Assembly: GCA_019634575.1 (NCBI GenBank)
Contig: JAHCAY010000002.1
Span: 294,897-358,896, forward strand
From: Candidatus Didemnitutus sp.
GTDB lineage: Bacteria > Verrucomicrobiota > Verrucomicrobiia > Opitutales > Opitutaceae
Length of the DNA stretch: 64,000 bases
Direction: 5' to 3'
The notes below the pieces were generated by a model. The model worked only from the letters and a program-made list of their open reading frames with translations. It was not told the DNA's origin and searched no databases. This document shows positions 1 through 64,000 of the stretch, in pieces; positions within the stretch are counted from its first letter, which is position 1, and every line of letters begins with the position of its first letter. The translations under genes were made by a program, and so were the position numbers.

Positions 1-567
1 TCGCACTCCGACGCGACATTGGTGGAGCAAGTCGAATTGCTCCGCGCCCAGTTGCCGCGCGACGCCGCGGCCCGCACACGCGCCGCGCACGCCGCATGGC
101 TCGACGCCTTCGGCCGCTCGCCCACGGACGCCGAACTGCGCGCCGAGTCCGCGCTTCCCCTCACCTATACCGAACGCCTGCAACGCCACGTCGCCCGCTT
201 GGCCGCGCAACCGGCCGAGTTCCGCGACGTTCTCCAGCGCGCCTACCAACTCGTCGTCCATCGCGACGCCTACGCGGAGGAGGTCGACTACTGGCATCCG
301 CACGGCGCGCTGAGCTTCGTCGCCCTCGTCGCCTGTCTCGAGGACTGGGCGCGGCGCAACCAGCCCGGCCTGATGATCACCGCCGGCACGCCCACGGTGC
401 CGTTGCGCAGCCGCGCCGTTTGCCTCGTTCCCCTCTCGCCGGCCATCGCCGCCGAAGCACGCCCGTTGGTCGGCTCGCTTGACGTCCACTCCCGGGTCCT
501 CGCCGTCGGAGCCCGCTCGCTCCGCACACCCGGCAACATGCACCTCGCGCTCGTCGGCCGCGACTGA
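1..567 (+). CDS. Hypothetical protein, 5'-truncated at window edge
   Basis: Frame is open from position 1 to TGA at 565-567 with host-like codon usage; no recognisable motif. Confidence 0.6.
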   Translation, partial: SHSDATLVEQVELLRAQLPRDAAARTRAAHAAWLDAFGRSPTDAELRAESALPLTYTERLQRHVARLAAQPAEFRDVLQRAYQLVVHRDAYAEEVDYWHPHGALSFVALVACLEDWARRNQPGLMITAGTPTVPLRSRAVCLVPLSPAIAAEARPLVGSLDVHSRVLAVGARSLRTPGNMHLALVGRD

Positions 568-625
568 GCGCACGGCGGAGAAATCCGATCTGGCTTCGAC
601 GCGCGCGCTCACGCACGTTTCCGCC

Positions 626-1171
626 ATGCCGCTCCCGACGCGCGACGCCGCCACCGTCCTGCTCCACCAGCATGTGCAGGACGCCTACCAACGCACGCAC
701 GCCGTCATGGTGGCCACCGCGCTCGAAGGCTACGCCGCGCACCTGAACGAGCCCGTCAACCTGTGGTTCGTCACCGGCCTCCTGCACGATCTCGATTTCG
801 AGGAGCATCCCGCCGCGCACCCCGGCCCGTCCCTGCAATGGTTCAAGGAGTGGGACTACCCGCTCGACCTGCTCCACGCCGTCGAGGCGCACGCCTACGG
901 CTACAACGCCTTCCAGACCCTGCCGCAAACGAAGCTCGCCGCCGCCCTGCTCGCCACGGACGAACTGTGCGGACTCTTCTACGCCTACCGGAAGATGAAC
1001 CCGGTGCCCTACGCGGACATGAAACCGTCCTCGATCCGCAAGAAATTCAAGGAGCCAGCCTTCGCGGCGAAGATCGACCGCAGTGTAATCGAACTCGGCG
1101 TGCAGCACCTCGGCCTCCCGCTCGAAGAACACATCGCCAACGTCGGCCGCTTCCTCGCACCGCTGAAGTGA
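626..1171 (+). CDS. HD/HDIG-domain metal-dependent phosphohydrolase
   Basis: H...GLLHDLDFE...HP motif, EAH and a later DEL; start moved to ATG 626 (MPLPTRDAA). Confidence 0.85.
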   Translation: MPLPTRDAATVLLHQHVQDAYQRTHAVMVATALEGYAAHLNEPVNLWFVTGLLHDLDFEEHPAAHPGPSLQWFKEWDYPLDLLHAVEAHAYGYNAFQTLPQTKLAAALLATDELCGLFYAYRKMNPVPYADMKPSSIRKKFKEPAFAAKIDRSVIELGVQHLGLPLEEHIANVGRFLAPLK

Positions 1172-1184
1172 ACGCCACATTGCC

Positions 1185-1616
1185 ATGCGTTTCGTTCGTT
1201 CCTCATTGATCGGCCGCCCATCGCGTCGCCAGCTGTTCGCGGCGCCGTTCACGAACATTCTCTTCGTCCTTCTCGGACTCGTCGCGCTCATCATCATCGC
1301 CACCCCGCTGCGTCAGTTTTGGGACCACGACATCGCCGGGGGAGACTGGTGGGGACAGCATTCTGAATCGACGGCCGTCGTCATCACCGCGATGGAAAAC
1401 GACGGCTACTACTGGGACGCCGCCGGACCTTTTGCCATCGACTCCTTCGATCAACGCCTCGCGAACTGGATGAAAGACACGCCCGACCCCGCCGTAATCA
1501 TCGCAGCCGATGAAACGGCCCGGATGGGCGCAGCGATCCGCCTGCTCGACGTCGTGCGCCGTCACGGCATAGCTCGCGTCACGGTGGAAACGCGGACTCG
1601 CTCCACACCGCAGTGA
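1185..1616 (+). CDS. exbD: ExbD/TolR family biopolymer transport protein
   Basis: Single N-terminal TM helix (TNILFVLLGLVALIII) and C-terminal VIIAADETARMG...LLDVVRRHGIARVTV. Confidence 0.7.
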   Translation: MRFVRSSLIGRPSRRQLFAAPFTNILFVLLGLVALIIIATPLRQFWDHDIAGGDWWGQHSESTAVVITAMENDGYYWDAAGPFAIDSFDQRLANWMKDTPDPAVIIAADETARMGAAIRLLDVVRRHGIARVTVETRTRSTPQ

Positions 1617-1688
1617 CGCCCGGCGTCACGCGAGCGCGCGGCATTTCGGAGATCGGCTGCCGCGATTCGCGCCCGATCTAAACCGGAC

Positions 1689-2189
1689 TATTTTCAGTGC
1701 TATTCTGTCCGCGCGCCGCTCTTCGACGCGACCGCGTTCATCCAATCCGGTGCGTGGAAAGCGCTCCGCGCAACGCCGTCCTTCGCCTTGCGCGCCCCGC
1801 AGGCGGTGAAAAACCGAATTCCGCTCCGCGACCGGACGCTCGAACTGGAGTCCGCGCTTCTCCACGACGACGACGACCGACGCACCGTCGTCCGGGCCTT
1901 GCGCCAGATCATCGCGGACGACGGCGGCGGAAAAATCCGTGCGCTGCGCGCCGACGAGATGACGCGCTGGTGGACGTTTATCGCCTTCGACATCGCCGAA
2001 CCCGTATTCGTGCTCGAAACGGCCAACGGTCGCCACCGCTTCATTCTTTCCTGCGCGCATGGAAAAGTGGCGCTGTCGACGAGCTCAACGGACTGCCCGA
2101 GATTTGAATCGCACGGCTGGCGCTCACCTCCGCTGGCGAACGAACGATTCGAATGCGCCGCGAAACGGCGATTGCACCGGCTCCGCTGA
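1689..2189 (+). pseudogene. Possible frameshifted or degraded hypothetical gene
   Basis: Protein-like frame (LELESALLHD...RWWTFIAFDIAEPVFVLET...GKVAL) appears to continue in another frame (VDELNGLPEI*, stop 2107); no clear ATG. Confidence 0.3.
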
Positions 2190-2207
2190 CTCGCGTAGTA
2201 AACGGAC

Positions 2208-2615
2208 ATGGCCATCGCATACCGCATCTTGCCTGCCCAGCGACTGGTTCACACTTGGACCGACGGCGCGCTGACGGATGCCGACCTCGCGGCGCATCGC
2301 GCGCAATTGCTCGCCGACCCGAACTTCCGGCCCGAGTTCGATCAACTCGTGGAATGCCTCGGTGCCCAACCCAGCTCGATTTCGCAGCGCGGCGTTTCCA
2401 CGAGCGTGACCGAGACGGTCTTCTCGCCGAAATCCCGGCGCGCCTTCGTCGCCGTGAAAGACATTTCGTTCGGTGTGGCGCGGATGTTCGCCCTCATGCA
2501 ACCGCCCGGGACGCAAGTGGAAGTCTTCCGCGCAGTCGAACCCGCGCTCCGGTGGCTCGGACAGTCCCCGGACGCGGTGACGCCCGTGTCCGCCGCGCGC
2601 GGCGAGGAACGCTAA
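2208..2615 (+). CDS. Hypothetical protein, STAS/SpoIIAA-like (STAS/SEC14-type) fold likely
   Basis: Pattern ...RRAFVAVKDISFGVARMF...QVEVFRAVEPALRWL is typical of these small alpha/beta proteins. Confidence 0.65.
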   Translation: MAIAYRILPAQRLVHTWTDGALTDADLAAHRAQLLADPNFRPEFDQLVECLGAQPSSISQRGVSTSVTETVFSPKSRRAFVAVKDISFGVARMFALMQPPGTQVEVFRAVEPALRWLGQSPDAVTPVSAARGEER

Positions 2616-4015
2616 CGCTGGCCGCCGCGCGGATCGAGCAGCCGCCCCGCGGCGCGTGCCGCGACGAGCATCACGGCACACGCGCCGCCGACGAGCGCGG
2701 CGTGTAGGAACCAGAATTGCGGGCCACTCATCTTTTCGAGCAGGCCACCCAGCCAGCCCACGAGGCTGTTGCAGGCGAAGAGGTGCAGGTAATACACGCC
2801 CATGATCGTGCCCGAAATGCGCTTCGGCGCGGCGCGCGCATACATCGCCAGCCCCACGGGAAACACGTTTGCGAAGCCGATGCTGTTGAGCACCTCGAAG
2901 CCGAGCACCCAGCCGATGCTCGCCTTCTGGCCGCCCGCCGCAGCCAGCGCGGCGCCGGCGAGACACAGCGCACCGCACGCGCTGATGCCGAGACCGAGCG
3001 TGATCTTCACCACCTCGCTCGGTTCCGCAAAGCGCTTCGCCCACCACCGCCAGAAGCCCACGGCGCCCACGAGCGACGACACGCTCACGATCGCATCGAG
3101 CGTCACGAGCCACGTCGTCGGCATCGTCTTGCCGAAGAAGACGAGGCTCACGTGCTCGGGCACCCAGACGAGGTAGGAGTTGAAAATCTGCTGGTTCGCC
3201 ACCGCACCGGCCGCGAGCACGGGCAACAGCGCGATCAGCACCGCCGTCACGATCCATTCGTCGCGGGTCAACGACGGCCGCTCGGTTTCGCGCGCGACCT
3301 TGCGTGCGCCGCGCTCCTCGGCCGGTAGCCATTTGCGCCCGGCCAGGTAAATGACGAGCCCGATCACCATGCCGACGCCGGCCGCACCGAAGCCGTAGTG
3401 CCAGCCCCAGACTTCGCCCAGCGTGCCGGTCACGAGCGGCGCGACGATCACCGCGCCGTTGATGAACAGATAGTAGATTTGATAGGCGTCCGCGCGGCGC
3501 AGGTCCTCGGGTTTATACAGCGCGCCGACCTGGCTCGCGAGGTTGCCCTTGAAGCATCCGACGCCGACGAGGAGGCACAGCAGCGCGAGCAGGAAAGTGT
3601 AATCGAACGCCATCAGGAAATGCCCCGTCGCCATCAGCAGCGCGCCGATCGTCACCGTGCGTGTGCGGCCGAGCCAGCGGTCCGCGATGAAGCCGCCGAC
3701 GATCGGCGTGAGGTAGACGAGCCCCGCATAGAGTCCGAAGATCGCCGAGGCCGTCGCCACCACGCTCATCGCGCTGCCGCCGCCGTAAGTGTTCTCCAGC
3801 CAGACACGGAACTTGGCAAAACCACCCACACCCTCCACGCGACCGGGCAACAGGAGCTGCTTGGTCATGTAGAGCACCAACAGCGTCTGCATGCCGTAGT
3901 AGGAGAAACGCTCCCACGCCTCCGCGAATGCGATGTAGCCGAGGCCGCGCGGATGGCCGAGGAACGCGCGATCGTCCTCACGACCGCTAACCGGGGTAAC
4001 AGGAGACGTGGTCAA
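2612..4015 (-). CDS. POT/PTR family proton-dependent oligopeptide MFS transporter
   Basis: FLGHPRGL, EAWERFSYYGM (ExxERFxYY) signature, GGFIADRWLG, multiple TM segments. Confidence 0.93.
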   Translation of the reverse strand: MTTSPVTPVSGREDDRAFLGHPRGLGYIAFAEAWERFSYYGMQTLLVLYMTKQLLLPGRVEGVGGFAKFRVWLENTYGGGSAMSVVATASAIFGLYAGLVYLTPIVGGFIADRWLGRTRTVTIGALLMATGHFLMAFDYTFLLALLCLLVGVGCFKGNLASQVGALYKPEDLRRADAYQIYYLFINGAVIVAPLVTGTLGEVWGWHYGFGAAGVGMVIGLVIYLAGRKWLPAEERGARKVARETERPSLTRDEWIVTAVLIALLPVLAAGAVANQQIFNSYLVWVPEHVSLVFFGKTMPTTWLVTLDAIVSVSSLVGAVGFWRWWAKRFAEPSEVVKITLGLGISACGALCLAGAALAAAGGQKASIGWVLGFEVLNSIGFANVFPVGLAMYARAAPKRISGTIMGVYYLHLFACNSLVGWLGGLLEKMSGPQFWFLHAALVGGACAVMLVAARAAGRLLDPRGGQR

Positions 4016-4136
4016 GTCCGCACGCTCGCCTCGGTCCGCAGCGGAGGCAAGCCGCCAGTCGTGGCCGGCCCGACGCGAATAGGTCGCCCGGTTTTCCGCC
4101 TCCGCTCCCTGCGCGATGCGAACTCAAGGTCACCCC

Positions 4137-4622
4137 ATGACCACGCTCGCCTCGCCCACCCTGTCCTCTTTCGCGATCACACCGATCTCCGCCGCCTTCG
4201 TCACACGCGTGCGCACCACGCTGCGCGACGACTTCGGCCGCGCCGTCGCCGTGACGACCGCCGCGGGCGGCGAACCGATGCGCGACCAGCTGCGGCGCGC
4301 CGCGCCCGGTGAGCGTCTCATTCTTTGCAGCTATCAAGCCGTGGCGCTGCCGAGTCCGTTCGCCGAGATCGGCCCGGTCTACGTGAGCGCCGACGCGCCG
4401 GCGCCAGCGCCGTTCCGCAGCGAGCTGCCGTCCGGATATTTCAACCGCATCTTCGCCCTGCGGGCCTACGATCGTTTCGACCGCATCGTCGACTCCACGC
4501 TCGTCGAACCGGTGGCCGCCGCGGCGAAATTCGCCGAATTTCTGGCCCGCGACGACGTGGCCTACCTGCACGCGCGCTTCGCGGGCCACGGCTGCTTCGC
4601 CGCCCGCATCGAGCGATCCTGA
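4137..4622 (+). CDS. DUF1203 family protein
   Basis: DDFGR...GGEPMRDQLR...GERLIL.SY...SPFAEIGPVYV...LRAYD...YLHARFAGHGCFAARIER. Confidence 0.85.
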   Translation: MTTLASPTLSSFAITPISAAFVTRVRTTLRDDFGRAVAVTTAAGGEPMRDQLRRAAPGERLILCSYQAVALPSPFAEIGPVYVSADAPAPAPFRSELPSGYFNRIFALRAYDRFDRIVDSTLVEPVAAAAKFAEFLARDDVAYLHARFAGHGCFAARIERS

Positions 4623-4664
4623 CGCACCGGCCCAGTGAAGGCCGCGCCCGCCGGCTCGCGGCGC

Positions 4665-4883
4665 TCAGTTCTCCTTGCGGGCAAACACCCAGATCCCAAT
4701 CGCCAGCGTCGCGATCAGCAGCGTCGGCACCACCACCCACGCCGGTCGGATCGGCACCTGCCAGCGGTCGATGGCCCAGCAAACCGTCACGCATTTCGCC
4801 AGGATCAGCAGCCACGCCCCCGCGAGAAACCAACGCATACGCAGCGGATAGCGGTGTTCGTCCACATGGTAGGAGAGGTTCAT
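4665..4883 (-). CDS. Small two-TM hypothetical membrane protein (72 aa)
   Basis: Two hydrophobic segments (WFLAGAWLLILAKC; WVVVPTLLIATLAIGIWVF). Confidence 0.65.
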   Translation of the reverse strand: MNLSYHVDEHRYPLRMRWFLAGAWLLILAKCVTVCWAIDRWQVPIRPAWVVVPTLLIATLAIGIWVFARKEN

Positions 4884-5045
4884 GCGGGGATTTTACCCCC
4901 GCCCGCCCGCTGCTGCTCCGCATGGGTTGCTCCGCCCGCCGGCGGGTGGCGACGCCGGGACAAACTCCCAAACCCCGCGCTCGCGCAGTTTTTTCAAATA
5001 AACCATCCTCGTCGCACGTCAGATCAGGAACCCACCCGGCCCACC

Positions 5046-6359
5046 ATGAAAACACCCCTGCTCGTGGCCACCTGCATCCTCGCGCTCGTCATGCCGAGTC
5101 GCGCCTTCGCCGAGGAAGCGACGATCCTCCTCCCTTCCGATCAGATTGAAACCCTCGTCGCGCCCATCGCGCTCTATCCCGATCCGCTCGTCGCGCTGAT
5201 CCTGCCAGCGTCGACGCACCCGTCCGACGTGGTGCTCGCCGCGCGCTACCTCGCCGGTGGCGGTTCGCCCGAGACCGTCCTCGACCAGCCGTGGGACGAG
5301 ACCGTCAAGGCGCTCACGCGTTACCGCGAAGTCGTCGACTACCTCGACCGCAACCTCGAGTGGACCCGCCGGCTCGGCGACTGCTTCGCCGCGCAGCCCG
5401 ACGACGTCATGGACGCCATCCAGTCGCTCCGCGCCCGCGCGCGCGGTCAGGGCCTCCTCGCCGACAACGCCCAGCAGCAAGTCATCCTCGAATCCGACGA
5501 GATATGCATCGTCCCGACGAACCCGACCGTCATCTATATTCCGCGCTACGACCCCGTCGTGCTTTGCGGACCGATCGTCACGACCTACTTCGCGAGCAGC
5601 TGGCTCTCCTTTGGCGTCGCCTACAGCGTCGGCCCCTGGCTGAGCTACGACTGCGACTGGCGCTCGCACTACGTGCGCGTGAATCGCCGGCCCGCCAGCT
5701 GGTATTACCAACCCGACTGGCACCGCCGGCGCGAGTCGGTCGCCTGGACGCGCTGGACGCCGCCGCCCCGCCACGAGCGCCATTGGGAACGCGATGGCGA
5801 TGCTCCGCGCGGCAACGACCGCCGCTGGATCGGCGCCGGCCAGACCGTTTGGAACAACCCGCCGGCATCTCCGCGGCACGCGCCATCCGGCCCGTCTCGC
5901 GAGCGCGATTCCCGTTGGAACAACACTCGTCCGCGCCGCGAAACCGGCAACGAAATCGCCACCGCACCGAGCGTCGTCGCCACCGCCCCCGACGTCCCGA
6001 CCGCTCCTGTCGTCTCCTCGCAGCCTCCGGGCCGCAGCAATCAACCGCCCCCCGAGCGCACGCGCGAGCCGCGCCGCTTCCCGCGCAACGACGGCGACTC
6101 CCCACGCTCCGACCGCGGCCCGCGCTCCAATTCCCGGCCTCTCGGCGTCACCGGACCGATGACAAATCCGCCGCCGATGACGTCATCGCCCGTCGGTCCT
6201 CCGGTGCAACCGCCCGCACCGATGACCCGCAGCTACGAGCCGGCGAATCCACCCGCCCGCACCGAGCGCAGCGACCGGACCGACCGCTCCGACCGCGGCG
6301 ATCGCAACGACCGCGGTGGTCGCTGGGACCGCAACAACGACCGGCAACAACCGCGCTGA
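5046..6359 (+). CDS. DUF3300 domain protein with long Pro/Arg low-complexity tail
   Basis: Signal peptide, then QIETLVAPIALYPDPLVALILPAST...WDETVKAL...DVMDAIQSLRARA...ICIVPTNPTVIYIPRYDP. Confidence 0.9.
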   Translation: MKTPLLVATCILALVMPSRAFAEEATILLPSDQIETLVAPIALYPDPLVALILPASTHPSDVVLAARYLAGGGSPETVLDQPWDETVKALTRYREVVDYLDRNLEWTRRLGDCFAAQPDDVMDAIQSLRARARGQGLLADNAQQQVILESDEICIVPTNPTVIYIPRYDPVVLCGPIVTTYFASSWLSFGVAYSVGPWLSYDCDWRSHYVRVNRRPASWYYQPDWHRRRESVAWTRWTPPPRHERHWERDGDAPRGNDRRWIGAGQTVWNNPPASPRHAPSGPSRERDSRWNNTRPRRETGNEIATAPSVVATAPDVPTAPVVSSQPPGRSNQPPPERTREPRRFPRNDGDSPRSDRGPRSNSRPLGVTGPMTNPPPMTSSPVGPPVQPPAPMTRSYEPANPPARTERSDRTDRSDRGDRNDRGGRWDRNNDRQQPR

Positions 6360-6400
6360 GCCGCGCTTGCCCCCGCCGACAGCGCGCATAGGGTCCCGCC

Positions 6401-6865
6401 ATGCTCCGCCTCCTGCTGCGCCCGCTCGCCGGTCTCGTTCTCGGTTTCTCGCTGCTCTCCCCGCTCGTCCACGCGGCCGAAGCCCCCGCCCCGGACACAG
6501 CAAAGCGCGAGATCGCGGCACTGCTGCAGGAATTTCTTTCGCGCGTCGATGACCCCGCGATGCACGCGCGCTTCTGGGCCGACGACCTGATCTACACCAG
6601 CGGCAAGGGCGAAGTGAAGACGAAGGCCGAGATCGTCGCCGGCGTCGCCGCCGCCGCCAAGGCCTCGACGCCCGCCACGCCGCGCACGAGCTACGGCGCG
6701 GAAGATATTCGCGTGCGCCCCTATGGCGAATTCGCCGCGCTCAACTTCCGCCTGCTCGTGAAAAACCCCGACGGCACGCAGTGGTATTCGCGCAACAGCG
6801 GCGCGTTCCTCTGGCGTCACGGTCAATGGCAGGTCGTCACCTGGCAAGCGACCCGCGAACCCTGA
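6401..6865 (+). CDS. NTF2-like (DUF4440/SnoaL) exported protein
   Basis: Signal peptide; WADDLIYTSGKGEVKTKAE; C-terminal FLWRHGQWQVVTWQAT. Confidence 0.8.
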   Translation: MLRLLLRPLAGLVLGFSLLSPLVHAAEAPAPDTAKREIAALLQEFLSRVDDPAMHARFWADDLIYTSGKGEVKTKAEIVAGVAAAAKASTPATPRTSYGAEDIRVRPYGEFAALNFRLLVKNPDGTQWYSRNSGAFLWRHGQWQVVTWQATREP

Positions 6866-6868
6866 CGG

Positions 6869-6995
6869 CCGGAAGCCGGACAACGGAGGACTGAGGACGG
6901 AATACTGAGGACAGGCACCGGGCCGCCATCACGCTCCGTCATCTGCTTTCCGCTCTCTGTTCTCAGTTCTCCGTCCTCAGTCTTCCGTTCTCCGT
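6869..6995. repeat. Inverted pair of 7-nt-period tandem repeats (hairpin) between convergent genes
   Basis: ACGGAGG/ACTGAGG/ACGGAAT heptamers followed by complementary TCTCCGT/CCTCAGT/CTTCCGT heptamers. Confidence 0.75.
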
Positions 6996-6997
6996 AA

Positions 6998-8125
6998 TCA
7001 GTCCAACACGCGCCGCAGCGCGCGGTGACATTTCTCCATTTCCTCGGGCAACCCGATGCTGATGCGCGCCCATTCCAGCAGCGGCGGAAACGGCCGGCCG
7101 ACCTCCACGCCTTCCGCGCGCATCTTCGCGATGAAATCCTGCACCGGCATGCCGGTGCGGAAGAACACGAAATTCCCGTGCGGCACCGCATGCGTCCGCC
7201 CGAGCGCCGTGACCTCGGCGATGAGCGCTTCGCGCCCGGCCTGGATCTTCGCGCGCGTGGCCTCGACGTAAGCGGCGTCCTTGAGCGAGGCGATCGCCGC
7301 CGCAATCGTGACGATGCTAAGGCTGCCCGTCATGCGCGCCTTCAGCGACACCGCCAGTTTCTCCGGCATCACCGCGTAGCCGAGCCGCATGCCAGCCAAG
7401 CCGAAGATCTTCGAAAACGTGCGCGCCACGACGACGTTGTGCCCCTCGACCGCGAGCGGCGCACAGGTGCGGCCGGCGAAGTCGTCGCTCAGTTCGAGAT
7501 ACGCCTCGTCGATGAACACCGTGGTCCGCTTCGCCTGCTCGCGCACGAAGGCCTTGAGTTCCGCCGCGTCGCACACGGTGCCGGTCGGGTTGTTCGGATT
7601 CACGATGTAGATGCACTTCGTCCGCTCGGTCACCGCCGCCGCCATCGCCGGCAGGTCGTGTTCGAACCGCGCGTTCAACGGCACGCGCACGGCGCGCCCG
7701 CCCACCCGGTCGGCCGCGAGCACCAACTGCATGTAGCTCGGGTCCGCCGCAATAACTTCACCGTGGTCGAAACCGAAATGAAATCCCGCCACATCGAGGA
7801 TCTCGCCCGAGCCCGCGCCCATCACGATCTGCTCCGGCCGACAGCCCTCGCGGCGCGCGATGAGTTCCAGCAACTCTCGCTCCTCGGCGTCGGCGTAGCG
7901 GAACGCCTGCGTGTTCGCCGCGTGCGTCATCGCCGCCTTGGCGGAGGCGGCCGGGCCGAACGGGTTCTCGTTGTAGTTGAGTCGGACGAGTCCGGGCGCG
8001 ACGACGAAGCGGCGCGGCGCGGCGGGTGTCTGGGCGGGGAGCGGCGAACGCGAGGCCAGAGCCGTCGCGGCGAGCGTGGCGCCGGCGGCTTTGAGCCACT
8101 GGCGGCGGTTGAGGAGCGTGGTCAT
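6998..8125 (-). CDS. HisC-like class I/II PLP-dependent aminotransferase with Tat signal peptide
   Basis: LNRRQWLK twin-arginine leader; LNYNENPFG, NPNNPTG, IDEAY, RTFSKIFGLAGMRLGY (PLP Lys). Confidence 0.88.
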   Translation of the reverse strand: MTTLLNRRQWLKAAGATLAATALASRSPLPAQTPAAPRRFVVAPGLVRLNYNENPFGPAASAKAAMTHAANTQAFRYADAEERELLELIARREGCRPEQIVMGAGSGEILDVAGFHFGFDHGEVIAADPSYMQLVLAADRVGGRAVRVPLNARFEHDLPAMAAAVTERTKCIYIVNPNNPTGTVCDAAELKAFVREQAKRTTVFIDEAYLELSDDFAGRTCAPLAVEGHNVVVARTFSKIFGLAGMRLGYAVMPEKLAVSLKARMTGSLSIVTIAAAIASLKDAAYVEATRAKIQAGREALIAEVTALGRTHAVPHGNFVFFRTGMPVQDFIAKMRAEGVEVGRPFPPLLEWARISIGLPEEMEKCHRALRRVLD

Positions 8126-8179
8126 CGTGGCGGGGGTAAAGGCGTGGCGCCGCGCGAATCGCCCTGCCGCGCGACGGGA

Positions 8180-9037
8180 TCAGTGCGGACTGACCGGCGG
8201 CAGCGGCTGGCCCTTCATCTGTTCGTTCGCGCAATCGGCGCAGATGCCGTGCGTGAAACGGATGCGGTCGCGCTTCTCGAAAAACTCCTCCACCTGCTGC
8301 CAGTAGCCGTCGTCGTCGCGCACTTTCTTGCACCAGGCGCAGATCGGCAGCAGCCCGGAAAGCGTCTCCACCTCGGCGCGCGCGCTCGAGAGCTCCTCGT
8401 GGCGCTGTTGCAGCACGGCGATGAGCAGCGCGACGAAGAGCGCCACCATGAAGAAACTCACCTCGAGGTCGCCGACGATCTGGAGCGCATCCGCGACCTG
8501 CGACCAGCCGCCCGCCGCCGAAAGCAGCGCCAGCGACATGCGCGCGATGTGAAACGCGGCGTGGAGCAGGAACGCGTTCGCCGGCGCCACGAGCGAGCGC
8601 CAGAAAACCGCCGGCCCCTGCCGCAGGATGAAAAAGCTCGCCAGCGAGAGCGAGGACCAGACGGCGCCGTTGGTGAACATGCGCCACGGCGTCTTCTGCC
8701 CGAGCCAGATGAAATAGATCAGCGCCGCCGCGTGAAACACCAGCACGCCGGCGAGCAGCGCCCACGGGCGTCTGCGCCGCGCCGTGGCGCTGGCGCCAAG
8801 CACGAGCGCCGTCTGCCCGATCGTCACCATGAGCGTCGGCACGAACCGCGCGAAAACCTCCGACGATTGCGGCCGCGCCGCGAAACACACATCGGCGGCG
8901 ACCATCGTCCAAGCCGCGATCGTCCACGCCCGCATCGCCTCGGTGCGACTCTGGACCAGCCAGTAGTGGGTCATCAAACCGGACAGAATCACTCCAATGA
9001 CGATGTTCGTCAGATAAATCGTAGATTCTTGATCCAT
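8180..9037 (-). CDS. Multi-TM membrane protein with C-terminal LLPICAWCKKVRD...HGICADC Cys-rich domain
   Basis: About 7 hydrophobic segments, short coiled coil, conserved CxxC...HGICxxC tail. Confidence 0.8.
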   Translation of the reverse strand: MDQESTIYLTNIVIGVILSGLMTHYWLVQSRTEAMRAWTIAAWTMVAADVCFAARPQSSEVFARFVPTLMVTIGQTALVLGASATARRRRPWALLAGVLVFHAAALIYFIWLGQKTPWRMFTNGAVWSSLSLASFFILRQGPAVFWRSLVAPANAFLLHAAFHIARMSLALLSAAGGWSQVADALQIVGDLEVSFFMVALFVALLIAVLQQRHEELSSARAEVETLSGLLPICAWCKKVRDDDGYWQQVEEFFEKRDRIRFTHGICADCANEQMKGQPLPPVSPH

Positions 9038-9125
9038 GGCCCGGGGATGGAAGCCAGCTTGCAGCCGTTGGCGGCCTTGGAAAGCGGTTTTCTCGTAAAC
9101 TTTGCCGCGCCCACCACCACGAGCT

Positions 9126-18295: not shown

Positions 18296-19606
18296 ATGAC
18301 CTCCACGTCCGCCCGTTCGCCGGCGATCAGTTTCATCTTCATCACCATGGTCCTCGCGATCATGGGCATGGGATTGCTCATTCCCGTGCTGCCCCAGCTC
18401 ATCGTGAAGATGCAGGGCGACAACGAAACTGCGGGCGCGCACGCCTACGGCGTCATCGTCGCGGTCTACGCGCTGATGCAGTTCATCGGTTCGCCGATTC
18501 TCGGATCGCTTTCGGACCGCTTCGGTCGGCGCCGCATCATCCTCATCGCCACGGCGGGCTCGGCGATCGACTACGTCATCATGGCCAACGCCCCGACGCT
18601 TTCCTGGTTGTTCGTGGCGCGTGTAGTCGCCGGCCTCACGGCGGGCATCATGGCCACGGCCAACGCCTACATCGTCGACGTGACGCCGCCGGAGAAACGC
18701 GCGGGCGCATTCGGCATGCTGGGCGGCGCGTTCGGCATCGGCTTCATCATCGGGCCGCTGCTCGGTGGTGTGCTGGGCGACATCAATATCCGCCTGCCAT
18801 TCTGGGTCGCGGCGGGTTGCGCGGCGACGAACTGGGTGTTCGGCTTCTTCGTCTTGCCGGAATCGCTGAAGCCGGAGAATCGCCGCGCCTTTTCCTGGGC
18901 GCGCGCCAATCCCGTCGGCGCCCTGCTCGCGCTCCGACAGCTCCCGGCCGTGCTGGCGCTGGCTTGGAGTTATTTCCTGCTGATGCTTGCCCAGATGATG
19001 CTCTTCAGCACGTGGACGCTCTACACGCTGCATCGCTATGAGTGGAGCATGCGCACCGTCGGGCTCTCGCTGATGTTCTCGGGATTGCTGATGGGCATCG
19101 TGCAGGCGACGCTGGTGCGCAAGATCGTGCCCAAGCTGGGCGACACCCGCGCGGTCGTCGTGGGCTTCTGCATTTCGTGCTGCGTGCAGCTTTGCTACGG
19201 CTTTGCCAGCCAGGGCTGGATGATCTTCGCGATCATTGTGGTCGGTTCGCTCGCGGGCATCTCGGGGCCGGCGCTGCAGTCCTACATCACCAAGCACGTC
19301 CCGGCCAACGAGCAGGGCGCCGTGCAAGGTGTGCTCGGCGGCCTGCAAAGCCTCGCTGGCATCCCCGCGCCGCTCATCGCGACGTGGAGTTTCGGCTGGG
19401 CGATCTCGCAGGACGGTGCGGTGCATCTGCCGTGGATCTTCTCGCGTGCGGACGGGGCCGTCACGTGGCTCGCGAACCATTTCCTGCCGCGCCATCCTGG
19501 CATCGCCTTTTTCGAGGCCGCCGCGCTGGTGCTATGCGCGCTGATGCTGACGATCCGCGCGTTCCGCAAAGACCACGAACCCATCCTGCACCCGGCGCAT
19601 TCCTGA
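18296..19606 (+). CDS. TCR/Tet (DHA1) family MFS efflux transporter
   Basis: GSLSDRFGRR motif A, LPESLKPENR, EQGAVQG; 12 TM pattern. Confidence 0.93.
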   Translation: MTSTSARSPAISFIFITMVLAIMGMGLLIPVLPQLIVKMQGDNETAGAHAYGVIVAVYALMQFIGSPILGSLSDRFGRRRIILIATAGSAIDYVIMANAPTLSWLFVARVVAGLTAGIMATANAYIVDVTPPEKRAGAFGMLGGAFGIGFIIGPLLGGVLGDINIRLPFWVAAGCAATNWVFGFFVLPESLKPENRRAFSWARANPVGALLALRQLPAVLALAWSYFLLMLAQMMLFSTWTLYTLHRYEWSMRTVGLSLMFSGLLMGIVQATLVRKIVPKLGDTRAVVVGFCISCCVQLCYGFASQGWMIFAIIVVGSLAGISGPALQSYITKHVPANEQGAVQGVLGGLQSLAGIPAPLIATWSFGWAISQDGAVHLPWIFSRADGAVTWLANHFLPRHPGIAFFEAAALVLCALMLTIRAFRKDHEPILHPAHS

Positions 19607-19798
19607 GTGCGCCGTCGCGGGCAAGGCCCAGCGCGCTTCAGCCAAGTTCTGCGCAGGCGGCGCGCTTGACCGCGCGGTGAAGTTGCGCAACCTCTCCCTC
19701 GCGCCCGAGACGCTTACCGGGACCGTGCGAAAGAACGCGACCCCGGCGGACCAAGCGCCCCGTCATCGACGCAAGAGCTTCAACCCCGCTTGCCCACC

Positions 19799-20038
19799 AT
19801 GACTTGGAAAATCGAGATCACGGAACCACACAGCGGTGAACTCGGAGAGGCGATCGAGCACGCCGATCACGAGTTCGCCATGGAAGAATACGCCTACGAA
19901 AAGGGAAAAGTGCTCGAGGTGTTCGTCCATAACGCCGACCACGGCGAATGGCACATCTTCACCGACCTGGACTCCGGCCACCGCTTCAAGATCCCGCCGA
20001 CGCGTTATCGCAAAGTTGCCGAGGTGCAGACCGCCTGA
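19799..20038 (+). CDS. Small acidic His/Glu-rich hypothetical protein (79 aa)
   Basis: ATG at 19799; host-like codons; followed by a terminator hairpin. Confidence 0.75.
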   Translation: MTWKIEITEPHSGELGEAIEHADHEFAMEEYAYEKGKVLEVFVHNADHGEWHIFTDLDSGHRFKIPPTRYRKVAEVQTA

Positions 20039-20074
20039 GCGGCCCGCGCTGAATTCGAAACTGCGTTTCGACTG

Positions 20075-20124
20075 ACCGCCACCCGCGCCGCACCGTTGTG
20101 CGGAGTCGGTGGCGGTTTGGTTTT
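20075..20124 (+). terminator. Intrinsic terminator-like hairpin
   Basis: ACCGCCACC...GGTGGCGGT stem followed by TTGGTTTT. Confidence 0.55.
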
Positions 20125-20273
20125 CATCGCGGCGAACCGCGGCAATGCGAACTCGCCGCCCCGCGCCCGTCGCACCTGGCGCTTCCGGCCTCACCAAACG
20201 AACAGGGCGGGCTCCACGCTGCCCGCCCTGTCGTTTGGTGCGCAGTTACACTGCGCTCAAAGGTTCCCTCCCG

Positions 20274-20921
20274 TCAAAATTTCCAGCCGTAACCGACCGA
20301 GAAGATCCACGGATCGAGCTGCGCGGTCGTCAGGCGGGAACCGCCGGCCGACACGTCGCTGCGGAGCGCGGTCCTCTTGAGATCGACATTGAGGTAATGT
20401 CCGTTGCCGAGATCGTAGTCGAAGCCGACCTGCCCGGAGAGGCCGATGCTGTTGTGCTCGAGTGCGAGCGGCACGCCCGCGACGCTGAGCTTGGTATTCC
20501 AGATCAGCGTGAAGTTCACGCCGGCGCCCACGTAGGGCTTGAAGGCCTCCGTGCCGTTGAAGTGATACACCGCCATGAAGTGCGGGGGCAGTTCCTGGAA
20601 CGTGCCGAGCTTGCCGACGCCGGCCAGCTTCACTTCGTGCTTTTGCGGGATGGTGAGAACCACATGGGCCGACCAGTTCGCGTTGAACACATAGTTCACA
20701 TCGAACTCGGGGATCAGCTTGCTCTGCACGCTGACGGAGTCGGCGGCGAAATTGATGCCGAGCGCCGAGAAGGCGTCCGACTTGTCGGCCATGCTCACAT
20801 AGGTGGCGCCGACGCGCACATTCCAGCCGGTCTGCTCTGCAGCGGCGGCGGAAACGGTAAGAAGGAGCGCCGCGAGGGCGCTGCCGAGGATGCGGGGGGT
20901 AGTTGTCAGTGATTTCAACAT
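20274..20921 (-). CDS. ompW: OmpW family outer-membrane beta-barrel protein
   Basis: Signal peptide; ELPPH...FKPYVGAGVNFT; LDPWIFSVGYGWKF with C-terminal Phe. Confidence 0.9.
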   Translation of the reverse strand: MLKSLTTTPRILGSALAALLLTVSAAAAEQTGWNVRVGATYVSMADKSDAFSALGINFAADSVSVQSKLIPEFDVNYVFNANWSAHVVLTIPQKHEVKLAGVGKLGTFQELPPHFMAVYHFNGTEAFKPYVGAGVNFTLIWNTKLSVAGVPLALEHNSIGLSGQVGFDYDLGNGHYLNVDLKRTALRSDVSAGGSRLTTAQLDPWIFSVGYGWKF

Positions 20922-21035
20922 CCGTGTGACAGTAGCTGAAACGCGCGTGCGCCGCCTCGCATCGGTTGGTGAACACCCCGCGCAAATTGACTATGCAATT
21001 CTTGCGCGCGTCCCCTGAGGGCAAAAAGCGCGCTG

Positions 21036-21689
21036 TCACGCGGGCGGTCCCGGCCGCCGCCGGCCGAACTCCGCATAAGCCGCCGTATCGGCGAGCATCG
21101 CCTTGAATGTCGCCACGAACGGATCGAGTCGGACGATACCGGAGAAAACCGCGCGATCACCGATCGCGCTCTCGAGGACGAAGGCCGGACGTTGCGCCAC
21201 GCCGAGCGCGTGGAACTCCGCCGTCGTCGCCCGCAGGCGCTCCGCGATTTCCGGCGTCTGCGCTCGCGCACGCAGGATCGTCGCGTCGAGACCGCCTGCC
21301 GCCGCGGCCACGGCGACAGCCACGTCCAGCCGGCCGACGGGCAGCCCCTCGCGATACGCCGCACGTGAGAGCGCCACGCGCACCTCGTCGCCCGTCACGC
21401 CGAGCTCGCGGGCGGCCTCGGCCACCGCCGACGCCGCCGGATAAGCGCCGGGAGTCGGAAGATCGTAGTAAGTGGATTTCAACACCACCGGCGACTGCAT
21501 GACGGCGCTGGAGCGTTCGAGGAACCAGTCGTATTGCGCGTGGCTCGTGGGAAAATCACCCGCGTCCATCAGCGCGATCTTCCATCCGAACTCCGCCCGG
21601 CCCGCGTAGCGCCGCTGCAATTCCGCCCAGGTCGGCTCGACCCAGTGGCACCATGATGACGTCACTTCCAGATAATAGGTGATTTTCAC
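21036..21689 (-). CDS. DsbA/FrnE-like thioredoxin-fold protein
   Basis: YYLEVTSSWC (single-Cys variant of CxxC); LGVAQRPAFVL. Confidence 0.8.
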   Translation of the reverse strand: MKITYYLEVTSSWCHWVEPTWAELQRRYAGRAEFGWKIALMDAGDFPTSHAQYDWFLERSSAVMQSPVVLKSTYYDLPTPGAYPAASAVAEAARELGVTGDEVRVALSRAAYREGLPVGRLDVAVAVAAAAGGLDATILRARAQTPEIAERLRATTAEFHALGVAQRPAFVLESAIGDRAVFSGIVRLDPFVATFKAMLADTAAYAEFGRRRPGPPA

Positions 21690-21800
21690 GGTCGGAGCGT
21701 TACGACGTGCGCTCCGCGGTCAACGTCCCGGCCGGCCCCGGACTGCACAGTGCCTGCACGCCGCATCGGATACATCAATTGCGCTGCGCGTCGCTTTGCC

Positions 21801-21828
21801 TCAAGCTGCGGACCGTGCCAGCCGATAT
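21801..21828 (+). promoter_or_regulatory. Sigma28 (FliA)-like promoter
   Basis: TCAA-N16-GCCGATAT, 40 nt upstream of ATG 21869. Confidence 0.65.
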
Positions 21829-21868
21829 GGGAGCATTGCCTCATTCATCCGTGCCCCGCAACCGCGTG

Positions 21869-24703
21869 ATGCCGTGGCTATGCTCGCTCGTGGCGGGCAT
21901 GGCGGGCTTGGGCATTAACCAATTCGGATTGCCGATCTTCGGCGGCACCGAGCTCATCTTTGGCGGCTGGCTGCCGTTGCTGGTGACTTACGCGTTCGGC
22001 GGACTTCCGGGCACGCTGGCGGCCGTCATTGCCTTCGGCCTCACTCCGCTCTCGTGGGGTCATCCGTGGGGCCTGCTCTGCTTCGGCCTGGAGCCGCTGT
22101 TCGTCGGCTGGTTGACGCCGCTGCTGCGAGGGAGACTGCGCGCCAGCGCCGCCTATTGGCTGTGCGTGGGCATCCCGCTGGTCGCGGTGGGCATCTTCGC
22201 ACTGTCGGATTTTCCGTTCCCGAGCAACTGGGCGATCGTCCTCAAGTATCCCGCGAACAGCCTGCTGATGATCATGCTGGCCGTGCCGGTCTACCACAGC
22301 CCGTGGGGACGACGCTGGCTCGGCACGATCTCGAACGAGCCGGCATTGCCATTGCAACGCGTGCTCTTCCAGCGCTTCGGCGTGATCGTGGCGCTCTCCA
22401 TCGCCGTCCTCGCCATCGTCGTCGGCCGCGACTTCGACCAGACGCTGCGCCGTGTCGCGGAGGCCGCACTCACCCGCGATGCCAAGGAAGCCGCCCGCGA
22501 CATCGCCAACGACCTCGGCGCCCACCAGCGCGCGCTCGCACTCGCGGTGCGCCAGACCGGCGCGAACGCCGCACCCGAGGAAATCGCCCAGCGTCTCGAG
22601 ACGGTGCGCCGCGAGTTCGGCGGCTTCCTCACCCTGCTCGCCGCGGACGCGCACGGCGAGATCATCGCCGCGGCGCCCGCCACCAGCGCGACCGGCGAGC
22701 CAATCGCAAATCGCGGCGTCTTCATCGCCGACCGCGCCTATTTTCGCGAGCCCATGGCCAGCGGCCGGCCGTTCATGAGCGAGGTTTTCCAAGGCCGCGG
22801 CTTCGGTGGCGATCTGATCGTCGCCGTCAGTGAGCCGGTGCTCGACGCACGCGGCCAGCCCACGCTCCTCCTCGAAGGCTCGCTCAAACTCAACGCCCTC
22901 CTCGATATCAAACCTCCGCCCGGCTACCTGCGCGGGCGCAGTCTCCTCCTCCTCGATCGCACCGGCCGCGCTGTCGCGGGCAACGGCGTGCTCGTGCACC
23001 CGGCGCTGACCGACCTCACCGGCGATCCCGTGGTGCAAGCCGGCCAGCGCGCCGGCGAAGCCGCCTACACGGTCGATCTCGCCTCGGCCGCACACGGCCG
23101 GGAGCGCTACGTCGTCGCCCACGCGATCGTGCCTGGCTGCGGCTGGCAGGTCTACCTGACCGAGCCGATCTGGAGCACGCAACGGCTCATCGCCGCCTAC
23201 TATCTGGCGACCTTCGTCGCCGCCGGCATCGCGGTGGGCCTTGCCTTGGTGCTCGCCCGCATCACCGCCGCCGACGTCACCGGCCCGCTCAACCGGCTCG
23301 TCACCTCCATCCAGGCGCTCGCGCGCCAGGAGACGGCCGCCCCCTTTCCCCTCGAAATCTCGTCCGCCTCGCGCGAACTCGCCGAGCTCGGGCTCGCCGC
23401 CCATGAGGCGGCCCTGCTGCTCAGCCGCGCCAATCGCGAGCTCGCCATCTCTCTCCACGAACAAAGCAAAACCCACCAGCAGCTCCGCCAGGTCCTGCTC
23501 CACCTCGACGACAAGGTCCGCCAGCGCACCGAGCAGCTCGAGGAAGCCCGCCAGCAAGCCGAGTCCGCCAACCGCGCCAAGAGCGAGTTCATCGCCAGCA
23601 CCAGCCACGAGCTGCGCACACCGCTCAACGTCATCCTCGGCATGTCCGAGGTCCTCCTCGAACGCACGCTCGGCGAACTCAACCCGCGCCAGCACGAAAG
23701 CGTCGCCGCGATCGAGGAAAGCGGCCGGCACCTCCTCGCCCTCATCAACGACATCCTCGATCTCTCCAAGATCGAGGCAGGCAAACTCGAACTCGACATC
23801 CAGGAGACCGACGTGCGCGGCACCTGCGAAGCCAGCCTCCGCTTCGTCCGCAACGCCGCCCAGCGCAAGCAGCACACCCTCGAATTCGCCTGCCCGGCGG
23901 ACCTCCCGCCCATCGCCGCCGATTCGCGCCGCCTGAAGCAGATCCTCGTCAACCTCCTCTCGAACGCCGTGAAATTCACGCCCGACGGCGGCCGCGTGCG
24001 CTTCGAAGTCGTGCCTCACACCGCGCCGGCCGAGGTCCATTTCCGCGTCAGCGACACCGGCATCGGCATCACGCCCGAGCAACAGGCGCGCCTCTTCCAA
24101 CCCTTCCAGCAAATCGACGGCGCCCTCAACCGCCGCCACGGCGGCACCGGCCTCGGCCTCGTGCTGGCCCGTCGCATGGCCGAACTGCACGGCGGCCGCA
24201 TCACGCTCGAAAGCGCCGCCGGCCAGGGCAGCTGCTTCTCCGTCATCCTGCCGATGCGCGCCGCCGAACGGCCCGCGCCACGCGCCCCCGCCCTCGCATC
24301 CTCCCCCGCCTACGCCGCTCCCGCCGGCACGCACGTCCTCATCGCCGAGGACAACGACACCAACGTCCTCATCTATCAGCGCAGCCCGATCTTCGCCGCG
24401 TGCCGCTTCACCCTCGCCCGCAACGGCGAGGAAGCGATCGCCGCCGCGCTCGCCGATCGCCCCGACCTCATCCTCATGGACGTCCAGATGCCCGGGATGG
24501 ACGGCCTCACCGCCACCCGCCGCCTCCGCGCCGACCCGCGCACCGCCGACATCCCCATCATCACTGTCACCGCCCTCGCGATGTTGGAGGACCGCACCCG
24601 CTGCCTCGAAGCCGGCGCCACTTCCTATCTCAGCAAACCCGTCAACCTGCGCGAGCTCGCCCGCCACGTCGCCGAGGCGCTCATCCGACCCGTCAAACCA
24701 TGA
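21869..24703 (+). CDS. Hybrid sensor histidine kinase/response regulator (N-terminal TM region, Cache-like domain, HAMP, HisKA, HATPase, REC)
   Basis: DRAYFRE (Cache), [10 protein letters not shown]-box, [40 protein letters not shown]. Confidence 0.93.
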
Positions 24704-26160
24704 AACCCCAATCCACCATTCTCGTCGTCGACGATGAGCCGCGCGCGCTCGCCCTCCTCCGCAACGTCATCGAGCCCGAGGGCCATCGCGTCCTCACCGC
24801 ACCCGACGGCGCCAGCACCCTCGCGCTGGCCGGGAAGGAGCATCCCGATGCCATCGTGCTCGACGTCATGATGCCCGACATGGACGGCTTCGAAGTTTGC
24901 CGCCGCCTGCGCGCCACCCCCGAACTCGCCACCGTCCCCATCCTGCTCCTCACCGCCCTCGACGATCGCGAATCGAAACTCCAGGGCCTCGATGCCGGCG
25001 CGGACGATTTCCTCACCAAACCCTTCGACGCCGTCGAGCTCCGCATCCGCCTCCGCACCATCTCGCGCCTCAACCGCTACCGCCGCCTCTACGAGGAATC
25101 CTCCCGCTACGAGGCCGCCATCACGCACTCCGCCGAAGGCATCGTCCTCGCCGAGCTCGACGGCACGATCGTGCTCCGCAACTCCGCCTTCACGCACCTC
25201 GTCCAATCGACCCACGCCGCGCTGCCCAACTTCTTCGAATATTTCTCCACCGAGCACGCCGCCCGGCTCCGCCACGACTCGGGCCCGGCCCCCACCCTGC
25301 GCCCGACCGAGCTGGAGCTCCTCCACGGCCGTGCCCAGCCCACCATCGTCGAAGTCACCGCCGGCTACGTGCCGTGGGAGCACCGCACCCTCCTGCAATA
25401 CCACGTGCGCGATCTCACGGAGAAGAAAAACCTCGAAGCGCAGCTGCTGCGCTCGCAACGCATCGAGCTGCTCGGCCAGCTCTCCGGCAGCGTCGTGCAC
25501 GACATGAACAACATCCTCGCCGCGATCGGCGGCAGCGCCGGACTCATCGAGCTCGATCCCTCCGGCAAGTTCCTCCCGCGACACCTCGACAACATCAAGA
25601 AAGCCGTCCAACGCGGCGCCGGCATGCTGCGCCAGCTGCTCCACTTCGCGCGCGGCAGCGACGGCCCGCTCGAGACCACCAGCCCGGCCGAGGTCGCCGG
25701 CGAAGTCGCCACGCTCGTGAAGGAATCGTTCGGCGGGCACTTCGAAGTCAGTTTCACCGCCGAGCCGCACCTCCCCGCCATCCGCGCCGACTCGACCCAG
25801 ATTCACCAAGTCCTGATGAACCTGTGCGTGAACGCCCGCGACGCCATGCCCGACGGCGGCGCGCTGGAACTCGCCGTCACCCGGCGCACGCTGACGCCCG
25901 CGGAACTCCCCGCCCTCGGCCCCGACGTCCGCGCCGGCGACTACGTCGTGCTCACCGTGCGCGACCACGGCACCGGCATCCCGCCCGAAGTCCGTGCGCG
26001 CCTCTTCGACCCGTTTTTCACCACCAAGCCCAAGGGGAAAGGCACCGGCCTCGGCCTCGCCACCGTGCTGCGCCTCGTGCGCCGTCACGGCGGCTTCGTC
26101 GAGCTCGAGACCGAAGTCGGTCAAGGCACCACGTTCCACTGCGGCTTTCCCGTCGCTTAG
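24700..26160 (+). CDS. REC-PAS-histidine kinase
   Basis: ATGA overlap with the upstream gene; [21 protein letters not shown]; HDMNN H-box; [10 protein letters not shown]; [13 protein letters not shown]. Confidence 0.92.
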
Positions 26161-26188
26161 CCGGCCAGGCCGGCAGGAGTCTTTGCCC

Positions 26189-26215
26189 TAAAGTTCTCCG
26201 GATTCCCACCGATGG
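26189..26215 (+). promoter_or_regulatory. Sigma28-like promoter
   Basis: TAAAGTTC-N11-ACCGATGG (TAAA-N15), 34 nt before ATG 26250. Confidence 0.6.
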
Positions 26216-26249
26216 GAGGAATCGGTCACCCTTATCTGTCCGAAGGGCC

Positions 26250-26915
26250 ATGAAATCCTCGCGTATCCTCATTATCGACGACGATCAGCTCACTCGAGAT
26301 ATGCTCGAGGGCTGGTGCCTGCATTGCAGTGCCCATTGCACCACGGCGGCCTCCACTGCCGAAGCCGATGTCGCGCTCTCGACCGCGACCTTCGACGCCA
26401 TCATTTGCGACGTGCATCTGCCCGGCAACCGCCAGCTCAGCTGGGTCCGCCAGATCGTTTCCCAGGACACGTCGCCCGCCGTCATCATGATGACCGGCAA
26501 TCCGGAGCTGGAATCGACTCTCAGCGCCGCCAATCTCTCCGTCGCCGGTTACCTCGTGAAGCCGCTGAATCTCGTCATGCTGCGCGAACTCGTGACCGGC
26601 ATCGTCGACAACCGCCGGCAACAGCGCGCCCTGGTCGACCTCTCGCACGCCACCGCCCAATTGCTCGTCGCCGCCCGCAACAGCGAAGGCGGACAGGACC
26701 AACAACTTCAAGACCACCTCCTGCGACTGGCCCAGCAACTCCAGGCCCAATCGACCGTGCCGCGCACCGGCACGCTGGTCGGCCCGCTCCGCGAATCCGT
26801 CGCCGAAGCCATCGCCGTCCTCGAACGCACGAAGCACAGCTTCCGCTCCAAGGACCTCGGCGAACTCCGCCGCCGCCTCCAGCAAACGCTGGACACCGCC
26901 CGCGTCTCCGCCTGA
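26250..26915 (+). CDS. Response regulator with non-HTH helical C-terminal domain
   Basis: ILIIDDD, ICDVHLPG, MTG, YLVKP; helical tail ending RSKDLGELRRRL. Confidence 0.88.
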   Translation: MKSSRILIIDDDQLTRDMLEGWCLHCSAHCTTAASTAEADVALSTATFDAIICDVHLPGNRQLSWVRQIVSQDTSPAVIMMTGNPELESTLSAANLSVAGYLVKPLNLVMLRELVTGIVDNRRQQRALVDLSHATAQLLVAARNSEGGQDQQLQDHLLRLAQQLQAQSTVPRTGTLVGPLRESVAEAIAVLERTKHSFRSKDLGELRRRLQQTLDTARVSA

Positions 26916-27099
26916 GCGCGCCGCGTCTGGGTCCGTCGGACTACATGCGCGGTCCGCCTCAGCGCATCTTCTGATGCGAGGCTGTCCTAAAACTGGGTTC
27001 CACCGCAGGCCGCGTGCTTGCACACGCCCATTGCCCCCTGAGGCAGCGACCGGGATCGCTGTCTGCCATTTCAGCAAAGCGCTGCTTTCGGATGACTTC

Positions 27100-27127
27100 T
27101 AAAGTTCCGCGCGGACCTGACCGATAA
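27100..27127 (+). promoter_or_regulatory. Sigma28-like promoter of MCP gene
   Basis: TAAAGTTC-N12-ACCGATAA (TAAA-N16). Confidence 0.65.
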
Positions 27128-27244
27128 CAAAGGTAACGTTGCGGTGTGCCCCAGCACGACCGCCAGATCCGGGCTCGTTCCAGGCGGGCAAGAATCAGGA
27201 GCGACGTGTCGGCACGCCCTCGTGCCCGGTCCCACCGTATCCCC

Positions 27245-28798
27245 ATGAAATCGCTCTCCCTCGCCCAACGCATCTCCCTCGGATTTGCCACCGTCATCGC
27301 CATCACACTGGCGCTGGGAGCCATCTCCTTGAATCGCTTTTTCGCCGTATCTTCCGCCGGCGCCTACCTGGCCAACGATCCAGTGCCCGGCACGGTCGCC
27401 ATCCTGAAGATCAACGCGGAGTTCGAAAACCAGCTCGGCCTGCTCCGCGAATACATCTTCACCCCTGATCGCCCCAAAATCGCCGCGGAATACAACACGC
27501 AGATCGAACACGTCAAAAAGGTGCTCGCCGCCTACGACGTCACCATCACCGCCGCGGACGACCGCGCCATGTTCGAGGAGTTGCAGAAGGACTACCGCGA
27601 CTTCTCCACCGCCGCCGCCGAGATCATGGCCATGGTCGACGGCGGACGCGCGCAGGAGACGCTCAAGATCATGGACGACGGCATCGAGCCGATCTTCGCG
27701 CGGCTGGAAGGTCAGCTGAACAAGCTCATCGCCTTCAACGAATCGAATCTCGGAAACGGCGTCCAAAGCATCACCGAGGCCGCTTGGAGCGGGAAGAAAC
27801 TCCTCGTCGGCGGACTCATCCTCGCGATTGTCGCCGCCGTCGGCATCGCGTGGTTCATCACTCGCTCCACCAACCGCGCGCTCCACTCCATCGCCTCGCG
27901 CCTCGCCGCCGGCGCCGAACAAACCGCCGCCGCCGCCGGCCAGGTCTCCAGCTCCTCCCAATCCCTCGCCGAAGGCGCCAGCGAGCAAGCCGCCTCCCTC
28001 GAAGAAACCTCCGCGTCGCTCGAGGAGATGTCCTCGATGACCAAGCGCAACGCCGATAACGCCAGCCAGGCCAAGGACCTCTCCGCGCAAACCCGCACCG
28101 CCGCCGACACCGGCGCCGCGGACATGACCGAGATGAAATCGGCGATGGACGCCATCAAGCTCTCCTCCGGCGAAATCGCCAAGATCGTGAAGACGATCGA
28201 CGAGATCGCCTTCCAGACGAACATCCTCGCGCTCAACGCCGCGGTCGAAGCCGCCCGCGCCGGCGAGGCCGGAGCCGGCTTCGCCGTCGTCGCCGAGGAA
28301 GTGCGCGCCCTCGCCCAACGCTCCGCCACCGCCGCCAAGGAGAGCGCAGGCAAGATCGAAGACTCCGTCAACAAGAGCGAACACGGCGTCCGCATCTCCG
28401 GCAAAGTCGCCGACTCGCTCGGACAAATCGTCGACCGCGCACGCCGCGTCGACTCCCTCGTCGGCGAGATCGCCACCGCCTCCTCCGAGCAAAGCCAAGG
28501 CATCGTGCAGGTGAACCACGCCGTGTCGCAGATGGACAAGGTCACGCAAAGCAACGCCTCCGCCGCCGAGGAATCCGCCGCCGCCGCCGAGGAACTCAAT
28601 GCACAATCCGCCGAGGTCCAGCACCTCGTCCACGAACTGCTCCAGCTCATCGGCGGCCCGGCTCGCACCGACGGAAAATCGCCGACGCCAAACGCCATCA
28701 GCACGCGCCCCGTCGCCGCCGCTCGCCGCGCCCCGTCGCCGGTGAAGCCCGTCCGCCACGCCGCGCCGGCGCACGCCGAGGCGTTCGTCGACGCCTGA
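27245..28798 (+). CDS. Methyl-accepting chemotaxis protein (periplasmic four-helix-bundle-type sensor)
   Basis: Two TM helices; [43 protein letters not shown] signalling hairpin. Confidence 0.95.
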
Positions 28799-28847
28799 CG
28801 CGCTCATCTCTCCTCCCGCCGCCATCATTTTTCCCTTCACGCCTGCA

Positions 28848-29030
28848 ATGTCCGGTTCGCTCGCTCCTCAACCTCACCCGGCCTCCGCCAAACCAACGCC
28901 GCCCGCCGGAAAATCCATCCCGCCCGGACACGTCGCAGTGCTCTGCCCGGCCGGTTTCAACGCGACCAGCGTCAAAACCGTCGACCCGAAGAAAGCAGTC
29001 TACGCGCGCGTCACCTACCGGCCACACTGA
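28848..29030 (+). CDS. Small hypothetical protein (60 aa), paralogue of 33040..33258
   Basis: CPAGFNATSV...KAVYARVTY aligns without gaps to the 33040 ORF. Confidence 0.75.
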   Translation: MSGSLAPQPHPASAKPTPPAGKSIPPGHVAVLCPAGFNATSVKTVDPKKAVYARVTYRPH

Positions 29031-29143
29031 AGCCCTCCGCCGCGCCGGAGCCTCCCGACAGAACCGCTGGGCGTGCCGCACGCTGGGACGCCCTCACGAA
29101 GTTGGAATCAAGCGCTGCTCCTCACCGGGCGAGCCGAAGAGTG

Positions 29144-29167
29144 GTCGCCGGTTCCCGCACCGGCGAC
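29144..29167. terminator. 9-bp hairpin between convergent genes
   Basis: GTCGCCGGT-tcccgc-ACCGGCGAC. Confidence 0.4.
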
Positions 29168-29215
29168 AAACGCGTCGGTGCGGAGATCGACGCCCACCCG
29201 GCCGCGCGAGTCCGC

Positions 29216-29962
29216 TCAGGGTTTTCCGCCGAACAGTTTCTTGATGCCTTCGCCAGCTTTCTTGGCCGCATCCTTCGTCTGTTCGACCGTGTTGGCGCCG
29301 ATGGTGCCAGCGGTCTTGCTCAACGCCTCCGCGGTGCCGCTCACGATTCCGCCGAGCACATTGCGCATGATCGCGCCCGCCGCCTGGTCCGGCGTGATGC
29401 CGCCTTCCTTTGTGCCGAGGTTGTCGATCGAGATGGGCGGCAGCGGCACGGGCACCGCCGCGGCACCGACCCCGAGGCGCGCCACGCCGTTGGTCAGGCG
29501 GAATTTCTTGATCTCAAATTTGATCGGCTTGCCGTCCTTCGCCACCGGCTGCTTGGCCTCCGGGTTCTTGCCGCCGGAGAATTCCTCGATGTTCTTCAGC
29601 AGGTCCTTGATGTTGCTCGAGACGATCTTGGTCTCGTAGAGGAATTCCGGCCCATCGACCGTGATCTCCTCAATCACGATGTGGTCACCGAGCAGCGACA
29701 ACGGCCGGATGGCGACGTGCACCTTGCCGAGCTTGAACGCATCGCGCTCGGACCAACCCTTCGGATTGCCGACCGCCAGCCCGGTAAGCGTGCCCGAGCC
29801 GGTGAGCGGCGAGATGGACGCACCGGCGAGCTCCACCTTCGTCTGCGTGAGCTTCGGCCCGAAGGCGTTCACGCCGGCCTTGACGATAGAGCCGAGGAAG
29901 AAGGTCGCGCCGACATAGAGCACGACGACCAGCACGAGGACGATCAGCAGGAGCTTTTTCAT
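29216..29962 (-). CDS. AsmA-like N-terminally anchored protein
   Basis: N-terminal TM; SISPLTGSGTLTGLAVGNPKGW; IVIEEITVDGPE. Confidence 0.8.
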   Translation of the reverse strand: MKKLLLIVLVLVVVLYVGATFFLGSIVKAGVNAFGPKLTQTKVELAGASISPLTGSGTLTGLAVGNPKGWSERDAFKLGKVHVAIRPLSLLGDHIVIEEITVDGPEFLYETKIVSSNIKDLLKNIEEFSGGKNPEAKQPVAKDGKPIKFEIKKFRLTNGVARLGVGAAAVPVPLPPISIDNLGTKEGGITPDQAAGAIMRNVLGGIVSGTAEALSKTAGTIGANTVEQTKDAAKKAGEGIKKLFGGKP

Positions 29963-30017
29963 GGCGAGACCGAGCAAACCCGAGTCGCGCCCCGCCGCAA
30001 GCCGCGACCGCCGCCGC

Positions 30018-30710
30018 TCAGTCCGCCTCACCGCCGGCGTCGACGAGCCGATAGCCGCCGGGCACCGTGCGGATCCAGCGCGGGTCACCGGAGTCGTCGC
30101 CGATCTTCTGGCGCAGCCGCCAGACATGCGTGTCGACCGTGCGGGTCGCCGCCGTGGACGAGTAGCCCCACACCTTCTTCAACAACTCATCGCGCAGCAC
30201 CGCGCAACCGCGGCTGGCCCCCAGCTGCTCGAGCAACTTGAACTCGATCTGGGTCAGCGCGAGCGGTTGGCCGTCCTTCTCCGCGGTGCGGGCCGCCAGG
30301 TCGATCCGCACGGCGCCGAGTTGGAGCACTTCCTGTTGCTTGGTCCCGCGCGCCCGGCGCAGCACGGCGTTCACCCGCGCGAGCAGTTCGCGAAATGCGC
30401 ACGGCTTGCTCACGAAATCGTCCGCCCCGCTGCTCAGCGCGCGCACGATCTCGTCGGTGCCGTCGGCACCGGTCAGCATGATGATGCCACCGCGAAAACC
30501 GCGGTCGCGCAGTTCCTGGAGCGTGCGCCAGCCGTTCTGCCGCGGCATATCGATGTCGAGCAGCACGAGATCGGGCGCCGCGCGCTCGACCGCGGCGACG
30601 CCTTGCTGGCCGTCCGCCGCCTCCGCCACCGTGTAGCCGGCGCGGCGCAGCACCTCGGCCGTCGTGTCGCGGAGCACCGCGTCGTCGTCGATGAGAAGCA
30701 GGGAATTCAA
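30018..30710 (-). CDS. OmpR/PhoB family response regulator (no adjacent cognate kinase)
   Basis: TTG start; LLIDDD, LLDIDMP, GADDFVSKP; winged-helix tail RTVDTHVWRLRQK...IRTVPGGYRL. Confidence 0.92.
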   Translation of the reverse strand: MNSLLLIDDDAVLRDTTAEVLRRAGYTVAEAADGQQGVAAVERAAPDLVLLDIDMPRQNGWRTLQELRDRGFRGGIIMLTGADGTDEIVRALSSGADDFVSKPCAFRELLARVNAVLRRARGTKQQEVLQLGAVRIDLAARTAEKDGQPLALTQIEFKLLEQLGASRGCAVLRDELLKKVWGYSSTAATRTVDTHVWRLRQKIGDDSGDPRWIRTVPGGYRLVDAGGEAD

Positions 30711-30768
30711 GGCTGACCCGATCGTTTAGGGATGAGCATCGTCGCGGGCCCACGCGAGTTGAGAGCTT

Positions 30769-30785
30769 TGTGACAAGCTCGTGAC
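30769..30785. promoter_or_regulatory. Putative OmpR/PhoB-type tandem box 1
   Basis: TGTGAC-aagct-CGTGAC (11-bp period), about 60 nt upstream of the response regulator. Confidence 0.45.
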
Positions 30786-31233
30786 ACAGGATGTCCGCGA
30801 ACGGGCCGCTATTTCGAGTAGATTTTAACGCCCGTCTCGCGCGTGCGTCACCCTGCCCATCCTGTCGCCATGTATTCCGGCCTTATCGCCCTCGCTCGCT
30901 GCGTCCTCCCGGACGCCACGCCGGCCGTGGCCCGAAACACCGGACGCGGGACGGTCTCACTTTCCACTCGCGCCGAAGGAGCGCCGCGCGCGGGCATGTT
31001 GCACGGCGGGGCGCGAGTGTCGTCCGCCACCGCGCTGGCGGGCTCCCTTTCGCTTCCGGGCGCCGCGACGGCCCCGGTTCATTTTGCCTGACAGGGGCAA
31101 TGCAGCATCCGGTCGTCGGGGGACACCGGATGCTGCCCTCCTGTCGGGGCACCCGCCCACCGCCGCCTGATCGCGCGAGCCTCGCGCGAGGATCTCGGAC
31201 AAAGCCCTACCGAGAGCGGGGATATTTCCCGCT

Positions 31234-31250
31234 TGTGACCATTCTGTGAC
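31234..31250. promoter_or_regulatory. Putative OmpR/PhoB-type tandem box 2
   Basis: TGTGAC-cattc-TGTGAC (11-bp period), 70 nt upstream of the second MCP. Confidence 0.5.
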
Positions 31251-31319
31251 ATGAGCGCGCCCGCTCACGGCACGATATTCACACAGCGGACCTAGCGACC
31301 AGCCCCACCCCACTGCCCC

Positions 31320-32972
31320 ATGAAACTCGGAACCAAGATCGTTCTCGCGAGCATCATCGCCATTCTCCTCACCGTCGGTAGCGCGCTGCTCGTCCAGCGC
31401 AACATCATCCAAAAACAGGGCGTCGCGCTGACGCTCGACACCATGCGGGCCGCCGTCGTCGAAGCCGAGAACGTCCGCGAAAGCATCTCCAAACTCGGCG
31501 AAGGCGGCGCCTTCGATCGCCCCAAACTCCTCGCCGAATACAAAGCCACGGGCGACCTCCGTGGCTCCACCCTCTATCGCACCATCCCGGTGGTCGCCGC
31601 GTGGGAAGCCATCGCCAAGGCCGCCAACCAGGCTGGCTACGAATTCCGCGTGCCGAAGAACGGCGCGCGCAACCCGAAGAACAACCCGACGCCGGCCGAG
31701 GCCGAGATCCTCCGCCAGCTCGAGAGCGGCACGCTGAACGAATTCGTCCGCGTCGACCGCGCCGCCAACGAGATCGTCTACGCCCGCCCGATCAAACTCA
31801 CGCAAGACTGCCTCACCTGCCACGGCGATCCCGCCAAGAGCGCCAGTGGCGACGGCAAGGACTTCCTCGGCTTCCGCATGGAAAATTGGAAAGCCGGCGA
31901 AGTGCACGGTGCCTTCGTGCTCAAAACCGATTTCACCCACGTCGACGAAGTCGTCCGCGCCGGCATGCTCCACAGCCTCGCCTGGGTGCTGCCGATCACC
32001 GCCCTCATGGGCCTCGGCTTCTACATCCTCAATCGCCGCCTCGTCGTGGCGCCACTCACCGCCTCGATCACCAGCATCCGCGACGCGTCCACCCAGACCA
32101 ACGCCGCCGCCCACCAGATCTCCGGCGCCAGCACCGGCCTCGCTGAAGGCGCCAGCGTCCAGGCCGCCTCCCTCGAGGAAACCTCCGCGTCACTCGAAGA
32201 AATGTCCTCGATGACCAAGCGCAACGCCGACCACGCCAGCGCCGCCCGCGCTACCGCCGGCACTGCCCGGCACGCCGCCGACGCCGGACACGAACGCATG
32301 CAGCAGATGCAGGGCGCCATGCACTCCATCGAACACGCCACTCAGGACATCACCAAGATCCTGAAGACGATCGACGAAATCGCCTTCCAGACGAACATCC
32401 TCGCACTCAACGCCGCCGTCGAAGCCGCCCGCGCCGGCGAAGCGGGCGCCGGTTTCGCCGTCGTCGCCGAGGAAGTCCGCGCCCTCGCCCAGCGCTGCGC
32501 CACCGCTGCCAAGGAAACCGCCGCGAAAATCGACGACTGCGTGCAAAAGAGCCAGCACGGCGTGCAAATCAGCACCGACGTCGCCGGCAGCTTCGATGAA
32601 ATCCAGAAGCAGGTGCGCGAGCTCGAAACCCTGATTACCGAGATCGCCAACGCCTCAGGCGAACAAGACACCGGCATTCACCAACTGAACCAAGCGGTGT
32701 CCGACATGGACCGCGTCACCCAAGGCAACGCCGCCCACGCCGAAGAGACCGCCGCCGCCGCCGCCGAGCTCGATTCTCAGACTCAGGCCCTCGATCGGGC
32801 CATTGCGGACCTCCGCCGCATCATCGGCGGCGACCTCGCGGCCCCCACCCTCACGTCCGCCGCCCCGCTCTCAAGCGCCCTCAAGCCAGCCGCAAAAGCC
32901 GCCCACGCTTCACGGCCGGCCGTCCCCGCTCCGCGCGCCAAGGCTCCGGCACCCGAGGGACACTTCGTCTAA
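31320..32972 (+). CDS. Methyl-accepting chemotaxis protein with c-type heme (Tll0287/DUF3365-like) sensor domain
   Basis: [31 protein letters not shown] (CxxCH), GEVHGAF; MCP hairpin [21 protein letters not shown]. Confidence 0.93.
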
Positions 32973-32997
32973 CCGACCACGCCGCGCTAGAATCCCC

Positions 32998-33024
32998 TAA
33001 ACTCCCTCGGAGTTTTGCCGATGC
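32998..33024 (+). promoter_or_regulatory. Sigma28-like promoter
   Basis: TAAA-N15-GCCGATGC, 15 nt before ATG 33040. Confidence 0.65.
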
Positions 33025-33039
33025 AAAGGCCGGCCCATC

Positions 33040-33258
33040 ATGCAAGAACCCGCCGCCACTTCAGCCGCTCCTTCGCCGGCCCCCTCTCCGTTCGATGAAG
33101 AGGAAGTCGTCGCGATGAGCGCTTCGCACATCGTGATCCACGCTCCGAAAGGCCGCTACATTACGATCATGTGCCCGGTGGGTTTCTCGCCCGGCAGCGT
33201 CGAAGGCATCGGCCTCGACAAGCCCCTCTTCGCGCGCGTCCGCTACCTGGCCTGCTGA
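33040..33258 (+). CDS. Small hypothetical protein (72 aa), paralogue of 28848..29030
   Basis: [10 protein letters not shown]...KPLFARVRY; has its own sigma28-like promoter. Confidence 0.75.
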
Positions 33259-33457
33259 GTTCCGGCCCGAGCGCCGCTTCCCGTCTCGTCACACCGTCGC
33301 TCGCCCGCGGCTACCCGCGAGACCCTGCCCGACACTGACGGCTTGCCACGCCGCCGTGCGGGCCCTCTGTAGATTGCGCGACGTCCACGCGCGCCCATCC
33401 GGCGCTCGCCGCGGCCGTCGTTCGATCCCTGTCCTCCGTTTTCCGTCCTCCGAAAAA

Positions 33458-35308
33458 ATGGCGTCCAACTACACCGAAGCCAGCATCAAGACCCTCAGCT
33501 CCCTCGAGCACATCCGCCTCCGCCCCGGCATGTATATCGGCCGGCTCGGCAACGGCACGCACGCCGAGGACGGCATCTACGTCCTGCTCAAGGAAACGAT
33601 CGATAACTCGATCGACGAGTTCACCATGGGCGCCGGCCGGAAGATCGAAGTCGAGATCGACGAGGAGCGCCGCCACATCCGCGTGCGCGACTACGGCCGC
33701 GGCATCCCGCTCGGCAAACTCGTGGACTGCGTCTCCATCATCAACACCGGCGCGAAATACGATTCCGAGACTTTCCAAAAAGCCGTCGGCCTCAACGGCG
33801 TCGGCCAGAAGGCCGTCAACGCCCTCGCGCTCAGCTACCGCGCCCAGGCCTTCCGCGACGGCGAGACCAAGGTCGTCGAATTCGAGAAGGGCAAACTCAA
33901 GTCGCAGTCCAAGGTCACGAAGTCCGACGAGCGCAACGGCACGCTGATCGAGTTCACGCCCGACGCGCAGCTCTTCGGCGCCGACTTCCGCTTCCGCCTC
34001 GAGTTCATCGAGGACATGCTCTGGAACTACGCCTTCCTCAACCGCGGCCTCACGCTCACGCTGAACGGCAAACCGTTCCGCTCGGAGAACGGCCTGAAGG
34101 ATCTGCTCACCAAGGAACTCTCCGGCGAGCCGCTCTACCCGATCATCCACCTCGAAGGCGAAGACATCGAAGTCGCCTTCACGCACGGCAACCACTACGG
34201 CGAAGAGTATTGGTCCTTCGTCAACGGCCAGCACACCACGATGGGCGGCACGCACCTCGCCGCCTTCCGCGAGGCGCTCGTCGAGACCCTCCGCAATCAC
34301 TTCAAGAAGGACTTCGACGCCGCCGACATCCGCCAGTCGATCGACGCCGCCGTCGCCGTCCGCGTGCAGGAACCCGTCTTCGAATCGCAGACGAAAACCA
34401 AACTCGGTTCGACCGACATGGGCCCGAAAGGCCCGACCCTGAAGGAATTCGTCGGCAAGTTCATGCAGCAGTCGCTCGACGTCTACCTGCACAAGAACCG
34501 CGAGGTCGCCGAAACCATCAAGCGCAAGATCGAGGAGAACGAGCACGAGCGCAAAGAACTCGCCGGCATTCGCAACATCGCCCGCGAACGCGCCAAGAAG
34601 GCCTCGCTCCACAACCGCAAGCTCCGCGACTGCCGCCTCCACCTCGGCGACCGCAACGAGCGCGCCGAGCAGAGCACGCTCTTCATCGTCGAAGGCGACT
34701 CCGCCGCCGGCTCGCTCACCTCCTGCCGCGACGTGCAGACGCAGGCCGTGTTCGCCCTGAAGGGCAAACCGCTCAACACCTACGGCCTCTCGAAGAAAGT
34801 CATCTACGAGAACGAGGAGTTTCACCTCCTGCAGTCCGCGCTGAACATCGAGGAAGGCATGGACGGCCTGCGCTACAACCGCATCGTCATCGCCACCGAC
34901 GCCGACGTCGACGGCATGCACATCCGCCTGCTGCTGATCTCGTTTTTCCTCCAGTTCTTCCCCGACCTCATCCGCAACGGCCACCTCTTCATCCTCGAGA
35001 CGCCGCTCTTCCGCGTCCGCAACAAGCGCAAGACGATCTACTGCTACGACGAGCGCGAGAAGCAGTCCGCCATCGCCGAACTCGGCGCCAGCCACGAGAT
35101 CACGCGCTTCAAAGGCCTCGGCGAAATCTCCTCGGGCGAGTTCAAGGACTTCATCGGCGAGAACATCCGCCTCGAACCGGTGAACCTGAACCACCTCTAC
35201 AGCTCCGAGGAACTCCTCGCCTTCTTCATGGGCAAGAACACGCCCGAGCGGCAGGACTTTATCATCGACAACCTCCGCGTGGAAAAGGACCTCGTCGAGA
35301 CGGCCTGA
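33458..35308 (+). CDS. parE: DNA topoisomerase IV subunit B (GyrB/ParE family)
   Basis: [47 protein letters not shown] region, [20 protein letters not shown]; short C-terminus. Confidence 0.92.
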
Positions 35309-35428
35309 CGCCCGCATCGCACGCCGGTTGCCCCATCGCCTCGTCACCGCCACGAGTCGCAACCGGGGACGATTGATCGCCCACGCTGCGCTTGCCGGCC
35401 GGGCCGCGTGGCGATTTTCTGTCCCTGC

Positions 35429-36658
35429 GTGCTTCTTGATCGCACCGATCTTCGTCACGTCCTCGCACTCGCGGCTTCACTGCTCCTCGCGGGTTGCGCC
35501 ACGCCACCGACCGCGTATCGCGAACCTGACACACGAGGCGGCACCGACTGCTCGGCGGCTAACCTCGCCGTCTTCGACCGCGTCTGGTCGCTCGTGAACG
35601 ACAAGTATTTCGACGCCGCACTCCATGGCGTCGACTGGCCATCCCTGCGCAGCCGTTACCGTCCCGAAGCCGCCGCCGCCCGAGACGAGAAGGAACTCTA
35701 CGGCATCCTCAACCGCATGGCTGCCGAATTGCACGACCGCCATGTTTGCGCGATTTCGCCGCGACAGGTTCATGAGCAGCGCCAACACCACGCGATTGGC
35801 TTCGGATTCCGCGAGCGCACATTGGCCGCCAGTCGGACAGTGACGGAGGTCCTCCGCGGAAGTCCGGCCGAAGCCGCCGGCATACGCGTCGGCTGGCGTA
35901 TTCTCGCACCGAACCCCATCGAGCTCGACTCCCTGCGCTACTCGGAACAAGCCATCCACCTTTCGTTTCTCGATGAACACGACCAACCACGCGCGCTGAC
36001 CCTTTCGCCGACGCTCCTGCCCCTGGACGATGTGCGCACCGACGCACGACTCGTCGCCGACGGCGTTCTCTACCTGCGCTTCGACGAGTTCACCCCTGAG
36101 TCGGTTTCGTGGCTCGGCCGCGAACTGCAGCACCACCTCGCGGTTCCCGCGGTGATCATCGATCTGCGTGAAAACACCGGCGGCGCATCGATCTCGCTCC
36201 AGCGGGCGGCGCGCCTCTTCTTCGCGGAAGGGCGGCGTTTGGGCGAGGTAATCGACCGCTCAGGAAAACCCCAGCCGCTCGATACGCTGCCGACCTTTTC
36301 CGCGCCCTACTCGGGGAAAGTGGTTGTCCTCGTCGGCGAAACGACGGCCAGCTCCGCGGAGATTTTCGCTCGGGCACTGCAATGGCATCGTCGCGCGACC
36401 CTGATTGGTCAGCGCACCGCCGGCTCGGTCGTCGAGGCGTTCACGCACCGCCTGCCCGATGGCGGCCACCTGAAAGTGTCCGAGCGAGACTTCGTCGACC
36501 CGGCCAGCCAGCGCCTCGAAAGCCACGGCGTCGCACCCGATGTCACCGCACCCTGTCTGACGCTCGCCGATATCTGCGCTGGACGCGATCTCGCTCTGGA
36601 AACTGCGCTGCGACTATTGCCGGGGATCGGTTCGACGCCCGGCGTCCAAACACGCTGA
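35429..36658 (+). CDS. S41 family (tail-specific/CtpA-like) peptidase, lipoprotein
   Basis: Lipobox LAGC; PDZ-like VLRGSPAEAAGIRVG; IIDLRENTGG; TTASSAEIF; GQRTAG; HGVAPD. Atypical codons. Start may be 35408. Confidence 0.88.
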   Translation: MLLDRTDLRHVLALAASLLLAGCATPPTAYREPDTRGGTDCSAANLAVFDRVWSLVNDKYFDAALHGVDWPSLRSRYRPEAAAARDEKELYGILNRMAAELHDRHVCAISPRQVHEQRQHHAIGFGFRERTLAASRTVTEVLRGSPAEAAGIRVGWRILAPNPIELDSLRYSEQAIHLSFLDEHDQPRALTLSPTLLPLDDVRTDARLVADGVLYLRFDEFTPESVSWLGRELQHHLAVPAVIIDLRENTGGASISLQRAARLFFAEGRRLGEVIDRSGKPQPLDTLPTFSAPYSGKVVVLVGETTASSAEIFARALQWHRRATLIGQRTAGSVVEAFTHRLPDGGHLKVSERDFVDPASQRLESHGVAPDVTAPCLTLADICAGRDLALETALRLLPGIGSTPGVQTR

Positions 36659-36774
36659 CGCATTCACTTGATCGCGACGCTTGATTGGGACCGGAGTTCA
36701 TCCCCACGCCACGGTGAACGCTCCTCGCTTCTTCGCCGTCGAGCGTCGCGCGTCGCAAAGAGAGCTGCGCTTGC

Positions 36775-36996
36775 TCAGCGATTGTTGCGGATGCTGGTGG
36801 TCGTGGTGATCCGATCGCGGTCGCCGGGTTCGATGTTCTCGTCCTCGATGTATTCGCTCTTGGCCTGCGCGATGAGGCTCCGGTTGAGGCTGTCGTTCGG
36901 AAACGGATATTCGTATTTGCGCGCGGTGTAGTAGCCGCCGGCAGCGGTCGTGCAGCTGCAGCGAATGACGAGATGGCGTCCACCGTGTTTGGCCAT
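36775..36996 (-). CDS. Small hypothetical protein (73 aa), last gene of the DUF2589 operon
   Basis: Co-oriented, host-like codons, 54 nt after the upstream stop. Confidence 0.7.
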   Translation of the reverse strand: MAKHGGRHLVIRCSCTTAAGGYYTARKYEYPFPNDSLNRSLIAQAKSEYIEDENIEPGDRDRITTTTSIRNNR

Positions 36997-37050
36997 GGCT
37001 GGAGGGGGTCGAGGGTTGAGGACGAAAAGAAGGGTGTGGTCGCAGCGAGT

Positions 37051-37638
37051 CTACGCCGCGCCGGGAGAGACCTCCGCGCCCTCGTCGATCCGGCTCAGGA
37101 CGCGATCGAGCAGGTAGCAGCGGTCGGTTTGCGAAAGCGAAGCGCTCATGTAGATGGCGAGCGGGCGCGTCGCGGAGAATTGCCGGAGGAGTTCCCAAAT
37201 GCGCAGCAGCGACGCCTGATGCTCGGTGGTGCGCGGCGGCATGCCGTTCTGGACCACAAAGGCCGTCAGACCTTCGCACAATTTCTCCTCGAAGAATTTC
37301 AACCGCTCCTCGGCGGCGGTCACGCGCTGCCGCAACACTTCCTCCGCCCGCGTCAACGCCTCGGCGGCCGCCGCCTGCTGCGCCCGGCGCATGGCCGCGC
37401 GGGAGGGGTGCCCGTCCTCGGCCGGCAGCGCATCCGCCGCGCGCAGGATGCGTCCGCGCAGCGCCGACATCTCCGCGCCTTCCGGCAGGCGGAGCGTGCC
37501 CATCGCCTTCTCCGCCTCGTCGAGCCACTTCAACGCCTCACTCGGGAACGTCGGCTCGCCACGCTGATATTTGTCCATCAGCGGACGCAGCGTGGCGAGA
37601 CGCTCGCCCAGTTTTTCCTGCTGCACGCAGAGGATCAT
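37051..37638 (-). CDS. Helical hypothetical protein (195 aa)
   Basis: Starts 4 nt after the upstream stop; host-like codons; no recognised motif. Confidence 0.8.
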   Translation of the reverse strand: MILCVQQEKLGERLATLRPLMDKYQRGEPTFPSEALKWLDEAEKAMGTLRLPEGAEMSALRGRILRAADALPAEDGHPSRAAMRRAQQAAAAEALTRAEEVLRQRVTAAEERLKFFEEKLCEGLTAFVVQNGMPPRTTEHQASLLRIWELLRQFSATRPLAIYMSASLSQTDRCYLLDRVLSRIDEGAEVSPGAA

Positions 37639-37642
37639 GGCG

Positions 37643-38560
37643 TCACTCGGGTCCGAGCGTCGTCGTCTCCTTGCCGTCCTGCGACCCGGTCATCCATTCG
37701 AGTCCTTCTTCGTGCAGGAGGAGATTGAGCCGGGTGACGGCATCGGGTCCACCGCCGGTGTTCTTGATGTCGTCGGTGTTGACCGACACCTCGAAATCCG
37801 GGGCGACGGTCGGCTTGAGCACGGCGGCCTGCTGGGCGGCGAGACGGAGGTTGTCGATCAGCTTCTTCACCAGTTCGTGATTCAACACCTCGTCGGCAAA
37901 CTTCCGCGCGCGCCCTTCGTCGAAGTCGTCTCCGGCTTTCTCATTCGGGGCCAGTCGTCCGCGCTCCTGATCCAAGCGGTCATGCAGGTAGCGCAGGCAA
38001 ACCTCCTCGATCAATCCGCGCACCACCCGCTCCGTGGTGGCGGCCACGGCGTCGCGGATCGCCGCGTCGGCCGGCGCGCCGCCCGCCTCGGACAGGGAAA
38101 GGCCGTTGAGCGTCTGCTGGATCTCGCCGTCGAGCGATTCGCGCAGCAGCGCCGGCGCGTTGGCCGACATCACGGACGGGATCAGGCGCTCGAACCGGCC
38201 CTGCCATTTCCGCTCCTCGGGTGAGAGGTTTTTCAGCTGCCGCTGGTCCCGCAGCGATTCGCTCGCCCAACTGAGCGCTTGCTGAAAGGCGTCGCCGGCG
38301 ATCCGCGCGATTTCCTTCGGTGTGTTCGCCACGGCGGCGTTGCCAGGAATCGTGGAGGTGAGAATCACCGGCAGGCTGATGCTGACGTTGCGGATGCGCA
38401 GGCGCGGCACGGAGAGGCCCTTCAGCAGCTCGTGTTGCCGGTAGCGGTGGGCGATGCGCAGGGCCTCGGCGTCGGCCACGCTGCGGGCGTGCGCGATGCT
38501 GGCCACGAGTCCACCGATGACTTCGGAGAGTTTGGTGGCGGGGGGGATTTTTTCGGCCAT
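37643..38560 (-). CDS. Hypothetical protein with DUF2589-like N-terminus (305 aa)
   Basis: LSEVIGGLVASIAHARSVAD...LLKGLSVPRLRIRNVSISL echoes the LIGGPL.A...AQ / VP...I pattern of the neighbouring genes. Confidence 0.75.
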   Translation of the reverse strand: MAEKIPPATKLSEVIGGLVASIAHARSVADAEALRIAHRYRQHELLKGLSVPRLRIRNVSISLPVILTSTIPGNAAVANTPKEIARIAGDAFQQALSWASESLRDQRQLKNLSPEERKWQGRFERLIPSVMSANAPALLRESLDGEIQQTLNGLSLSEAGGAPADAAIRDAVAATTERVVRGLIEEVCLRYLHDRLDQERGRLAPNEKAGDDFDEGRARKFADEVLNHELVKKLIDNLRLAAQQAAVLKPTVAPDFEVSVNTDDIKNTGGGPDAVTRLNLLLHEEGLEWMTGSQDGKETTTLGPE

Positions 38561-38688
38561 GGGAAATGCGGGATGAACATCGTCCGCGGCGCCCGGCGCG
38601 GCTCAGCGGCGTCCGGCAACGTCGCGCCCGCCACCGTGACCAGTGGCGGGCGGAGCGCTCGCGGGAAACGCAGACTCTCGTCTCGGCG

Positions 38689-39543
38689 TCACGTCGTGTA
38701 GCGCACCTCGACGGTGGTGCCGACGAGCGAGTCGGGCACCTCCTTGTCGAGCGTGACGCTGAGCCGGCGCGTGGCGTTCTGCGTGTCGGGCGTGAGCGTG
38801 GCACCGGACGGGATGCTGGCCGTCACTTCGGCCTTGGGCGTCTGCGTCGAGGCCGGATCGGGCCACTTCGCGAGGGGCAGCGCGGTCGCGCCGGCCTTGG
38901 CGATCGCGTTCTTCAGGTCCTGCACGTCCTCCATCTCGAGCGTGACGATGGCTTTGTTCTGGGCGTCCTTGCTCACGATCGTGATCGGCACGACCAAGCT
39001 GCCTTTCGACTCGCGCAGCGACTGCTCGAGAATCGTGAGGAGGCGCTCGGTGCCGGCGGGGATGTCCTGGTTTTTCGCGCGCACGAGGATCTTCATGTCG
39101 AAGGTCCGTTCCTCCTTGTCGGAGCGGCTGGTGTTCTTGGCGGTGGACGCCTTGCCGGAGACGCTGACCGACGCGAACCAGAACTTCGCGCTGGCGCTGA
39201 AGGAGCCGGAGGTGGCGGTATTCTCCTCGCTCTTGCTCTCGGTGGTGGAGGTGATCTTCGCGTTGAACTCCACGAGGGCGTCACTGACGGTGAGGTAAGG
39301 CACGGGCACCATCGCGAGGAAGGGCACGGTGAGGCTGAAGCGGCGCGTGCCGCCGTCGTCGTCGCGGCGCGTATAGGCGAACTCGGCGTTCACCACCTTG
39401 CCGTTGCGATCGCAGCCGACCTCCTTGATGAAGTTGGTCGTGGCGATGGCCGACTTGGCCTGCGCGCGGATGATGGCGTCGAGGGGGCCACCGATGAGGT
39501 TCGCAAAATCGAGACTGGCGATCTCGTTACCGGAAACGGGCAT
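38689..39543 (-). CDS. DUF2589 family protein with C-terminal extension (284 aa)
   Basis: SLDFANLIGGPLDAIIRAQAKSA..T.NFIKEVG; LTVPFLAMVPVPYL; FDMKILVRA..QDIPAGTERLL.IL. Confidence 0.85.
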   Translation of the reverse strand: MPVSGNEIASLDFANLIGGPLDAIIRAQAKSAIATTNFIKEVGCDRNGKVVNAEFAYTRRDDDGGTRRFSLTVPFLAMVPVPYLTVSDALVEFNAKITSTTESKSEENTATSGSFSASAKFWFASVSVSGKASTAKNTSRSDKEERTFDMKILVRAKNQDIPAGTERLLTILEQSLRESKGSLVVPITIVSKDAQNKAIVTLEMEDVQDLKNAIAKAGATALPLAKWPDPASTQTPKAEVTASIPSGATLTPDTQNATRRLSVTLDKEVPDSLVGTTVEVRYTT

Positions 39544-39582
39544 GGCTGGATCTCCTGTAACTCAGGTTGAAGGGGGGCCGGT

Positions 39583-40353
39583 TCACTCCGGCAGGGCAAT
39601 TTCGATGGTCTGGCCGGTGAGGGCGGCCGGGGCTTGGGGCGCGACGGTGAAGTCGCCGCCGGCCTGTGTCGGGGGCGTCAGCTTGTATTGCGCGCCGCTG
39701 TAGCTGAAGCCGTAGTTCGCCTTGATCTTCTCGAGGTCGCTGGCGGGCGCATCGAGCTTCAACGTGGTGGAGCCGCCGCCGGAGACGACCTTGGCGATGA
39801 CGATCTTCGGGCCTTTCTTTTCGCCGATGGCTTCCTCGAGGATCGTCAGGAGGCGGTCGGTGCCGGCCGGCATGTCCTGATTGCGGGCTTCGACGCGGAT
39901 GTGCATGTCGAACGACCGCTCTTCCTGGTCCGTGTAGGAGGTCTTTTTCTTCGAGGAGGTTTTTCCCGTCACGTTGACGGAGAAGAACCAATACTTCGCG
40001 CTCGCGCTCATCTCGCCCTCGTAGTCCGACGAGGTGTCGAGCTGCGTCTGCGTGGTCGAGGTGATCTTCGCGTTGAAGTCGATCACCGCCTCGTAGATCG
40101 TGATGTAGGGCACGGGCAGCATCGTCAGGAACGGCACCGTGAGGGTGAATTCCTGGTTTTTGCCCGCGTCGTTCTTCTTGTTGTATTTGAAGTCGACGGT
40201 GATGAGGTTCCCGTCCTTGTCGAAGCCGACTTCCTTGATGAAGTTGGCGGTGGTAATGGCCGACTTGGCTTGGGTGCGGACGATCGCATCGAGCGGACCG
40301 CCGATCAGATTCGAGAAATCCAAGCTGGCGATTTCTCTTCCGGAGACAGGCAT
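39583..40353 (-). CDS. DUF2589 family protein with C-terminal extension (256 aa)
   Basis: SLDFSNLIGGPLDAIVRTQAKSA; LTVPFLTMLPVPYI; QDMPAGTDRLLTIL; AAGGAG RBS upstream. Confidence 0.85.
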   Translation of the reverse strand: MPVSGREIASLDFSNLIGGPLDAIVRTQAKSAITTANFIKEVGFDKDGNLITVDFKYNKKNDAGKNQEFTLTVPFLTMLPVPYITIYEAVIDFNAKITSTTQTQLDTSSDYEGEMSASAKYWFFSVNVTGKTSSKKKTSYTDQEERSFDMHIRVEARNQDMPAGTDRLLTILEEAIGEKKGPKIVIAKVVSGGGSTTLKLDAPASDLEKIKANYGFSYSGAQYKLTPPTQAGGDFTVAPQAPAALTGQTIEIALPE

Positions 40354-40430
40354 GGGGAGCTCCTTCGTGGGGGGTTGACGTGGCGACGGCTGGCCCGACC
40401 GTCACGCGCGAGCATGGGCCTCCCCTGCCG

Positions 40431-40865
40431 TTAGCCAATGTCCGCGCCTTGTAGATTTGTGTCTTTCGCTTGTAGAAAAATACCCGCGCGCCGCGCGGCC
40501 TCGCGCGGCCCGTCCGCTCCCGTCGCGAAGGGCGAGCGCGTCCGCCGCGGACACAATTGCGCGGGCGTGAGGCCGAGGTGCTTCTTCAACGCGTGGTTGA
40601 GGTGCGCCGCGTCGCGGTAGTGAAACGCGTCCGCCACCTCCTTGGCGGAAAATCCCGCACGCGACGCCGCAGCGGCCTGACGCGCCCGCACGCTGTCGAA
40701 AAAATCCTTGGGCAGACACTTGAATCGTTCGCGGAACAGCCGCCGCAGCTGCTTCGTGTTCATCCGGAGTTTCTGCGCCAGACGGCTCATCGAATACCGC
40801 GCCTCGTGGGCCAGCTCGGTCCAACGCTCGATCTCGTCGGTCGATTCAGAGGGAGAAATGCTCAT
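40431..40865 (-). CDS. Stand-alone AraC-type HTH regulator (no ligand-binding domain)
   Basis: LAQKLRMNTKQLRRLFRERF..LPKDF...VR; KEVADAFHYRDAAHLNHALKKHLGLTP. Confidence 0.88.
   Translation of the reverse strand: MSISPSESTDEIERWTELAHEARYSMSRLAQKLRMNTKQLRRLFRERFKCLPKDFFDSVRARQAAAASRAGFSAKEVADAFHYRDAAHLNHALKKHLGLTPAQLCPRRTRSPFATGADGPREAARRAGIFLQAKDTNLQGADIG
40448..40476 (-). promoter_or_regulatory. 8-bp direct repeat with 21-bp period, candidate AraC operator
   Basis: Minus strand TCTACAAG-N13-TCTACAAG, about 95 nt upstream of the DUF2589 operon. Confidence 0.5.
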
Positions 40866-41084
40866 GGCGGCGCAAACATCGTCCAGCGGCCTCCTCCGAA
40901 GACATTTGTCCCGCGAGGTTACCGATCCATCGCCGCACCACCACCCCGCTAACCACCTGAAAAAAGGTATCCGGCTTTCTCCGATGCCCGGTCGGGGGTC
41001 TGACAGGACACGCGTTGGATCTCATCGCGCGTCACGGATCGCTGCGCGCGCCCGGAAAGCTCCCGCGTCGTCGCTCCCTCGCTC

Positions 41085-41870
41085 CTACGGCAACAATCCC
41101 TCGAGGCCCGCCGCCGCGAATTTGTTTCGCAACTCCGCCAGCGCTCGCCGGCTCGCGGTGAGCGGCGACACCGGCACATCGAGGTGAAACACCACCTCGT
41201 CGTCGCCGCTGCGCTCGATCTTCTTCACCCGCGCGAGATTCACCAGCACCTGCCGGTGGATGCGCACGAATTGCGCCTCCGGCAAAGTCTCCTCCCACGA
41301 CTTCAGCGTGCGCAGCACCAGCAGCGTCTGCCCGCCCTCGAGCACGAGCTCCGTGTAGTTCTCCGCCGAGCGCACCGCGCAGATCGACGCCACGGGCACG
41401 AACCGCGTCGTGCCGTCGGTCTTCACGAACACGCGATCGTCCATCGTCAGCCGTTGCCCCGTCGCCGCCGGCGCGGCGATCGCCGTCGGCGCCGGCGCCA
41501 CGGCCAGCGTGCGCGCCTCGCCGAGCCGTTGCAGCGTCGCCTTCAAGCGCGCGGTCGTGACCGGCTTCAGCAGGTAATCCAGCGCGTTCACCTCGAACGC
41601 CCGCAGGGCAAACCGATCGTAGGCGGTCACGAAGACGATCTGCGCGTTCGGCTTCACGCTATCGAGCAAGTCGAAGCCGCTGCCGCCGCGCAGCTGGATG
41701 TCGAGGAACACCAGATCGTAGTCGGCGCGCCCGAGCAGCGCGCGCGCGTCGTTGATCGTGCCCGCCTCGCCCACCGCCTCGATCGAGGGATGCGCAGCGA
41801 GCAGACGCCGCAGTTCGAGCCGCGCCAGCGGCTCATCGTCGATCAGCAAAGCCCGCCGCGCCGCGCTCAT
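41085..41870 (-). CDS. LytTR family response regulator
   Basis: LLIDDEPLAR, FLDIQL, FVTAYD.FAL.AFEVNALDYLLKP; FVRIHRQVLVN. Confidence 0.95.
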   Translation of the reverse strand: MSAARRALLIDDEPLARLELRRLLAAHPSIEAVGEAGTINDARALLGRADYDLVFLDIQLRGGSGFDLLDSVKPNAQIVFVTAYDRFALRAFEVNALDYLLKPVTTARLKATLQRLGEARTLAVAPAPTAIAAPAATGQRLTMDDRVFVKTDGTTRFVPVASICAVRSAENYTELVLEGGQTLLVLRTLKSWEETLPEAQFVRIHRQVLVNLARVKKIERSGDDEVVFHLDVPVSPLTASRRALAELRNKFAAAGLEGLLP

Positions 41871-41927
41871 TGTGAGTCGGCGCGCTGGCGCGTGCTCGTC
41901 CAGTTACCCTGCCTGGTCCCGGTCTTC

Positions 41928-41957
41928 ATGCGTGTGAATGCGTGTCCATTCGTGGTT
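41928..41957. repeat. 10-nt-period short tandem repeat (ATKCGTGKYB x3)
   Basis: ATGCGTGTGA ATGCGTGTCC ATTCGTGGTT in the sensor-regulator intergenic gap. Confidence 0.5.
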
Positions 41958-41980
41958 CAACTCGGTCGCGGGCCGCTCGC

Positions 41981-44900
41981 TCACACCGGCGGATTCGAGC
42001 CGGCGCGCGGCCGCAACGGCAGCCGCAACCGCACGCGCACCCAGCCTTCCTCGGTCACGATATGTGGACGGCACGCGGGCCCGTAGTAACGCGAGAGTCG
42101 CCGGCGCAGGTTCTCGAGCCCGATGTGCGTCGAATCGCCGTTCAGCTCGGCGGGCGCGGTGAATTTCTCGCCCACCCACGCGCCGGTGTTCGCGATTTCG
42201 CAGACGAGAATCTCGCCTTCGACCTTCAGCGTGACCGCCACCTCGAGGACGCTCGGACTCGTGCGGCCGCCGTATTTGATCGCGTTCTCGATCAACGGCA
42301 AAAACAGGAACTGCGGCACCGGCACCGCGCGCGCTTCGGGGGCCACGTAGACACTCGTGCGCAATCCCTCCTGCCAGCGCGCTCGCTCGATATCGAGGTA
42401 GGCGTGCAGCATTTCCACCTCCTCCGCCACCGTCGTCATGCCGTCGCCGCCGCGCGTCAGCGTCCAGCGACAGAACTCCGAGAGCCGCGTCACCATCTCG
42501 CCCGCCGCCTCCGCGTTCGCGTAGACCAGCGCGCGGATCGAATTGAGCGAGTTGTAGAGGAAATGCGGATTGAGCTGGTAGCGCAGCAACTCCAGCTGCG
42601 CCTTCTCCTCGGCGAGGCGCGCGGCGAGTTTCTCGTCCTGATCGAGCCGGTGCAGCCGCTCGAGCTCCGCGTTCTGGCGCGCCAACTCCGCCGTGCGCTG
42701 CGCGATCACGTCCTCCAGCCGCGTGCGCTCGCGGAGCAGCCGCCGGATGCGCCAGCGGATGTAGACGAACAGCGCCAGCGAACCCGCCACGAGATACGCC
42801 GCCACCGCCCACAACGTCTGCCACCACGGCGCGCGCACCACGAACGGCACCGTCGCCGGCTCGGCCCAGCGGCCATCGCTCGATCGCCCGCGCGCCTCGA
42901 ACACGTAAGCGCCCGGCGGCAGGTTCGCGAACGACCGGTCGCCGCGCGAATCGAGCTCCGGCACGCTGTCGCCGAAGCCCTTCAACCGCGTCTCGTAGAG
43001 CGCGCCGCTTTCGCCCGCAAGGCCGGGCGCGCCGAAGCTGAAGCGCACCGTCGTGCGCCCCGGGCCGATCTCCACCGGTTTCCCGTCCGCCAGCGTCGCG
43101 TGCCGCCCGTCGTTCAGCGCGATTTCGCGCAACAACGTCGCGCCCAGCGCGGCCGGCGCGTTCGCCCGCCACAGTTTCAGATCGATGCGCAACAAGGCCG
43201 ACGGGCCCATCACCCACAACGCATCGCGTCCCTCTTCCTCGTCGAGAAACAGCGCCGAATTGCCGGAAACGCGCTCCATCTCGGGCAACGGCACCTGAAT
43301 CCACACGCCGTCGCGCACGTAGCCGAGCTGCAACGCCTCGCTGGGATTGCGCAGCCCGGCCTTCGCCGCGAGGATCCACACCTCGCCGCGCCGCCCCTCC
43401 ACGAGCGCGCGCACCGCCATCGTGCCGTCGGCGAATTGCCGCCCGAACGCCGGCTCGGGCCGGAAGCCCTTCGTGGCCGCGTCGAAGCGGAAAAGCCCCT
43501 GCGCCGTGACGAACAGCGGCGCGCCGGCCACTTCCTGCACCGAAATTTTTCCGGCCGGCAGTCCGGCATCCCGACCGAAAACCTGCGCCTGCGCCGCCCC
43601 GCCCGGCTCCGCGGGAAACGCAAGATGCCACACGCCCTGGTTGTCGGTGCCGAGCCACACGCTGCCGTCGCGGTCCTCGACGATCGAGCTGCCCCGCGCT
43701 TCCTTCACTTGCCCGGACTCCTTCCACTCGCCGGCGACGCGCCGCCAGCGGAACGTCCCGCGCAGCGAGGCGCTGTAGGCCACGTCCGGCGACGCGTGCG
43801 TGACGGTGACGGCGAACTGATTCGTGACCCCGGAGATTTTTTTCGGCGCGCCTTGCGCGTCGATTTCCCACAAACCGCCGAGCGAGGCCACGAGCAGCGT
43901 GTCTCCCGCCGGCGTCATCTGCCAGATCTTGTCCTGGATCGCCGACCAGCGCTCGAAGCGGGCCGGACCCGGCGCGACGCCCGGCGGTTCCAGCCGGTGC
44001 AATCCATCCGGTCCGCTCATCAACAACCGCCCTCGCCAGCGCGCGAGCGTCGGCGAGGAGTGCCGCCGCACGCCGTTGGCCGGACCGAACCATGTGTAGG
44101 CAGGATGCAGTTGCGCGCGGGCCACGCCCCACTCGGTCCCGATCCACAGTCCATCGTGCTGATCGGGCGTCGCGCTGATCGTGCTGCTCGTTTCCAGACC
44201 GCTGTTCTCATCCAGAAGCGCGACGAAATTCAGTTCGCGGTCGAGCACCACCGCGCCGCCGCCCAGCGTCGTCAGCACATAGCGCCCATCCGGCAGACGC
44301 ACGCCGCCGTAAAGCCGCTTGGCCTTGAAGAACTCGTCGAGCGGATGCGGTTCGAGCGTGAGTTTTTTCCCGTCCCAACGCCCGAGACCGGCCACGACGC
44401 CGTGCTCACCCTCGAGTCCCATCAGCCAGCCGCCGCGCGGATGCGGCACCGCGAAATGCGGGAAATAGTTGCCGAGCCGGTCCGCCGGATCGCCGAGCTC
44501 CTCCCATTTGCCGCCCTCGATCGGTTTGAACCAACCGCGCGTCAGCGCCACCAGCAGGTGATCGCCGAGCCAAAACGACAGCACGATGCTGCGTTCGCCC
44601 GTCGGCCAGAAATCGAATTTCCCCTCGCGCCACCGCAACAGCGCCGTGTTGCCCTGGAACCACACGCCTTGCGGCGTCACATGCACCTGCCAGAGCGTGC
44701 CGAGGTCGCCGGCCTCCTTCGGCACGAGCGCACGCAACGACGTGAACACGCGCCGGCCGTCGGGCCCGCGGTCGATGCGCCCCAGCTCGTTCACGCCCGC
44801 GACCCACACCGTCCCCTGCGCGTCGACGCCCACGCCGCGCACATGCGCGCTGTTCGGCACCGCGATCTGCCGCCACGTCTGGCCGTCGTATTCGAGCACG

Positions 44901-45121
44901 CTGTCGAAGTTGCCGAACAGCATCGTCCCGTCCGGTGCACACACGCCGCCCCACACCTGATTCAACCCGCCGTTCACGCGCGGCGGGAAATTCCGCACCA
45001 GCGGCACGCCGGTTTCGCCGGCTGGCGCCGCGCGCCCCGCCACCGCCCCCGCAGCCATGAATGCGAGCAGAAAGGCGAGAGCGTGGGAGGGGCGCACGGC
45101 GTCAGAAAAACGAAACGACAT
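41981..45121 (-). CDS. LytS-type sensor histidine kinase with periplasmic beta-propeller and Y_Y_Y domain
   Basis: Signal peptide; repeated GxxWxG blades; FANLPPGAYVFEARGR (Y_Y_Y); TM; LRYQLNPHFLYNSLNSI; LPLIENAIKYG; HIGLENLRRRL. Confidence 0.92.
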   Translation of the reverse strand: MSFRFSDAVRPSHALAFLLAFMAAGAVAGRAAPAGETGVPLVRNFPPRVNGGLNQVWGGVCAPDGTMLFGNFDSVLEYDGQTWRQIAVPNSAHVRGVGVDAQGTVWVAGVNELGRIDRGPDGRRVFTSLRALVPKEAGDLGTLWQVHVTPQGVWFQGNTALLRWREGKFDFWPTGERSIVLSFWLGDHLLVALTRGWFKPIEGGKWEELGDPADRLGNYFPHFAVPHPRGGWLMGLEGEHGVVAGLGRWDGKKLTLEPHPLDEFFKAKRLYGGVRLPDGRYVLTTLGGGAVVLDRELNFVALLDENSGLETSSTISATPDQHDGLWIGTEWGVARAQLHPAYTWFGPANGVRRHSSPTLARWRGRLLMSGPDGLHRLEPPGVAPGPARFERWSAIQDKIWQMTPAGDTLLVASLGGLWEIDAQGAPKKISGVTNQFAVTVTHASPDVAYSASLRGTFRWRRVAGEWKESGQVKEARGSSIVEDRDGSVWLGTDNQGVWHLAFPAEPGGAAQAQVFGRDAGLPAGKISVQEVAGAPLFVTAQGLFRFDAATKGFRPEPAFGRQFADGTMAVRALVEGRRGEVWILAAKAGLRNPSEALQLGYVRDGVWIQVPLPEMERVSGNSALFLDEEEGRDALWVMGPSALLRIDLKLWRANAPAALGATLLREIALNDGRHATLADGKPVEIGPGRTTVRFSFGAPGLAGESGALYETRLKGFGDSVPELDSRGDRSFANLPPGAYVFEARGRSSDGRWAEPATVPFVVRAPWWQTLWAVAAYLVAGSLALFVYIRWRIRRLLRERTRLEDVIAQRTAELARQNAELERLHRLDQDEKLAARLAEEKAQLELLRYQLNPHFLYNSLNSIRALVYANAEAAGEMVTRLSEFCRWTLTRGGDGMTTVAEEVEMLHAYLDIERARWQEGLRTSVYVAPEARAVPVPQFLFLPLIENAIKYGGRTSPSVLEVAVTLKVEGEILVCEIANTGAWVGEKFTAPAELNGDSTHIGLENLRRRLSRYYGPACRPHIVTEEGWVRVRLRLPLRPRAGSNPPV

Positions 45122-45174
45122 CGCAGGGCGAGCCGGTTCGCGCCGCCGCCCACGGACGGGACGGCGGCGCGTGC

Positions 45175-46203
45175 TCAGCTGACCGGCATGAGCAAAAATC
45201 CGCGCAGCCCGCCGTCCTTCAAACCGGTGCCCGCGATCCAGCCCGCGGCGTTCACGGCGACCGCTTTTTGGAGGAGCCAGCCCGGCGCGCCGTTCACGAA
45301 ATCCGCCAGCGCGCGCATGCCGTCCGCCGGTGTCCAGCGAAACGCCTCGCGGCGTCCGTTGTCGTCCATGTAGCGCCCGACCACGACGCGCGCGTCGTTG
45401 GCCGCGAGCGCCTCGCTCTGGTGGCTCACGTCCGAGTTCAAGTCGTAGGTGCGCCCGCCTTCGTGCAGGAACGCGTGGATGTTGCCCTGCGGCGTCATCA
45501 GGCGCCCGCACACGCGCCCGCCCGGCGTCAGCGCCGTGCCCCAGAGGCCGCCGCCGGTCTCGGGCTTGATCAGCGTCACCGCGTCGCCCCACCACAGCGC
45601 GATCTGCGACTGTGTTTCGAAGAGCCCGCACGCGCAATTCGCCAGCACCGTGCCCGAATCGTTCAACGCCATCGCGACCGCGTTGCCGCCGGTCTGCACC
45701 GGCATGAAGCGCGGCTCGCCGCCGTCGTGCAGGAACACGCGCCGGCGCACGCGGCCGTTTGAGACGAAAGTCACATGGCCGGCCACTTCGCCGACGTTGT
45801 TCACGCCGGCCGCGCAACTCTCGGCCTCGGGCCAGAATTCCGCGCCGAAGCCGTTGCGATGCGCCGCCCACGCGTGCAACGGACCCGCGCCCGCGCGCCG
45901 CTGGCCCGCGAGCAGGCCGTTGCCGCTCAGGCTCGTCAGCGGCACGCCGCCGGCGACGCTCGCGCGCTCGATCAGCGCACCGTTGTCGCGCACGAAGCCG
46001 CGCACCGCATCGGGCTTCACGACGCGCTCCGTGGGATGCCCGTAGAGCGCGACTTGCCCGGCGTCGTTCAACGCCACCGGCAACAGCGGCACGCCGGGCG
46101 CGAGCTCGCCGAGATCCTCGAGCCGATACGCGGCTGCATGCTCGGCGGGCCGTTCCCGCGGGGACGTCGAGGTGAAGGGCGGATGGGAGGTGACCGATGG
46201 CAT
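45175..46203 (-). CDS. HAF-repeat beta-propeller protein
   Basis: Repeats LNDAGQVA, VNNVGEVAG, LNDSGTVL, HAFLHEGG..YDLN, VNAAGWIAG; no clear signal peptide. Confidence 0.8.
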   Translation of the reverse strand: MPSVTSHPPFTSTSPRERPAEHAAAYRLEDLGELAPGVPLLPVALNDAGQVALYGHPTERVVKPDAVRGFVRDNGALIERASVAGGVPLTSLSGNGLLAGQRRAGAGPLHAWAAHRNGFGAEFWPEAESCAAGVNNVGEVAGHVTFVSNGRVRRRVFLHDGGEPRFMPVQTGGNAVAMALNDSGTVLANCACGLFETQSQIALWWGDAVTLIKPETGGGLWGTALTPGGRVCGRLMTPQGNIHAFLHEGGRTYDLNSDVSHQSEALAANDARVVVGRYMDDNGRREAFRWTPADGMRALADFVNGAPGWLLQKAVAVNAAGWIAGTGLKDGGLRGFLLMPVS

Positions 46204-46351
46204 CGGGACAGGCGGGACGCTGCCTCGCTCCGTGCCGCTCACGACCGGCGATTGACCAGCGGCCGGCCCCGTCTGACCAGCGGCACGGCCGCCGCTCGCC
46301 GGGAGAAAATTAGTCCTCGTGCCATCCGGCGATTTTTCCAAGTTTCGGGAG

Positions 46352-46379
46352 TCAACCGGCCGGCTCCTCGCGCCGATGT
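46352..46379 (+). promoter_or_regulatory. Sigma28-like promoter
   Basis: TCAA-N16-GCCGATGT, immediately followed by CAGGAG and ATG 46387 (very short leader). Confidence 0.5.
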
Positions 46380-46386
46380 TCAGGAG

Positions 46387-47508
46387 ATGAAAGTCGAACA
46401 GCTGCTTTTTGCCCCCACTCAGGAATGGCGCGCTCACCACGGTTCGCTCGCGGGGCTCGCGCCGCAGTTCGTCCTCGTGTTCGGCGAACGCGCCTTGCTC
46501 ACCGCGGCGAATCTCGCCGGGCTGCGCGCGCGCTTCCCGACGGCGCGCCTCGTCTGCTGCTCCACCGCCGGCGAAATTCTCGGCACCGAGGTGCTCGTCG
46601 GCACGCTCACCGCCACCGCCGTCGCCTTCGAACGCAGCGAAGTCCGCTGCCTCTCCACCACCATCGCGCAACCCGCCGACAGCCGCGCGTGCGGCGCCCA
46701 CCTCGGCCGCGAACTCGCCCGCCCGGACCTCGCCCACGTCTTCGTGCTTTGCGACGGCGCGATCACCAACGGCAGCGAATTCGTCGCCGGCCTCGTCGCG
46801 CATCTGCCCTCCGCCGTCAAAGTCACCGGCGGCCTCGCCGGCGACGGCGACCGATTCGAGAAAACGCTCGTCGGCCTCGACGAGCTTCCGACCGACGGCC
46901 GCATCGTCGCCCTCGGCTTCTACGGCACGCGGCTGCGCATGCACTACGGCTGCGAAGGCGGCTGGTCACCCTTCGGCCCCGAGCGCATCGTGACGCGCTC
47001 GGCCGGCAACCAGCTCTTCGAGCTCGACGGCCACTCCGCGCTCGACCTCTACAAGCGTTACCTCGGCGACCTGGCGCGCGGCTTGCCGGGCACCGCGCTC
47101 CGCTTCCCGCTCAGCGTCCATCCGATCGGCGCGGCCGCACCGGTCGTGCGCACCATCCTCTCGATCGACGAGACCGCGCCCAGCATGACGTTCGCCGGCG
47201 ACATTCCCCTTGGCGCGCGCGTCCGCTTCATGCGCGCCTCCTACGAGGATCTCATCGACGGTGCCGCCCGCGCCGCCACCGCGGCGCGCGGCGATGGCCC
47301 CGAACTCGTGCTCTGCGTCAGTTGCATCGGCCGCCGCATCGTCCTCGGCCAGCGCACCGAGGAGGAAACCGAACTCGTCCGCGAGGCCGTCGGCGCCGGC
47401 TCCGTCATCACCGGTTTCTACTCCTATGGCGAACTCGCCCCGCAGGGCGACGGCGCGTGCCAGCTCCACAACCAGACGATGACCATCACCTCGCTGTCCG
47501 AAGCATGA
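46387..47508 (+). CDS. FIST-domain (NosP-like) signalling protein
   Basis: CSTAGEI, VTGGLAGD, CEGGWSPFG, LFELDG..AL..Y, SCIGRR, GFYSYGE, LHNQTMTI. Confidence 0.92.
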   Translation: MKVEQLLFAPTQEWRAHHGSLAGLAPQFVLVFGERALLTAANLAGLRARFPTARLVCCSTAGEILGTEVLVGTLTATAVAFERSEVRCLSTTIAQPADSRACGAHLGRELARPDLAHVFVLCDGAITNGSEFVAGLVAHLPSAVKVTGGLAGDGDRFEKTLVGLDELPTDGRIVALGFYGTRLRMHYGCEGGWSPFGPERIVTRSAGNQLFELDGHSALDLYKRYLGDLARGLPGTALRFPLSVHPIGAAAPVVRTILSIDETAPSMTFAGDIPLGARVRFMRASYEDLIDGAARAATAARGDGPELVLCVSCIGRRIVLGQRTEEETELVREAVGAGSVITGFYSYGELAPQGDGACQLHNQTMTITSLSEA

Positions 47509-49028
47509 CGCCCACCCATCGCCTCCTCGCCCGCCAGCTGCGCAAGCATTTCGGCGACACTCCGCCGGACGACCCGCGGATGGAGGCGTTCCTGCGCGCC
47601 ATCGAAAGCACCTACGAACAATCCGACGCCGACCGCCATCTGCTCGACCACGCGATGAAGCTCAGTTCCGACGAACTCGGCGCCGCGCTCGAATCCCTCC
47701 GCCAGCAAAACGCCTGCGAGCACGACATCATCGTCAAGCTGCGCGCCGCCATCCACGCCCTCGGCGACCAGGATCTCCCGCGCGACACCGCCACCGACGA
47801 CCCGCTCGAACTCGCCGCGGTGATGCAGCAGCTCGTCGCCGAGCGCAACGCCAACAAGGCCGCGCTCGAAGCCGCCAAGGAAGCCGCCGAATCCTCCAGC
47901 CGCGCCAAGAGCGAGTTCCTCGCCGTGATGAGCCACGAGATACGCACGCCCCTCAACGCCGTCATCGGCTTCGCCTCCCTCATGGCCGACGCGCCCGACG
48001 CCGACCACCGCGAACCCATCGACATCATCCGCCGCAGTGGCGAGCACCTGCTCGCGCTCATCAACGACATCCTCGACTTCTCCAAGATCGAAGCCGGCCA
48101 TCTCGAACTCGCGTCCGCGCCGTTCGATCTCCCGCAGCTCTGCCGCGATGCGCTCGACTTCGTGCGCCCGCCGGCCGCGGCCAAGCACCTCACGCTCGTC
48201 TCCGATGGCATCGAGCTGCTGCCCGCCCGCATCGTCAGCGACGCCGGGCGGCTCCGCCAGATCCTCACCAACCTCCTCAGCAACGCCGTCAAATTCACCC
48301 CCGCCGGCCGCGTCACGCTCCGCGTCGCCGCCACGCCGCGGGACGCCGGCTGGCTGCTCCGTTGCGAGGTCATCGACACCGGCATCGGCATCGGCGCCGA
48401 GCATTTGCCGCGCTTGTTCCGCGCCTTTTCCCAAGTCGACTCCTCCAACGTCCGCCAACACGGCGGCACCGGCCTCGGCCTCGCCATCAGTCGCCGCCTC
48501 GCCGAGCTCATGGGCGGCTCCCTCGAGGTGGAGAGCACGCTCGGCGCCGGTTCGCGCTTCACGCTCGCCCTGCCCGTCGGACGCGTGACGGAAACGGCGC
48601 CCGCCGTGCCCATCCCCGCCACAACCGCCGCCGCCGGCGTGCTGCGCATCCTCGTCGTCGAGGACAACGAGAACAACCGCCGGCTCATGCGCCTCGGCCT
48701 CGAAGCCTCCGGCTACGCGCCGCATTTCGCCGTCGACGGCCGCGCCGCCCTCGTCGCCCTGGCCCGGCCCGACGACTTCGATGTCGTTTTCATGGACCTG
48801 CAAATGCCCGACGTCGACGGCTTCGGCGTCGTGGCCGAGTTGCGCAAGACCGTCCCGCTGTCTCGGCCGCCGTATCTGATCGCGCTCACCGCCAGCGTGC
48901 GCCCCGAAGACCGCGACCGCGTGCTCGCCGCCGGCATGCACGAATTCATCGCCAAGCCCGCGCCCATCGCCGAAATCCGCGCCGCCCTCGTCCGCGCCCG
49001 CGACTGGCTCGCCGCGCGCGCTCGGTAG
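47505..49028 (+). CDS. Cytoplasmic hybrid histidine kinase/response regulator
   Basis: ATGA overlap with the FIST gene; HRLLARQLRK N-terminus; MSHEIRTPLN; [10 protein letters not shown]; GGTGLGL; FMDLQMPDVDG; AKP. Confidence 0.93.
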   Translation: MTPTHRLLARQLRKHFGDTPPDDPRMEAFLRAIESTYEQSDADRHLLDHAMKLSSDELGAALESLRQQNACEHDIIVKLRAAIHALGDQDLPRDTATDDPLELAAVMQQLVAERNANKAALEAAKEAAESSSRAKSEFLAVMSHEIRTPLNAVIGFASLMADAPDADHREPIDIIRRSGEHLLALINDILDFSKIEAGHLELASAPFDLPQLCRDALDFVRPPAAAKHLTLVSDGIELLPARIVSDAGRLRQILTNLLSNAVKFTPAGRVTLRVAATPRDAGWLLRCEVIDTGIGIGAEHLPRLFRAFSQVDSSNVRQHGGTGLGLAISRRLAELMGGSLEVESTLGAGSRFTLALPVGRVTETAPAVPIPATTAAAGVLRILVVEDNENNRRLMRLGLEASGYAPHFAVDGRAALVALARPDDFDVVFMDLQMPDVDGFGVVAELRKTVPLSRPPYLIALTASVRPEDRDRVLAAGMHEFIAKPAPIAEIRAALVRARDWLAARAR

Positions 49029-49217
49029 CCCGCGACCTCCGGGCGCGGGTCGATCGCGGACGGGCCGATCGTCCGCCCGCCTCCCGTCAACCGACCGCTT
49101 GACGGCCCCCCGCCCGCCCCAGCAAGTTCCAAGGGCCAACTCCCAAGCAACAAGCGCCGAGATTTCGGCTTCCATCTTGTTACTTGAGGCCTGTCACCTC
49201 CCACTTTCTCCCCGCAG

Positions 49218-51392
49218 ATGTCCAAGAAGAAACCGTCCAAGAAACCGACCGATCAGCCCGAACTCCCGCTGGACGCCGCCGCGCCCGCGCCGGAACCCAA
49301 AGCCGAGCCACCCGCTTCCGCCGAAACGCCTGCGACTGCCGACACCGCATCCGCCCAGCCCTCAGCTCTCAGCTCTCCGCCCTCCGCTCCCGCCGACGCC
49401 CCCCGTCGCGCCAAGGGCGAAAAGGTCCAGGACGAATCCGCGCCGCTCGCGAAAGCCTACCGCAACTGGTTTCTCGATTACGCCAGCTACGTCATCCTCG
49501 ACCGCGCCGTTCCGCATATCGACGACGGCTTGAAGCCCGTCCAGCGCCGCGTGCTCCACACGCTCTGGGACATGGACGACGGCCGCTTCCACAAGGTCGC
49601 CAACGTCGTCGGCGCCACGATGAAGCTCCACCCGCACGGTGACGCCTCCATCGGCGCCGCGCTCGTCGGTATCGCGCAGCGCGGCTGGTTGATCGAGCCG
49701 CAGGGCAACTTCGGCAACACGATGACCGGCGACGAAGCCGCCGCCCCGCGTTACATCGAGGCGCGCCTCACGCCGTTCGCGCGCGAAGTGCTCTTCAACC
49801 CGAAGACCACCACCTGGCAGCTCAGCTACGACGGCCGCGCCAAGGAGCCCGTCACGCTCCCGGCGAAGTTCCCCATCGCGCTCCTCGAGGGCGCCGACGG
49901 CATCGCGGTCGGTCTCGCGACGAAGATACTCCCGCACAATTTCAACGACCTCTGCCGCGCCGCGATCAATCACCTCCAGGGAAAAACGTTCCGCATCCTC
50001 CCCGATTTTCCGACCGGCGGCACCGCCGACTTCACCGAATACAACGACGGCGAGCGCGGCGGCAAAGTGAAGGTCCGCGCCAAGATCGAAGCGCGCTCGA
50101 AATATCTCCTCGCGGTCACCGAGCTGCCCTTCGGCGTCACGACCGAGTCGCTCATCGAGTCGATCCTCTCGGCCAACGCCAAGGGCAAGATCAAGATCAA
50201 GCACGTCGACGACAACACCGCCGACTCCGTCGAAATCCTCATTCACCTCCCGCAAGGCTCCGAGCCCGAGAAGGTCATTCAGCAGCTCTACGTGTTCACC
50301 AGCTGCCAGGTGCAGCTCAATCCCGCCGCCTGCGTCATCGTCCGCGGCGAGAACGGCGAGGATAAACCCCAGTTCCTCGGCGTCCGCGAAATCCTCAAGC
50401 GCTCCGCCGAAGCCACCAAGGAGCTCCTGAAGCGCGAGCTCGAGATCAAGCTCGGCGAGCTCGAACAGCAATGGCACTGGGATTCCCTCGAACGCATCTT
50501 CATCGAGAACCGCATCTACCACCGCATCGAGAAATCGAAGACCTGGGAAAGCGTGCTCGAGGAAATCCGCACCGGCTTGAAGCCCTTCGTGAAGACGCTC
50601 CGCCGCGAAGTCACCGACGAGGACATCACGCGCCTGACCGAGATCCGCATCAAGCGCATCTCCGCCTACAACCGCTTCCAGGCCGACGAAGCCATCAAGA
50701 AGATCGAGGACGGCATCAAGGAGACCAAGGCCAACCTCAAGAACCTCACCGGCTACTCCGTCGCGTGGTTCGAGATGCTGCAGGAAAAATACGGCAAGGG
50801 CATCAAGCGCCGCACCAGCTACGACGAGATCGAGCAAATCGACGCCTCCGCCGTCGTCTCCGCCAACCAGCGCCTCTACGTCAACCGCGACGACGGCTTC
50901 ATCGGCCTCAACTGGCGCCAGCACGAATTCGTCACCGAGTGCACGATCCTCGACAGCGTGCTCACGATCATGGGCGATGCGTCGCTCAAGGTCACCAAGG
51001 TCGCCGACAAGGTTTTCATGGGCCGCGACATCCGGCACATCTCGATCTGGCCGAAGGACGGCGACCAGAAGTTCTACACCATGGTCTACCGCGACGGCCC
51101 CGATGGGAAAACGTTCGCGAAGAAATTCCAGATCGGCGGCCTCAGCCGCGACAAGCTCTACCCGCTCGCCAAGAGCGAAGGCTCGAAACTCGTCTGGCTC
51201 CACGTCGCCGACAAGGAGAAGGACATGCCGAAGCAGATCCACGTGAGCCTCGACGGCCGCAGTGGCGCGCGCGTGCGCGAGCTCGACTTCGACCTGACCG
51301 CGATCCCTGTCTCCACCCGCACTTCCAAGGGCCTGACGATCACCAAGTGGGCCGTGAAAGAAGTGAAGCCGAACGATCTGGAGCTGAAGTAG
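49218..51392 (+). CDS. parC: DNA topoisomerase IV subunit A (GyrA/ParC family)
   Basis: FLDYASYVI.DRA.P...DGLKPVQRR, HPHGD, APRYIEARL (catalytic Tyr), PDFPTGG. Confidence 0.92.
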   Translation: MSKKKPSKKPTDQPELPLDAAAPAPEPKAEPPASAETPATADTASAQPSALSSPPSAPADAPRRAKGEKVQDESAPLAKAYRNWFLDYASYVILDRAVPHIDDGLKPVQRRVLHTLWDMDDGRFHKVANVVGATMKLHPHGDASIGAALVGIAQRGWLIEPQGNFGNTMTGDEAAAPRYIEARLTPFAREVLFNPKTTTWQLSYDGRAKEPVTLPAKFPIALLEGADGIAVGLATKILPHNFNDLCRAAINHLQGKTFRILPDFPTGGTADFTEYNDGERGGKVKVRAKIEARSKYLLAVTELPFGVTTESLIESILSANAKGKIKIKHVDDNTADSVEILIHLPQGSEPEKVIQQLYVFTSCQVQLNPAACVIVRGENGEDKPQFLGVREILKRSAEATKELLKRELEIKLGELEQQWHWDSLERIFIENRIYHRIEKSKTWESVLEEIRTGLKPFVKTLRREVTDEDITRLTEIRIKRISAYNRFQADEAIKKIEDGIKETKANLKNLTGYSVAWFEMLQEKYGKGIKRRTSYDEIEQIDASAVVSANQRLYVNRDDGFIGLNWRQHEFVTECTILDSVLTIMGDASLKVTKVADKVFMGRDIRHISIWPKDGDQKFYTMVYRDGPDGKTFAKKFQIGGLSRDKLYPLAKSEGSKLVWLHVADKEKDMPKQIHVSLDGRSGARVRELDFDLTAIPVSTRTSKGLTITKWAVKEVKPNDLELK

Positions 51393-51409
51393 ATCGAACG
51401 GAGAGCAAC

Positions 51410-52144
51410 GTGAACGCAGAAGAATTCTTCCGCCTCATAGTTGCGCTCGGAGCAGAGTGTGTGGCTCCAGTTTGGGCAAGTCGTGCTGGCGGTGAACCGC
51501 CCAACTTCGTCGATCACAACGGGACGATTACCTTTGTCGATACCGGCAAGCGACTCATCGGCGTCACTGCCCGCCACGTGCTGGAGCGGTATCGGGCAAT
51601 TGCGGAGTTCCCGACCGCTGCATTGGCCATCAACCTCGGCCGAGGTGTGACGCCCGGTTTCATCGCCCTGGATGTGATTGATGAAAGTGCAGAAATGGAC
51701 ATCGCAACCATTGCGCTGCCTGACGTTCGCGAATTCAGAGGAAGCACGAAAAAATACTTTCCGGTCAGCCATTGGCCGATCCCGAAGCCGTCGCGGGGCG
51801 AACCGGTAACGATTGTCGGCTTCCCGGGAGTTGACAGAAAAGCCACCGAAGAGCGGGGCACTTTCACGTTACAGGGCATTGGCATGACGGTTTCCAACTC
51901 GCCGGGAAGGAACGTCGCTCTCGTCGACGAACAAGGCACGCTTCAAGTCACGCGCGACGGGAAAACGCGAGCCCAAGGGCTCGAGCCTGGGGGCCTGAGC
52001 GGTGCACCAGGCTTCTTTTTCCGCGATGGAAGATTCCACCTAGCCGGATTCGTTTATGAGGGAACGGATCGCATTCTTTTCTTGGCCCCCGGTGCGCTGC
52101 TTCAGCCCGATGGTCGACTCAGACTCGATACGTTTAGCGGTTAG
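51410..52144 (+). CDS. Trypsin-like (clan PA) serine protease
   Basis: VTARHV (His), MDIA (Asp), GGLSGAP (Ser), TIVGFP; GTG start; atypical A/T-ending codons. Confidence 0.75.
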   Translation: MNAEEFFRLIVALGAECVAPVWASRAGGEPPNFVDHNGTITFVDTGKRLIGVTARHVLERYRAIAEFPTAALAINLGRGVTPGFIALDVIDESAEMDIATIALPDVREFRGSTKKYFPVSHWPIPKPSRGEPVTIVGFPGVDRKATEERGTFTLQGIGMTVSNSPGRNVALVDEQGTLQVTRDGKTRAQGLEPGGLSGAPGFFFRDGRFHLAGFVYEGTDRILFLAPGALLQPDGRLRLDTFSG

Positions 52145-52718
52145 GTTTTTTAAGGCCTACGTGAAATCCCATCTCCTTCGCCGGCACCGGCGGTGGGTTC
52201 AGCAACGGACGCATTTTCTCGTAGACGTCGCGCAGGATGACGTCGTGCGTGACGAGCTTCTTGTCGATCTCGGCCAGCCGTTTGAAAACCGTCGCGTGTG
52301 CCAGCAACTCCTCCCGCATCTGCACGAATGCACGCACGACAAACAAACTCATCTGCACTGCGCGCGGACTGTTGAGCACCGTTGCCGCCATCAACGCGCC
52401 GTGCTCCGTGAAAGCCCACGGCAAATACGCGGCGCCGCGATGTCTTCGCTTCGATGAACTCATCGCAATTTGCGATGAGTCCGACGCATCCAATGATCCA
52501 TCAACATCTTCGGGATTCGATATCGCAATCTGCGATCTCAAACGCGCGTATTCTTCCCGCGTGAGCTGAAAACGAAAATCGGCCGGGAAGCGTTCGACGT
52601 TGCGCTTGACGGCTTCGTTGAACCGGAACGTCGGCACGCCATACAAGCCTGCGAGGTCGCTATCGATCATCACGCGCTGTTTGCGGATGCTGTGGATTGG
52701 CGGGAGCTGTTCTTTCAT
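52134..52718 (-). CDS. ORF6N domain DNA-binding protein
   Basis: IRKQRVMIDSDLAGLYGV...FNEAVKRNVERFPADFRFQLT.EE; PWAFTEHGALMAATVLNS.RA; MGFH tail. Confidence 0.92.
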   Translation of the reverse strand: MKEQLPPIHSIRKQRVMIDSDLAGLYGVPTFRFNEAVKRNVERFPADFRFQLTREEYARLRSQIAISNPEDVDGSLDASDSSQIAMSSSKRRHRGAAYLPWAFTEHGALMAATVLNSPRAVQMSLFVVRAFVQMREELLAHATVFKRLAEIDKKLVTHDVILRDVYEKMRPLLNPPPVPAKEMGFHVGLKKPNR

Positions 52719-52848
52719 GGGCCGATAAGTCCTCGCTGCTAGCGGCAGCAACGTGGCCCGGAGCGATGCAGCCACTTGCTCACGCCCCTCACGAGTCTAA
52801 ATTCTCCCCGCTTGCCTAGCCGCACGGCGTTCGCGCGGCGGCTGGTTT

Positions 52849-53037
52849 TCAACCGACCCGCCGTTTGCGCCGATAGAGTTTCTGTCCGCCGGCCCTTTCA
52901 GGAAACTTCTCAGGTATTCCATCCCGATCCATGCCGCTGCGACCACGCCTCAGTAGTCCACGCCCTTCGCGGAGCTTACGCGGTGACGGATGCCGGTCGC
53001 CAAGGCTCGGCCACCGAATTGGTCAACTGGCTTGAAC
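52849..53037 (+). other. Duplicated non-coding element, copy A (sigma28-like promoter plus ~160 nt conserved downstream)
   Basis: TCAA-N16-GCCGATAG; aligns to 56083..56270 (13 substitutions and 1 indel over the 95-nt core by manual alignment). Confidence 0.75.
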
Positions 53038-53129
53038 GAACTGGCGGACACTTTTCTTTATTTCCCGTTCGCGACCGCAGTGCCGCTGGACATCGCCGAT
53101 CGGTCGCCCGCCACTCGGACCGGCACTGC

Positions 53130-53735
53130 TCACCCGCGCCCGTATCTCCGCTCCTCCCCTAGCTTCGGATGCTCGGGCGGTTGCAGCCAGCCGCGTGCGG
53201 CGCGCACGAGCCACGGCATCAGCAACCACGTCAGCAACGCCACGACGCCCGCCGCGACCGCGCCGGCGAACAGCACCGCCGGCAACGTCGCGCCGAGCAG
53301 CGGTTGCAGGACCGCGCGCACCGCGACCGTCGCGGGCCACACCGCCGCCCACGTCAGCAGCGCCATCTTCCAGCGCGCCGGCGCGTTCTGCGGCGATCGG
53401 AACCACGCCTCCATCCCGTGCAATTGCCGCGACGTCCAATCGTCCTCCGCGAACGGCGCCACGGTCCGGTTCCACTCCTGAAACAACGGCGAGGCGTAGA
53501 ACGCATCGCGATCGCGCGCGCTCGCGAACGTCCGCAGGATGCCGAACTCCGTCGAGCCAGAGCCCGGCGGCGGCACGATCATGCTGGCGCCGAGCACGCC
53601 GTCGTGCGCGAAGGAGCTTTGGAAAAACTTCCTCAACGCCTCCTGATACTGCGCCTCGCACCCGGGCCGCACCCGGCGCGTGATCACCACATGGATCGGT
53701 CCGCCATCGTCGCTCGCTGTCACTTCAGTGTTCAT
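53130..53735 (-). CDS. Antibiotic biosynthesis monooxygenase (ABM)-like protein with C-terminal TM hairpin
   Basis: VVITRRVRPGCEAQY; HGMEAWF...PARWKMAL.TW; WLLMPWL.R..RGWL. Confidence 0.85.
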   Translation of the reverse strand: MNTEVTASDDGGPIHVVITRRVRPGCEAQYQEALRKFFQSSFAHDGVLGASMIVPPPGSGSTEFGILRTFASARDRDAFYASPLFQEWNRTVAPFAEDDWTSRQLHGMEAWFRSPQNAPARWKMALLTWAAVWPATVAVRAVLQPLLGATLPAVLFAGAVAAGVVALLTWLLMPWLVRAARGWLQPPEHPKLGEERRYGRG

Positions 53736-53907
53736 GGTTCATGCTTCCCCGAGGAAGAACGTCACCCTAATCCCGCGCTCCGCCCGAAGGAAAGAGCGCA
53801 ACCGCCGCCCGCCACTTCGCTGTGCGCGGCACGGTGCCGAAAGTTTCACCCGCCGGGAGTAATCTCGCGGCTTGATTCGCCCTCGCACGCTGTCTTCGTG
53901 CCGCCCC

Positions 53908-53949
53908 ACGGGCCACTGCACCTCTCGGTGCGGCGGCCCGTTTTTCTTT
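53908..53949 (+). terminator. Intrinsic terminator in the leader of the aspartic protease pair
   Basis: 15-bp stem with 1 mismatch, 4-nt loop, then TTTTCTTT; ends about 20 nt before ATG 53969. Confidence 0.7.
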
Positions 53950-53968
53950 GTCCGCAAACCCACGCCCC

Positions 53969-55042
53969 ATGTCCACGCCTCCCCTCCCGCCTCCGTTCCA
54001 GATTCCCGCTAATCTGATTTCCGCGCCCGCCTCGATCGTCATTCCGCTCCACGCCATCCCGCTCGGCGGCCCCGCCACCGCGCCGCAAAACTACAAGCTC
54101 GGCCTGCTGGTCCAAGCCACCGACGACCAAGGCCACGCGTCCGCAGCGCAGCTCTTCGAATTCGATACCGGCGGTCAGGGCTTCTGGATGCACCCCACCG
54201 GCTCGTTGCCCAAGCCCGCCATCGCCGACTGCACGCTGCAGATTTCCTACACCAGCGGCATTTCCTACCTCGCCCAGCCCGTCACGCTGCGCCTGACGTT
54301 TCCCGAGGCGACCGCCACGCTTGGCACCACGGTCACCGTCGGCGTGATCGGCAAGATCGAAAACGCGCAGTTCCCGATTTTCGGCGCGTTCTACGGCGAT
54401 TTCGGCGCGGCCCTGCAAGCCTTCACCGGCGACGCCGCGACCCCCGGCAGCCTGCTCACCGCGCTCGCGCAGCTCCCCTCGCCCTACAACAACGGCTTCA
54501 TCGTCGACGTTGGCGGCTATCCGCCCGGCTCGCGCTCCGCCGGCTCCGGCGCGCAGCCGCGCGTGATCGTCGGTCTCACCGACGCGTTGCGCGCCTGTTT
54601 CCCGCAAGCCGTGCCGATGAACGCCGCCGCGCCCTACGCGGGCCAGAGCGGTCCGGTGAACACCTTCGCCGAGACGCTCATTCAAGCGATCCTCACCGTG
54701 AACGGCGCCTCGACGCCGCCCATCGGCGTCGTGTTCGACACCGGCGCGCCACAAGCCCGCGTGCACACCGGCAACGTCGTCGGTGACCAGTTCAAGCCCA
54801 ACACCGGCGACACCGTCACGCTCGTCCCGGTGCCGCCCGCCGGCGCCGCACCCGTGCCGCCGTTTGCGGTGCTGGATTTCGTCGTCGGCAATCCGCCCAA
54901 CGGTGCCGGCTCCGCCAGCCAGGGCGCCCTCAACATCCCGGCCGGCTACATCAACACCGGCCTGAATCCCTTCTACTCGTTCCCCCTCATGTTCGATCTG
55001 CAGAACGGCCTCGTTCGCTTCCCCGCCCTCTCCAACTCCTGA
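53969..55042 (+). CDS. Pepsin-like bilobed aspartic protease 1
   Basis: FEFDTGG and VVFDTGA catalytic motifs, flap ISYTSG, C-terminal INTGLNPF...FDLQNGLVRF; no signal peptide. Confidence 0.8.
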   Translation: MSTPPLPPPFQIPANLISAPASIVIPLHAIPLGGPATAPQNYKLGLLVQATDDQGHASAAQLFEFDTGGQGFWMHPTGSLPKPAIADCTLQISYTSGISYLAQPVTLRLTFPEATATLGTTVTVGVIGKIENAQFPIFGAFYGDFGAALQAFTGDAATPGSLLTALAQLPSPYNNGFIVDVGGYPPGSRSAGSGAQPRVIVGLTDALRACFPQAVPMNAAAPYAGQSGPVNTFAETLIQAILTVNGASTPPIGVVFDTGAPQARVHTGNVVGDQFKPNTGDTVTLVPVPPAGAAPVPPFAVLDFVVGNPPNGAGSASQGALNIPAGYINTGLNPFYSFPLMFDLQNGLVRFPALSNS

Positions 55043-55054
55043 CTCTTCTCCGCC

Positions 55055-56050
55055 ATGCCTGCCTCGTCTCCCGTCATTCGCGTTCCGCTCACCCATCCGC
55101 CCTTCCACGGTCAGGCCACGGGCAACAGCTACAACGTCACGCTCCAAGTCTCGCCCTCCGCGCCGACGCCGAGTCCGATTCATCCCTGCCAGGTCGACAC
55201 CGGCTCGTGCGGCATCGTCATCCCCGCGTCGCTGCTCTACGCCAACGGCTCCGTCGGCGGCACGCTTCTCCCCGGCGTCACGCGCGGCGTGGCCGCGCCG
55301 CCGATCCGCTACCAACCCTCGAACAAGGAATTCCAAGGCTGGTATTACACCGTCGCCGAACTCGCCATCGGCGCCTCGCTCGATCACCCGCCGGCCTTCA
55401 TCGCGCAAAACATCACCGTCGTGGGCATCGACGACCCCGACCCCGGCGTCGGCATGATGGGCGTCGGCTTCGGCCGCCCCACGCAATACGGCTCCAACGT
55501 CTTCCTCAGCGCGCCGGGCATCAACCCGTCCTTCCTGCTCACGACCGATGGCATCTGGCTCGGCTACACCGCGGCGACGCTGCCCAACGCCGCGGCCTTC
55601 GGCTTCCAACAGCTCACGCCCACGCTCACCGGCGACTGGAATACTCCGGCCGCGACCATCACCGTCACGACGCCCGACGCCGCGCTGCCCGCCTTCCCCG
55701 GCAACGCCCTGCTCGATACCGGCGTCACGCTGATGATGCTCGGCGTCACGCAACCGCTCACGCCCGCACTGCTCACCGGCAGCACGATCGAGATCGCCTG
55801 GCCCAATACCGACAACACCGCGACGATCCTCAGCTACAGCTTCCAGGTGACCGGCCCCGCCACCGACGCCACGATGCCCGGCCAATATCTCGTCAGCGGC
55901 GACTCCGTCATGAATCCGAAGTGCCTCATCGCGCTCGGTGCCAAGTCTCCCGCCTTCGTGAACACCGGCATCAACGTCATTCGCGGCGCGGATATCTTCT
56001 TCGACTCCGCCGCCGGCTGCATCGGCTTCCGCCCCACCGGTGCGACCTGA
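55055..56050 (+). CDS. Pepsin-like bilobed aspartic protease 2
   Basis: QVDTGS and LLDTGV, flap IRYQPS, GMMGVGF psi-loop, VNTGINVI...FFDSAAGCIGF; no signal peptide. Confidence 0.8.
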   Translation: MPASSPVIRVPLTHPPFHGQATGNSYNVTLQVSPSAPTPSPIHPCQVDTGSCGIVIPASLLYANGSVGGTLLPGVTRGVAAPPIRYQPSNKEFQGWYYTVAELAIGASLDHPPAFIAQNITVVGIDDPDPGVGMMGVGFGRPTQYGSNVFLSAPGINPSFLLTTDGIWLGYTAATLPNAAAFGFQQLTPTLTGDWNTPAATITVTTPDAALPAFPGNALLDTGVTLMMLGVTQPLTPALLTGSTIEIAWPNTDNTATILSYSFQVTGPATDATMPGQYLVSGDSVMNPKCLIALGAKSPAFVNTGINVIRGADIFFDSAAGCIGFRPTGAT

Positions 56051-56082
56051 GCGACTCACCGCGCACCCGCGCGCTTTTCTCG

Positions 56083-64000: not shown

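Follow-up and report, generated by a model that had tools for sequence, protein, structure and literature searches.

Several small accessory proteins of chemotaxis are encoded together with chemotaxis genes, for example CheS and CheT of Sinorhizobium meliloti and CheU and CheE of Caulobacter. Two-component systems likewise have small connectors and regulators, such as PmrD, MgrB and SafA. The two micro-genes described here, ORF1 and ORF2, each lie behind a chemoreceptor (MCP) gene in the window, by which we mean the whole 64-kb stretch of DNA that was analyzed. Their products resemble CheS, CheT, CheU and CheE in being shorter than 100 residues, encoded beside chemotaxis genes and lineage-restricted; those whose action is known bind a core chemotaxis protein. 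However, the genes of CheS, CheT, CheU and CheE are part of che operons that include cheA, cheY or cheR, whereas the micro-genes adjoin receptor genes only, and not always. The two groups show no sign of homology, since no Pfam or NCBIfam family matches the micro-proteins. The likeness to PmrD, MgrB and SafA is again one of small size, lineage specificity and a location near two-component genes. Unlike MgrB and SafA, which reside in the membrane, the micro-proteins have no hydrophobic or membrane segment in their sequences, and no similarity in sequence or fold was found. The features of the locus are as follows.

27100..27127, + strand: promoter-like motif of MCP1, TAAAGTTC-N12-ACCGATAA, from a relaxed-motif scan (score 11/12)
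27138..27205, + strand: structured 5' leader upstream of MCP1, which begins some 10 nt past the -10 element
27245..28798, + strand: MCP1, chemoreceptor (4HB_MCP_1, PF12729, 2.3e-15; MCPsignal, PF00015, 2.5e-45, 154.9 bits)
28848..29030, + strand: ORF1, A-type micro-protein of 60 aa, with an MSGS start, a Pro/Ala-rich linker and the conserved C-terminal module PPGHVAVLCPAGFNATS.K.VDPKKAVYARVTYRPH
29216..29962, - strand: DUF748/AsmA-like gene (PF05359), convergent with ORF1
30018..30710, - strand: OmpR-type response regulator (Response_reg and Trans_reg_C), part of the syntenic backbone and given as context
31320..32972, + strand: MCP2, chemoreceptor (Tll0287-like, PF11845, 4.9e-24; MCPsignal, PF00015, 3.7e-43, 147.8 bits)
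32998-33024, + strand: promoter-like motif of ORF2, TAAA-N15-GCCGATGC, with its end 15 nt ahead of the ORF2 ATG
33040..33258, + strand: ORF2, B-type micro-protein of 72 aa, an acidic Pro/Ala/Ser N-terminus followed by the module
33115, + strand: alternative ATG start of ORF2, giving 47 aa

MCP1 and MCP2 are identified as chemoreceptors by a PF00015 match above the gathering score and an N-terminal sensor. The Tll0287-like sensor of MCP2 contains CxxCH and DCLTCHG.

A family of paralogous micro-proteins

The sequence-only reading had placed ORF1 49 nt behind MCP1 and ORF2 67 nt behind MCP2 and had aligned a 25-aa core of each. Both spacings were reproduced (MCP1 ends at 28798 and MCP2 at 32972), and the cores are present as quoted, with 11/25 residues identical. 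BLASTP aligned ORF1 and ORF2 over 30 ungapped residues at 37% identity with a pairwise E of 9e-8. When the window is translated in all six frames, these two ORFs alone carry the motifs CPxGF and [FY]ARVxY. When an ORF2-type HMM built from other genomes' homologues only was run against 1052 window segments, the ORF1 frame was the top non-self match (E 1.4e-5, next 1.4). The reciprocal ORF1-type HMM of other genomes matched ORF2 at E 1.4e-7, with the next best in the window at 0.13. Intermediates bridge the A and B types, as in P0024, which joins a 13-residue stretch of the B type to the ARVTYRP of the A type. On these sequence comparisons, ORF1 and ORF2 are true paralogues of one small-protein family.

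The family comprises 19, 17 and 13 homologous protein clusters, about 50 altogether, with P0016-P0019 and P0049 as homologues of ORF1 and P0002-P0015 as homologues of ORF2. Wherever the source names an organism, it is an Opitutaceae-type Verrucomicrobium. The family is undescribed and, among sources naming an organism, confined to Opitutaceae (Verrucomicrobia). Members are 60-80 residues long. They begin with a conserved M-S-x-S, their Pro/Ala/Ser N-terminus is otherwise variable, and their C-terminal module of ~35 aa is conserved and follows the pattern h-x-h-h-[C/H]-P-x-G-[F/I]-x5-EG-x-x-L-x-K-P-L-[F/Y]-A-R-V-T-Y-R-P. The Cys of this pattern had raised the idea of a redox modulation. That idea is weakened because the residue is replaced by His in 7/40 and by Gly in 1/40 family members.

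The earlier statement that no family is recognizable was borne out by the Pfam and NCBIfam searches. Neither ORF matched a Pfam family at E<=1, and the only NCBIfam match, TIGR02634, stayed below threshold with 12.6 bits (cut-off 389.55). Scanned singly against Pfam, 40 family members hit no family at E <0.1, and no family matched more than two of them. A profile search of PDB sequences gave 0 matches at E<=10. Among 1.84 billion representative proteins, no fusion of a micro-protein to a chemotaxis domain was found. In the AF2 model, strands occupy residues 23-26, 40-46 and 64-70 and the only helix is 4 residues long; the module is predicted to be a small three-stranded sheet. The Pro/Ala/Ser-rich N-termini noted in the initial reading are confirmed and are poorly predicted (pLDDT about 50). 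Foldseek with two models found no fold relatives (best E 2.6-4.7, probability <=0.11). An overlooked fold is possible because the confidence of the model is only moderate (pLDDT 70, and about 80 for the ORF2 core).

Are the ORFs translated at all? Spurious long ORFs are common in a genome of 67% GC, the signalling domains of the MCPs are themselves paralogous, and the GC3 of the N-terminal parts is merely 0.60-0.65. The two ORFs might accordingly be conserved non-coding DNA or RNA behind paralogous MCPs, or a C-terminal MCP extension reached by frameshift or readthrough. The substitution pattern argues otherwise. For ORF1, dN/dS is 0.08-0.15 against close orthologues at pS 0.4-0.65; for ORF2 it is mostly 0.03-0.2, and the pS range of the family is 0.4-0.7. 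Purifying selection of this strength (dN/dS 0.03-0.2) indicates that both are proteins. In ORF2, the variable columns are distributed over the codon positions as 14/5/31, with the third position varying at 31/37 codons, and even the EVVAM codons 5' of the internal ATG show third-position wobble. Amino acids are conserved over about 50 clusters although synonymous sites are saturated. The GC3 of the ORF2 core (0.85) is comparable to that of neighbour genes, and that of MCP1 is 0.87. Both ORFs are in another frame than their MCP. The open frame of ORF2 does not begin before 33001: the TAA within the TAAA of the -35 element is an in-frame stop that separates ORF2 from MCP2. In addition, stand-alone copies with their own promoter occur where no MCP lies upstream, and no Rfam match was obtained at E<=1 across 26800-33600. 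The possibility raised at the outset, that the ORFs lack conservation, was not borne out. Judged from sequence, the untranslated reading is largely refuted, and we consider it very improbable.

Promoter-like motifs and a structured leader

The motif of the sigma-28-like promoter proposed for ORF2 was found and is kept at orthologous loci. It scores 10/12 with a 15-nt spacer against a -35 of TAAA and a -10 of GCCGATAA, and it is the sole strict match in the 64-kb window, where 0.14 would be expected. L006, L022/23, L019 and L002 have the orthologous motif, in which the spacer differs in sequence, and the ATG of B-type genes is located 14-15 nt past the -10 element. In 207 kb of dereplicated loci, the strict form TAAA-N14-16-GCCGA[TA] occurs 8 times. 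Seven of the eight precede a micro-gene of the same strand by no more than 300 nt, and the remaining one is upstream of an MCP. A relaxed score of >=9/12 is reached by 18/21 micro-gene upstream regions versus 14% of random windows; the three micro-genes below it belong to the A type and follow an MCP at a distance of 28-49 nt. The upstream region of ORF1 itself has no such motif (score 7, the background level). No terminator-like site was found between MCP1 and ORF1, and the MCP1 motif is likely the promoter of a joint MCP1-ORF1 transcript. The Tll0287 MCPs upstream of B genes mostly lack the motif.

Both elements and the spacing of the ORF2 and MCP1 motifs fit the sigma-28 (FliA, SigD, WhiG; group 3) consensus TAAA-N15-GCCGATAA. 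In the window, the relaxed motif is also found upstream of histidine-kinase and response-regulator genes. Because of these occurrences, the regulon may be wider than motility and wider than that of enteric bacteria.

The leader of MCP1 consists of GUUGCGGUG-hairpin-GACCGCC and a second hairpin, then ..AGGAGCGAC. This pattern is matched in the window against an expectation of 0.05, and no Rfam family matched the leader at E<=1. In other genomes, the element stands upstream of ORF1-type micro-genes and of MCP genes; in relatives without MCP1, the promoter and leader cassette stands directly before the ORF1-type gene. The alignment shows covariation over 21 pairs, 92% paired and 11 with compensatory changes, whereas slid controls gave 31-54%. 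Outside the training set, the CM matched before another MCP and before a secreted-protein gene.

Conserved sigma-28-type motifs call to mind FlgM, the anti-sigma-28 protein (PF04316), which is small, largely disordered and under a sigma-28-type promoter. The micro-proteins could behave as FlgM does, being flagellar-regulon proteins whose disordered N-terminus is a signal for flagellar type III export or a regulator-binding tail. Their small size, the disordered N-terminus with its conserved start, and the position of the B-type ATG, which resembles the very short-leader mRNAs of late genes, are in keeping with such a behavior. FlgM identity itself was rejected, as PF04316 gave no match, with no member matching FlgM in Pfam at E up to 5, and the prediction gives beta-strand for the conserved module, whereas the sigma-28-binding region of FlgM is helical. 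Flagellar genes are also absent nearby; neither these nor cheA, cheW or cheY were seen in the window or the loci. We regard FlgM-like behavior as improbable.

Genomic context of the micro-genes

The initial reading took the repeated succession of MCP and micro-gene to be hard to attribute to chance. As a conserved rule, this succession fails when the 22 instances are compared. An MCP is directly upstream in about 9/22 and directly downstream in 4-5/22, one of these with a 4-nt overlap by gene call. Adjacency on either side thus amounts to about 13-14/22, counts that are not phylogenetically independent because a single syntenic block in a single bacterial family accounts for all instances. No MCP adjoins at least 5/22 (L006 A, L006 B, L016 A', L026 and L028), and L006/L007 represents one genome in which both paralogues are without a flanking MCP. 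The adjacent MCPs belong to at least four sensor classes (4HB, Tll0287, Cache_3-Cache_2 and Pro_CA-4HB), with the sensor domain of others unassigned. The block, which reads HK-HK-RR, LysE, A, DUF748, RR, B, parE-parC, is rich in signalling genes generally, and MCP genes were gained or lost on either side of the micro-genes. Since all copies share one block where MCPs come and go, the repeated arrangement in the window mostly reflects inherited synteny and a paralogous duplication rather than two associations that arose independently. The proposed link to chemotaxis genes stands in part: MCP adjacency is frequent and promoter and leader elements are common to both kinds of gene, but the association is not invariant. 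As adjacency is frequent but dispensable, the micro-proteins are not dedicated to the adjoining receptor.

Such a context allows the micro-proteins to be real and yet unrelated to chemoreceptors, the block being a conserved signalling and envelope region that is a hotspot of MCP insertion and loss. They may then modulate the adjacent two-component systems or act with the DUF748/AsmA-like protein. The constant neighbours are indeed LysE, DUF748 and the OmpR-type regulator rather than MCPs. The DUF748/AsmA-like gene is the most constant neighbour of the A type, in the same arrangement in L006-L013, which does not imply a functional link, and the OmpR-type regulator is kept in L004, L006, L017, L019, L023, L025 and L026. 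The MCP-free L006/L007 genome points the same way, as do L026 and L028, where the gene is between LysE and the regulator or parE, L014 and L025, where it follows a single-domain response regulator, and the sigma-28-like motif before kinase and regulator genes of the window. Against this, A-type genes and MCP genes have a specific promoter-plus-leader cassette in common, and in well over half of the instances the gene next to the micro-gene on its strand is an MCP, with several sensor types represented and on both sides. The micro-proteins also lack a membrane segment, unlike many small kinase regulators. We view the hotspot explanation as possible, though rather doubtful.

A possible role in chemosensing and motility

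A motility or chemotaxis role is plausible in view of the sigma-28-like motifs and the frequent adjacency to chemoreceptor genes. As two paralogues of this family, which is restricted to one lineage, ORF1 and ORF2 would be cytoplasmic proteins expressed along with chemoreceptor and late-motility genes. They are probably small binding or adaptor modules, in which the beta module would dock on a partner and the tail would serve as a tether or spacer. The candidate partner would belong to the chemosensory or motility apparatus: the receptor signalling domain, CheA, CheW, CheR or the motor. We put the chance of this reading as a whole at about even. The notion of a receptor-associated accessory protein, as first suggested, is a reasonable hypothesis. 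A more specific version is offered tentatively: Opitutaceae-specific chemosensory micro-proteins, two beta modules on flexible tails, made from sigma-28-type promoters and for one of them with an undescribed leader that receptor genes share, may attach to the receptor array or to enzymes of it and adjust signalling; at the Cys/His position a metal or cofactor might be bound, between the subunits of an oligomer. A B-type gene (L001) is present in Oleiharenicola sp. Vm1, a cultivable, motile and flagellated relative (PMC12388122).

Genome annotation systematically falls short on small proteins, and there has been hardly any study of how Verrucomicrobia perform chemotaxis. A conserved pair of micro-proteins can here be linked to recognizable regulatory signals, namely a sigma-28-type promoter motif and, in one paralogue, a covarying leader common to receptor genes. 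The pair offers a testable entry point to motility-linked gene expression in abundant soil and freshwater bacteria. Should the micro-proteins bind to the receptor array, they would add a new accessory part to it; otherwise, they are still a clean case of a small-protein family that is confined to one lineage and has no known fold.

Homology, selection and distribution of the small proteins

Two paralogous micro-proteins, each encoded immediately behind an MCP gene, had been proposed in the sequence-only reading. The genes concerned and the chemoreceptor genes before them lie in the window (GC content about 67%) as follows.

27245..28798, MCP1, chemoreceptor gene (4HB_MCP_1 + MCPsignal)
28848..29030, + strand, ORF1, A-type micro-gene, 60 aa, start 49 nt past the MCP1 stop
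31320..32972, MCP2, chemoreceptor gene (Tll0287-like + MCPsignal)
33040..33258, + strand, ORF2, B-type micro-gene, 72 aa, start 67 nt past the MCP2 gene

Both cores quoted in that reading are present in the window and share 11 of 25 residues; BLASTP aligned the two proteins at 37% identity over 30 residues, ungapped, and a six-frame translation of the window shows the two signature motifs at no other place. Homology was tested most stringently with HMMs built without window sequences. The ORF2-type HMM from other genomes recovered the ORF1 frame with an E value of 1.4e-5, the next best of the 1052 translated window segments having an E value of 1.4, and the ORF1-type HMM recovered ORF2 in the window at 1.4e-7. 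These cross-family matches confirm the paralogy of A and B as more than chance and, together with selection at the codon level, rule out chance similarity or spurious ORFs.

Within each subfamily, dN/dS over the 37 core codons was 0.03-0.2 at pS of 0.4-0.7. Between the window and L002, a homologous locus from a relative, these codons carry 19 synonymous and 5 non-synonymous changes. Variable columns of the B subfamily numbered 14, 5 and 31 at codon positions 1, 2 and 3, and the GC3 of the ORF2 core (0.85) is similar to that of neighbouring genes. Rfam had no match in the ORF1-ORF2 region. The substitution pattern argues that ORF1 and ORF2 are translated genes under purifying selection and not conserved non-coding DNA. 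That they are not translated, or that they extend the MCPs, is essentially refuted: purifying selection speaks against the former, and an MCP C-terminal extension by frameshift or readthrough is contradicted by the different frames, an in-frame stop and the existence of stand-alone copies. An antisense ORF (28698..29081) was also rejected as a true gene, having a GC3 of 0.66 and no codon signal; the wobble pattern suits the + frames.

Among 5.8 billion protein clusters a profile search found 19 relatives; HMMER, run exhaustively on 1.84 billion representatives, contributed 17 more and a word-indexed search another 13. All measure 47-125 residues as called. No fusion to other domains was found among the 1.84 billion representatives, and the sole long match (5462 aa) covers just 14-residue stretches. 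Every named source is an Opitutae or Opitutaceae bacterium, including Oleiharenicola sp. Vm1, Candidatus Didemnitutus, Lacunisphaera limnophila (Verru16b_00289) and groundwater MAGs. The window is nearest to Oleiharenicola, its ParE being 94% identical to that of strain Vm1; the B-type gene of this strain occupies 5977-6141 of locus L001. Pfam and NCBIfam gave no match, and we found no paper on these proteins. They are an undescribed, narrowly distributed small-protein family. Public annotation already lists family genes under 'hypothetical protein' (HZA32_06005, HYV96_05745, Verru16b_00289); the novelty here lies not in the ORFs but in the definition of the family, its paralogy and its regulatory signature.

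In an alignment of 40 members, the proteins begin with an M-S/T/N-S-S type start, continue through a variable, indel-rich Pro/Ala/Ser segment of 20-40 residues and end in a conserved C-terminal module, h-x-h-h-[C/H]-P-x-G-[F/I]-x5-E-G-x-x-L-x-K-P-L-[F/Y]-A-R-V-T-Y-R-P. The Pro of the module is invariant, and conservation reaches at least 90% at G, L, A, R, V and Y. A Cys-based redox role had been suggested; 7 members have His and 1 has Gly at the Cys position, which disfavours a thiol-redox mechanism. Speculatively, exchange between Cys and His is more what one expects of a ligand position. AlphaFold2 on the family alignment predicted three strands and one short helix with a mean pLDDT of 70 (core about 80, N-terminus below 50-66). 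Foldseek against the PDB returned no credible structural neighbour for either of two models, and a profile search of PDB sequences was empty. A RiPP precursor was rejected by inference, as the conserved part is C-terminal, the N-terminus is variable and no modification enzymes lie nearby.

B-type proteins carry an additional conserved strand (MSASHIVIH). Some gene callers begin them at the Met of this strand, an internal Met (in ORF2, ATG 33115, giving 47 aa). The upstream ATG (33040) is the more likely start of ORF2 because the EVVAM codons before the internal Met vary solely at third positions or between Val and Ile, because an in-frame ATG 25-35 codons upstream is kept in every orthologue, and because the distance from the -10 element to that ATG is a constant 14-15 nt. 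AlphaFold2 also places a strand upstream of the internal ATG, which counts against 33115, the less likely start.

Two further features were noted. Positions 19-171 of locus L015 hold a 50-aa ORF joining an NAD-kinase-like motif (GMNCGTVGFLMN) to the family C-terminus; this is a degenerate copy, or else arose by recombination or chimeric assembly. In MCP2 (31320-32972), a CxxCH motif (DCLTCHG) lies within the Tll0287-like periplasmic sensor and suggests a covalently bound c-type haem, so MCP2 may be a redox- or gas-sensing chemoreceptor.

Genomic neighbourhood

All recovered loci are versions of one syntenic block, in the order dCache-HK, HK/RR, RR, LysE (reverse), A-type gene, DUF748/AsmA-like (reverse), OmpR-type RR (reverse), B-type gene, parE and parC, with MCP genes inserted at varying places.

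Position of MCP genes relative to the micro-gene in 22 instances after dereplication (L-numbers, homologous loci from relatives; P0039, a homologous protein cluster)
Immediately upstream, ~9/22: window A and B, L010, L011, L012, L001, L004, L017, L022/23
Immediately downstream, 4-5/22: L002, L003, L025, probably L019, and the P0039 contig, where the gene calls overlap by 4 nt
No adjacent MCP, at least 5/22: L006/L007 (both paralogues), L016, L026, L028

The adjoining MCPs belong to at least four different sensor classes, those of L001, L002, L003 and L025 not being assigned to one. With an MCP upstream, downstream or absent, the 'MCP then micro-gene' architecture, which had been thought hard to explain by chance, is not a conserved unit; its repeat in the window reflects an old micro-gene duplication within a receptor-rich, vertically inherited block. 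Since every instance belongs to a single bacterial family and a single block, the adjacency counts do not represent independent events. It is possible, though doubtful, that the role of the micro-proteins is tied to the neighbouring two-component or envelope genes and that MCP adjacency is incidental; the block order and the instances lacking an MCP would fit such a role, and the regulatory cassette shared with receptor genes, described below, points towards chemoreception.

L016, a metagenomic contig, has an A-like gene (1172-1285) and a B-type gene (1433-1636) in tandem after LysE, separated by about 150 nt that contain no other gene, perhaps the ancestral layout of the duplicated pair. The parE-like (33461-35308) and parC-like (49218-51392) genes of the window lie 14 kb apart and are adjacent in L025 and L028, which suggests an insertion or rearrangement; between them lie genes for an S41 peptidase and a hybrid kinase as well as a candidate reverse-strand ORF of 1296 aa, chosen on GC3 alone. 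T6SS Hcp-domain genes follow directly behind parE in L006 (12636-15382), not so in the window.

Promoter motifs and a structured leader

The sigma-28-like promoter claimed before ORF2 is a real motif, TAAA-N15-GCCGATGC at 32998-33024, and the sole strict match in the window against 0.14 expected. It fits the consensus of group 3 sigma promoters. Across the 207 kb of dereplicated loci there are eight strict matches: seven fall no more than 300 nt ahead of a micro-gene, on its strand, and one precedes an MCP. At a relaxed score of at least 9/12, it was found in 18 of 21 micro-gene upstream regions versus 14% of random windows, and orthologous loci keep the -35 and -10 elements around a diverged spacer. 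A hairpin at 32992-33022 found no support as an MCP2 terminator, being AT-rich, not conserved in L022 and overlapping the conserved promoter elements.

The three micro-genes short of 9/12, window ORF1 among them, are A-type and lie 28-49 nt behind a 4HB MCP. Window MCP1 is itself preceded by TAAAGTTC-N12-ACCGATAA at 27100-27127, and no intrinsic terminator was found between either MCP and its micro-gene in the window. Given this promoter motif and the lack of a terminator-like site before ORF1, a joint MCP1-ORF1 transcript is likely. Tll0287 MCPs upstream of B genes mostly lack the motif. Only four sequencing runs contain part of this sequence, all of them DNA metagenomes and none RNA.

The relaxed motif has 8 sites in the window against 0.6 expected, and kinase and regulator genes are also preceded by it. 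Among them, those at 21801, 26189, 46352 and 37767(-) precede genes for a dCache hybrid histidine kinase, a single-domain response regulator and another hybrid kinase, as well as an unknown gene of 195 aa. The motif may mark a broad regulon for sensing and motility.

About 10 nt past the -10 element begins a conserved structured leader of about 70 nt. It stands before A-type genes in L006, L026, L025, L014 and L011, and also before window MCP1, before MCP genes in L003 (two) and L025 (one), and before one secreted-protein gene in L001.

Window, 27138-27205, + strand, leader
L003, 2071-2146 and 8558-8634, leader copies
L025, 7893-7971 and 8420-8496, leader copies
L006, 7903-7982, leader copy
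L026, 7907-7984, leader copy
L014, 316-398, leader copy
L001, 6248-6322, leader copy

RNAalifold on a 10-sequence alignment gave 21 pairs, 11 with compensatory changes, and 92% of cells paired against 31-54% in slid controls, the structure being derived from the same alignment used to score pairing. A trimmed re-alignment (A8) recovered only hairpin 1, which also has independent support; for its outer stem and hairpin 2 the larger model depends on alignment A7. Because of its G-U pairs the structure is specific to one strand and hence forms in RNA. Rfam has no counterpart, and the leader is possibly a cis-regulatory RNA of Opitutaceae not described before. Where relatives lack MCP1, the A gene directly follows the promoter-leader cassette; the window has MCP1 between cassette and ORF1. 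A cassette common to A genes and receptor genes is evidence of co-regulation independent of adjacency.

Another element occurs in two copies on the + strand (52849-53060 and 56083-56290), 80% identical over about 190 nt, behind a sigma-28-like motif (TCAA-N16-GCCGATAG/AT). It has stop codons in all frames, no Rfam match, and a 5' GUCCGCC pairable with a 3' GGCGGAC, then a T-run in copy 1. Its folding z-score (-1.3) is unremarkable by itself, and it is a candidate duplicated small RNA.

Proposed role of the micro-proteins

We propose that the micro-proteins are made together with the chemoreceptor and late-motility regulon and would serve as small binding modules in the cytoplasm: the beta module would dock on a partner somewhere in the chemosensory or motility machinery, tethered by the flexible tail. 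Our confidence in this proposal as a whole is evenly balanced; the existence and co-regulation of the micro-proteins are much more secure than the partner. CheS, CheT, CheU and CheE are lineage-specific small chemotaxis accessory proteins and functionally among the nearest kinds; they have no detectable homology to the micro-proteins, and their genomic setting differs in that no che operon surrounds the micro-genes. FlgM is likewise among the nearest kinds in function. A FlgM-like or exported flagellar-regulon protein would suit the promoter motif, yet no homology to FlgM is detectable, and we consider this improbable.

Of the receptor-associated accessory protein first envisaged, the link to chemoreception stands as plausible and regulatory, through the shared cassette; an obligate MCP partner it is not. 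Oleiharenicola sp. Vm1, a cultivable, motile coccus with flagella (PMC12388122), carries a B-type gene, and a role of this family in chemotaxis is therefore directly testable.

Follow-up and report, generated by a model that had tools for sequence, protein, structure and literature searches.

A co-conserved three-family module built around DUF2589 in Candidatus Didemnitutus and its possible assembly into an oligomeric beta-barrel

Beta-barrel pore-formers with a stem hairpin, such as alpha-haemolysin and the leukocidins, the aerolysin family, anthrax protective antigen, and the gasdermins, supply a single long hairpin from each subunit, the tip of which alternates hydrophobic and polar residues (about 10 per strand), is rich in Ser, Thr, and Gly, is flanked by aromatic residues, and lies below a polar stalk. 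The DUF2589 proteins of the locus described here (D1 and D2; D for the family) are alike in each of these respects, and an amphipathic beta-hairpin of membrane length, the feature expected of each subunit of a pore-former, was found in D. Unlike these pore-formers, D has neither a signal peptide nor a known export route, has an alpha/beta core that includes an N-terminal helix of 26 residues, and is encoded together with a putative paralogue that lacks the hairpin (P3) and with a helical protein (P4). No relation of D to a known pore-forming toxin family emerged from Pfam, from sequence searches of the PDB, or from Foldseek. The tripartite alpha-helical pore-forming toxins (Hbl, Nhe, and AhlABC) also consist of a three-gene set with paralogous components, and P3 similarly joins a helical bundle to a small beta element. 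On the other hand, D is not helical, secretion signals are absent, and neither Foldseek nor HMM searches show similarity to these toxins.

Small subunits whose hairpins make a barrel are also found in phage tail tubes, Hcp, and lambda gpFII, and a gpFII-like C-terminal domain is present in some D proteins. A regulatory analogy, and only that, may be drawn with the LytSR-controlled cid/lrg holin-antiholin system, as a LytS-type kinase and a LytTR regulator here adjoin a small module. By this analogy the module may act on membrane integrity, and the paralogue could antagonise the active component. Cid and Lrg are small helical membrane proteins, whereas D, P3, and P4 lack transmembrane helices, and the two-component system accompanies the module at only about one third of loci. 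Tentatively, D, P3, and P4 are best read as parts of an oligomeric beta-barrel that probably serves as a pore.

Gene content of the locus and its candidate regulators

Within the window (the whole stretch of 64,000 nucleotides of Candidatus Didemnitutus sp. DNA that was analysed), the cassette comprises five ORFs on the minus strand: (i) D1 (39583..40353; 256 aa); (ii) D2, the second DUF2589 paralogue (38689..39543; 284 aa); (iii) P3 (37643..38560; 305 aa); (iv) P4 (37051..37638; 195 aa); and (v) P5 (36775..36996; 73 aa). The D1-D2, D2-P3, P3-P4, and P4-P5 gaps are 39, 128, 4, and 54 nt, respectively. The five ORFs, their gaps, and an AraC-type gene upstream are exactly as the initial annotation described them; the observation itself is confirmed, while the interpretation placed on it is partly supported. 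D1 (E 3e-27, 96.2 bits) and D2 (E 3e-24, 86.6 bits) match PF11655 (DUF2589; gathering score 23 bits) end to end, as had been proposed, and the family is also matched by all 55 aligned D relatives. DUF2589 was said to have no assigned function, which agrees with the literature, in which no function was found for DUF2589, P3, or P4; the PF11655 entry is likewise silent on function. DUF2589 itself is already catalogued but uncharacterised, and no paper found describes its conserved partners (P3 and P4), the hairpin between the genes, or the long beta-hairpin of D.

P3, P4, and P5 have no matches in Pfam, NCBIfam, PHROGs, or PADLOC. In none of the five proteins does any 19-residue window have a mean Kyte-Doolittle hydropathy above 1.6, so that a transmembrane helix and a signal-peptide-like N-terminus are absent from all five, in agreement with the initial annotation as to signal peptides. 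No model or profile from the locus proteins matches a metabolic enzyme or a solved structure; for ordinary metabolic enzymes, the Foldseek and profile check covered the D and P3 monomer models.

Upstream of the cassette, on the minus strand, lies the gene for a 144-aa protein (40431..40865) whose sole domain is an AraC-type HTH (HTH_18, E 7e-14; HTH_AraC, 2e-8). AraC/XylS regulators have a tandem HTH domain, usually together with an N-terminal sensor domain; at 144 aa this protein has no room for the latter, and is thus MarA/SoxS-like in size. It had been taken for a dedicated regulator of the cassette. The gene is present, but it is confined to the lineage, as it is absent from 70 other loci and its product is about 70% identical (aa) in relatives, vs. 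88-96% for the cassette proteins in close relatives. It is a candidate lineage-specific regulator. Next come a LytTR-family response regulator (41085..41870, minus strand, in the same direction as the cassette) with Response_reg and LytTR domains, which is conserved in relative L074, and a sensor kinase (41981..45871, minus strand, start codon uncertain) with a Reg_prop/Y_Y_Y propeller and a LytS-type His_kinase domain (PF06580, E 2e-22). The regulatory chain would run from this LytS-type kinase through the LytTR regulator to the small AraC-type activator. A two-component system, here the LytS/LytTR pair, is the recurrent regulatory neighbour of the module, being found beside it in about 20 loci (about a third), and in 9 other loci, spread over several phyla, a LytTR regulator lies close to the cassette. 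Two-component neighbours are missing at most loci, which speaks against such a chain.

Conservation and surroundings of a three-family module

D, P3, and P4 were observed to be co-conserved across 70 loci of other genomes (D in 68/70, P3 in 63/70, and P4 in 60/70), with a constant order of D, P3, and P4 on one strand and with P3 after D in 63 of the 70. The initial annotation had proposed a five-gene system; a co-conserved, self-contained module does exist, but only these three families travel together. Its carriers span about 10 bacterial phyla as well as the archaea Methanothrix and Methanoperedens, and D of the Candidatus Didemnitutus locus is 50-58% identical to that of either archaeon. 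DUF2589 genes had been thought to occur as paralogue clusters as a rule, but only about 6 of the 70 loci have two D genes. The second D copy, P5, and the AraC gene are confined to the Didemnitutus lineage, and the locus studied here consists of the module, a duplicated D, an appended lineage-specific 73-aa ORF, and an upstream local regulatory chain.

Flanking genes differ between loci: 105 Pfam families are represented in 124 flanking genes (60 loci), none in more than 3 genes, and no secretion gene is conserved beside the module among these neighbour families. In one locus the module adjoins a DDE transposase, and it is essentially absent from the phage genomes searched. The module is a self-contained, horizontally mobile set of three uncharacterised families. 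The D-P3 intergenic stem-loop might divide the genes into separate transcription units, as would be expected if the genes were juxtaposed by chance or encoded ordinary unlinked proteins with no joint function. This is scarcely credible, as order, strand, and spacing are kept in about 60 loci of unrelated lineages that have no other common neighbour, and all cassette genes are, by sequence comparison, under purifying selection in close relatives; the co-conservation data contradict a chance arrangement.

The suggested co-occurrence of DUF2589 with Reb loci was not supported. An R-body-associated or R-body-like ribbon system is extremely improbable and is disfavoured, as no Reb-type Pfam domain is present in D1, D2, P3, P4, or P5, or among the families shared by the 124 neighbours (60 loci; the 25 most frequent of 105 families listed). 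Reb proteins are small and helical, unlike D, whose members are alpha/beta proteins of 180-340 aa.

The patchy spread of the module across phyla and domains, in which identity stays high and the self-contained cassette sits in unrelated contexts (once next to a transposase), would also fit an anti-phage or conflict system of the abortive-infection type. P3 and P4 would then sense an insult and free D to perforate the membrane of its own cell, making this a special case of the pore model, and both the effector-like hairpin of D and the three-component architecture are consistent with it. We consider such a system improbable, as a PADLOC-DB v2 HMM search of D1, D2, P3, P4, and P5 for anti-phage defence components was empty, the neighbours are housekeeping or heterogeneous genes rather than defence islands, and the domains frequent among them are environmental two-component sensors and not phage-sensing domains. 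In addition, the presumed toxin, D, is seemingly in excess over its presumed controllers.

The D core and its long beta-hairpin

Across residues 1-191, D1 and D2 share 59% identity; their C-terminal domains are unrelated. In D1, residues 1-180 form the conserved alpha/beta core, including the long hairpin, and residues ~181-256 form a variable, beta-rich C-terminal domain. D1 is 94% identical (aa) to its relatives, with synonymous changes well above non-synonymous ones. D is predicted to begin with a long helix, followed in turn by a hairpin, the long hairpin, and another helix, and the N-terminus is strictly conserved (M-P-V-S-G-x-E). The variable C-terminal domains are Ig-like or gpFII-like and match Phage_attach, InlK_D3, and Big_1; by analogy with the extra domains of beta-barrel pore-formers, the Ig-like domain could be a binding module.

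The long antiparallel beta-hairpin spans residues 85-159 of D1 (39877..40101, minus strand), according to covariation and family-averaged cross-strand hydropathy, and its equivalent in D2 (residues 85-159; 39067..39291, minus strand) shares the same alignment columns. Mean-field DCA of 257 D sequences (Neff 156) revealed a single antiparallel covariation ladder that runs from 81/159 to 117/124 (i+j ~243), with 26 of the 180 top pairs in a band that holds 1.8% of all pairs (p ~2e-16). As an internal control, the same DCA recovers the 52-60/66-74 hairpin that AF2 predicts in D. The AF2 model of the D monomer is poor (pLDDT 63), with low confidence exactly at the long hairpin segment, and a Foldseek search with this model returned no pore-former and no other match.

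The proximal strands of the hairpin lie in the core, and the stalk (98-108/135-145) is polar on both faces. The tip (109-118/125-134; ~10 residues per strand) is amphipathic, as the cross-strand pairs 111/132, 113/130, 115/128, and 117/126 are hydrophobic and the alternate pairs polar. Aromatic residues are found at both ends of the tip (109/134 and 121-123), and the turn (119-124) is AKYWFF in D1 and rich in Gly, Trp, and Phe across the family. Ser and Thr make up 31% of residues 98-143, vs. 12% elsewhere. Against a pore, the residues presumed to face lipid are no more than moderately hydrophobic (V/T/A/G; in D1, Y, G, M, A on one strand and V, V, G, T on the other). Taken from the sequences, these features suggest that D carries a long beta-hairpin of the kind that builds membrane-spanning barrels. 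An amphipathic hairpin could equally pack on the helices of D itself or line a soluble tube, and D, P3, and P4 are all made without a secretion signal; both points likewise speak against a pore.

Residues 109, 113, and 117, which are hydrophobic positions of the hairpin, are tied by a few weak couplings to residues 33, 79, and 167 of the core. Such couplings would be expected if D were instead a soluble cytoplasmic homopolymer in the form of a tube, a shell, or stacked rings, with no membrane involved. The hairpins would then form an internal beta-barrel, or their hydrophobic face would be buried in contacts with adjacent subunits, as in phage tail tubes and Hcp, and P3 and P4 would serve as initiator, terminator, or chaperone. 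The strictly conserved extreme termini of D and P3, which are typical of subunit interfaces, the signals of D as the major and P3/P4 as the minor subunits, and the lack of secretion signals all agree with a homopolymer, and so do matches to Phage_tube_2 (16 bits; GA 27) and Phage_tube (17.6 bits; GA 22.4), both sub-threshold, and an above-threshold match to Phage_attach (gpFII-like) in the C-terminal domain of P0007. The last spans 45 residues, in the variable domain only, whereas Foldseek gave no tube or Hcp match, and the predicted secondary-structure order of D differs from the tail-tube topology. Moreover, sheath, baseplate, and other particle genes are not among the neighbours of other loci, and phage genomes essentially lack the module. 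A homopolymer is therefore regarded as unlikely.

The stem-loop after D and the partners P3 and P4

Between D2 and P3, on the minus strand, a GC-rich stem-loop (38618..38659; CCGCCCGCCAC..GGTGGCGGGCG) was observed, with a folding energy of -32.7 kcal/mol (z -4.6) that was equalled by 0 of 200 shuffles. In two relatives the stem is invariant, the loop variable, and the flanks diverged, and at 32 of 44 other loci a stem-loop with z below -2 follows D (mean z -3.1). The element is proposed to be an attenuator or mRNA-stabilising hairpin that sets D well above P3 and P4. Alternatively, it may terminate transcription completely, with D and P3-P4 then carried on different mRNAs. Good Shine-Dalgarno sequences are present only at D1 (AAGGAG, 7 nt upstream) and D2 (AGGAG). 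Since the stem-loop lies after D, P3 and P4 are near-contiguous, and only D1 and D2 have such sequences, D is likely to be the major subunit and P3 and P4 minor ones. As weak evidence, contigs from presumed-RNA runs of related organisms cover D1 and D2 and otherwise little, with one 37-nt partial match inside P4.

Genes of the gvpA type also have a stem-loop after the major-subunit gene. By a logic analogous to that of GvpA or phasins, D might be the amphipathic coat or interface protein of a hydrophobic inclusion in the cytoplasm (gas space, lipid, sulfur, or polymer granule), with P3 and P4 as assembly factors. The D sheet has one hydrophobic and one polar face, and water or sediment is the habitat of many carriers, Methanothrix and Flavobacteriia among them, although this habitat pattern may merely mirror metagenome sampling. 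Such a coat is very unlikely, as the window proteins and the 55 D relatives have no match to Gas_vesicle (GvpA/J), phasin, or inclusion-protein Pfam families, gvp-like or granule genes are not among the listed neighbour families, and three genes fall far below the known gas-vesicle sets.

P3 begins with an N-terminal helix, followed by an LPVPRLRI motif with a strand; some 170 residues then form a helical bundle, and the beta region at the C-terminus ends in an invariant ..PE. Its homologues include 28 that share contigs with D homologues, and Foldseek and profile searches with its AF2 model (pLDDT 81.5) gave no characterised relative. The initial annotation called P3 a divergent DUF2589-like protein. 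BLASTP and Pfam find no relation between the two, and hhalign on untrimmed alignments gave E 0.22, or 0.0033 when these were more diverse; E fell to 2.9e-5 (probability 74%) only once the inserts had been cut out manually. From sequence, the label is plausible but statistically weak. P3 and D both have the N-terminal helix, a strand bearing LPVPxhxI, and a C-terminal strand, and the helical bundle of P3 occupies the place of the D hairpin. P3 and DUF2589 are probably distant paralogues, the bundle standing in for the hairpin. That hand trimming is needed before the homology of D and P3 becomes significant counts against the assembly proposed below. P4 is predicted from its sequence and alignment to be helical, and its 77 homologues are all annotated as hypothetical and contain no Pfam domain. 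The start of P4 is 4 nt past the stop of P3, which suggests translational coupling, and across loci the P3-P4 gap has a median of ~6 nt.

If D, P3, and P4 do form an oligomeric beta-barrel, D would be the main product, made in the cytoplasm as an alpha/beta protein from whose core the ~75-residue hairpin projects. D subunits would oligomerise to a ring in which the hairpins join as a beta-barrel, and this barrel would most likely enter a membrane as a pore. P3 and the coupled P4, in smaller amounts, would nucleate, cap, or restrain the assembly of D. The D hairpin, the signals of D excess, and the hairpin-less P3 thus appear to favour the hetero-oligomeric pore or filament suggested in the initial annotation. 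A wider proposal, which is doubtful, is that DUF2589 is an unrecognised family of cytoplasm-made beta-barrel pore-formers common to bacteria and archaea and gated by the hairpin-less P3 and helical P4, and that the whole is a new membrane-permeabilisation module under two-component control. Were this so, the DUF2589 module would represent a new form of programmed membrane permeabilisation for lysis, release, or suicide.

P5, which is unmatched in the 70 loci, is probably a real gene, yet outside the conserved module. It is intact and of equal length in two relatives at ~87% nucleotide identity, its synonymous and non-synonymous codon changes number 12:11, 17:9, and 11:10, and synteny with the relatives stops just past it.

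The Five-Gene Cluster and Its Conserved Core

The initial annotation described five tightly packed minus-strand genes, and its positions and intergenic gaps (39, 128, 4, and 54 nt for D1-D2, D2-P3, P3-P4, and P4-P5, respectively) were reproduced exactly. The first two genes, D1 (39583-40353, minus) and D2 (38689-39543, minus), are members of the DUF2589 family (PF11655, hereafter D), as had been proposed, with E-values of 3e-27 and 3e-24. D1 and D2 are 59% identical across their first 191 residues and diverge completely after that. They are followed by P3 (37643-38560, minus), P4 (37051-37638, minus), and the 73-aa ORF P5 (36775-36996, minus), for which zero matches were found in Pfam, NCBIfam, PHROGs, and PADLOC. 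The reported absence of signal peptides holds for all five proteins, and it extends to transmembrane helices, as none contains a segment hydrophobic enough for either (highest 19-residue hydropathy, just 1.56).

The neighborhood analysis proposed in the initial annotation was carried out on one genome per species; a scan yielded 70 loci encoding a D relative, which were compared by tblastn with the window proteins and all-against-all clustering of all ORFs. D is present in 68 of these, P3 in 63, and P4 in 60, almost always on one strand and in that order; P3 homologues likewise share contigs with D homologues. The bacterial carriers include members of the Desulfobacterota, Myxococcota, Alpha- and Gammaproteobacteria, Verrucomicrobiota, Bacteroidota, Planctomycetota, Chloroflexota, Gemmatimonadota, KSB1, and Actinomycetota, and the archaeal carriers include Methanothrix and Methanoperedens. 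The window D is 50-58% identical to its counterparts in these two genera, a similarity that speaks for strong constraint and horizontal transfer. Beyond D, P3, and P4, no conserved gene was found by Pfam among the 124 nearest flanking genes, which represent 105 different families, each seen three times or fewer. P5 has no counterpart in any of the 70 loci. The same is true of the gene upstream of D1 that had been regarded as a dedicated AraC regulator: an ORF for a 144-aa AraC-type HTH protein, which has no sensor domain, is indeed present (40431-40865), but it is missing from the other loci. Because co-conservation is limited to D, P3, and P4, the unit is a three-family module of which the window carries an embellished copy. 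The five-gene observation is thus confirmed and sharpened, with P5 falling outside the conserved unit.

DUF2589 genes were also said to occur usually as paralogue clusters; this could not be upheld, since only about six of the 70 loci have two D genes. Tandem D genes are found in Vibrio, where they belong to another D subfamily. The Fulvitalea axinellae plasmid pFA8 (locus L071, 5974-8448), likewise from another subfamily, has the variant order D, P3-like, D, encoding a 320-aa DUF2589 protein, a hypothetical protein of 239 aa where P3 would be, and a 189-aa DUF2589 protein, with P4 absent. A HisKA_3 kinase and a LuxR-type regulator are encoded just upstream in this plasmid, and a HipA toxin gene lies nearby. 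Some loci contain two P4 paralogues in tandem (L026, 10366-11541; L029, 6119-7278), and L028 (2159-5201) has two P3-P4 pairs, so the minor components, like D, can be duplicated.

Two close relatives (88-96% amino acid identity) keep the AraC, D1, D2, P3, P4, P5 arrangement entire, and in one of them synteny stops directly after P5. Synonymous changes clearly exceed non-synonymous changes in D1, D2, P3, and P4 of these relatives. P5 is kept in length and frame, with synonymous to non-synonymous codon changes of only 12:11, 17:9, and 11:10, and the AraC gene is just ~70% identical. In one close relative (L073, 4353-7132), two proteins with T6SS_HCP domains are encoded right after the 73-aa ORF, one of them an Hcp of 741 aa with a fusion to Big_9/cadherin-like repeats. 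An S41 peptidase gene takes their place in the window, so that the synteny break falls exactly at the end of the cassette.

The D superfamily is large, comprising 2,341 clusters at 50% identity (E-value up to 0.001; 1.84 billion representatives searched). DUF2589 appears in the literature only as two incidental mentions in transcriptome tables, and a search for PF11655 returned nothing. An origin of the module in phages was considered and rejected: searches of phage and plasmid sequences returned one unannotated 4-kb "Bacteriophage sp." contig and six plasmids, and IMG/VR gave zero matches, so the module is all but missing from phage genomes and seldom found on plasmids. The suggested link to Reb (R-body) loci found no support in the Pfam search of the window proteins or among the 25 most frequent of the flanking-gene families.

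Architecture of D and P3 and a Candidate Assembly

An AF2 monomer model of D, built with 55 sequences, was poor (pLDDT 63). It contains a 26-residue helix (residues 18-43, D1 numbering), a hairpin (52-60/66-74), and a C-terminal helix (163-175), leaves residues 85-156 unmodelled, and is confident only in a small, variable C-terminal beta domain or barrel (184-253). This last domain is Ig-like in some family members (InlK_D3, Big_1) and in others matches lambda gpFII (Phage_attach; above threshold in the D relative P0007). In the D proteins of L048 and L050-L070, from Bacteroidota and other groups, the first hairpin carries an insert of ~100 residues between positions 60 and 67.

Mean-field DCA was run on 257 non-identical D core sequences (Neff 156), which came from the loci and from two protein searches. 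Its strongest couplings line up as one antiparallel ladder (i+j ~243) running from 81/159 to 117/124; the ladder band contains 26 of the 180 top pairs vs. 1.8% of all pairs (hypergeometric p ~2e-16). The AF2-predicted 52-60/66-74 hairpin is also recovered, and the proximal strands pack on both helices (pairs 16-150, 17-154, 24-156, 75-165, and 78-168). The ladder and the helix packing together indicate that D has an alpha/beta core with one projecting hairpin of ~75 residues. By family-averaged hydropathy this hairpin has three zones: an amphipathic proximal zone within the core (84-97/146-159), a stalk with both faces polar (98-108/135-145), and a distal zone of strict alternation (109-118/125-134). 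Hydrophobic cross-strand pairs in the distal zone (111/132, 113/130, 115/128, and 117/126) alternate with polar ones. Aromatic residues occupy positions 109/134 and the Gly/Trp/Phe turn (119-124), and serine and threonine make up 31% of residues 98-143 vs. 12% elsewhere.

The stem hairpins of beta-barrel pore-formers typically combine an amphipathic tip long enough to cross a membrane with girdles of aromatics and a polar collar. The D hairpin resembles them in its amphipathic tip, its aromatics, and its polar stalk; the same pattern would also fit the lining of a soluble tube or a hairpin folded back on the core. Two other readings of D were set aside. An HU/IHF-like DNA-binding arm was rejected, as the D hairpin is acidic, Ser/Thr-rich, and amphipathic, and has no DNA-binding Pfam match. 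A Pro1 tautomerase-like enzyme seems unlikely, as the likeness does not appear to go further than a conserved N-terminal Met-Pro.

P3, which the initial annotation called a divergent DUF2589-like protein, is probably a paralogue of D. Both share a helix with the pattern "L..(L/V)IGG...A...A", a "(M/G)LPVP(Y/R)hxI" motif with its strand, and an "F(D/E)hxhxh" strand. The profile-profile scores are weak, with an E-value of 0.22, or 0.0033 with diverse alignments, that reaches 2.9e-5 (probability 74%) only after inserts are cut out by hand. AF2 gave a reasonable model of P3 (pLDDT 81.5), in which an N-terminal helix and a single long strand are followed by ~170 residues of helical bundle and a beta region at the C-terminus. 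The bundle is variable within the family and both ends are highly conserved, down to the last residue; in the alignment with D, it occupies the place of the distal hairpin. P4 represents a helical family (~190 aa) for which 77 homologues could be detected; every one is annotated as "hypothetical" and none has a Pfam domain.

The module is without a solved or characterized relative. Neither single sequences nor profiles of D, P3, and P4 found a real match in the PDB, and Foldseek found no fold relative of modelled D or P3 among solved structures. The D monomer returned only generic small-barrel matches, because the confident part of its model is the variable C-terminal barrel, and the P3 monomer only generic helical bundles (PDB, BFVD). 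Homology ties none of the module to a known kind of system.

The best-supported reading, put forward tentatively from sequence statistics, is that D could be the more plentiful subunit of an oligomer that forms a beta-barrel, in which the amphipathic hairpins would build the barrel, most likely a membrane pore. P3, as a hairpin-less paralogue, and P4, its helical partner, would jointly control or complete this assembly. The main alternative is a polymer in the form of a soluble tube or ring, which the hairpin pattern would also fit. Pfam matches of D to tail-tube families are below threshold or limited to the variable domain. An inclusion coat and a role in abortive infection are sub-cases; PADLOC does not include the module, and the flanking genes do not place the loci within defense islands. 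If the best-supported reading holds, it would give a function and mechanism to a DUF family of ~2,300 clusters (50% identity), define two partner families (P4 at least without a Pfam entry), and add a structurally new class, common to bacteria and methanogenic/methanotrophic archaea, to the short list of beta-barrel pore and tube builders. Should the pore reading prove wrong, the D-hairpin-P3-P4 module would still be a clean, small target of three genes, present in cultured hosts such as Nonlabens (N. dokdonensis), Flavobacterium micromati (DSM 17659), Ferrimonas pelagia (JCM 18401), and Chondromyces crocatus.

Expression and Regulatory Surroundings

The spacer between D and P3 has a median of ~88 nt, vs. 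~6 nt between P3 and P4. In the 44 loci where it is at least 50 nt, it folds far better than mononucleotide shuffles (mean z -3.1, with z < -2 in 32), as a long and perfect hairpin directly behind the stop codon of D. Several low-GC genomes have a T-run after the hairpin. The window hairpin (38618-38659, between D2 and P3; -32.7 kcal/mol, z -4.6) was matched by none of 200 dinucleotide shuffles, and the same test found no comparable structure in the D1-D2, P4-P5, and post-P5 spacers. In two relatives its stem is invariant and its loop and flanks vary. Shine-Dalgarno sites precede D1 (AAGGAG) and D2 (AGGAG), and none was found for P3, P4, or P5. We infer that D is produced in excess over P3 and P4, like a major subunit, and that P3 and P4 are translationally coupled. 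Alternatively, D and P3-P4 could be separate transcripts. A scan for consensus promoters and terminators was uninformative at the 68% GC of the sequence. A search for RNA evidence of co-transcription turned up no run with this genome. Short contigs of related organisms, from runs only guessed to be RNA, fall nearly all on D1 and D2, with one of 211 nt covering the D1-D2 junction and a single 37-nt partial match in P4, which is only a hint.

The region upstream of D1 showed no repeats that would suggest binding sites for LytTR or AraC proteins. A terminator-like GC hairpin with a T-run (40484-40498, minus) falls within the 3' end of the AraC-type ORF, ~130 nt before D1 starts. The regulator transcript may stop there, or the C-terminal tail of the ORF may be over-called. 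The recurrent regulatory neighbor of the module is a two-component system, consisting of either a LytS-type kinase with a LytTR regulator or a HisKA_3 kinase with a LuxR-type regulator; it lies no more than a few kb away in ~20 loci of several phyla, the window among them. In the window, genes further upstream on the strand of the cassette encode a LytTR response regulator (41085-41870) and a ~1,296-aa kinase whose domains are Reg_prop, Y_Y_Y, and LytS-type His_kinase. This recurrence is suggestive of a link to the module. In several Flavobacteriia the genes directly before or after the cassette encode a multi-TM protein, a short kinase, and a response regulator, joined in some cases by a lipoprotein-like gene (cluster 15).

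On a larger scale, a gyrase/topo IV B-subunit-like gene (33356-35308, plus) and an A-subunit-like gene (49218-51392, plus) bracket a ~14 kb block containing the S41 peptidase gene, the cassette, the genes for the AraC-HTH protein, the LytTR regulator, and the propeller kinase, and a hybrid kinase (46425-49028). The block may have been inserted between two genes that lie side by side in other genomes. GC content drops to 0.59-0.61 at 50001-53000, from ~0.68 elsewhere, and this stretch may be foreign DNA; an ORF at 50471-52144 has no Pfam match. The window also encodes a receiver-domain protein (24897-26915) and two methyl-accepting chemotaxis proteins (27146-28798 and 31320-32972, plus) with 4HB_MCP and Tll0287-like sensor domains.
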